Of a stretch of 64,000 bases of DNA, positions 1 to 64,000 are shown one piece after another. The position numbers and the translations under genes are program-made. Every line of letters starts with the position of its first letter. Positions within the stretch are counted from its first letter, which is position 1. The notes under the pieces are model-generated. The model did not search any database and was not told the DNA's origin. It saw only the letters and a list, made by a program, of their open reading frames with translations. Source of the DNA: Bugula neritina (lineage: Eukaryota > Animalia > Bryozoa); the NCBI GenBank assembly GCA_964035545.1, contig OZ037767.1, positions 21,096,628 through 21,160,627 on the forward strand, given 5' to 3'.

Positions 1-3623
<3,623 letters not shown>

Positions 3624-4969
3624 TGTCAATCACCTATCTCGTACACGCTTACTTCCTATACATAAAATTATTTATACACCATCCAGCTATTTTTAGAACA
3701 GCTAAAGAATTTTTGTTAAGATTAAAAACTGAAGATCTATTAACGACGTATACGGTCAGACATTATATACATTACACAATTTTTATTGATTATCCTGCTC
3801 TCATTTTCTGTATTGCAAAGACTAAGTCATTAAGTGGGTAACAAATATACTTTATTCCAAACAAAAAATAGTTCAAGTAAGATTGTGAAATAATCAGAAT
3901 TATCAACTTCAACTCACAGTGTATGGCAGTCATCACACCACTCTTGGTAAGATATGCTTTGCACAGCAATTCTATCCTGTATATAATATAAAACACTCCC
4001 CATCTACAACATAGCAACAAAGTTCTTTTACTTCATGATCCACAGTTTAGGCAGATATTTATTAAAAAGAACGTTTGGTGCATGTGTAGCCTAATGCCAG
4101 CAGAAATAGTCAACAACCATTATCATAAATATTATAATAAATACTTATATTATAATATAAAATTTAATTAACAATGTTATAACAAATATTTATATTATAA
4201 TAAATAATAATAAAATATTAAATTTATTCAACAATATTAAAAATAAATATTAATATTATTATTTTATGTTACTTGGTTATTAATATTATAAATAAATGTA
4301 GTGGTACTACTATGACATTTTCAATAATAATGTGAACATTTTTTTCGTTAAGAATATGTAAAAATTAAATTGTCAAACCTGGGACCCAACCCATACGATT
4401 TAACTAATAATGGTGCAAAAACTGAAAAAAAAGTTGTATTTTTATCTCGAAGATTTTCGAGAATAATTAAAATCAGGCTCGCTATTGTTTTTATTGAAGA
4501 CGCTATCATTACGGTATTGTGTGGCAGAGCTCCGATATAATATCATGGCTATAATACGCATAAAAATATTAAGAGAAGATAACTAATGCGGGTTGTTCGC
4601 TGCGTGTGTTAGCTTTATTTACTATAATATTTGACTTATGATTCCTCTTAGGAAACCGAGTAAAGAACGCCAATTTGGAAGACTACAACTGTGAGTTGAA
4701 GATTAGGTTTAAAATAGCCAACCCTTCACATATCTCAGCAATGCAAGTTTTATAGTCTGACCATCAATATGCAAGAAATGATTAAAAATTTGAAGCAACA
4801 TTATAGGATTGGAAGCTTTTAATATGTCTACACAATATTTTTCTATGGCGTATTACTATATTGATTCTGAAAGTTCTTTGGGTGCAAACATTTACAGTAC
4901 AGCCACAGATCAGGAGAAATAGGCTTGAGTGGCTAGAGCACTGGCCTAGTGTAACACTTAAGCCATTGT

Positions 4970-5143
4970 ATAGTTTTATAAGCAGCTCCGAGTTGGGGGG
5001 TGAATGAATGCAGTAGTTTGTGGTTCCTGAGTTTGGAGTTGGGGGTTCCAAGTTTCAATTCATACCCCCAACTCCTAACTCGATAACCCCAAATCATAAC
5101 TGCACTAATTCACCTCAGTTTGGGGTTGCTTATAGAATCATTC
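4970..5143. mobile_element. Palindromic MITE, family A (arms ...TATAAGCAGCTCCGAGTTG / ...GCTTATAGAA)
   Basis: Imperfect inverted repeat across the whole element. Related copies at 23304-23504 and 33548-33638. Confidence 0.7.
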
Positions 5144-5571
5144 TAAGATATAGGTCAAAGGGACTTGAATCCAGGTAGGGCTACTGTTGAAGGGCACCAA
5201 GGCATGTTGCAAGCATGAGCGGCACAGTTTATAACCAGTGCTGAAGACTTTGAGTGTGTTTATATAATAACAGTGCTAGCATATTTTACAGCATATCTGG
5301 GGTCAAGGTATATATGCCGGCATTCTAAACAAAAAGGAGGTATAAAAGTGCAAGTGATTTAAATAGTGCTTAGTAAGCAAATATTTGTCACATAAGATGA
5401 TTGTCAGCTGTAAAATGAAGCAAATGTCAGACATTGATGTCACAGCTCCAGCTACTAGCATGGCAATTGCTTTTTAATAAAGTCTAGGCTCTAGCAAATA
5501 GTTCTTGTCTATACACTTTACTCTGTTTAGCCTCAAGCCACAACTCTTTCTTTTAATACTTCCCTCTAAAC

Positions 5572-5920
5572 TAGGGCTGTCCAACAAACAGCCCCAGGGT
5601 CGGATGTGGACCTCAGCCTACATATATGTGACCCTCAAAGAGATACAACTAAAATTCATTTTTCACACATATGAATTAGAGTGAAAAACCACCTTCTAAA
5701 AGTCTTATTTATACGCATGCTACAAAACATGCAACCTGCAGTAGCTAACTATTGGGACTTTATTGTGTAGTAATTCATAAGAATTTGGAATAAAATAATT
5801 TAAAAAATACTGATTCTGTGAACCTTTGCCCAAGCTCTAAAGTTTACAATGCAATACGACGCTCGCCATCGGAATATTCCATTTCAGTAGCCCGCACTCT
5901 GAAAAGGTTGGACTCCCCTG
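5572..5920. mobile_element. hAT (Charlie-like) non-autonomous element
   Basis: Termini TAGGGCTGTCCAAC...GTTGGACTCCCCTG, flanked by an 8-bp near-duplication CTCTAAAC (5564-5571) / CTTTAAAC (5921-5928), typical of hAT TSDs. Confidence 0.7.
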
Positions 5921-6004
5921 CTTTAAACTAAAGCAACTTGAAAGTCATGATGGCAGTCAAAGTTACCACCATACAAGTTAAAACTGTGTTCAGCAGAACG
6001 TTAA

Positions 6005-6273
6005 GAATGTATTCTACAGCAAGCTGGGTATGTAATCTACAGAAAGCTGAGACTGTATTCTACAGAAAGCTGAGACTGTATTCTACAGAACGCTGGAAGT
6101 TAATTCTACAGCAAGCTGGGAATGTATTCTACAGCACACTATGAGTGTATTCTACAGCAAGCTGAGACTGTATTCCACAGCAAGCTGAGACTGTATTCTA
6201 CAGAAAGCTGAGAGTGTATTTTACAGAAAGCTGGAAGTTAATTTTACAGCAAGCTGAGAGTGTATTCTACAGC
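6005..6273. repeat. ~23-bp minisatellite (GTATTCTACAGCAAGCTGAGACT)
   Basis: Visible degenerate tandem array, ~11 copies. Confidence 0.9.
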
Positions 6274-8051
6274 AATCATCATGGTACACTGCTGTAGACT
6301 GGAGCATAATATGTGTTTAAAATTAGGTTTTACCACATGTCATCTTGTGATTAATACGAGTAAAACTGATTAAATATGTAACTTCCCTTTGACACCAAAA
6401 TGGTAATATCCTTAAGCAAGGTAACAATAGGAATGGAATATTTTGAACTAGAGGCATCACGCATCAGACTGCATGATACCTCTAGTTAAAAATAGTCCAT
6501 TCCTCTTTGCATGACTTCATGCTAGAGAGCTTTTACAGCAGGTTCTTTAGGATGTGTAAGTGGAGAGACACACAAGTCTATGCTGAATGAGAAATAGGGT
6601 CTTTTCTTAACAATAAGTGGCAGGTCTCTATAATATATATATACCTTGATGTTGAATATAGATATAATTAGATGATGAAAACAATATTCCTAGATATTGT
6701 TATTAAAGACCTCCCTGACTGTATCAGGTAAAAGTTAGTCGAAATAAGGGGGAGAGTCGAAAAAAGGCTGGCAAATGGTAAGACTCATCAAGTTATTCAT
6801 GAGGTTCATCATATTGGACAATCCCTCTGCCAATCTACACAACTCCATAAATTCTCACTCTACCTTATATAATAACTTTATTTACTTTCTCAACATTTAT
6901 CTATTACTGGGTGTACCCAATAACAGAACTGGTATTATCCAGTATAGAAATTACACTTTAGACAGGCTCTGATATCTGTCCATGATGTATTTGCAGTGTA
7001 GGGTGATGTACTGCTACATAAGAGTCTTGATCACTCCAGCACTGGCTAGATTGTTGATGGCCAGGAGCCAAAAGCACATCATAACAAGTAAGCTTGTTTG
7101 TTCCAATGTTTATACAGAAGACTAGCAACACGGTGTACTATTCAAAAGCATATATTTTCCAGACATAGGCTTTTTCCTTTTGCAAGCTTAGTATGCAAAC
7201 CAATAGAACTTAGGCTATGAAATTACCTAACTTGTTTGTGGCAGTAATTTCTTGAATTTTAGCTTATAAAACATAATTAAGTCACATCAGATTCTCTGTT
7301 TGTTGATTTGATATGTTATAGGATTATTTTAATAACTATTGTAGTATTTGTAGTAAAAACCATCACAAAAATCTTTGTTTTTTTTACTAAAAAATTAAGA
7401 AGAAAAACATAAAGTCAAGCAAAATTAGAAGAAAACCTATTAGTTTAGGGCAAAAACTGTATACATTAAAAGCTAAATTGAAAAAATTGCCTAAAAATAG
7501 AGATAGAGTACGTACTAAATTACGTAAAATGACCTCTTTATATATTTTAAGCTTAAAAAGAAAATTTTGCAATGCAAAACCAATACAGCTGTTAATTGGT
7601 GAGTACTTTTGTCAATTCTGCAACTATTCCTTTAGTTTCATCTGGATTAGCTGTAGAAAGTTAAATTTACACTTAAACTCCATCCATGGCTCCATTATAA
7701 TATATACAGTAGTAGTGTAATGATAATTGTATTTCGAAGACATAAATTCATTTAATATAATTACATTGTTTGATATGCTAATAAACCATAAGATAATATA
7801 TGATATAATATTCTATAGTATACTAAAACATAATATGTCACATATTTTTAGCATATTATTATAATTTGACAACTGATATAATATAATATAATATCAATCA
7901 ATAACTATGGATTGTGTGAAGGCCACTCCATCCATGAGATGATCAGCATAATTGGAAACAGAATAATATTATTGTCAACTTCTCCACCTCATGGCACCCT
8001 GGTAAGCTCTATAATTATTCAGACACAGTCTGAGTGACCGTATTGTGTTAG

Positions 8052-8133
8052 CCAATCACAGAGCTGAAGACAAGGTGATAGCATCACGTGGTAGAGTCTC
8101 ATAGCATGCTACTCTATTATTACTTTATTATAA
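8052..8133 (+). promoter_or_regulatory. Candidate promoter of methyltransferase copy 1 (CCAAT, E-box CACGTG, TATA-like)
   Basis: CCAAT at ~8052, CACGTG at ~8085 and TTATATAA at ~8126-8133 occur in promoter-like order. An acceptor (TTCAG, 8821-8825) before the ATG implies an upstream non-coding exon. Motif-only evidence. Confidence 0.3.
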
Positions 8134-8846
8134 CCCTCTTCCTCAAGCAGTACTACATTTTAATCAGGCTTTGACTGCATTATACCTGCACATTCTTTTC
8201 AGTCTAATAAATACCATTGTACTTGGAGGTTGTTTCATTTGGGCCACAGAAAGCAGCGCAGAAGAACGTGTTTGGTTTGGGCTATAACATTGTTAGTACA
8301 AGTTTTAGTGAGTTTTTTTATATTTTTAAAACTATTATTTCACTGCATTTTTTTTATTGTAATACACTGCATTCACTTATGCAATTTATTGCATTTATTT
8401 TTATTTTATTTTTATTGTATTTCCTATTTATTATACCACGTAATCATGTTGATGTAGGCACCATATGACCTGTTTCAAAATTTTGTCAGAAACTGCCGTG
8501 TCAATTGCTTATAAAATTTTCTGTCCTTTCTGAGTTGAACAACTGGCAATAGTTAAAACCTGCTTTTAACTTGCCTTTCCATATTCTATTTGAGTAACTT
8601 TGGCTTATCATTATGAATCATGAAAATAATTTTTAGAACTACTTTGGTTGTGATAATTAAGATGGAAATTTTTTAAGTTTCATATATTTTTTGTGTTTGC
8701 ATCAGTATGCTACATTAAAAATAAAACACTATGTGTACAAGTCTAATAGTTTATATATTATATGATATAACGCAGGATTATAGTTATGATAGTATGCTAT
8801 AACATACGATATATCATATCTTCAGCAGGGAATTGAACATTTGAAC

Positions 8847-11800
8847 ATGGCGGCTATAAAGACGGCAGCACAATGGAGTCATGTGACCAAAGCTGATGTC
8901 AGCAAAGCTGAACAAGAAGTCTATGCATCTCCTGAAAGGATCGAGTTTTACAGCAACAATGCAAACACCTATGAAGCGGACATGGGTTTGCACGGCTACA
9001 GGTACTGGTAGAGCTATATTTCCTTAGAAACTCAAATCCCCTGGTGAACTCACATATATTCCAACTATAAGTAATAAACTTTTTGATTGACTTCAACATT
9101 TGAAGATAATTTTTCATTTTAATCTGAACTTTTTCTAATCTGTTTTCTTGCATAAATTCACACCCTATTGGAACCTAGTAGATGCAACATAAATGAATAA
9201 TTACCTTTGGGTACTGTAACACTCGTAATATTATGTTTTTAACAAATTTTAGAACTTGAGAAAATTGCCTTCATTTTCAAATACTGGCCTTTTTCAAACT
9301 GTAACAAAACTCAAACATTTCAATATTAAAAGTAAAAATAAATATGTATTTTTGTGATATTCAATTGTAGTATGATGTAATTCATATATTTCATGTCTGT
9401 GTGTGTATATAATATAGTACATACGTATATTAGATCTATTTATGTTTATAAAGTGGACCAAAAGTTGCAGCTCAGGCTATGCACAGTTTATTTAAAGACA
9501 GGCCAAACTCCCACCTGTTAGATATCGGTTGTGGAACTGGACTCATTGCTGAGAAGGTAAAAAACTACTGCCTTCTCTTCAATCATTGGTTAACCTTAAC
9601 TGATGCCAGTATTACAGGGCAAGGAAATACACTGCAACACGCTTTGTTTTCTATATTTATTCTAAAATGTTCACTTCAATATAAAACTAGCCAATGAATA
9701 TATACATTTAACAGTAAATACAGTATTCGATAAAAACTAGGATTTGGTAAGCGGAATTAATTATTTTCTTCAATCTACCACAAACGCGCAATAGCATTAA
9801 AACATAACCTGCTGTGTAAAAACTGACAAATTGTGCTGTATGTATTTAAAATAACTTTTGAAATGCTGAAAAATTAGTGGTACAATTTAGAAAGCTGCCT
9901 CTATTTAGAACAGTCGCTTAAATTCAATATCTTTGATATTCCCATTGCTAGCTTAATACTCACAATACCTCTTTGCCCCCCTTCCTTTTCCACTCTTTGT
10001 TCCTTCCTTTTCCACCCCTTTGTTTCTTCTCAATCTACCCACTTGCCTCTTTCCCTTTCCATCCTTTAGTCTCCTTCTCTGTTTACTCTAAATTCTAAAA
10101 CCTGTCAGCAGCTAACCATAGGTTCGTTTATTTTGCATTGCAAAGTATGTGTAGCCTGTATTTCTACACTGTAGTTGCTGTCTCTTGGATCCTACCCTAA
10201 TCTGGAAGGTTTGGAGCCAGCAACAGGCATGAAGATGGTTGCTGAAGGAAAGAAGTTATATAAGAATATAATGCAGAGATTTTTGTATCTCAACTGTGGG
10301 CTGGAACACAGTAAGTTTTATATGCCCTGGTTTACATATTATATAGCTGCTTTCCATCCGTGAGGGAAGACTTAAACTTTCACTTACAGCATGTAGGAGA
10401 TGCATACGTATCATAGTAGCTATTTTTAACAATATAGGTAACTCTACTGAAACAAACATTTAAATATTTTGCATAAAATTAAATTCAAGTTCTACTCCAG
10501 TCCTACAGTTAGTACTTACGCTAGAATCGAGTCGGAAAGTACATGCAGTAGGTAAAAGCAAATGTCTGCTTGCTTGTTTGTCTATTTTCTTCTATCAAGA
10601 TATGCTATAAAGAGACCTGACTATCTAGCAGCTGACAGCTATAAAAGGAAGACTAGAGAATGCACCAAAATTGAGGTACTCATAGACAGAGGCAGCTGCA
10701 TGTGGTGACGTCACCACATGCAGTCACATGACCACAGAGTCACATGATCATAGGCTGTGATCCCAAAATATAGCTTCGGAATTTTATATAATTATGTTGG
10801 AAAACACAGCAAGTTGTTTTATCTGTGCTGTTTACTTTGGCATAAAAATGCAAAGGCTTTATACTTCAAAAACAGTTTTGACTTTATTAAATTAAAGCCA
10901 AAATTATCAAGTTTGTTCTTAACTAATATGCTTTCTCTCCAATAGCCTTCAATTTGTTTTCTTCAACTTGTTTTGGTCTTTCTTTTAGATACTTTTTTGC
11001 AAAAAACTTATTTTCGTCATGCTTGGGTTTTTAACTATAGGTTTAGAGGTTTTGTTGAGGGTGTTAGTGATGATTCCTTTGCTACAACTTACATGTAGAA
11101 TCACAGATGTTTTACTTGAGTTATTTCGCATAGAAATTATTGATGGATATATAATAAAGCTATATAATATATCAAGTAGATGACACCTTATAATAATATT
11201 ATAAGGTGTCATCTACTTGATATATATTATTATACTATATAATACATATTTTACTTATATTATGACTACATGTGTATATCATCTATAGCCTCTTCCTCTC
11301 CCTAGTTATAGTCCTAAGATAAGTCTTCGAAAGATTTTTGAACCAATGGTTATAGAAAGCTTGTATTTTCAGACACATATGATGGAATTGTTTCATCTGG
11401 AACTTTCATTGCTGGGCACATGAAATCTAACTGTTTGATTGAGCTCTGCAACATTCTTAAACCAGGTAAGAAAAACTGTTATGGCATAATTTCTACTTTT
11501 ATGTTATTTCATATGTTTACTAAAGGGAAACCTTTTATGTTTAGTAGAAATTGTCTTTTCTCTATAAACAAAGTGCATATCATATTTATAGAGCTGCAAA
11601 GCTTTAGTACTCCTAATAATAATGCAATTGATGTTTATAAAACATAGAATTTTGTATTTTTGCCTAAAACAAACATTTATTGTAGTTTAGATTTAGTTAA
11701 GTGAGAAAATATAACTTTTGCACTATTATGTCGCAGAAAACCCTGGCCATTAATTTTTTTTTAAACTGTAAGCACTTTAAAATCAATGGGCAAATTAAAT

Positions 11801-12115
11801 TAAAGTCAGAAAATTGCAAGGTTTCTATGTCATTAATATAATTTTGATGCGGCATCTACTGTTTTCAGCACTGTTCTTCACTCACTTGCAAACACCTCAT
11901 ATAAAACTTTACTTGCAGGTGGATATCTGGTGATTACGCTGCGAGATGAGTATTTGAAAGAAGTGGAAGAATACCGACTCAACTTTCAACCAACTATCGA
12001 CCAGCTGGTAAAGGAAGAGAAGTGGAAGGTTATTGTAGACAAGCTACTTCCTGACTGGATATTTGTTGGAAATAAAGGGTTGGCTGGGCGCCTTTTCATA
12101 TTTCAGAAATGTTAG
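8847..12115 (+). CDS. METTL27: METTL27/WBSCR27-like class I SAM methyltransferase, copy 1 (227 aa). Exons 8847-9001, 9454-9556, 10175-10310, 11373-11465, 11919-12115
   Basis: Exons join in frame via GT-AG: RIEFYSNNANTYEADMGLHGYSGP..LLDIGCGTGLIAEKL..LEGLEPATGM..LY..NTYDGIVSSGTF..GH..ELCNILKPGGYLVITLR..FQKC*. This matches the recalled METTL27 pattern (FY..A..Y..D...Y..P; LDVACGTG; G.D.S.GM; TFDAV...G; KPGG). Confidence 0.88.
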
Positions 12116-12732
12116 CCACACATGAATGGAATGTTGTGATTTATAGTTTAGGCAACTAATTCGTAAACACTGCTGATAGTTCTATTAGTTACAACTATGC
12201 ATTCACCATGCTTACAAGATTTCATTAGTATACAACATAATTCAACTAGTAATTATGGATAGGCTTTTATGTCTGCTATAAAAATATATTTCAACATTTT
12301 ATAAAATAACATATTTTTGAATTCATGGTTTTGACAGCCACTTTTTTACTATTTCTATTGTGTTTCATTATATTTTTATTGTTTTACAATAATAAAATGA
12401 TCTGTTAGATCCACAAGATCTGCTTTTACCTACAGGGAGAGCTATGCTGTGGCCAGCTTAGTTGATCTACATTCTACAGTATGTGCTAATGTGTTTGAAG
12501 AAAAATCATCCAATCGTAGTCATAGTCATTTCAAATATGCGTCAAGTCACCACTGCGTTGTAGGAGTCAAAACCCATTTACTTGACTGACTGATATAAAT
12601 CAGGATTAACTATTGATGCCAAGTTATTAGTTTTTTCACAAAAGAGCATAGAGGTAGAAAATACCATTATACAAAGTTTTGCATCTTAATTAGGAAACAA
12701 GTTCATGCGTACTTATTGTAACTATATAATCA

Positions 12733-13022
12733 AAGTATTATATATAACTGTAGAGTATTATATATAACTGTAGAGTATTATATATAACTGTAGTGTATTA
12801 TATATAACTGTAGAGTATTATATATAACTGTAGAGTATTATATATAACTGTAGAGTATTATTGATAACCGTAGAGTATTATATATAACTGTAGAGTATTA
12901 TATATAACTGTAGAGTATTATATATAACTGTAGAGTATTATTGATAACCGTAGAGTATTATATATAACTGTAGAGTATTATAGATGACTGTAGAATATTA
13001 TATATAGCTGTAGAGTACTGTA
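12733..13022. repeat. 20-bp minisatellite (TATATAACTGTAGAGTATTA)n, ~14 copies
   Basis: Directly visible. Confidence 0.96.
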
Positions 13023-13309
13023 AAGTATTGTTTCAACATTTTTTCGCATCAACAGTCTGCTGGAAAATACTACTAACCTTTAGTTTATAGTTACCGCAAG
13101 TTTTAGAATTATATCTGCTCAATTTATCAAAGGTTTTTCTCTTATTGATGACTTTTCGAGGTACGGTAATCATGAATTAAAAGCTAGCAATACTTTTCTT
13201 GTAACTTTTTTTATCTTTCATGAAGATTTTTTATGTTTTTATTGTATGTGATGTCAGTTCACGTTAATAATTCACCATATTTTACACAGGTGTGTTGCAG
13301 CAAGCCAAT

Positions 13310-14986
13310 ATGAAATCTGTGAACACCAAGACTGACTGGAAGCCTGTTCTGATTCCACAAGCAGAGCTTGGTGACAGCGAAAGAACAAAGTTTTATAATA
13401 ACCACGCAGTAGATTACGATGCTGACTATAAAGTATACTCTTACAGGTGTGGATATCATAAAGTATATAAATGGTGTCTGTAGGATGGTGGTTGGGGTTT
13501 GGGAAAATTTATCAACAGTGTGCAATTTTATCTACTTTTCCATTTGTGCCATTTTTACCTAAAATCAATATAAACATGATCGTGAGTCATTTTACTTAAT
13601 TTAGTACACACTGGAAATCTCCAGTGTTTAGCTGTTTTGTTCAATTTAGCTGGGCTTTGCCCAAAACTAGTAAAATATCAATAAATACACCTAAATAATC
13701 AAAGTTCTTCTTAATTTTGCTTGATTTCTCATGTTTTTTCCTATCTATTTAGCTAGTTTGGATTGTGGACCGTTACGAAACAACCATAACGGTCAGCAAT
13801 CGAAAGTAGCTGAATAATTAAGAAAAAACATGGGAAATCAAGCAAAATTAAAAAGAACCTTGATTATTTAGGTGTATTTATTGATATTTTAATAGTTTTG
13901 GGCAAAGCCCAGCTAAATTGAACAAAACAGCTAAACACTGGAGATTTCCAGTGTGTACTAAATTGAGTAGAATGACTGGTATGCTGTGGCACAGAATCAG
14001 ACGCAGTACCTGGTGTCAATAATGGCCCTGTCAAGGTTAGACAAATGACCTTTGGTTTATTAGGCCTGTGCTTTAGCCACTAGACCACAGCTATTATATT
14101 GTATATATAATATCTTAGGTGAGTATTCTTACAAGTGTATTTATAGGAACGTCTGTCTGGATAGAAGTTGACTTTTGACAATAACAAACCTCATTTAAAC
14201 AGCAAATGCTTAGCTCATTCTGAGAAAGTTAACCAAACTGAAACTTGCTGACTACCCAAGTTCCAAAATCAGACAATATTTCATTATTTGCAACACTTTT
14301 TGCAGCCTCCCACTATTTGTGCAGCCTTTACATACCCTGATAATGCAACAATACACTTCAACCTTTAGTAGATTGCATATAAGCAGATGTATGAGTATAA
14401 CAACACTGGCATGCTTCATCAACATGAAAGACAATGTATAGTGTCTGCAGCATGTCCCGGTCACATGTACATGGGGGTGAGAATGTAGAGCAGGGAGCTA
14501 AGAAATAGCTGTATCTCTACACAGACATTCTCTAGACAGCAATGGGCTTACTGCTTAGCTCCATAGCAAACATGTTTATCTTATATTTTGTGAGATCATG
14601 AGACAAAGTTGCATACACACAGTTCTTGTGCAATTAAAAGGTTCAACTATTAGGAATTCCCATGGGGACACAATCTTAAAACAAAATTAAGGTTCAAATC
14701 TGTGCAACTCCTGTGTGCAGAAGAGATAGTGTTTAGTAAGAAAACAACCTGTGAGTAGTTATTTAATGCAAACTGGCTGACTCAGGCTTATGCTGTCTTA
14801 AGCTCTGGCTTTCTCCAACTTAACCAGCACTTTTCTGAAGTTTACATGTAATAGTCAATAGAGGGTTAAAAACAGTTTTTATTAGAAGTAAAAGCTGCTT
14901 CTTCATGCAGACATTCAAGTCAGGTTTCTCAGTAGAACATGGATTTCATAAAAATTATATTTGGTACAATTGTATTTATATTATAT

Positions 14987-15080
<94 letters not shown>

Positions 15081-16601
15081 TACCATAATTATAATTATAT
15101 TTGGTTGGTTTAATTGGGAATAATATGACTCTATATCTCAACAGTGGACCTCGAGTCGTGGCTCAGACCACACACGATTTATTCAAAGAGAGGCTAGACT
15201 CCCGCATCCTAGATGTCGGTAGTGGAACTGGACTCATAGCAGAGAAGGTAAGGTTTCATACTAAGCCTCCATTTAGGTAGAAAAGTTGAGAAGTTCTAAT
15301 AGTCTAAGTTCGTTTCTGCACGGATTGAAATTTTTCAAGTCTTCAAGAAACAACTGCACTCAGATTAAACTTGCAGATTAATTTTAGTTGTTTTAAAAGA
15401 ACCTGGCAGGTTCCTTCTAGAAGTAAAGTCATAGCATAGCAGAGCAACTGCTTCGTTAATATTTGAAATTTCTGGTATAAGCATTTATTATCTCTCGTGT
15501 TTTTGTAATACAGTTGTTGGCTCTGGGACAGTACACTAACTTGGAGGGTTTGGAACCATCAGAGGGTATGAATAAGATTGCAAAGGAAAAGAAGTTGTAC
15601 ACAAATATAATGCAACAATTTCTGTACCTTGACTGTGGGCTGGAACATAGTACGTATAGTAATATTATATGCAATATGGTAATTGCTATGTATAATAGTA
15701 TAGTATATAATAGTGTGTGACGGGTTGTATAACATTGTAGATACATATGATGGAGTTGTGACTTGCGGAACGTTTGTAGCTGGACACATGAAATCTGAGG
15801 TGTTAGTTGAGATTTGTAACATACTTAAACCAGGTAAGATTATACAAGTTTACCTTCAGAACCTTCCAGTATTTTCCTGGTCGTTAAACTCTCATTGATG
15901 TGCAATTCTCACCAACACCCTCCGTCTCTAGGGTTTTTTCAACTCTTTTTGTACATAACCAGTATACAGCTTGATTCTGCATTAGTCATCAGAGTCAAGA
16001 AAAAATACCAGAAAAAAACTTTCTTAGTGTTTTTATGTTTATTTTTGTTTTAAAAGTTATAAAATAAAAAACTGATTCCCTTTAGTGTTGATTTGAGAGA
16101 CTTCAAGCATAGTAAAGTTAAAAGTTTTGCTTTTGTATGCAATTCCTGTGCTTGTATCACCATTTTGTTATATAAAGTATTTCCAATACTCTCCAAAGTC
16201 AGAAAACTGTCCAATCAAATATCTAGTGGAAGGGCAAAAGCAATTTTTGATAATAGAATTGAAGTATTGCAAACAACATTTCTAATAACAAATCGTGGAA
16301 TCTGAAATATAATTTTTTCTCCTAACACATGTCACAAAGATTCTGCTGATTATGTGATTATGCTCTGCTGCCTGTATAGCACTGTATCGTTCAACGTGCA
16401 GGTGGGTATTTCATAATGGCTATGAGAGACGAGTATTTGGAAACAGTGGAAGAGTATAAACTGCACCTGAGATCTACCATCAACAATCTGGTTAAAGAAG
16501 AAAAATGGAGGACAGTTAGAGACGAAGTTTTTTCAAACTGGTGGTTGCTTGAGAACAATCACGGATTAGATGGTCATTTGTTTGTTTTCCAGAAATGTTA
16601 G
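13310..16601 (+). CDS. METTL27: METTL27-like methyltransferase, copy 2 (222 aa). Exons 13310-13446, 15145-15247, 15514-15649, 15741-15833, 16402-16601
   Basis: Same intron positions and phases and same internal exon sizes (103/136/93 nt) as copy 1. Motif ILDVGSGTG; ends FQKC*. No stops or frameshifts seen. Confidence 0.87.
13585..13977. mobile_element. 393-bp foldback/MITE (two ~190-bp inverted arms) in intron 1 of copy 2
   Basis: AGTCATTTTACTTAATTTAGTACACACTGGAAATCTCCAGTG... is mirrored by ...CACTGGAGATTTCCAGTGTGTACTAAATTGAGTAGAATGACT. A diverged single arm of the same family lies at ~7390-7535. Confidence 0.85.
14025..14093 (-). mobile_element. Degenerate tRNA-derived SINE head
   Basis: Minus strand reads AGCTGTGGTCTAGTGGCTAAAGCACAGGCC (A-box-like). 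The B-box is degenerate. Confidence 0.35.
14993..15073. repeat. (AT)n microsatellite
   Basis: Directly visible. Confidence 0.98.
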
Positions 16602-18199
16602 CTTTTAAAATAAAATTTCAAGATCATATTATGAACTAGTAGAACTCATAACACCAGGAATGATTCTGTGTGAAGTAAATTCACAATAAAACAAACATTC
16701 TACACCTTAAACATCGACAGCGTTTCAAATCATGCTAGATATTGGTTTTGCTGTTGAAAGTCACAAACTGAAAGCTTGCTTTGCTTAGGTTTCATTATGC
16801 ATATTCTTTCTATTGAGTAGAAGTAGACTACTCTAAAGATTATAGGCTTGCAACTATATAGGCATTTTAATAACCTCTTAGTATTAATTACTTGACATAT
16901 ACAGAGATGACATTCCTTGTTATAGTATTGTCATGCTCTATATTATATAATATTATATAACATAATAAAACTCTGCTTTCTAGAAAACATGGCTTATATT
17001 TTCAAACCTTCAACTAAGCCTTATATGTGTTTTAAAACACAACTCAATGACTTGTAGCAGCAGTAATGCCACCTGCAAAAAACCTGCCATATTTACCAGT
17101 GGCAGTTGCAAATTGTTATCGTACCCTAGAAAGCAATGTAACTGCAAAATTCAGAGTTGTCTTTTCATATAAAAGTAGAACTGATTACATATACATGGGG
17201 TATTTCCTGTTGGTGAGTGAACATTTGAGAGCCGGATATGCGAGGCTAGCTTAGAACCACATGGAGTTATATAACCTAAGTTTCTATCACGAATCTGACT
17301 CACATAATGATGGCTTGCTGTTGAATGTTCTTCAAAATGAATTTTCTGTTGTACTGGCTAGAACTCCATTTTAATATGCTTGAAGTTAAACAACAATCTT
17401 TGAATTTCTGCTATCAATGACGCAGTCATCTTATTTATAGTAATGTTTATATAACTTTTACTTGACTTAATTTACTGTCTACAAATATGAGATAATTTAT
17501 GCGTGCAAACAGATGGTACTTACTGGTTTTAAAGCAGTTAGAACCTGTTTGTTAACCCTGTAACATATTGTGCAACATTGAGAAAGTAAATCCAACCGGT
17601 ATATAACTAGCTGAAAGCAACTTAGTTAGAATAGAAAATAAGTGAATGGAAATGCATGGAAATAATATATTATTATATATAGGTGTTTTCTGTGTATAAT
17701 ATGGTGGGCTTGTTTGCCTTTGGTGGTTACAGGATCAGTTAAATGATGACACCCAATGGCAGCTAACTTTCAGCTTATGTGTTACTGTTTGCTTATAGAT
17801 TGTCATTTTACATGGCTCTAAGCTAAATATAACATTATATTCCTGTGGTCCATAGTGTCATATCATATAGCTCCACAAAGAGATGACAGGACAGAAATGG
17901 CTTTATACTTAGCAATAAGTACACAGTTAGATTAGAATAAATAAATGTATTTATTTATCAAATGCATAGCAATGTTGATATGACTGAAAAAAAATGCTCT
18001 ATTACAAAATATGAGCAAAAATTAATATTTGTTAGCTTACATAAAAATTTCATTTTTTAATCTATTTCAAGCTATAAATAAATAAAAAATATTCCTGTGC
18101 GTACCATACCCTAAAATCCTCAATCGAGAATGTTTTATCATATAGCAGGAAGAAGCAGTTTTCAAAAAATACTTCTAAACTAAAATTGACAGCACCAGA

Positions 18200-21100
18200 T
18201 CAACATTTCTGGAATACAAACAGATGCCCATCTACTCCTTCATTATTCTCAAACACCCAATGATTTGGATAGAACTCGTCTTTAACTATTTTCCATTTCC
18301 CTTCTGTGACTAGCTTATCAATAGTGGGTCTGAAATTTAGCTTATACTCTTCAACCGTCTCCAAGAATACGTCTCGCATGACCATCACAAAATATCCACC
18401 TGCAGGTAAATATTATGAGCACTAAACTTAGCCTATAAAACGTCTAGGAGAATTGTGAGAGCTAAACAAATGGTCAAAGAAACTTTTGTTTTGAGTAGCT
18501 ACAGTTATGCGCGTCTGTCTTTCATGATGAGTCACTACTGTACCAGAAAAGAATGTTGCCATTCACTGATCAATGAGTATGCATCGATAGCATCAATACC
18601 AATATTAAAAAACTAAAGTACACTAAAAACTAAATTTTGATATGTCAGTGTAAGCATAAAGCATCTTTACTAAAGGTTTCAATTTGATAAATGTTTCATT
18701 GCATGTAGGCACAGTCTTGCTGTGACAGCTAGTTATTGCTTGTCACAATAAGATCGTGACAAGTAATAGCAATCCGTAATAAAGTTTAGCAGAACCCAAC
18801 TATAATAGTTTGAGCTAATAAGGGAGCGGGTAACATAGCAATTGATAAACACCAGAAGCATCATGTGAAGTACACATTGTCAAGAGAAGCATACAGTGGG
18901 CTAGGTTTTATAGCTTGCCACTGGCAAAACGAGTAAAAACATGGGGAAACAATGGAACTATTTTGCGAGTTTTATTTTTAAAAAAATTCAGGTCAGAATA
19001 GTATTCTAATATATCGAGAATTGCTTATCATTAAAAGTGAAAAGATACTGAATAAACAGGTTGGTCTTTGGGAAAAACCCGTATAATCTTACCTGGTTTA
19101 AGTATGTTACAAATCTCAACTAACACCTCAGATTTCATGTGTCCAGCTACAAACGTTCCACAAGTCACAACTCCATCATATGTATCTACAATGTTATACA
19201 ACCCATCACACACTATTATATACTATACTATTATACATAGCAATTACTATATACACAACCATATGCCATATAAGATTATTATACCATATAATACTATTAT
19301 ACGTACTATGTTCCAGCCCACAGTCAAGGTACAGAAACTTCTGCATTATATTCGTGTACAACTTCTTTTCCTCTGCAATCTTATTCATACCTTCTGATGG
19401 TTCCAAACCCTCCAAGTTAGTGTACTGTCCCAGAGCCAACAACTGTATTACAAAACCCCAGGCTACTTTGGCAAGAGTATAAATATAAATATCTACAAGG
19501 TCATATCAGTTACACCATAGCTGTGTTTCTAAAAAGAATTTAACTTAACACAGCAGTTGAGTACAAAGTGACTTTCCAGAAACTACCTGGTTTCCAAAAT
19601 AAACTACTATCAATTATCTAATTAATTTGAATGAAATAAAAAGTGACATATTTACTGTATTATTAACAGTCAAAAGAACAGTAAGTTCACAAAAGCATTA
19701 ACTACATTAAATGGATAATATTGCAAAGGAGGGACTTTTTTACCTAAATGGAGGCTTAGTATGAAAGCCTTACCTTCTCTGCTATGAGTCCAGTTCCACT
19801 GCCGACATCTAGGATACGGGAGTCTAGCCTCTCTTTGAATAGATCGTGTGTGGTCTCAGCTACTACGCCTGGGCCACTGTTAACATAAATAGTTATTAGA
19901 ATCCTTTGAAAGCTGGTTGTGTGACACTAGACTTGTGTATCACATAGTGAAGCTTGTTGACTGGCATTGTACCAAGGCTAACTTCAGCACAGCAGATTTG
20001 GGTAGGCCTACTGGAAAAATGGCTTTTGTGTTACAATCACATGAGTTAGGCTGCTAGAAGGTTGAGGTGTGTGTGTGCGTGCTAATGAAGTGGGCAGATG
20101 AATGCAAATAATAACAAATAGGCTATTGAAGAAAAATGTTGGACATTTTTGTTAAGACATTGATTAAGTGAATATCTGTTTGACTGAGTGAAAGACTGTT
20201 TGAATTTTGACTGGGAAAATTGATGTATAAATTGTGGAGGAATCACTGTTAGAGTGAGTGAATATTTTGTATTAGCAATAAAGTGAATTATTGTTTTCTA
20301 GCTAATTATTTTTTATTCAAAACTAAAACTTGAAACTAAACCAAAATCAGTAAAAATTAGTCTTCTAGCTTGTTATGAGGCATATGTTTTAGTTTTATAG
20401 TTACTTGATAGGTTAAAAGAGGAGTTGTGTTACTTATGATTATTAGTTTGATCCACCATTCCAGGCAATATTTTGAGTTCAAAGAAGCACTGTGAGCCAC
20501 GACAGTGGTCAAAGAAATATTCTGTTGTTATTGCAAAACATGTCACCTGATTTTCTCACAGTAAGCTATGTTATGTTACCTGAACCTAACTGGATATTGT
20601 CTGGTTACTCCAGTACGTTCTTTGTTGTCTGAATCATTTCAGGTTTAGCATTGTGCGTCAGCTATCTGAGCTTTTTCTCAGACTATGAGCTTTCCCCTCT
20701 CCAGACAACAGTATGTGATGGAAAGTAGATTTAAAGGTAATTACTGCAGCTGACTGATATCACTTTTGAAGGAATATTTATTTTAAACAGTGTTATATAA
20801 ACATAACCGAGTTTGTATGTGTCAAAACATGGGTTTGTGTACGTAAGAGCTTTAAAGAATTTGTACAAGACAGAAGGTTTGCAATTGCAGACAGAATGGA
20901 ACCAATCAGAATGACTTTTATATACAGACACACTTGACTGCCCCTGGATGGTCATCCTAGGCATGCAATGAGCTAAATGGTTTTGAGATGGAAAATAAAT
21001 ACAGAATTGCTGCTTTTTTAAAAATCCCATATGATTTGGATGATAGCATAGACAGTAAAATAAGAATGCAGATTTTTCTCAATCAAATTTGTTCCAGTTT

Positions 21101-21374
21101 TTATAAGTATTTGTAAGGAAATGCATTGCGCTCTCTGCTTTGAAATTGACTTTTTTAGCTATAGAGATAGACTTTGTGTGTTTAAAATAAAATAAAAAAA
21201 GAAAATAGTCAAGTGATAGACTACCTACCCATAGCCATAAACTTTCATGTCTGAATCATAAACGGCAGCATTGCTGTTATAGAAATCAAGTCGTTCAACT
21301 GAATCCTGCTTCTCATCAATCACAGTAGGTTTGGCTACTTCATTCCATGGTGCTGCTGTCTTGGTGGCGGCCAT
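18200..21374 (-). CDS. METTL27: METTL27-like methyltransferase, copy 3 (225 aa). Exons 21374-21229, 19876-19774, 19442-19307, 19185-19093, 18399-18200
   Basis: MAATKTAAPWNEVAKPT..RLDFYNSNAAVYDSDMKVYGYGGP..ILDVGSGTG..KPGGYFVMVMR..FQKC*. All junctions are GT-AG and in frame. Convergent with copy 2. Confidence 0.87.
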
Positions 21375-22117
21375 GTTGGATTCCTTACTCTAAGTAAGTG
21401 AAGGTTAACTAGGTTAGTTCTTGTTTAGTAAAACAAAAGTAAAACAGGTAAAGTTTTTTGAAGCAACTATGAAAAATAAGCAACCATGTAGATTATTACG
21501 ATTAGCAGTGCACATTACAGATTTCGATTCCTAAAATTGTCAGTTAAAATAGTAAAACCTAAAACATGATACCTAAGCAAAGAGAAATTGCAAAAATCAA
21601 TAAAATTTTGATCATTAAATTATGTTTACAGTCTTCAGTCTGCCTTTAATTTTCTGAATAGTCTGAAAATCCTTCTTTATTAAAAATATATTATACTATT
21701 ATTAATATTGAACAATGTAATTCTATTTCAGCAAAGTTTTAATCACATAATGATTAACTTAATCATAATGTGAATGTCATTCAATTTCAAAGGAGGAAAA
21801 ATACTATAGAATATTACAAGTGACTTACTTTCCTAATCAAAGAATGAGAATGTATAACTAATAAACTAACCAGTCAAGTACAACTGTGCAAGGAGAAGTC
21901 AAAGGACCACGTTACTGTTTACTATCTTTAGTAGTTGAAACAAAAGCAGCCGAAAGCCTTCAATAGCTGATGCAGAATGTCATTCGACTTGTCACTGCAT
22001 ATGATAAATTAGTCTCGTAGGGACCTTTGAACTTATGGGGTTTGGCTCATTCAGTCAGTGCCCAAGTAATGATGAGCAGTGTGCAGCATAATTTTAAAGT
22101 ACTATTTATTGTTGTGC

Positions 22118-22362
22118 CTACTACTGCTGCTGCTACTGCTACTACTGCTGCTACGACCACTGCTGCTACTACTGCTGCTACTACTGCTGCTACTACTGCT
22201 GCTACGACTACTGCTACTACTGTTACTACTGCTACTACTGCTACTACTGCTACTACTGCTACTACTGCTACTACTGCTACTACTGCTACTACTGCTACTA
22301 CTGCTACTACTGCTACTACTGCTACTACTGCTACTATTGCTACTATTGCTACTATTGCTACT
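22118..22362. repeat. (GCTACTACT)n / CTA-CTG trinucleotide-type microsatellite
   Basis: Directly visible. It explains the poly-T/A, poly-L and poly-S ORFs. Confidence 0.97.
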
Positions 22363-23303
22363 TATACATTGACAGTAACACACTGGCCAACTGATTCACC
22401 ATGTTTCCAAGCTTCGCAGGATAGATTTTTTGAAGTTTGGAAACAAGAAACTACCATAAGTTTTGGGACATTTCAAGAGCATTGAAAGTTTTTGTTATAT
22501 TATGTTAATATGTAAACAACAAACCACATCATTACAGCTTTAATGGGAGTTTCATACCTATGTTAGCTATCCTATGCTTTTTCTGTAATTTGTTTGCTTA
22601 TGTACAGCTATTTTGGCTACCTACCACAAAAAAGCTAATTTTGGACTACTATATAAACAAGGCACTTATGTCTTTCCTCTCTTTACATTCAATCTTGGTG
22701 CTCAATATACATATTAAAGCACAACAATAACTTCATGAAAACTGCAACTACAAATTGGTATTTTACAAATGTCAACCAACACCTTATATTCATGTTTCCA
22801 TCATGATTTTAGGTAAAAATGGCACAGGTAATAATGGCACAAGGGAGACCGAAACATTAAATGTTATAACTGTCAAAGATGAAAGCATACCAGTAGAAAT
22901 TTTCCACTAGCCAATATTCTACTGAAATCAGTGTTACCAGTGCCTTCTGTGTGAATGATTAAATCAGAAAGAGCTATATTGTAAAAGTTGGTGCCGGGTA
23001 AATGTTTTACCAGACACCCACTTTTACTGCATGCACCTAACTGCATCATTGACAGCTACAACATTTAATATTTCCTCTCCCATACTAGAGTGATCAGCCA
23101 AATAAATTAGTGAACTGCTAGTACATTCAAAACTCTGGCAAAGCCAGCTATTGCCAACATCATTCTTGTTCTGCCAATCAACTCACATAATCTTAGAATT
23201 TCAACAGTAGCAAACACTTTATAAGCTGTATGGCATACCTGTAGGTGAGCCAGCAATATATCGGAAGTTGCCTACTTCATGTAGATGAAGTTACATTTAG
23301 GAG

Positions 23304-23504
23304 GAATGGTTCTATAAGCAGCGCCGAGTTGCTGGTGAATGAGTGCGGTAGTTTGGGAGGGGGGCCCCAACGTTGCAAGCAATGAACTTAATAATAGTCT
23401 ATTCCAGCTCAGTGGTTCCAAGTCATGTTCCCAACTCCAAACTTGAGACTCCCAAACTACTGCACTTGTTAACCACCAACTCAGAGCTGCTTATAGAACT
23501 ATTC
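23304..23504. mobile_element. Palindromic MITE, family A
   Basis: GAATGGTTCTATAAGCAGCGCCGAGTTG...CAACTCAGAGCTGCTTATAGAACTATTC; homologous to 4970-5143. Confidence 0.75.
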
Positions 23505-23513
23505 ATTCAGAAG

Positions 23514-23678
23514 CAGTAGTGGAGAACTTGAGAAAGCCTAAGCTCTTCAGTTTTTTATTGAATTTTTGTTTGGGGCGCAGGGTTGAAATTCTTCCATTAA
23601 CATAACTTCAGTGAACATAACTTCTTCTGCTAAATTTCTAATCCAGAACGCAGGCTTTTCTCAATTTCTCCATTACTG
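23514..23678. mobile_element. Small TIR element (MITE)
   Basis: CAGTAGTGGAGAACTTGAGAAAGCCT...AGGCTTTTCTCAATTTCTCCATTACTG inverted termini. No clear TSD. Confidence 0.5.
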
Positions 23679-24004
23679 ACCAATGAAGACATAATTTTGA
23701 GAAAAGGCATTGGTTATTTGCATTGTGCTTTAGCTGTACTGAACTGATAACGGATACGCCTTTACAATTGATTATTGTTGAAACTGAAAGCTTTAAATTA
23801 TGTCCAGTTCAACTTATTTGACTAAGACCAAGTGATTACATCTACATTTTCACTTTTAAGTTTTACTTACTTTTTTAGTACTAATACTAGTAATTGTTGC
23901 ATGATTATGATACCGATTAAGCTTAACTTATACTAATACAGTTAGTTATACAGTTAGTTTGACTTAGACTTATACTTATAATTATACTTAAACAGTTAAG
24001 TATT

Positions 24005-24320
24005 GCTATAATTATTAGTATTACTATTACTATTAGTATTACTATTACTATTACTATTACTATTACTATTACTATTACTATTACTATTAGTAATAGTAAT
24101 TACTATTAGTATTACTATTAGAGTATTACTATTAGTATTACTATTAGTATTAGTATTAGTATTATTATTATTATTAAATTTAATATTACTGTTACAGTAT
24201 TAGTATTACTATTACAGTATTAGTATTACTAATACACTACTAGTAATAGTTACTTATACTAATAGTAATACTACAACTATTAGTTTACTATTAGTATTAC
24301 TATAATTATAATTATAATCA
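24005..24320. repeat. (TATTAC/TATTAG)n low-complexity tract
   Basis: Directly visible. Confidence 0.9.
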
Positions 24321-24639
24321 TAATACTGATAGTCACCACTAGACACTATGACTATTGTTATGATTATCACTATCAGTATCACTATAGTCTATGTCCTTAG
24401 GCTTAAGAGTATGACTATTATAAATTATAATTATTAAAATATTATTAACAATAACCCACCTTGTAAAAATTAGAACACTCTGCTGACACCCACAAGCGAA
24501 AAATTATGAGTGCCTCTTATGTTGTTTTTGTTTGAGTTTATCATATGTTGAAATGCATCTATTTTAGCATGTTGCTAAGTTTGGATATTGTAATGTAAAG
24601 GGTTTTAGCACATAGCTAAGCTGAGTTTGTGTTATGAGG

Positions 24640-25056
24640 TGGTATCCTCAAATCTCTAATGCTTCGATAGAGAAAACTGTTGTGAAAGGTCTGTGAGGAT
24701 GCAAAAATAGATGTTGGTTCTCCTCTCTTAGCGCATCAAGTGTTTATTGACCAATTTGAATTTAATAGTTCATCATAAGCAGATGAAAGCGTTTCATGGC
24801 GCTCTTCATCCGAGAGTATTCTCATCAACAAAGTTAATCTGTGGTCTTTTAGTTGGCTAGCAAGAGTTTTAAGCTGTAAATCAGTGCGAGCATCACTGAT
24901 GCCACATCTTCCTTTAAGGTTAGCAATAAACCTGATGGCTTGATTTTGTACATGTTGAATTTCCTCACAGGCACTTTTGTTAGTTGGATCCCACAACGTG
25001 TCTGCATACTCAAGGATAGGTCTACATAGACTGAGATATGCAATTAATTTTGCCTT
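24640..25056 (-). mobile_element. 5'-truncated, decayed non-LTR retrotransposon (LINE, CR1/L2/jockey-group) ORF2 C-terminal fragment
   Basis: KLIAYLSLCRPILEYADTLWDP...IQHVQNQAIRFI...L.L.TL...RL, plus FHNSFLYRSIRDL downstream. These are the typical post-RT motifs (RP.LEY...WDP, VQ..A.RF, SF.PR.IRD) of these LINEs. Confidence 0.85.
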
Positions 25057-25182
25057 CATGGGTGTTTTATTAATTATGACTTACAGTAAATAATACTAAT
25101 AGTGATACAACTATAAAAAATTACAAAAGAGAACGAATATAATCCATAAAAAATGTTACATATAGTTAACCTGTTTGTCTAT

Positions 25183-25487
25183 TGTGGTGGTTCGTGGAAC
25201 TACCAGCAGCACAACATGTAGGGTCGCGTAATTGACCCGGAACAATGGATAGCCAATTAGCGTAGTTGATAGTTAGCAGCAATTGTAGTTTCCCGCTGCT
25301 AACTCAGTCGAAGCTAGAGTGTGAAATAGATTAGATGTGTAACTTGTTTGGAAATAATGTATCGTTTTTATAATGTATAATTGTGTGTAAAATATACTCG
25401 TTCACTCGACTTATCCTGGTGCAGTTCTATAGTAAATAAATAGACTCTCTGGATAGCACATCAACCCTAAATCTGAAAAATATAACA
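25183..25487 (+). repeat. 5' LTR (305 bp)
   Basis: TGTGGTGGTTCG...AATATAACA; identical to 32385-32689 except T25233 vs C32435. Contains AATAAA. Confidence 0.97.
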
Positions 25488-25488
25488 G

Positions 25489-25506
25489 TGGTGGCAGCGG
25501 TGGGAT
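25489..25506 (+). promoter_or_regulatory. Primer-binding site, tRNA-Leu
   Basis: TGGTGGCAGCGGTGGGAT is the reverse complement of the 3' 18 nt (ATCCCACCGCTGCCA-CCA) of animal tRNA-Leu(AAG) as I recall it. It starts 1 nt after the LTR. Confidence 0.88.
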
Positions 25507-25518
25507 AGTGCATCCAAG

Positions 25519-26472
25519 ATGGAGACTGAAAATGCTGGAACTCAACCACCGGCAATCGAAGGTGAGCGTAGAGTCAATGCTGTAGAGACAATGCCTGTTA
25601 ACCATGTAGTAGAAGAGCGAAGGGTTCTGCGAGAACTAGCTGAGGACCGCTACAGGTTAAAGGCGCCCACCTTCACGGGTGAAGAGGAGGTGGAACAATT
25701 TATCCAAGAGTTTAGCGACGTAATGGACGTCGCTCAGTGGCCCCCTGGGGTGGCCTTGCTGAAGCTTAGAATGGCATTGATGGACAAAGCCAAGCCCTAT
25801 GGGCTGGGCGTAGACATTGATAATATCTTTGCTTCTCTGCGGGCCCGCTTTGGCCTCTCTGCTACAGATGCCAGGGCCCGATTGCAAAGGTTGCGGCGTG
25901 ATCCCCGCACCCCGCTGCGGGAGCATGCCGCCGCGGTCATGAAGCTGGCACAGATCGCGTACGGCGACTTGCCCCCAGTCAACCGCGAGAGGTACACCCT
26001 CGACGCTTTCATAGCATCTGTCGACGATCTGGGTCTCCACCACCAGTTTCTAGCTAGGGGAGTCACCACCGTTGAAGATGCTCTGACTGAGGGGGAAGCT
26101 TACCTCCTAGCTAATCAAATGCATAAAAGCCGCGGAAGCTCCCGCCAAGTGGAGATAGACCGCGCAGACGCGGCCGCGGGACAAGGGGAGGAAACCCCCG
26201 CCGCGGCTGCCGTGTCCCAGTTGGCGACGGCATCAAAAGTCACTCAACTGACGGACATGCTAGCCAAGCTGATAGCAACACTGACACCACAAAACCCAGT
26301 GAGTACCGCCCCTGAGCCCATGCGGCCATCGGCGCCGCCACAGGGAGAAACAGTCAGTTTTTGCTGGGAGTGCGGAAATCAAGGACATTTCCGCCGATAT
26401 TGTCCCTTCCTAAATCAGGGGTTAAACTACCGCGGCCCGCAGATGTTCCCACCTTCCGCGGGCCGACGATGA
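25519..26472 (+). CDS. gag: Gag (317 aa) with a CCHC zinc knuckle
   Basis: Capsid-like APTFTGEEEVEQFIQEF...W...L.ARF, and knuckle CWECGNQGHFRRYC. The ATG follows the PBS by 12 nt. Confidence 0.93.
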   Translation: METENAGTQPPAIEGERRVNAVETMPVNHVVEERRVLRELAEDRYRLKAPTFTGEEEVEQFIQEFSDVMDVAQWPPGVALLKLRMALMDKAKPYGLGVDIDNIFASLRARFGLSATDARARLQRLRRDPRTPLREHAAAVMKLAQIAYGDLPPVNRERYTLDAFIASVDDLGLHHQFLARGVTTVEDALTEGEAYLLANQMHKSRGSSRQVEIDRADAAAGQGEETPAAAAVSQLATASKVTQLTDMLAKLIATLTPQNPVSTAPEPMRPSAPPQGETVSFCWECGNQGHFRRYCPFLNQGLNYRGPQMFPPSAGRR

Positions 26473-29400
26473 AACCTCCAGGGAAGAAGAAACGCAGGTC
26501 ACCCAGACGGGTACCGCGTACTGGCAACCAACAGTGGCAACAGCCACGACGGACCAGCAAAGGGCTTTGCCCCGCAGCTGCCTTTTCTATGCCCCTTCAC
26601 AACAGATTCACAGGGCTACAAGTCCAAGAATCTGGATGGGAGCCCACAAAGGTAGCTGAGAACCTAGCCTCGGCACCCCCGAGGCCTACCTACCACCGCC
26701 CTAAGAGACCTCCTTCGCGACCCAAAGCGAGGGAGGTACTCCCTGCGAGAGTAAGGCCTGAAGGGAGAGTTCAGGTGCAGCCCCATGGGAACAGCTATTT
26801 CTTGCCCGGTAAACTGGAAGGCAAAGCTGTTACTTTCCTCATTGATTCGGGCTGTACCACAAACCTCTTAAGCCGCCAACTCTTCGACACCCTCAGTACT
26901 AGGGTCAGGGGCGAGATGGAAACATACGAAGGGGAATACGGCACCCTCGCTGACGGGTCGTGCCTTCCCTTCTATGGTATAATTGAGCTGACGGGACGAG
27001 TCCGTGATCAAACGATCCAAGAGACGTTCATCGTCAGTCAGCTCAAGGAGGATGCTATCCTCGGGATGCCGTTCCTTAAACGGCACGGATGTCACATAGA
27101 TTTTAGCAGATCTGCAATGATGATGTCCGGGCGGGAACTCGCCTGCGTCGACAAGTTCGGCCGCCCTTTAGTGGGAGGTGTGCAAGTGGTACGCAACCGT
27201 ATCATACCAGGCCGCTCCCGGGCTACCATTCACTGCAGGGTGAATAGTAGCCGGATCTCTGGACTCGGGGTGGTTGAAGGCGCGCACGAAAAGATCCAAC
27301 TTGCCAGCAGTCTGAATCAGCTGACTGAGCAAGGGGAGATCTTAGTGCAGTGTGTCAACCCCTTTACCGAGCCTATCAAGCTCCCGGCTGGGTCGATGCT
27401 GGGCCGTTTTCACTCTGTTCAGGAGGGAGACGTAGGCCCGTCGCTAGGTGATGCGACGGAGGCACCCCCTCAGTGCCCTATTCAGGGACGGGGGGCAGTC
27501 CCAACACATCTCCGGGAGTTATACGAAACAGCCAGTGGCGGCTGCGCGAGTAACAGAGAACGCCAAGCTATGGCTAAGTTACTACGCGACTACGGTGATG
27601 TGTTCAGCAGCGGAGAGCATGACGTGGGACTGACTGGAATTGTCAGACACGAAATACCGCTGACTGCAGGGACAGTCCCTGTCCGGCAGCCCACACGCAG
27701 ACTGGGGCCGGAGAAAGAGAAGGAGGTTAGCCGACAAGTACGGGATCTTCTGGACCGGGGACTGATAGAGCCCGCCCATAGTGCGTGGAGCTCGCCAGTC
27801 GTACTGGTCCGGAAGAAAGACGGCAGTTGGCGGTTCTGTGTGGACTACCGCAAGCTCAATAGCGTAACCATACAGGACGCCTACCCTCTACCTCGTATTG
27901 ACGAGTCATTGGACGCCCTAGCCGGCAGCAAGTACTTCAGTACGTTAGACTTGCTAAGCGGCTATTGGCAGGTTCCTCTGAGTCCCGACGCCCAAGAGAA
28001 AGCGGCGTTTATCACACGGGACGGTTTGTGGAAGTGGAAGGTGCTGCCCTTCGGGTTAACCTCCGCCCCAGCCACCTTCCAGAGGCTGATGGAACAAGTC
28101 CTTAGCGGACTCCATTGGAAGACACTGCTGGTCTACCTCGATGATGTCATCGTAATCTCTCCAGACTTCGAGACACATGTCAGTCGTCTGCAGGAGGTTT
28201 TCGAGAGACTCCGAGGTGCCGGTCTTAAGCTCAAACCTTCCAAGTGCGCTCTATTGCAGCCGGAGGTCAAGTATCTGGGGCACGTTGTCGGTCGAAACGG
28301 CGTGGCAACGGATCCCGAAAAGGTACGGGCAGTAGAAGACTGGGTCACCCCCCAAGACTTGACCGGACTCCGGGCTTTCTTGGGGCTGGTAGGGTATTAC
28401 AGGCAATACATACCAGACTTTGCGGGCATAGCCCAGCCGTTAAACCGGCTCACCGCAAAGGGAGTGACGTGGCAGTGGACTCCAGTCGAGCAAGAAGCGT
28501 TCGACCGCCTCAAGGGCTGCCTACTAACGGCGCCCATCTTGGCCTACCCAGACCCCACTCTGGAGTACATCCTCGACACAGACGCCAGTGACCAAAATGT
28601 TGGCGCTGTGCTGTCACAAGTGCAGGAAGGCCGAGAGGTAGTAGTAGCCTACTACAGCAAGTCTCTCTCACCCGCTGAACGAAATTACTGCACTACCCGC
28701 AAGGAGCTGCTGGCAGTAATCAAGTCGGTGAAGCACTTCAGACCATACCTATACGGCAGGAAGTTCCGGCTGCGTACGGATCATGCCTCGCTGATCTGGT
28801 TGTGGAAGAGAGCAGAGCCCTCCAGTCAGGTCGCCCGGTGGCTCGAAATCCTAGCTGAATTCTCATACCGGATCGAACATCGACCGGGCAAGAGACACAG
28901 CAATGCGGATGGGTTGAGTCGCCGACCTGACGGAGGTTGCAAACAGTGTCTCAACATCGAGAGGAGGGATGGAGGTCCCCCGCGATGCGAGTTGGAGACG
29001 CTGGCTCATCACAGAGCACCGTTTGACTGGGACCAAGGTCAACTCAGACAAAGAGTTGATGAGTCCCCGGAGGATGTACAAAACCTCCGCGCCAACCCTG
29101 TATTGGCCGGTAATGTTCGAGAGCTGAAGAAGCTCCAAGAAGAGCTGCCTGGAGTCGTGGCAGACATATACCGGGCCAAAAGGGAAGGGCGACGACCCAG
29201 CGAGGAACGCATACGACAGGGATGCGCCGAGTTCCGGCTATACTGTCAGCGTTGGGACTCGCTGCGGATCGGGCAGGATGGGTTGCTAACCATCTCTCTA
29301 GCTGCCAGCGGCAGACACCCGGAAAGGAAGAGGGTAGTCTGCCCCACGGCCATCCGCCGTGAGTTGATTTGGGATACTCACAAACAGATCCACGCAGGGA

Positions 29401-30992
29401 TCAAGAGAGTGATATCCAAATTACGACTCCGGTGGTATTGGCCGCAGATGGAGCGTGACGTCCGGCTCAGAGTCAAACAGTGTGAGATCTGCCAGGCCAG
29501 TAAGCATAGCCGCCCCCCTGGTGAAGCAGGACGGCGGAGGCTATATGCTGGTAGGCCCTGGCAAGTAGTCGCTGTAGACCTGGTCGGACCCATGCCCCTG
29601 ACCCCCAGAGGCAATAATTGGATACTAGTACTAACCGACCACTTTACTAGGTGGGCAGATGCTCTGGCTATCCCAGATGCATCAGCCCCAACAGTGGCCA
29701 GGGCACTAGACCAACATGTATTCTGTTATTTTGGGCTCCCCGAACAGATACACTCTGATCAAGGCGCTCAATTCCAGTCTCAACTGATGAGCGACCTTTG
29801 CCGCCTCTGGGGAGTAAATCAGAGCAGGACCACCCCCTACCACCCTCAAGGTAACGGGGTGGTGGAGCGCAACAACCGGATGCTAGGTGATGCACTCCGG
29901 AGTCTCCTCCTTGGACGAGGTCAAGAGGAATGGGATACGGTGTTGCCGCAAGTCATGCGTGCATACCGTAGCACCCCACACACCAGTACTGGTGAGACCC
30001 CAAACCTCTTGATGCTCGGGAGAGAGACTCGTGTCCCTGACCATCTCACCTATCACGTTCCAGAGCAAGATAACTCAGTCCACGAGTATGCCAGTGAACT
30101 AGTGGAACGGATGAAGGCCGCACACGATATACTGCGCCAACAGCAGTGGAAGGTGCGGCACGAAGATTCCGATGAACCACCTCTCTATCAAAGGGGAGAT
30201 AAGGTGTGGATGGTCAATTACCGTAGGCGCCGCGGACAGGCTGATAAGCTGAAGCCTAAGTTCGTAGGCCCCTACGTGGTCGTCGAGGCTATGCCCAATC
30301 ATACGTACAAGATTGAGCGCTCAGGACAGGTGTCTATCCAGAATGAGTCTCGCTTGAAACCGTATTGGGCTAGCCCCGGCGGAGTGGGAGAAGCCCCCCT
30401 GTTGTTAGAGCCCAGGAGGCAAACAACAACGCGCGGGCAACGGCGGCATGGACCTGAATACGAAGTGGTCATACCGCGGGAGGAAAACTTGGTGAGAGAG
30501 GAGCGGCAGCTTTTGTCAACAGAAGCGTGTCCGCCACCGCCAAGTCTAATTCCATCACTTCCAGAAACCGAGCCGGTTCCGGAAGTGCAAACCCCCACGG
30601 AGGGAGGGGCTCCATCCGGAGAACAAGAAGAGGTGACCGCTAACGGTGAAGTAGAGACGCCATTAGAGGCCCCTGCTAACGAACCGGCAAGCGTGTCACC
30701 CCCCCTAGAAAGGGGACAGCGTACGAGGCAACCCCCCGCATACTTGAAGGACTTCGTATGTGACTGCGTTAAAAGCGGCACACATGAAAGCCTAGGGGAA
30801 AACCGTACGAGAAAAGAATCGAGCAAATGTGGGAGTTGTCAACACCACGGAAATATCAACTTTTGTATCGGCGGAAATAGAAACAAAATTCATCCGCCGG
30901 GTGCACAAAGTCTTAATCACGCACCCCAACCACGTTGCTCGATCTTTTCATACGCTGATGCAGTCAGGAGTAGACGTGTTTCTAAGCAGTAG
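26361..30992 (+). CDS. pol: Pol polyprotein (protease, RT, RNase H, integrase), -1 frame relative to gag, uninterrupted
   Basis: LIDSGCT (protease); WRFCVDYRKLN, LPFGL, YLDD (RT); TDAS, KELLAV, TDH (RNase H); H..H..CEIC, VAVDLVGP, SDQG, VERNN (integrase HHCC/DDE); KFVGPY (GPY/F). Confidence 0.97.
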   Translation: MLGVRKSRTFPPILSLPKSGVKLPRPADVPTFRGPTMKPPGKKKRRSPRRVPRTGNQQWQQPRRTSKGLCPAAAFSMPLHNRFTGLQVQESGWEPTKVAENLASAPPRPTYHRPKRPPSRPKAREVLPARVRPEGRVQVQPHGNSYFLPGKLEGKAVTFLIDSGCTTNLLSRQLFDTLSTRVRGEMETYEGEYGTLADGSCLPFYGIIELTGRVRDQTIQETFIVSQLKEDAILGMPFLKRHGCHIDFSRSAMMMSGRELACVDKFGRPLVGGVQVVRNRIIPGRSRATIHCRVNSSRISGLGVVEGAHEKIQLASSLNQLTEQGEILVQCVNPFTEPIKLPAGSMLGRFHSVQEGDVGPSLGDATEAPPQCPIQGRGAVPTHLRELYETASGGCASNRERQAMAKLLRDYGDVFSSGEHDVGLTGIVRHEIPLTAGTVPVRQPTRRLGPEKEKEVSRQVRDLLDRGLIEPAHSAWSSPVVLVRKKDGSWRFCVDYRKLNSVTIQDAYPLPRIDESLDALAGSKYFSTLDLLSGYWQVPLSPDAQEKAAFITRDGLWKWKVLPFGLTSAPATFQRLMEQVLSGLHWKTLLVYLDDVIVISPDFETHVSRLQEVFERLRGAGLKLKPSKCALLQPEVKYLGHVVGRNGVATDPEKVRAVEDWVTPQDLTGLRAFLGLVGYYRQYIPDFAGIAQPLNRLTAKGVTWQWTPVEQEAFDRLKGCLLTAPILAYPDPTLEYILDTDASDQNVGAVLSQVQEGREVVVAYYSKSLSPAERNYCTTRKELLAVIKSVKHFRPYLYGRKFRLRTDHASLIWLWKRAEPSSQVARWLEILAEFSYRIEHRPGKRHSNADGLSRRPDGGCKQCLNIERRDGGPPRCELETLAHHRAPFDWDQGQLRQRVDESPEDVQNLRANPVLAGNVRELKKLQEELPGVVADIYRAKREGRRPSEERIRQGCAEFRLYCQRWDSLRIGQDGLLTISLAASGRHPERKRVVCPTAIRRELIWDTHKQIHAGIKRVISKLRLRWYWPQMERDVRLRVKQCEICQASKHSRPPGEAGRRRLYAGRPWQVVAVDLVGPMPLTPRGNNWILVLTDHFTRWADALAIPDASAPTVARALDQHVFCYFGLPEQIHSDQGAQFQSQLMSDLCRLWGVNQSRTTPYHPQGNGVVERNNRMLGDALRSLLLGRGQEEWDTVLPQVMRAYRSTPHTSTGETPNLLMLGRETRVPDHLTYHVPEQDNSVHEYASELVERMKAAHDILRQQQWKVRHEDSDEPPLYQRGDKVWMVNYRRRRGQADKLKPKFVGPYVVVEAMPNHTYKIERSGQVSIQNESRLKPYWASPGGVGEAPLLLEPRRQTTTRGQRRHGPEYEVVIPREENLVREERQLLSTEACPPPPSLIPSLPETEPVPEVQTPTEGGAPSGEQEEVTANGEVETPLEAPANEPASVSPPLERGQRTRQPPAYLKDFVCDCVKSGTHESLGENRTRKESSKCGSCQHHGNINFCIGGNRNKIHPPGAQSLNHAPQPRCSIFSYADAVRSRRVSKQ
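26421..26465 (+). promoter_or_regulatory. Candidate -1 ribosomal frameshift signal (G TTA AAC plus GC stem-loop)
   Basis: Heptamer at 26421-26427 in the correct gag phase, a 5-nt spacer, then an 8-bp stem CGGCCCGC (26433-26440) / GCGGGCCG (26458-26465). Confidence 0.7.
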
Positions 30993-31306
30993 TTCAAACC
31001 ATTTCACACATTCAGTATGTCTTACGACAACAGATCGTGGGGTGAGTTAACTATATCTTAATACGAAACTAGATTGCATCGCTCAGCTCTGACTCACTGA
31101 GTCAATCGAGCTGGAGATAGGTTAGTGAAATACCGTAGTAAGAACTCAGTTTGACCTAGAGATTTTTATAATCTCATTGCAATACGTGTTCTATCTGACT
31201 ATTCACTACCATTAATCTCTACGAGGTAACTGAATTAGGAGTTGCCAAGCTGTTCAAGCTGACAACACAGCAGTGTACTGTATTAACACTGTTGAAACTT
31301 TTTCAG

Positions 31307-32094
31307 ATTACACTCGACCCGCTACAACCAGGGTACGGGATAGAACACTTCCCGCTCCGTATCCGGAGGAGTATGCTAGTGGTGACCGGCCTGAGCCACT
31401 ACGCCGCCGTTGGCGGTGGGTGTCTCCACAAACAGAGGAAGAAATAGAAACGGCCTGGGGGTCCAGAGGACGGACGAGATGCCAGATCTGTGGTGAAGAT
31501 TGCGCCTCTCACCGCTCCCTTAAACTACACGCCAATGCTCATCTCCTACTAACATTCTGCTCCTGCGGGTACAATGATGTGTATCCCTACCCCGTCACCA
31601 GACACCGAGCGACGGGCTGTTTCCCTGGAGAAAACTACGTGGTCGACGCTAAGCTATACCCGGAGTTCCTCACACTTATACGACCTCTGGTGAAGAAGGC
31701 CATGTTGTTAGCCGTTCTGTCCTCGGGGTTCCAACGTGTGTTAGACAACGCCCGCCAACAATCCCCGTTGGTGTCTGACCGCCCTCAAATTACATACACC
31801 CCCGAGGAAACTGCATGTCCAGAAGAAGGAGAGATCTCCCCTACCCCGACGAAGAGACGAACCAGGTCCCCCAGTCCACCCTTGCGCCGCAGACGGACGC
31901 CGTCCCCAGACCCAGTACGCCTAGCCACAGTAGAAGAACGCCTCCTGCGATTACAAGAAGAATTCACCCAGCTGGCACCAGATCTACTTAACACTACAAC
32001 AGGACTCTTCCAGCTAAAGGGATCCGTATGCCGTATAAAACGGAAACTGCGTACATGCCAAGCCAAACACCGGCGTGCCCAACAAGGACTCTAG
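31307..32094 (+). CDS. Retrotransposon ORF3 main exon: C2H2 + C2HC zinc fingers, Arg/Ser-Pro basic tract, C-terminal coiled coil; probably expressed by splicing
   Basis: Open for 262 codons inside the LTRs. CQIC-x12-H-x3-H followed by CSC-x12-H-x4-C. Acceptor TATTAAC...ACTTTTTCAG at 31306. No N-terminal ATG, no signal peptide, no TM segment. Confidence 0.78.
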
Positions 32095-32371
32095 TTGGCT
32101 ACCCAGAATACTCCGCAACTTCACATCTTGGGAGGAACCAAGATGTCATGCAAATGTTTAACTGCTTAACAGGTTATCCCCTGTCTAACACCACAGCTAG
32201 CTAGTATTCCTCGTCTATCTACAGCTGGCCAATTGTATGCAACGGATCGTTATGATGACTCTGTCTATTATTATGTCTCTTCCTGTATATTATGTGTTAT
32301 TTTTGTCCACTGATGTATGCGGTTACTAATGAATGTTTTTTTTTTATATATATCAGAAAGATGGCTTTCTG

Positions 32372-32384
32372 CTGGTGGGGGCGG
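32372..32384 (+). promoter_or_regulatory. Polypurine tract (G-rich) of the retrotransposon
   Basis: CTGGTGGGGGCGG lies immediately before the 3' LTR. Confidence 0.75.
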
Positions 32385-32689
32385 TGTGGTGGTTCGTGGA
32401 ACTACCAGCAGCACAACATGTAGGGTCGCGTAATCGACCCGGAACAATGGATAGCCAATTAGCGTAGTTGATAGTTAGCAGCAATTGTAGTTTCCCGCTG
32501 CTAACTCAGTCGAAGCTAGAGTGTGAAATAGATTAGATGTGTAACTTGTTTGGAAATAATGTATCGTTTTTATAATGTATAATTGTGTGTAAAATATACT
32601 CGTTCACTCGACTTATCCTGGTGCAGTTCTATAGTAAATAAATAGACTCTCTGGATAGCACATCAACCCTAAATCTGAAAAATATAACA
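32385..32689 (+). repeat. 3' LTR (305 bp)
   Basis: Copy of 25183-25487, followed by TSD CTAT. Confidence 0.97.
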
Positions 32690-32930
32690 CTATTACTACT
32701 ACTGTCAAGACTGGCTGTGGACGCGGAAGGTATCATGTCACTGTTTTTACTGGGCATTGCTATTCTTTTATCGGCAACACCTACACTGTTTCTGTAATCT
32801 TCATAGCATTTATACACATCATTATTAAACTATTCAGTATTTTTGCAACAGTTGAGCCATGCATACAAAATGAGATAAGAACTTATGCAATATCATTCTA
32901 TTTATATAGAACTCCTATGTAGTAACTAAA

Positions 32931-34907
32931 ATGGCTGCAAAATTTACTGCTGCCCCACAATCTGTAAACAGCAATGCTGATTGGAGTACGAGTGTTCTTA
33001 GTCCAATGACTGAAAAAGAAGAGCAAAGTGGAAAATTTACATCTCAGAGCAGAATTGAATTCTACAGTTCAAATGCTGACACATATGATGAAGATATGAA
33101 GAAATACTCTTTCAGGTTGATTGCAATTCTCCATAATATTTCACTATCTGCTACGAATGCTATTCGAAGTTAGTGTGACAATACTAAATCCTTAAATCAC
33201 CTGTCCTTTCAGCGCCATCAAATAAGAAAGCCATTAGGTACTTCAAAGCTTTTTAGATGCAGTTTTTATTGTGCTTGCTAACTCGCTGATCATAGTGTTA
33301 TGTCATATTTCTGAGTGTTACACCATGTTTATTCTCAAACTAGTGGGCCTGATGTCGCCGCACATACATTACATAATCTGTTGAAAGACAACCCCGATTC
33401 TCGTATTCTGGATGTTGGGTGTGGTACGGGTAAAGTTGCGGAAGTCGTGAGTATAGACATATAAGTATTGTCTCAAACCGAGCTGTTCTTTACACACATT
33501 TATACAATTTATCACATTGTTAAACTGCAGCCATAATACACAGATCGTGTTTGGAGTTTGGACCCCCACTCCAAACTGGAGAACCCTGAACTACTGCACT
33601 CAGTCACCTCCAACTCAGAGCTGCTTATAGAGCAATTCTTGTGTTGTAGCTGTTAGCCTTAGGACCTTACACCAACATCGATGGGTTGGAGGCAGCCCCT
33701 GGTATGCTCGCTCTTGCTAGAGCCAAGCAACTATACAAAAATACAATGGAAAAGTTCTTATATCTCAACTGTGGTCTTGAGCATGGTATGCGATAATTAC
33801 TAACTTCCAAGAGATAAGTTAGAGATAATAAATGAATTTTGTATTTCTGTATTATTTTGATTTAACTGAGTTATAATCCCACACATTCCGAGGTTCATAT
33901 TGTTTATATTTAATGACAAAAGTACTGTTCCTATACTCTTTGTTATAAAGCTTTCCCTGTGTTTAGTCAGTATAGAAAATGACATTTAAACTGCTGCATA
34001 AAATTAAAATATAGCTGACATTTATTTGATTGATTGATACAGCTGAGGGAGCTAACATAAACTCAATTTACTAACCTACGTATACTGAAGGTGGTGTATT
34101 TAACAGTCCCTTTAACTTCTTGCGTACACTATGTCATGGCATCTTTTAAAAGTGTGTATTTTTGATATCCTAAAGTTATGGGTCTTTGTTTCAGACACGT
34201 ACGATGGAGTTGTCTCATCTGGAACATTTGTCGCCGGTCACATGAAATCAGACTGTCTGATAGAACTTTGCAACATTCTTAAACCAGGTGCATCTCTGTA
34301 ATTGAGCTGAGTCGGTATTGAATGCAGTTGCTAAACTGGCAGCATTTACCCTTTTAGTAATAATCTAAGGTTCTGTATGGTCATATTTTCAAAACAGCTC
34401 ATGGCGTTATACCAAGATCAAATACTGAAATACTGATACCAAACCCAAAATACAAACCAGTTTAGCACTGTAAGTAACAGGTCTCAATTCGGAGTATCTT
34501 TCTTCTTAGCATATTCTCGAATCTTGAGTACAATTTAGATTGTAGCCCGTGACTGCTAGTTTTTTTTGAATATTTTAGTTCCCAAATTAATAGCAACATT
34601 TCTCTATGAAAAAACACTGATTACGTTTGAACTACTATATGTATGCATTGCAACCAGTTGTTACGGTTACAAGGACTGTTTATATTTATTGTCTACAGGT
34701 GGACACCTGGTGATCACGATGCGACATGAACACTTGGAAACAGTTAGTGAGTATAAAGAGAACTTTCGGCTAATAATTGAGAACCTTGTGAAACATGGGA
34801 AATGGAAGATCATCCGAGATGAAACATTTCCCAATTGGTGTTTTGGTGACAATGGTATGGGGATTGATGGCCACGTGTTTGTATTTCAAAAAAATCTTAT
34901 GGGTTGA
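32931..34907 (+). CDS. METTL27: METTL27-like methyltransferase, copy 4 (241 aa; the most distinct termini). Exons 32931-33115, 33344-33446, 33650-33785, 34195-34287, 34699-34907
   Basis: SRIEFYSSNADTYDEDMKKYSFSGP..ILDVGCGTGKVAEV..IDGLEAAPGML..DTYDGVVSSGTF..KPGGHLVITMR..FQKNLMG*. Same exon sizes and phases as the other copies. Confidence 0.88.
33548..33638. mobile_element. Partial MITE of family A in intron 2 of copy 4
   Basis: ...AACTACTGCACTCAGTCACCTCCAACTCAGAGCTGCTTATAGAGCAATTC matches the right arm of 23304-23504. Confidence 0.65.
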
Positions 34908-35157
34908 GCCAAGTTGCCTTTTCTCATGTATAAATAGCATAATTTTAATAAAATCATGCACTACCTTCTTAATGCATTCCAGTTCAAAAAGTCTATAATT
35001 ATTGTATATAATATAATATAAGAATTATGAATATATATACATGCACAGCGCAAGAAGACATTTCTGTATTTATATGCCTCATAATTTTGTCAAGTTGACA
35101 TTCCGAAACAGTCAACATACTACTTTTTGTCCAGTAATGCTAAATTTAATCTTTATT

Positions 35158-35957
35158 CATTTATACTAACGCATTGTATGACTTTTTACCCTCACTTCCT
35201 GTTATAGGCTGTGTCGTGTTTCAATTATTATAACAAAGGTTTCTACATTGCAGCCTTTTCTACTTGTGTACATCCCCTCTTGAAATGTGCATCCCCTTTT
35301 TAGGTGTGCATCCCCTATTGAGGTGTACATCCCCTCTTGAGATGTGCATCCCCTCTTGAGGTGCTGCAATCTGTATATTATATCCAGATAATAAAAAATA
35401 TGTACGATGAAAACTGTGTGGTGAACTGTATACAACAGTTGCTATGGTTACACAAACTGTTTGCATTGAGACACTCTGTGTAGATGCTTGTTACTCCAAA
35501 CAGTCCTATGAAATGCTTTAAAAACAGCATCATCTATATTTATTGTGTCATTCATTCACCAATAGACAAGATGATGAAAACTAAAAGTAATAAAAGCAGC
35601 CTGTAACAATACACTGCATATAACAAAATAAGGTAAGACAACTCTGTAAGTCTAGTGCACAAATACCAGAACATATCAAGACAGCTGATTGGATGGTCGA
35701 TTGCTGTTACGCTATACACAATTAGTTGAATGAGCAACTTTACCATACCGGCAGCAGTCATTTGGAAACAAAACAAATAAAAAAAATAAAGAAAAACATT
35801 CAAAGTTCTAAATATGCCAAATAAAAACTTTGAGTATACTGAAAAAAATAATATGCAATAAATAAAGGAGTATATATATTACGATAACCTGACTAGGTGA
35901 CTAAGTAGATGCAAGGGAATAGAAATGTAGCAGAAAGTTAGGCTAAGTAATTTCTTG
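35158..35957. repeat. ~0.8-kb direct duplicate of 40750-41621 (KIF1A 3' UTR/terminator region)
   Basis: Colinear from CATTTATACTAAC/CATTTACACTAAC to AAGTAATTTCTTG, including the 19-bp GTGCATCCCCTCTTGAGGT mini-repeat. A ~65-bp segment (41516-41580) is missing from this copy. Confidence 0.93.
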
Positions 35958-36542
35958 TTCTACTTTTATATGAAAAGACAACTCTGAATTTTGCAGTTCC
36001 ATTGCTTTCTAGGGTACGATAGCAATTTGCAACTGCTACTGGTAAATATGACAGGTTTTTGCAGGTGGTATTACTGCTGGTAAAAGTCATTGAGTTGTGT
36101 TATATAACACATATAGGGCTTAGTTGAAAGTTTGAAAATATAAGCCTTGTTTTCTAGAAAGCAGGGTTTTATTGTGTTACATAATATTATATAATATAGA
36201 GCATGACAATAGCCTATGATAACAAGGAATGTCATCTCTGTATATGTCTAGTAATTAATACTAAGAGGTTATTAAAATACCTATATAGTTGCAAACCTAT
36301 GATCTTTAGAGTAGTCTACTTCTAATTAATAGAAAGAATATGCATAATGAAACCTAAGCAAAGCAAGCTTTCAACGTTTTGTGACTTTCAACAGCAAAAC
36401 CAATATCTAGCATGCTTTAAAAAGCTGCCAAGGGTTAAGGTGTAGAATGTTTGTTTTATTGTGAATTTACTTCACACAGAATTATTCCTGATGTTATGAG
36501 TTCTATTAGTTCATAATATGATCTTGAAGTTTCATTTCAAGG

Positions 36543-39500
36543 CTAACATTTCTGGAAAACAAACAAATGACCATCTAATCCGTGATTGTTCTCAAGCAAC
36601 CACCAGTTTGAGAAAACTTCGTCTCTAACTGTCCTCCATTTTTCTTCTTTAACCAGACTGTTAATGGTAGATCTCAGGTGCAGTTTATACTCTTCAACTG
36701 TTTCCAAATACTCGTCTCTCATAGCCATTATGAAATACCCACCTGCACGTTGAACGATACAGTGTTATACAGGCAGCAGAACATCACCATAGAACTATAT
36801 ATGGCAGCAGAATCTTTGTGACACGTTTTAGGAGAAAAAAACTATACTTCAGATTCCACGATTTGTTATTAGGAATGTTGTTTGCAATACTTCAATCCTA
36901 TAATCAAAAAATTGCTTTTGCCCTTCCACTAGATATTTGATTGGATAGTTTTCTGACTTCTGAGGGTATTGGAAATACTTTATGTATAACAAAATGGTGA
37001 TACAAGCACAGGAATTGCGTACACATGCAAAACTTTCAACTTTACCATGCTTGAAGTCTCTCAAATCAACACTAAAGGAAATCAGTTTTTTATTTTATAA
37101 CTTTTAAAACAAAAATAAACAAAAAAAAAACAATAATAAAGTTTTTTTCTGGTTGTTTTCTTGGCTCTGATAAATAATGCAGAATGAAGCTGTATACTGG
37201 TTATGTACAATAAGAGTTGAAAAACCCTAGAAAGGGTGTTGGTGAGAATTGCACGTCAATGAGTGTTCAACGATCAGAAATATACTGGAAGGTTCTGAAA
37301 GTAAACCCGTATAATCTTACCTGGTTTAAGTATGTTACAAATCTCAACTAACACCTCAGATTTCATGTGTCCAGCTACAAACGTTCCACAAGTCACAACT
37401 CCATCATATGTATCTACAATATTATACAACCCATGAGCCGTCACACACTATTATATACTATACTATTATACATAGCAATTACTATATACACGACCATGCA
37501 TATTGCATATAAGATTATTGTATCATATAATACTATTATACGTACTATGTTCCAGCCCACAGTCAAGGTACAGAAATTGTTGCATTATATTTGTGTACAA
37601 CTTCTTTTCCTCTGCAATCTTATTCATACCTTCTGATGGTTCCAAACCCTCCAAGTTAGTGTACTGTCCCAGAGCCAATAACTGTATTACAAAACCCCAG
37701 GCTTTATTAAACAGACACTCCGGCAAGAGTATAATATATAAATTTATCTACAAGGTCATACCAGTTACACCATAGCTGTGTTTCTAAAGACAATTTAACT
37801 TAACACAGCAGTTGAGTACAAAGTGACTTTTCAGAAACTACCTGGTTTCCAAAATAAACTACTATCAATTATCTAATCAATTTGAATAAAATATACGTTC
37901 ATAAAAAATGACATATTTACTGTACTATTAACAGTCAAAAGAACAGTAAGTTTAAAAAGCAATAACTACATTAAATGGATAATATTTCAAAGGAGAGACT
38001 TTTTTTATAAAATTGCTACTTTCAAAATTAATATACACTGAGATCTAAACGATTTGCAAAACAATCACATTTGAAGAAATGATTACATATATAATTATCA
38101 AAGTCTTACCTTCTCTGCTATGAGTCCAGTTCCACTGCCGACATCTAGGATACGGGAGTCTAGCCTCTCTTTGAATAGATCGTGTGTGGTCTCAGCCACT
38201 ACGCCTAGGCCACTGTCAACATAAAGCATAAATAAGAATCCTTTAAAAGCTGGTTGTGTGACACTAGACATGTCTATCAGATAGTGAAGCTTGTGACTGA
38301 CATTGTACCAAGATTAACTTCAGCACAGCAGATTTTGGTACTGGAAAATTGGTTTTTGTATTATAATTACATGAGTGTGGTTACTAGAAGGTTGGGGTAT
38401 GTGTGCATAATGAAGTAGGCAAATGAATGCAAATAAGAAGTATTGAAGCAAAATTTTGGAAATCTTTGTTAAAACATTTAGAGAGTAAATGACTGCATGA
38501 TTGAGTGAATATCTGTTTGACTGAGTGAAAGACTGTTTGGATTTTGACTGGGAGAATTGATGTTTAAATCGTGGAGGAATCACTGTTAGAGTGAGTGAAT
38601 ATTTTGTATTAGCAGTAAAGCTAATTATTGTTTTCTAACTAACTATTTTTTTATTCAAAACCAAAACTTAAAACTGAACTAAAATTAGTAAAAATTAGTT
38701 TTCTAGTTTGTTATGAGGCATATGTTTAAGCGAAGGGCCACACGATGCGTTTTACACGTTCGTGACGTGCGAGAAAACCCGTTCAGCCCAAAAATGGGAC
38801 GCCGTGAGCGGGATTTTTATGCGTCTAACATGCTGAGCGAGAAGTGAGGCAAGCTCATGCGTGTTTGATCTAATTGGCTCATTATCATTTAGCGAGCACT
38901 TTTTTTATTTCAATTTACGTTTTAGCTTTTAGCGAACTGAATTGATACAGTTTTATATAATTTGCATTTCCGCTGTAGGCGAGCAGTAAAGTTTAACGCT
39001 AACATCATTAGCTAATAAATTTCCTCACTTGCAACACACGCATTGTGTGTGGCATGTCTGAACGAGTTTTCTCGCACGTCACAAACGTGTAAAAATGCGT
39101 CATGTGGCCCTACGCTTAGTTTTATAGTTACTTGATAATTAAAAAGAGGAGTTGTGTTACTTATGATTATTAGTTTGATCCACCACTCTAGGGAATACTT
39201 TGAGTTTAAAAAAGCGCTGTGCACTATAACAGTGGTCAAAGCAATATTCTGTTGTTATTGCAAAACATGTCACCTGATTTTCTCACAGTAAGCTATGTTA
39301 TGTTACCTGAACCTAACTGGATATTGTCTGGTTACTCCAGTACATTCTTTGTCGCCTGAATCATTTCAGGTTTAGCATTGTGCGTCAGCTGCCTGAGCTT
39401 TTTCTCAGACTGTGAGCTTTCCTCTCTCCAGACAACAGTATGTGGTGCAAAGTACATTGAAAGGTAATTAATTACTGCAGCTGACTGATATCACTTTTGA

Positions 39501-40142
39501 AGGAATATTTATTTGAAACAGTGTTGATGTAAGCGTAACCAGTTTGTTAAATGTCAAAATATGGGTTTGTGTATGTAAGAGCTTTAAAGAATTTGTACAA
39601 GACAGAGGGTTTGCAATTGCAGACAGGGTGGAACCAATCAGAATGACTTTTATATACAGACACACTTGACTGCCCCTGGATGGTCATCCTAGGCATGCAA
39701 TGGGCTAAACTGTTTTGGGATGAAAAATATATACAGAAGTGCTGCTTTTTAAAAATGGATAATAGCATAGACAGTAACGAATGTATTGCTGCTTTTTTAA
39801 AAACCCCATATGATTTGTATGATAGCATAGACAGTAAGACAAGAACGTAGATTTTCTCAATCAAATTTGTTCCATTTTTTATAAGTATTTGTAAGGAAAT
39901 GCATTGTGCTCTCTGCTTTGTAATTGACTCTATAGCTATAGAGATTGAGTCTGTGTGCTCCAGATAAAAAAAATAGCGAAGTGATAGACTACCTACCCAT
40001 AGCCATAAACTTTCATGTCTGAATCATAAACGGCAGCATTCCTGTTATAGAAATCAAGTCGTTCAGCCGAATCCTGCTTCTCATCAATCACAGTAGGTTT
40101 GGCTACTTCATTCCATGGTGCTGCTGTCTTGGTGGCTGCCAT
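36543..40142 (-). CDS. METTL27: METTL27-like methyltransferase, copy 5 (225 aa; mosaic of copies 3 and 2). Exons 40142-39997, 38212-38110, 37681-37546, 37413-37321, 36742-36543
   Basis: Intact frame and GT-AG junctions. Exon 1 is nearly identical to copy 3; exon 5 differs from copy 2 by one residue (N/S). Confidence 0.85.
38729..39116. mobile_element. 388-bp MITE with long TIRs and probable TA TSD in intron 1 of copy 5
   Basis: AGCGAAGGGCCACACGATGCGTTTTACACG...CGTGTAAAAATGCGTCATGTGGCCCTACGCT. Absent at the paralogous site of copy 3 (~20381-20400, CATATGTTTTAGTTTTATAG). Confidence 0.9.
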
Positions 40143-40749
40143 GTTGGATTCCTCACTCTAAGTAAGTGAAGGTTAACTAGGTTAGTTTTTGTTTCCTAAA
40201 ACAAAAGTAAAACAGGTAAAGTTTTTTTAGGCAACTATGAGAAAAAAAAAGCAAACATGTAGATCATTATGATTATCTGCGCACCTCACAAATTTCAAGT
40301 CCTAAAATTGTCAGTTAAAATAGCAAAACCTAAAACATGATAAGCAAAGAGAAATTGCAAAAATTAATAGAATTTGTTTATTAAATTATGGCTACAGCCT
40401 TCAGTTTACCTTGCATTTTCTGAATAGTCTATAGGTATAGAATATTACAAGTGATTTCCCTAATCAAAGAATGATAATATATAACTAATAAACTAACCAG
40501 TCAAGTACAACTGTGCAAGAAGTCAAATGAGCACGTTACTGTTCATATCTTTAGTAGTTGAAACAATAGCAGCCGAAAGCCTTCAATAGCTGATGCAGAA
40601 TGTTATTCGACTTGTCACTGCATATGATAAATTAGTCTCGTAGGGACCTTTGAACTTATGGGGTTTGGCTCATTCAGTCAGTACCCAAGTAATGATGAGC
40701 AGTGTGCAGCATAGTATTAAAGTACTATTTATTGTTGTGCCTACTACTG

Positions 40750-41621
40750 CATTTACACTAACACATTTTATGACTTTTTAACCTCACTTCCTGTTATAGA
40801 CTGTGTCATGTTTCAATTATTATAACAAATGTTTCCACATTGCAGCTTTTTTTACTTGTGTGCATCCCCTCTTAAGGTGTGCATCCACTCTTGAGGTGTG
40901 CACCCCCTCTTGAGGTGTACATCTTCTTTTGAGATGTTCACCTCCTCTTGAGGTGCTGCAATCTGTATATTATATTCAGATAATAAAAAATATGTATGAT
41001 GAAATCTGTGGGGTGAACTGTATACAACAGTTGCTATGGTTACACAAACTGTTTGCATTGAGACACTCTGTGTAGATGCTTGTTACTCCAAACAGTCCTA
41101 TGAAATGCTTTAAAAACAGCATCATCTATATTTATTGTAACATTCATTCACCAATAGATAAGATGATGAAAAGTGAAAACTAAAGGTAATAAAAGCAGCC
41201 TGTAACAATACACTGCATATAACAAAATAAGTTAAGACAACTCTGTAAATCTAGTGCACAAATACCAGAACATATCAAGACAGCTGATTGAATGGTCGAT
41301 TGCTGTTACGCTATACATGATTGGTTGGAATGAGTAACTTTACCATATGGGCAGCAGTCATTTGAAAGTAAAACAAATAAACAAAATAAAGAAAAAACAT
41401 TCAAAGTTCTAAATTTACCAAATAAAAACTTAGAGTATGCCAAAAAATATTCCATCTACAATAAATAAAGGAGTATATTACTGATAACCTGACAACGTGA
41501 CTAAGTAGAGGCAAGTGACTTGTAACAGAGTACTTGAAATAAATAGTACAGGAGTAATTTTCAATTATTCCCCTCCGTTTGAATAAAAATGTAGCAGAGA
41601 GTTAAACTAAGTAATTTCTTG
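40750..41621. repeat. KIF1A-proximal copy of the ~0.8-kb duplication (probable KIF1A 3' UTR with minus-strand AATAAA at ~41131-41136)
   Basis: Direct repeat of 35158-35957; lies just downstream of the KIF1A stop codon. Confidence 0.9.
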
Positions 41622-41865
41622 CAGAGTATTAATGCCATGAAGGGGTGTGTGGTTACACTACCATAATAGAGATTCAGGTAAATATAGTTACTAATCTAAA
41701 AGACCTTACAGAAATGTTCATTGATGTTATTTATATACAAGGTGGAGAGAGAGAGCAAAGCATTCCTACAAAAACATAATGCTATGACTCAATGCCATCT
41801 ACATGTCTAAAAGGAAGCCTAACTCTAGAGGCTTTAAAAATATATTAACAGCAAAAATCTCCACA

Positions 41866-63525
<21,660 letters not shown>

Positions 63526-64000
63526 CTGAACACAGAGCAAAAAAGGGTAAATGGCTGCAGCTTAAAATGAAATGTCAAGGTCTCACTAAACATGGTGACA
63601 ATTCTTATTATAAACATATATCAAACAAATAAAAATTACTTTACTAGGAGTCGTCTTCTGTATTTAATAGAAAAATAATTCCAAACAACCAGCAATAATT
63701 TATTCATTACTGGTTGCAGATTTAGCCAATAAATCCCAAAGGAAATAACTTCCAAAGGACTTTAGAAAACCGGAACTATAGCATTGTTATTCTATATGTT
63801 TTTTAAAATTTGTACAAGCCTATACGTATACTACAAATACACGTCACCACACATCGGGTGCCTAGCCCACTGCGACAGGTACCCGATGTGCACTTGTCTT
63901 GTGATGTCACTGTGTAGCAGACGCCATTGAGATCTAAATCCTGTTATCTATATTACGTTATATTGATTTGTAGGTCAAAGGCAGGAGAACTTCAATCCAA

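Follow-up and report, generated by a model that had tools for sequence, protein, structure and literature searches.

A mosaic methyltransferase gene and an inversion between inverted gene segments in Bugula neritina

INTRODUCTION

Inversions at F8 intron 22 and at IDS/IDS2 occur by non-allelic homologous recombination between inverted gene-derived repeats, and the arms of primate Y-chromosome palindromes undergo concerted evolution by gene conversion. Shufflons and other site-specific invertible switches (the R64 Rci shufflon, Hin/Gin) use a dedicated adjacent recombinase, and plastid inverted-repeat flip-flop involves arms that are kept near-identical. Repeat-mediated template switching is an established source of inverted duplications in which one junction lies inside inverted repeats (PMC4352052, PMC11293582). 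In the DUP-TRP/INV-DUP class at MECP2 and PLP1, one junction falls in inverted paralogous repeats, the others are blunt or show microhomology, and the product carries an inverted duplicated segment and may create a fusion gene (PMC4352052, PMC11293582).

Here we compare these systems with a methyltransferase gene cluster of Bugula neritina, for which the original prediction proposed an invertible last-exon cassette between two convergent gene copies. As in shufflons and plastid flip-flop, alternative C-terminal segments face each other, and a flip would in principle swap them. Unlike a shufflon, however, the locus holds two separate genes rather than one gene with alternative tails, lacks short recombination sites, has diverged arms, and is seen in one orientation. 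In line with the original prediction, no recombinase was found among the open reading frames listed for 9-22.5 kb and 41.5-64 kb.

RESULTS

Five methyltransferase paralogues of five exons each (c1 to c5) lie in the window, the whole 64-kb stretch of Bugula neritina DNA that was analyzed. Copies 2, 3, and 5 are typed by their first exon (A or B, with 42% amino acid identity between the two types) and their last exon (X at 18399-18200 or Y at 16402-16601, with 73-74% nucleotide and 66% amino acid identity).

8841-12115, plus strand: copy 1, an older paralogue
13310-16601, plus strand: copy 2, type A-Y; exons 13310-13446, 15145-15247, 15514-15649, 15741-15833, 16402-16601; 222 codons
21374-18200, minus strand: copy 3, type B-X; exons 21374-21229, 19876-19774, 19442-19307, 19185-19093, 18399-18200; 225 codons
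32931-34892, plus strand: copy 4, an older paralogue arranged tail-to-tail with copy 5
40142-36543, minus strand: copy 5, type B-Y; exons 40142-39997, 38212-38110, 37681-37546, 37413-37321, 36742-36543

The cluster is predicted to encode METTL27/WBSCR27-like class I SAM-dependent methyltransferases. SAM-binding motif I (acidic residue-x-G-x-G-x-G) appears as LDVGSGTG in exon 2 of c2, c3, and c5. For comparison we used the Bugula neritina assembly GCA_010799875.2, from a sibling lineage in Virginia. NCBI annotates two counterparts there, P0002 and P0018, as WBSCR27; both contain Methyltransf_23/11/25 domains, and P0018 matches the solved METTL27 structure 7QCB with an E-value of 2.3e-12; Pfam searches with single window exons, taken one by one, gave weak matches. 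No substrate is known for mouse WBSCR27, in which the substrate site is formed by the N-terminus and the beta6-beta7 region (PMC9240639). The variable exon 1 corresponds to the N-terminus, and the variable exon 5 to the beta6-beta7 region.

Copy 5 is a mosaic of the other two typed genes. From its 5' flank to approximately 18 nt inside intron 4 it tracks copy 3, and beyond that point it tracks copy 2 as far as 17181, with approximately 91% identity to each template. Self-BLAST and a repeat search gave three matches among these copies, the c2/c3 inverted repeat described below, c2 15501-17181 with c5 37694-35957 (90.7% over 1746 columns), and c3 19075-22127 with c5 37303-40750 (85-94%); their E-values of 0 are far beyond chance. 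In a three-way alignment, c5 equals c3 until GTAAGATTATACGGGTTT and equals c2 starting at ACTTTCAGAACC, which places the switch between c2 positions 15847 and 15852, inside GGGTTT at the inner edge of an inverted repeat. The predicted composition of copy 5, from a copy 3 5' part and a copy 2 3' part, is confirmed.

40750-35957, minus strand: copy 5 segment, c3-like over 40750-37303 and c2-like over 37300-35957
22127-22400: trinucleotide repeat tract, the end point of the c3/c5 upstream homology

The three genes each have an open reading frame, GT-AG introns, and a phase-1 intron 4. The expectation of identical phases and intact reading frames was therefore correct, and either orientation of the DNA between c2 and c3 would keep two open reading frames. 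The predicted geometry was also right: copies 2 and 3 converge, their inverted block consists of exon 3, intron 3, and exon 4, and different last exons lie between.

15501-15851, plus strand: left arm of the short inverted repeat, c2 exon 3, intron 3, and exon 4 with splice-site flanks
15852-19074: spacer S, running from intron 4Y and exon 5Y through the intergenic DNA between the two gene tails to exon 5X (18399-18200, minus strand) and intron 4X
19075-19455, minus strand: right arm, c3 exon 4, intron 3, and exon 3

In c2 coordinates, the repeat spans exon 3 (15514-15649), intron 3, and exon 4 (15741-15833) exactly, with flanks of approximately 12 nt (3' splice region) and 18 nt (5' splice region). 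The arms (c2 15501-15851 and c3 19455-19075) are 88.7% identical over 381 columns, differ by 15 mismatches in 351 aligned nt and one 30-nt indel, and share no exact run longer than 79 nt. Nine substitutions and the 30-nt deletion are private to the c2 arm, being missing from c3, c5, and five sibling copies (seven other copies). Such divergence in 351-nt arms argues against repeated flipping, and it indicates no recent exchange between the c2 and c3 arms. Recurrent flip-flop would have kept the arms near-identical, contrary to these mismatches, the indel, and the uncopied c2-private changes. Spacer S is unique in the genome except for the exon 5 paralogy, the assembly shows the locus in one orientation, and the genome contains no second copy of it. 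The 3.2-kb spacer very probably does not work as a switch.

The Virginia assembly contains each of the exon combinations A-Y, B-X, and B-Y; an A-X gene was seen neither there nor in the window genome. The c2 orthologue, P0002, is A-Y (exon 1 matches A at 87% and exon 5 matches Y at 86%), P0018 is the B-Y counterpart of copy 5, and copy 3 has counterparts in P0001 (X exon, 95% amino acid identity) and the mis-annotated P0020. Between lineages, amino acid identity is 87% for A and 89-94% for Y, versus 96-98% for B and 95% for X, so that A and Y are the faster-evolving and B and X the slower-evolving parts. The ends of A-type and B-type intron 2, and the point at which the two become alike, are identical in both lineages. 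The three combinations and the turn of c2 to B-like sequence at the exon 3 3' splice site appear to predate the lineage split.

The Virginia locus lies on contig VXIV02002291 (contig 2291), where the comparison covers 25.3 kb of 33.9 kb. Contig 1306 appears, from 96.2% identity over 7.1 kb, to overlap this contig rather than to conflict with it in orientation. In Virginia, P0018 (B-Y) and a B-X gene converge around a spacer collinear with window 15852-19052, and their arms are nearly identical in exons 3 and 4. The contiguous template proposed for copy 5, with B 5' part, exons 3 and 4, Y last exon, and spacer, thus exists; however, it is accompanied by no A-X gene, and the spacer sits between B-X and B-Y. 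The proposal that a flip exchanged the C-terminal exons is not supported by the same comparison, in which the c2 orthologue is already A-Y and the spacer partner is B-X, not A-X.

The rearrangement that the two assembled sequences actually document is an inversion of approximately 19.8 kb.

15499-35325: inverted block, collinear with but inverted relative to VXIV02002291 25244-13703; an LTR element in it is absent in Virginia
15501-17181, plus strand: long i+y repeat of copy 2, from exon 3 to the 3' flank, inverted relative to copy 5 37694-35957 (90.7%)

The 1.7-kb inverted i+y repeats of c2 and c5 delimit the block, whose flanks are exchanged exactly as expected from exchange within these repeats. 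Spacer S lies between B-X and B-Y in Virginia and between A-Y and B-X in the window genome. The prediction that DNA at the locus has inverted through inverted methyltransferase gene segments is borne out, but the segments are those of c2 and c5 rather than the arms around the 3.2-kb spacer. The arrangement is like that at F8 intron 22, IDS/IDS2, and FLNA/EMD in that inverted gene-derived repeats bound the block, which in Bugula is inverted in the sibling lineage. It differs from inversions of that type in its consequences: since both partner genes have the same type of 3' part, both remain intact, and no exon combination or protein type is altered. Which arrangement is ancestral we infer by parsimony from the two lineages. 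The i+y repeats have been homogenized within each lineage, so that the exchange point cannot be mapped. Derived changes at 15615-15618 are common to c2 and c5, a single patch that hints at that point. An LTR retrotransposon at 25183-32689 is the sole mobile element seen.

The B-X/B-Y duplication appears to be older than the lineage split, on a signal confined to one patch of approximately 400 bp. Within intron 1 and exon 2 (window 19870-20240), a 6-bp deletion, several substitutions, and an exon 2 Pro>Leu change are common to the Y-linked B copies of the two lineages. Over a 500-bp stretch compared with the X-linked copies, five sites and the indel favor orthology, and none favor the other cross-pairing. 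These cross-lineage markers place the duplication before the split, and copy 5 is therefore no recent snapshot of the opposite orientation at c2/c3, as had been proposed. Outside the patch, the grouping is by lineage, a sign of concerted evolution: support for it reaches 100/100 in the b, i, and y segments, and among the y copies 45 sites group by lineage versus 3 others. K2P distances are alike for c3/c5, c2/c5, and X/X' (0.07-0.10, or 0.6-0.75 of the between-lineage distance). At face value, this similarity is easier to explain by one younger duplication than by conversion in patches.

The copy 5 segment is flanked on both sides by a direct repeat.

35158-35957, plus strand: repeat X, in immediate contact with the copy 5 segment at its 3' end; fragments of X adjoin c4 in the Virginia contig
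40750-41621, plus strand: repeat X', in the same direction as X (K2P 0.09 between the two), in immediate contact with the segment at its 5' end

Both junctions, X with c5 and c5 with X', are blunt or share 1 nt. This exact flanking resembles a target duplication from insertion of copy 5. In both lineages, a Y-type gene is joined tail-to-tail to c4 via repeat X. The joining breakpoints, 17181|35957 in the window and 17869|35687 in Virginia, lie 0.7 and 0.27 kb apart, a closeness that suggests one ancestral junction. In Virginia, simple repeats occupy the junction between the c2 flank and X.

DISCUSSION

With moderate confidence, we read c2 (A-Y), c3 (B-X), and c5 (B-Y) as an old mosaic produced by repeat-mediated rearrangement, one inversion of approximately 20 kb, and gene conversion. 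B-Y would have originated at the junction of a duplicative rearrangement of the inverted-duplication or template-switch kind, in which copying or recombination crossed between the arms of the exon 3-4 inverted repeat and linked the B-X 5' part with the A-Y 3' part. Later gene conversion within each lineage would have maintained the similarity of exons 2-4, of much of the B 5' region, and of the Y region; the first exons (A/B) and last exons (X/Y) remained distinct. Inversion of 15499-35325 through the i+y repeats of c2 and c5 would have moved spacer S from its place between B-X and B-Y to one between A-Y and B-X.

This reading brings the locus close to the DUP-TRP/INV-DUP class. The switch lies in a repeat and the other junctions lack homology, and the Virginia structure could be followed in the same manner: it runs forward as far as the c2 3' flank, returns in inverted orientation across c4, B, and S, switches at the repeat, and continues forward. 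Unlike in that class, the repeats are not multi-kb low-copy repeats but exon blocks of 351 nt from two convergent genes, the event is evolutionary, fixed, and deduced from two diverged assemblies rather than observed de novo, and the junction product is an intact and apparently functional third paralogue.

We also considered whether an A-X/B-Y pair came first, with B-Y duplicated to form copy 5 before a single or rare exchange between the 351-nt arms inverted the 3.2-kb spacer to give A-Y/B-X. The exchange is exactly reciprocal, as what c3 lacks relative to c5 is found on c2; the switch at the inner edge of the repeat is expected with an initiating break in the spacer; phases are identical; and Virginia has a contiguous B-Y gene beside S. 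Given the state of the sibling lineage, such a flip must predate the split. We regard this history as unlikely, however, as it requires a second event although a single chimeric duplication would be enough, leaves no A-X gene in the assemblies of either lineage, and does not predict, short of further steps, the position of S between B-X and B-Y in Virginia. The faster evolution of A and Y relative to B and X agrees weakly with a long-standing linkage of A with Y and of B with X. A rare in-place flip of the spacer may have occurred.

The distances, in turn, bear on whether copy 5 is young. After the split, a single replicative event could have copied the 3' part of c2, switched between arms to the 5' part of c3, and inserted the product on the 3' side of c4, creating an 800-bp target duplication (X/X'); the B-Y gene in Virginia would have arisen independently through the same repeat. 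The b, y, and X/X' duplicates have diverged uniformly, to 0.6-0.75 of the distance between lineages; all copies group by lineage; X and X' meet the ends of the segment exactly; and in humans a given pair of inverted repeats is used recurrently in independent rearrangements (PMC4352052, PMC11293582). Yet the deletion, flanking substitutions, and Pro>Leu change common to Y-linked B copies across lineages speak against a young copy 5, and two independent joins between X and the 3' flank of c2, at breakpoints 0.7 and 0.27 kb apart, are improbable. We consider this scenario quite improbable overall.

That the locus could yield four enzyme variants in the manner of a shufflon is speculation. Recurrent germ-line or somatic flips giving A-Y, B-X, A-X, and B-Y in living populations would agree with the two reading frames preserved in either orientation, with the variable exons 1 and 5 encoding parts of the substrate site by analogy with mouse WBSCR27 (PMC9240639), and with the inversions between lineages at the locus. 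Such flips are nonetheless very improbable in view of arms that are short (351/381 nt) and diverged, c2-private changes copied into neither c3 nor c5, the single orientation and single locus copy, the A-X gene unseen in two lineages, and the lack of a dedicated recombinase. There is a slim chance that the spacer or the ~19.8-kb block is still orientation-polymorphic in living Bugula neritina, with some haplotypes carrying A-X and B-Y at the c2/c3 position. If so, ordinary homologous recombination between exon blocks would reshuffle the substrate-site elements encoded by exon 1 (N-terminus) and exon 5 (beta6-beta7).

Local mis-assembly of the window or the Virginia contigs, conceivable for a Canu draft of two heterozygous colonies (PMC7576161) with repeats of 2-3.5 kb, is scarcely credible as the source of the mosaic or the inversion, given that the assembly behind the window was built from long reads to chromosome level (PMC11480708), with repeats there of just 0.35-1.7 kb at ~91% identity, that the mosaic was found independently in two assemblies, and that contig 2291 agrees over the spacer with a JGI metagenome contig of independent origin (L011) at 99.96% identity.

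The preferred reading of an old mosaic reshaped by conversion also invites comparison with primate Y palindromes. As in those palindromes, the Bugula copies group by lineage although the duplication is older, and small patches keep cross-lineage paralogue markers. Unlike in the palindromes, homogenization spans the cofactor-binding core exons and some flanks, and it ends sharply at the first and last exons.

Copy 5 is a mosaic of two convergent methyltransferase genes

The window contains five genes of one family (c1 to c5, the last being copy 5), each with five exons. Three of them are described by their first exon (type A or B) and last exon (type X or Y).

Five-exon METTL27/WBSCR27-like paralogues in the window and the repeats adjoining copy 5
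8841-12115, +, c1, paralogue
13310-16601, +, c2, paralogue with first exon A and last exon Y (A-Y)
21374-18200, -, c3, paralogue with first exon B and last exon X (B-X)
32931-34892, +, c4, paralogue
40142-36543, -, c5, paralogue with first exon B and last exon Y (B-Y)
35957-40750, copy 5 segment, flanked directly on both sides by direct copies of an 800-bp sequence
35158-35957, repeat X (distinct from exon 5X), adjoining the copy 5 segment
40750-41621, repeat X', adjoining the copy 5 segment

Exon 2 encodes the SAM motif LDVGSGTG. Counterparts in a sibling B. neritina lineage (Virginia) are annotated as WBSCR27 and carry methyltransferase Pfam domains, with one showing a match to the solved structure of METTL27, 7QCB (E = 2.3e-12). 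Homology searches used single exons as queries, and reading frames were checked locally on spliced models. The gene c2 has 222 codons and c3 and c5 have 225 each; every intron in these three genes is GT-AG, and intron 4 is in phase 1 in all of them. First exons A and B share 42% amino acid identity. Trees of exons 1 and 5 of c1 to c5 are in deep conflict: the nearest relative of B exon 1 is c1 (50% amino acid identity), A exon 1 is nearest to c4 and Watersipora METTL27 (40-43%), and last exons X and Y are nearest to one another (66%). This conflict points to mosaic evolution in the family older than the events involving c2, c3, and c5.

The original prediction described a near-identical inverted exon 3-intron 3-exon 4 block in c2 and c3 and a switch from a c3 to a c2 template within copy 5, and both were confirmed. 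The block (c2 15501-15851, c3 19455-19075) differs by 15 mismatches among 351 aligned nucleotides and one 30-nt indel, and it comprises exon 3 (15514-15649), the 91-nt intron 3, exon 4 (15741-15833), and splice-site flanks of 12 and 18 nt. In pairwise comparison, c3 19075-22127 matches c5 37303-40750 at 85-94% identity, and c2 15501-17181 matches c5 37694-35957 at 90.7%. A three-way alignment places the switch precisely: c5 is c3-like through GTAAGATTATACGGGTTT and c2-like from the next base. The locus is single-copy, as a genome-wide search of the assembly (tzBugNeri2.1, Darwin Tree of Life, 216.00 Mb, Plymouth; PMC11480708) found no further copies or haplotigs. We found no records of independent contigs spanning the repeat in this lineage or its sibling, and two metagenome scans gave no matches.

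Both junctions between copy 5 and repeats X and X' are blunt or have one shared nucleotide, and the genome contains no other copies of these repeats. Homology between the upstream regions of c3 and c5 stops at 22127, the start of a trinucleotide repeat in c3. This long impure tract (22070-22400; GCT/ACT-type, periods of 9-12 nt) lies exactly at the end of the homology, is retained as a repeat tract in front of the B genes of Virginia, and is likely a fragile site. Noncoding divergences are similar throughout: 0.08-0.10 for c3/c5, 0.07-0.09 for c2/c5, and 0.09 for repeats X/X'.

A sibling lineage carries the same three gene types

A profile-free search with exon 5X retrieved Virginia proteins and thereby GCA_010799875.2, a draft Canu assembly of PacBio reads with high heterozygosity from colonies collected in Oyster, Virginia (PMC7576161). 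At 83-90% DNA identity to the window, Virginia represents a diverged lineage within the B. neritina species complex. We compared the first 25.3 kb of the 33.9-kb contig VXIV02002291 (contig 2291; L010, L016) and all 17.9 kb of VXIV02001306 (contig 1306; L015); the lineage comparison consists of one assembly per lineage, with the Virginia contigs drawn from a draft.

The Virginia orthologue of c2 is A-Y (P0002, 87% identical to exon 1 A and 86% to exon 5 Y). The point at which A-type and B-type intron 2 converge, the exon 3 3' splice site, is identical in both lineages. The reversed arrangement that had been proposed, in which A-X would accompany B-Y, did not appear in this relative: its spacer, collinear with window 15852-19052, sits between convergent B-Y (P0018) and B-X genes, and the Virginia sequence compared contains no A-X gene.

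Contig 1306, when reverse-complemented, overlaps contig 2291 over 7.1 kb (96.2% identity) and runs on into one more copy each of the B upstream flank and of the beginning of c4. Over the part of contig 2291 compared, an extended palindrome fits this overlap better than a second spacer orientation. We rejected opposite orientations, which would have been direct evidence of flipping, as the preferred reading because the would-be allelic flanks are only 78-84% identical, compared with 96.2% in the overlap. The Virginia spacer also contains a ~400-bp insertion (L015 12315-12749; contig 2291 23451-23849) at the point matching window 17231/17236; neither the window nor the Virginia c2 flank has this insertion, and no other match turned up among the sequences compared.

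The mosaic probably predates the lineage split, with likely homogenization by gene conversion

Copies cluster by lineage (100/100) in each of three trees (B 5' region, exon 3-4 block, Y region), and the window duplicates diverge by 0.6-0.75 of the between-lineage divergence. Taken alone, these results suggest that copy 5 is young, and an origin after the lineage split was first favored on this grouping and the uniform divergence. We downgraded that reading on the basis of two observations. First, window 19870-20240, which runs from late intron 1 into exon 2, holds cross-lineage markers: a 6-bp deletion, a Pro>Leu change, and several substitutions unite the Y-linked B copies of both lineages, X-linked B copies of both lineages have the alternative states in common, and no site in this interval backs the other cross-pairing of B copies. 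Second, in both lineages the 3' flank of a Y-type gene is joined tail-to-tail to repeat X, and the breakpoints of the two lineages lie within 0.7 and 0.27 kb of each other. From these sequence comparisons we conclude that B-X, B-Y, and A-Y all appear to be older than the lineage split and that most of their shared DNA has probably been homogenized within each lineage by gene conversion. The idea that copy 5 is a recent snapshot of the c2/c3 locus was thus not borne out.

In Virginia, gene conversion is visibly active: B-X and B-Y have nearly identical exon 3-4 blocks, and B-X has gained 170 nt of Y-type intron before its complete X-type intron, the joint being a duplicated AACCAG/GTAAGA. In this composite intron 4 (L015 about 14370-14545; contig 2291 21658-21830 in L010/L016), exon 4 is followed by the Y-type stretch ending in AACCAG, and the X-type intron then starts with its own GTAAGA, giving two candidate 5' splice sites with 170 nt between them. 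At this intron, the NCBI model P0020 is misframed.

B-Y as a probable junction product of an old rearrangement

Most simply, B-Y would have arisen at the junction when, during an old rearrangement, copying or exchange passed from one exon 3-4 repeat arm to the other. The Virginia structure reads like such an event, leading forward as far as the c2 3' flank, then back in inverted orientation via c4, B, X, and Y, and, after a switch in the repeat, forward once more; events of this class are described at human MECP2 and PLP1 (PMC4352052, PMC11293582). Recombination and template switching would both place the switch at the repeat's inner edge if the initiating lesion lay in the spacer, so the position of the switch favors neither.

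An in-place flip from A-X/B-Y to A-Y/B-X before the lineage split is possible; it requires an additional event and an A-X gene, and no such gene was seen. Relative-rate and per-exon identity comparisons give a weak hint of an old linkage of A/B with X/Y. The repeated, shufflon-like flipping of the spacer originally envisaged is unlikely, because the arms have diverged: nine substitutions and a 30-nt deletion occur in the c2 arm but not in c3, c5, or any of the five Virginia copies, and the longest exact run common to both arms is 79 nt. An inversion by staggered breaks as the origin of the repeat was rejected: the arms of c2 and c3 should then be the most similar pair, and the c2 arm is actually the most divergent. 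The locus is not a new kind of system.

A later inversion reordered the cluster

Contig 2291 13703-25244 is collinear with the reverse complement of window 15499-35325, a 19.8-kb inversion between the assemblies. The window order is c1, c2 (A-Y), spacer, c3 (B-X), c4, repeat X, c5 (B-Y), whereas the Virginia order is c1, c2 (A-Y), repeat X fragments, c4 (-), B-X, spacer, B-Y. A single inversion, through exchange between the inverted repeats that run from exon 3 into the 3' flank of the two Y-type genes (window 15501-17181 and 37694-35957), is expected to give this difference. The inversion exchanges which Y-type gene adjoins the spacer and leaves all protein types unaltered. The ancestral order is assigned tentatively, by parsimony from these two lineages: deleting the s1 flank and a second flank-plus-c4 copy is easier than gaining them.

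The locus is a clean, small example of rearrangements seeded by short inverted exon blocks of convergent paralogues, which probably produced first a new chimeric gene and later a reordered gene cluster. Exons 1 and 5, the two parts of the genes that escape homogenization, have been free to diverge, while gene conversion has maintained a uniform catalytic core. The substrate site of mouse WBSCR27 is formed by the N-terminus and the beta6-beta7 loop, which fold over the cofactor (PMC9240639). By position, these elements would correspond to exons 1 and 5. A-Y, B-X, and B-Y are natural, ready-made chimeras for testing the determinants of methyltransferase specificity.

Other structural differences in the region

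An LTR retrotransposon at window 25183-32689 (305-bp LTRs 99.7% identical; interior 52-57% GC against a 32-39% background) has no counterpart at the orthologous position between c3 and c4 in either Virginia contig, which indicates a recent insertion. In c2 intron 1, a 635-bp segment (13980-14614) is inverted relative to Virginia L010 10008-9359, with both flanks collinear; at its left breakpoint lies a 393-bp fold-back (arms 13585-13775 and 13787-13977, 91-93% identical) that Virginia lacks. The c1-c2 intergenic region holds a 20-bp tandem array of ~20 units (12674-13093), and Virginia likewise has an array at the orthologous L010 8460-8750. Between copy 5 and a minus-strand kinesin gene are two long tandem arrays of ~0.9 and 1.1 kb (45817-46682 and 52020-53080), with copies 89-98% alike.

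Follow-up and report, generated by a model that had tools for sequence, protein, structure and literature searches.

A Probably Spliced, Non-Envelope Zinc-Finger Accessory Gene in an Intact Ty3/gypsy Retrotransposon of Bugula neritina and Its Possible Role in RNA Export

The Element and Its Third Open Reading Frame

The window analyzed here is a 64,000-nucleotide stretch of Bugula neritina contig OZ037767.1, and its positions 25183-32689 are a complete, intact Ty3/gypsy retrotransposon, present as one copy within the window. Its membership in this group is indicated by TG...CA long terminal repeats (LTRs), a target duplication, a primer-binding site (PBS) and a polypurine tract, all of which are present, as well as by the domain order that follows gag, protease-reverse transcriptase (RT)-RNase H-integrase, which is the gypsy order. 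The copy is a recent insertion, and its LTRs are identical at 304 of 305 positions, with the lone mismatch at 25233. The features are as follows, in window coordinates.

25183-25487, plus strand: 5' LTR, 305 nt, TG...CA, with the CTAT target duplication (25179-25182) directly 5'
25489-25506, plus strand: primer-binding site, 18 nt, which we take to be of the tRNA-Leu type
25519-25561, plus strand: first coding exon, common to gag, 14 codons plus one base, ending at the gag donor
25519-26472, plus strand: gag, 317 aa, one CCHC knuckle, frame uninterrupted
26469-30992, plus strand: pol, 1507 aa, uninterrupted; protease, RT, RNase H and integrase with an SH3-like C-terminus
31016-31041, plus strand: likely cassette exon, 26 nt, ATG at 31017 in the ORF3 frame; AG before it (31014-31015), GTGAGT after it
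31042-31306, plus strand: intron, 265 nt, with a branch-like site and a pyrimidine tract ending in CAG
31307-32094, plus strand: ORF3 main exon, 261 whole codons plus stop
32370-32384, plus strand: polypurine-tract-like segment, G-rich
32385-32689, plus strand: 3' LTR, AATAAA at 32637, with the CTAT target duplication directly 3'

The pol ATG overlaps the gag stop codon (ATGA, 26466-26472) in the -1 frame, and the N-terminus of pol is a long basic, proline-rich stretch ahead of the protease; translation could possibly pass from gag to pol by termination-reinitiation or by frameshift. When RNA folding was assessed in 124 windows of the element, the strongest folds lay within gag and at the beginning of pol, the most stable being at 26563-26742 (z -5.4 for 26623-26742) and 26143-26262 (z -4.9), and these predicted folds are candidate packaging, frameshift or response elements. 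The flanks of the element hold spliced-looking genes. Shortly 3' of the element, at 33345-33446, is an exon in which a SAM-methyltransferase motif (ILDVGCGTG) occurs. On the minus strand, a helicase-like exon at 2477-3307 resembles DNA polymerase theta, and short frames at 43000-45600 resemble the C-terminal part of a KIF1/unc-104 kinesin. A non-coding repeat pair of 1.1-1.6 kb, about 90% identical, lies on either side of the element (20083-21232 and 38408-40000).

Behind the pol stop codon at 30992 lies the exon of interest, referred to here as ORF3, which encodes in order a W-x-[ST] helix, a C2H2 finger, a CxC-x12-H-x4-C finger, a helical subdomain, a Pro/acidic linker and a coiled coil with a basic tail. 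The exon has no starting ATG, and because its sole in-frame Met, residue 132, lies downstream of both fingers, the full protein in this subfamily needs an upstream phase-1 exon. The acceptor ends TTTTTCAG just before 31307, and the first whole codon is at 31309. The original prediction had proposed that this exon is joined to one of two upstream donors to give a protein of 270 or 276 aa, and recomputing the coordinates of the exon, donors, acceptor and pol stop, together with the phases and both lengths, gave the same values throughout.

Predicted Splice Sites and Probable Start of the ORF3 Message

The donor in gag (GAAG/GTGAGC, after 25561, intron from 25562) is in phase 1 when read from the gag ATG at 25519 and by arithmetic yields a product of 276 aa, and the donor of the mini-exon (GGG/GTGAGT, after 31041) is in phase 1 from the ATG at 31017 and yields 270 aa. 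As the plus strand of the element contains ten GTRAG sites, finding two suitable donors is by itself of little weight, and it is the comparative data that decide.

The junction predicted from the gag donor is found in a protein of a sister family, P0026, at about 52% ORF3 identity. All 14 of its N-terminal residues are identical to the start of the Gag protein P0144 (14/14), and they are followed directly by the first codon of the ORF3 exon, placed as at the exon start in the read-through homologue P0032. This is the one Gag-ORF3 junction among the 199 ORF3-like proteins screened; two further candidates, P0047 and P0074, were rejected, as their match to the Gag start comprises only 7/12 acidic residues. 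The P0026 contig measures 5,320 nt, longer than the spliced RNA would be, and P0026 therefore more probably stems from a retrocopy of that RNA in the genome than from a transcript; a deletion whose ends fall at both splice sites is the formal alternative. If P0026 is such a copy, then the spliced message would have been packaged and retrotransposed, giving a short non-autonomous element without gag-pol.

The Gag homologues carry a corresponding signature. We considered 57 of 117 homologues, those with an N-terminal arm, the other 60 being truncated or without the anchor motif. At Gag position 16, which follows the donor, Glu is found in 57/57, and at position 15, which spans it, Gly is found in 51, Ser in 3, Arg in 1 and Asp in 2; each of Gly, Ser and Arg (55/57) has an NGT codon. 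At the adjacent positions 13 and 17 the top residue reaches just 44%, and the donor dipeptide is the best-conserved spot of the Gag N-terminal arm, also in subgroups that differ in arm length. At the acceptor, each of the 22 read-through homologues (22/22) has [FL][SL] as its last residues ahead of the exon, which fits a pyrimidine tract followed by YAG. Donor and acceptor are thus both conserved in sister families, where the original prediction had named their absence from sister elements as a result that would count against it. Taking these comparisons together, we consider it very likely that ORF3 is a real gene that is spliced from the gag donor, and of the two proposed starts it is this one that is supported, by way of the sister element.

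The second proposed start, the mini-exon at 31017, is better read as a cassette exon with its own acceptor. Joined to the gag donor, the mini-exon would end in phase 0, and ORF3 would then be read out of frame, with 46 codons to a stop; inclusion of the cassette would therefore shift the frame, such that the cassette ATG becomes the sole route to ORF3. In the contigs of RNA run X2, one variant row falls in 31010-31050, compared to 14 substitutions and 7 indels in 31051-31134, and there is no listed variant at either cassette splice dinucleotide. Furthermore, the read-through of homologue P0029 begins with Val-Ser exactly 88 codons ahead of the exon, matching the 265-nt spacing found here, which suggests conservation of the mini-exon donor, with the reservation that six codons specify Ser. 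Against such conservation, the loose ends of two diverged contigs have the dinucleotide of this donor altered. Judging from these comparisons, the mini-exon is likely a regulatory cassette exon. We note also that the 265-nt intron contains two inverted AP-1-like sites at 31090-31104 that are unique within the element, with variants at 31090, 31091 and 31096.

The junctions themselves were sought in two RNA runs, both of which are contig sets, so that missing joints are no proof of absence. Of the 21 X1 contigs on the element, none spans either junction and none lies on 31000-31400, and the joint 31041^31307 is absent among the 93 X2 contigs on 31000-31400. Over the whole element, none of the joints listed (15 of 57) equals a predicted junction. 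Hence, of the junctions that the original prediction had specified, the 25561^31307 type is present in the sister protein P0026, and none was seen in X1 or X2 contigs of this element. The fit of one X2 contig starts at 31308, with 14 unmatched letters ahead of it, and the lone X1 contig on ORF3 (31455-31673) was not taken as proof of expression.

The ORF3 Product and Its Relatives

When the exon was used as a query, 72 homologues, all of them unnamed, were returned (E<=0.001) at 44-96% identity. Over the 47 of these that were aligned with the query, the coiled coil is the best-conserved part (0.75 identity to the query), ahead of the finger domain (0.52-0.63) and of the N-terminus and linkers (0.26-0.31). 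The ligands of the two fingers that had been proposed for this protein, C58-C61-H74-H78 and C84-C86-H99-C104, are conserved in the homologues, each of the eight being kept in 85-100% of ungapped rows (35/41 to 42/42). Conservation in blocks of this kind, as read from the alignment, points to selection at the protein level, and the neutral decay that would have spoken against the gene did not appear. Of the five listed coding variants, four change a residue, all in the poorly conserved N-terminal part, which is too few for dN/dS.

The proposed heptad coiled coil with its basic patch is likewise borne out, with a C-terminal helix predicted at residues 208-260 (pLDDT about 80-95) and the patch found after the coil in 54/55 close homologues. 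From the heptads and the predicted helix, the product would be expected to oligomerize through this coil. Among the distant homologues with a long enough tail (n=32), a simple score finds a basic tract in 25 and a heptad repeat in 21. The basic SP-rich tract that had also been listed as a feature is subfamily-specific, in that only 2/65 close homologues have at least 5 R/K in the 12 residues before the coil; at least two Ser/Thr-Pro sites ahead of the coil are found in 62/65.

A profile search extends the family to 111 clusters (E<=0.001), bryozoan proteins among them. The distant homologues, of which 38 sequences were chosen, have in common a domain of ~95 residues without a Pfam family, in which a C2H2 finger and a CxC-x12-H finger are joined by a linker of five residues with aromatic ends, a W-x-[ST] helix preceding the pair and a Y-x-V-D helix following it, with the spacing of finger 2 across the family being CxC-x12-H-x3..7-C. 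In the 81 homologues with both fingers, the linker between them always has five residues and aromatic ends and is TGEKP-like in none (0/81), for which reason we rejected a classical Kruppel-type C2H2 array. Position +6 of the finger 1 helix is Leu or Val in 31/31 close homologues, which likewise counts against a classical array that reads DNA.

The ORF3 product itself has no Pfam family or fold match. In its structure models, only the coil and the first finger are predicted with confidence (overall pLDDT 66 and 58, i.e., low confidence), a viral fold search gave no match at E<=0.001, and fold searches returned only generic helices (best Z 6.2 for the coil alone and 3.7 for a weak domain model), results that do not establish a new fold. 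For the distant homologue P0280, a search in Atlas returned unnamed clusters at the top and then generic C2H2 families. The original prediction had not recognized it as a described gypsy protein, while allowing that it might be known, and no characterized family was matched.

The absence of a signal peptide or transmembrane segment had been proposed as well, and in terms of hydropathy, the one property on which this was assessed, it stands: the peak 19-residue value in the query is 1.51, 5/72 homologues reach 1.8, and the sequence thus predicts no clear membrane segment. Pfam gives no envelope family for the query (P0001) at E<=1, nor for 18 homologues at E<=0.1. We therefore rejected the reading of ORF3 as Env, there being no Env family match and no hydrophobic leader or membrane anchor, with conserved zinc ligands instead. 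Two other types of third ORF were also rejected, the first being sORF2/FAST (63-107 aa with a transmembrane helix), where here there is a 261-codon exon without a membrane segment, and the second the GDSL or DEDDy type, for which there is no such Pfam match. In sum, the homologues, the conserved splice sites and the lack of Env features support the view that ORF3 is an accessory gene which is expressed by splicing, encodes zinc fingers and is not Env.

The linkage of ORF3 to gag in the homologues is indirect, and comes from contig sizes. Among contigs of at least 5.5 kb, 4/12 ORF3 homologues have a contig size equal to that of a Gag homologue (null mean 0.05; reached in 0/20,000 trials), and when contigs of all sizes are considered, with those 4 included, 5 sizes recur between the two sets of homologues, 72 for ORF3 and 117 for Gag, against a null mean of 1.4 (P 0.013). 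Scanning the DNA around homologues in metagenome and viral contigs confirmed nothing, and a search among proteins of 1044-2980 aa found no homologue, which is weak evidence against a pol fusion. A scan for the PBS returned two loci, neither with the ORF3 domain; one of these, an IMG/VR contig (L002, 276-4988), has an identical primer-binding site and a single 1571-codon ORF, no ORF3 domain being found in it, and is apparently another LTR element.

Named homologues among the 30 clusters looked up are limited to uncharacterized proteins of the bryozoan Watersipora subatra and one "hypothetical protein". The W. subatra proteins XP_067940964.1 (E 1.1e-32) and XP_067944745.1 (E 5.9e-8) are true homologues of the finger domain, and the C-terminus of the former is a heptad repeat, as in ORF3; unlike ORF3, which belongs to an element, both are annotated as cellular genes without function. 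XP_067940964.1 (P0218) has annotated isoforms, and this protein and P0264 have two finger-domain copies each. The bryozoan gene for XP_067940964.1 is possibly a domesticated copy or the donor.

Possible Function and Comparison with Known Systems

With a donor inside gag, 14 codons from its start, and an acceptor beyond the end of pol, the splice would make a single intron of gag-pol, and the unspliced RNA would therefore have to compete with splicing. Our main reading is that ORF3 encodes a nuclear regulator which enables export of the unspliced gag-pol RNA, in the manner of Rev or of the CERV protein of Cer1 discussed below, a reading to which we assign a probability of roughly 45%. In such a scheme, the LTR transcript would be spliced by default, with gag-pol removed as a 5.7-kb intron; the resulting protein would enter the nucleus through its basic tail and oligomerize through its coiled coil, and its two packed fingers would bind element RNA, moving the balance toward unspliced genomic RNA. 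The 26-nt cassette, if included, would shift the frame and so may tune the amount of protein. We favor this role because ORF3 has CERV's kinds of parts: a splice shared with gag, a finger, a coil and Ser/Thr-Pro sites. Against the export model, an export-signal-like pattern is absent from the coil, with the sole match at 124-134, and no RNA structure stands out near ORF3 (z above -2 over 30883-31482); the finger type and the protein size also differ from CERV, the ORF3 product being about half as large. We note, moreover, that neither the simple retroviruses nor Drosophila gypsy is known to use a Rev-like protein in splicing env, so that the splice alone does not require one.

The product could instead be a transcriptional activator or anti-silencing factor, for which the foamy-virus Tas and plant VANC proteins are precedents, the coiled-coil dimer placing its fingers on the LTR or on chromatin and raising transcription. 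Finger 1 is a canonical C2H2 finger whose helix carries basic residues (for most of the distant homologues, Arg/Lys at +2, +3 and +5), positions +1/+2 of finger 2 are Arg-Asp in 36-37/50 of the distant homologues, the linker is acidic and proline-rich, and the annotation of the bryozoan homologues as cellular genes also fits. The top PDB sequence matches of the profile are SALL3/4 fingers (E 6.6e-6), but these span about 22 residues and one finger only, and none of the 81 homologues has the TGEKP-like linker. The finger 2 helix in close homologues is YPYPV-like, unlike a base-reading helix, and the basic patch follows the coil rather than preceding it as in bZIP proteins. We regard this reading, the main rival of the export model, as rather unlikely, while giving it serious weight.

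We find it improbable that ORF3 is a late-cycle factor, one that either directs the integration complex toward chromatin or keeps copy number down through an interaction with Gag or integrase. The 14 N-terminal residues in common with Gag and the strongly conserved coiled coil (0.75 identity), which could bind a partner, point this way, but the common residues sit in a variable arm ahead of the capsid region, the integrase already has an SH3-like C-terminus, and it is not evident how the product of a separate spliced message would reach the particle. Finally, it is very improbable that ORF3 is a passive, captured host fragment, or that its translation starts solely at the mini-exon ATG, under an internal promoter, and the gag donor is incidental, since, despite the cellular-looking Watersipora homologues, the few variants in the mini-exon region and a Met of their own soon after the exon start in 20/23 homologues, neither block-wise conservation over families 40-55% diverged, nor the P0026 junction, nor the invariant donor codons in Gag would be expected of a passenger, and the mini-exon's own acceptor fits a cassette.

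Returning to the export reading, a broader version of it, to which we are drawn only tentatively and which on balance we doubt, is that the finger-pair/coiled-coil family is a Rev-like switch in Ty3/gypsy elements of several marine invertebrate groups, evolved independently of Rev and CERV, in which regulation would have early and late phases in the style of complex retroviruses with the frameshifting micro-exon as a dial, and which would have been adopted as host genes in at least one bryozoan. Either way, the locus bears on how LTR retrotransposons with functional splice sites export unspliced RNA or escape silencing. A profile of the domain would in addition help repeat annotators to spot non-Env third ORFs that are now labeled "uncharacterised protein".

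With respect to known systems, the accessory gene is real and represents a new protein family in an arrangement of known kind. In Drosophila gypsy and its relatives, the errantiviruses, Env is a spliced ORF3 between pol and the 3' LTR. The gene described here occupies the same slot and is, very probably, likewise spliced from the element's 5' end, but has no Env family match, leader or anchor, and conserved zinc ligands instead. Non-Env ORF3s are described in the LTR elements of bdelloids, where they are of GDSL esterase, DEDDy nuclease, coiled-coil and TM types and are typically expressed from spliced messages (PMC5408684); these too are non-envelope third ORFs of metazoan Ty3/gypsy-like elements, and the word "zinc" does not occur in the main text of that report. 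In the MDG1/412 elements, as described in PMC11952523, sORF2 is a transmembrane fusogen of 63-107 aa and sORF1 a predicted helix-turn-helix protein. Like ORF3, both belong as accessory ORFs to Ty3/gypsy elements without env, and the sORF2 of some elements is located behind pol, but in that description they are without the finger pair and coil. In the literature searched, main texts including PMC13524379 and PMC12440569, there is no description of the present family, for which a repeat-library annotation may exist.

The comparison that bears most closely on the export reading is with CERV of the C. elegans Ty3/gypsy element Cer1, described as a spliced, nuclear protein that shares exons with gag, contains a Cys finger and a leucine zipper, is required for export of the genomic RNA and is switched by proline-directed phosphorylation (PMC10309623). 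By that description, the two have in common the first exon(s) shared with gag, for ORF3 as seen in the sister element P0026, and a nuclear-type basic signal, a Cys/His zinc site, a leucine zipper or coiled coil, and proline-directed Ser/Thr sites. They differ in that CERV is a protein of 517 aa encoded by 5 exons, contains a C4-type loop and has no obvious homology outside nematodes (PMC10309623), whereas ORF3, at about 276 aa, would need 2 exons and has C2H2 and CxC-H-C fingers, a C-terminal coil of its own and an exon wholly behind pol. CERV is also described as having a G-protein-like domain; for the low-confidence models of ORF3, fold searches gave generic helices only. In the literature searched, CERV is the sole tested element-encoded RNA-export factor in Ty3/gypsy, and is confined to nematodes; ORF3 would be a second, apparently unrelated candidate, for which the splice junction is defined, a domain of ~95 residues is conserved and an intact young copy exists.
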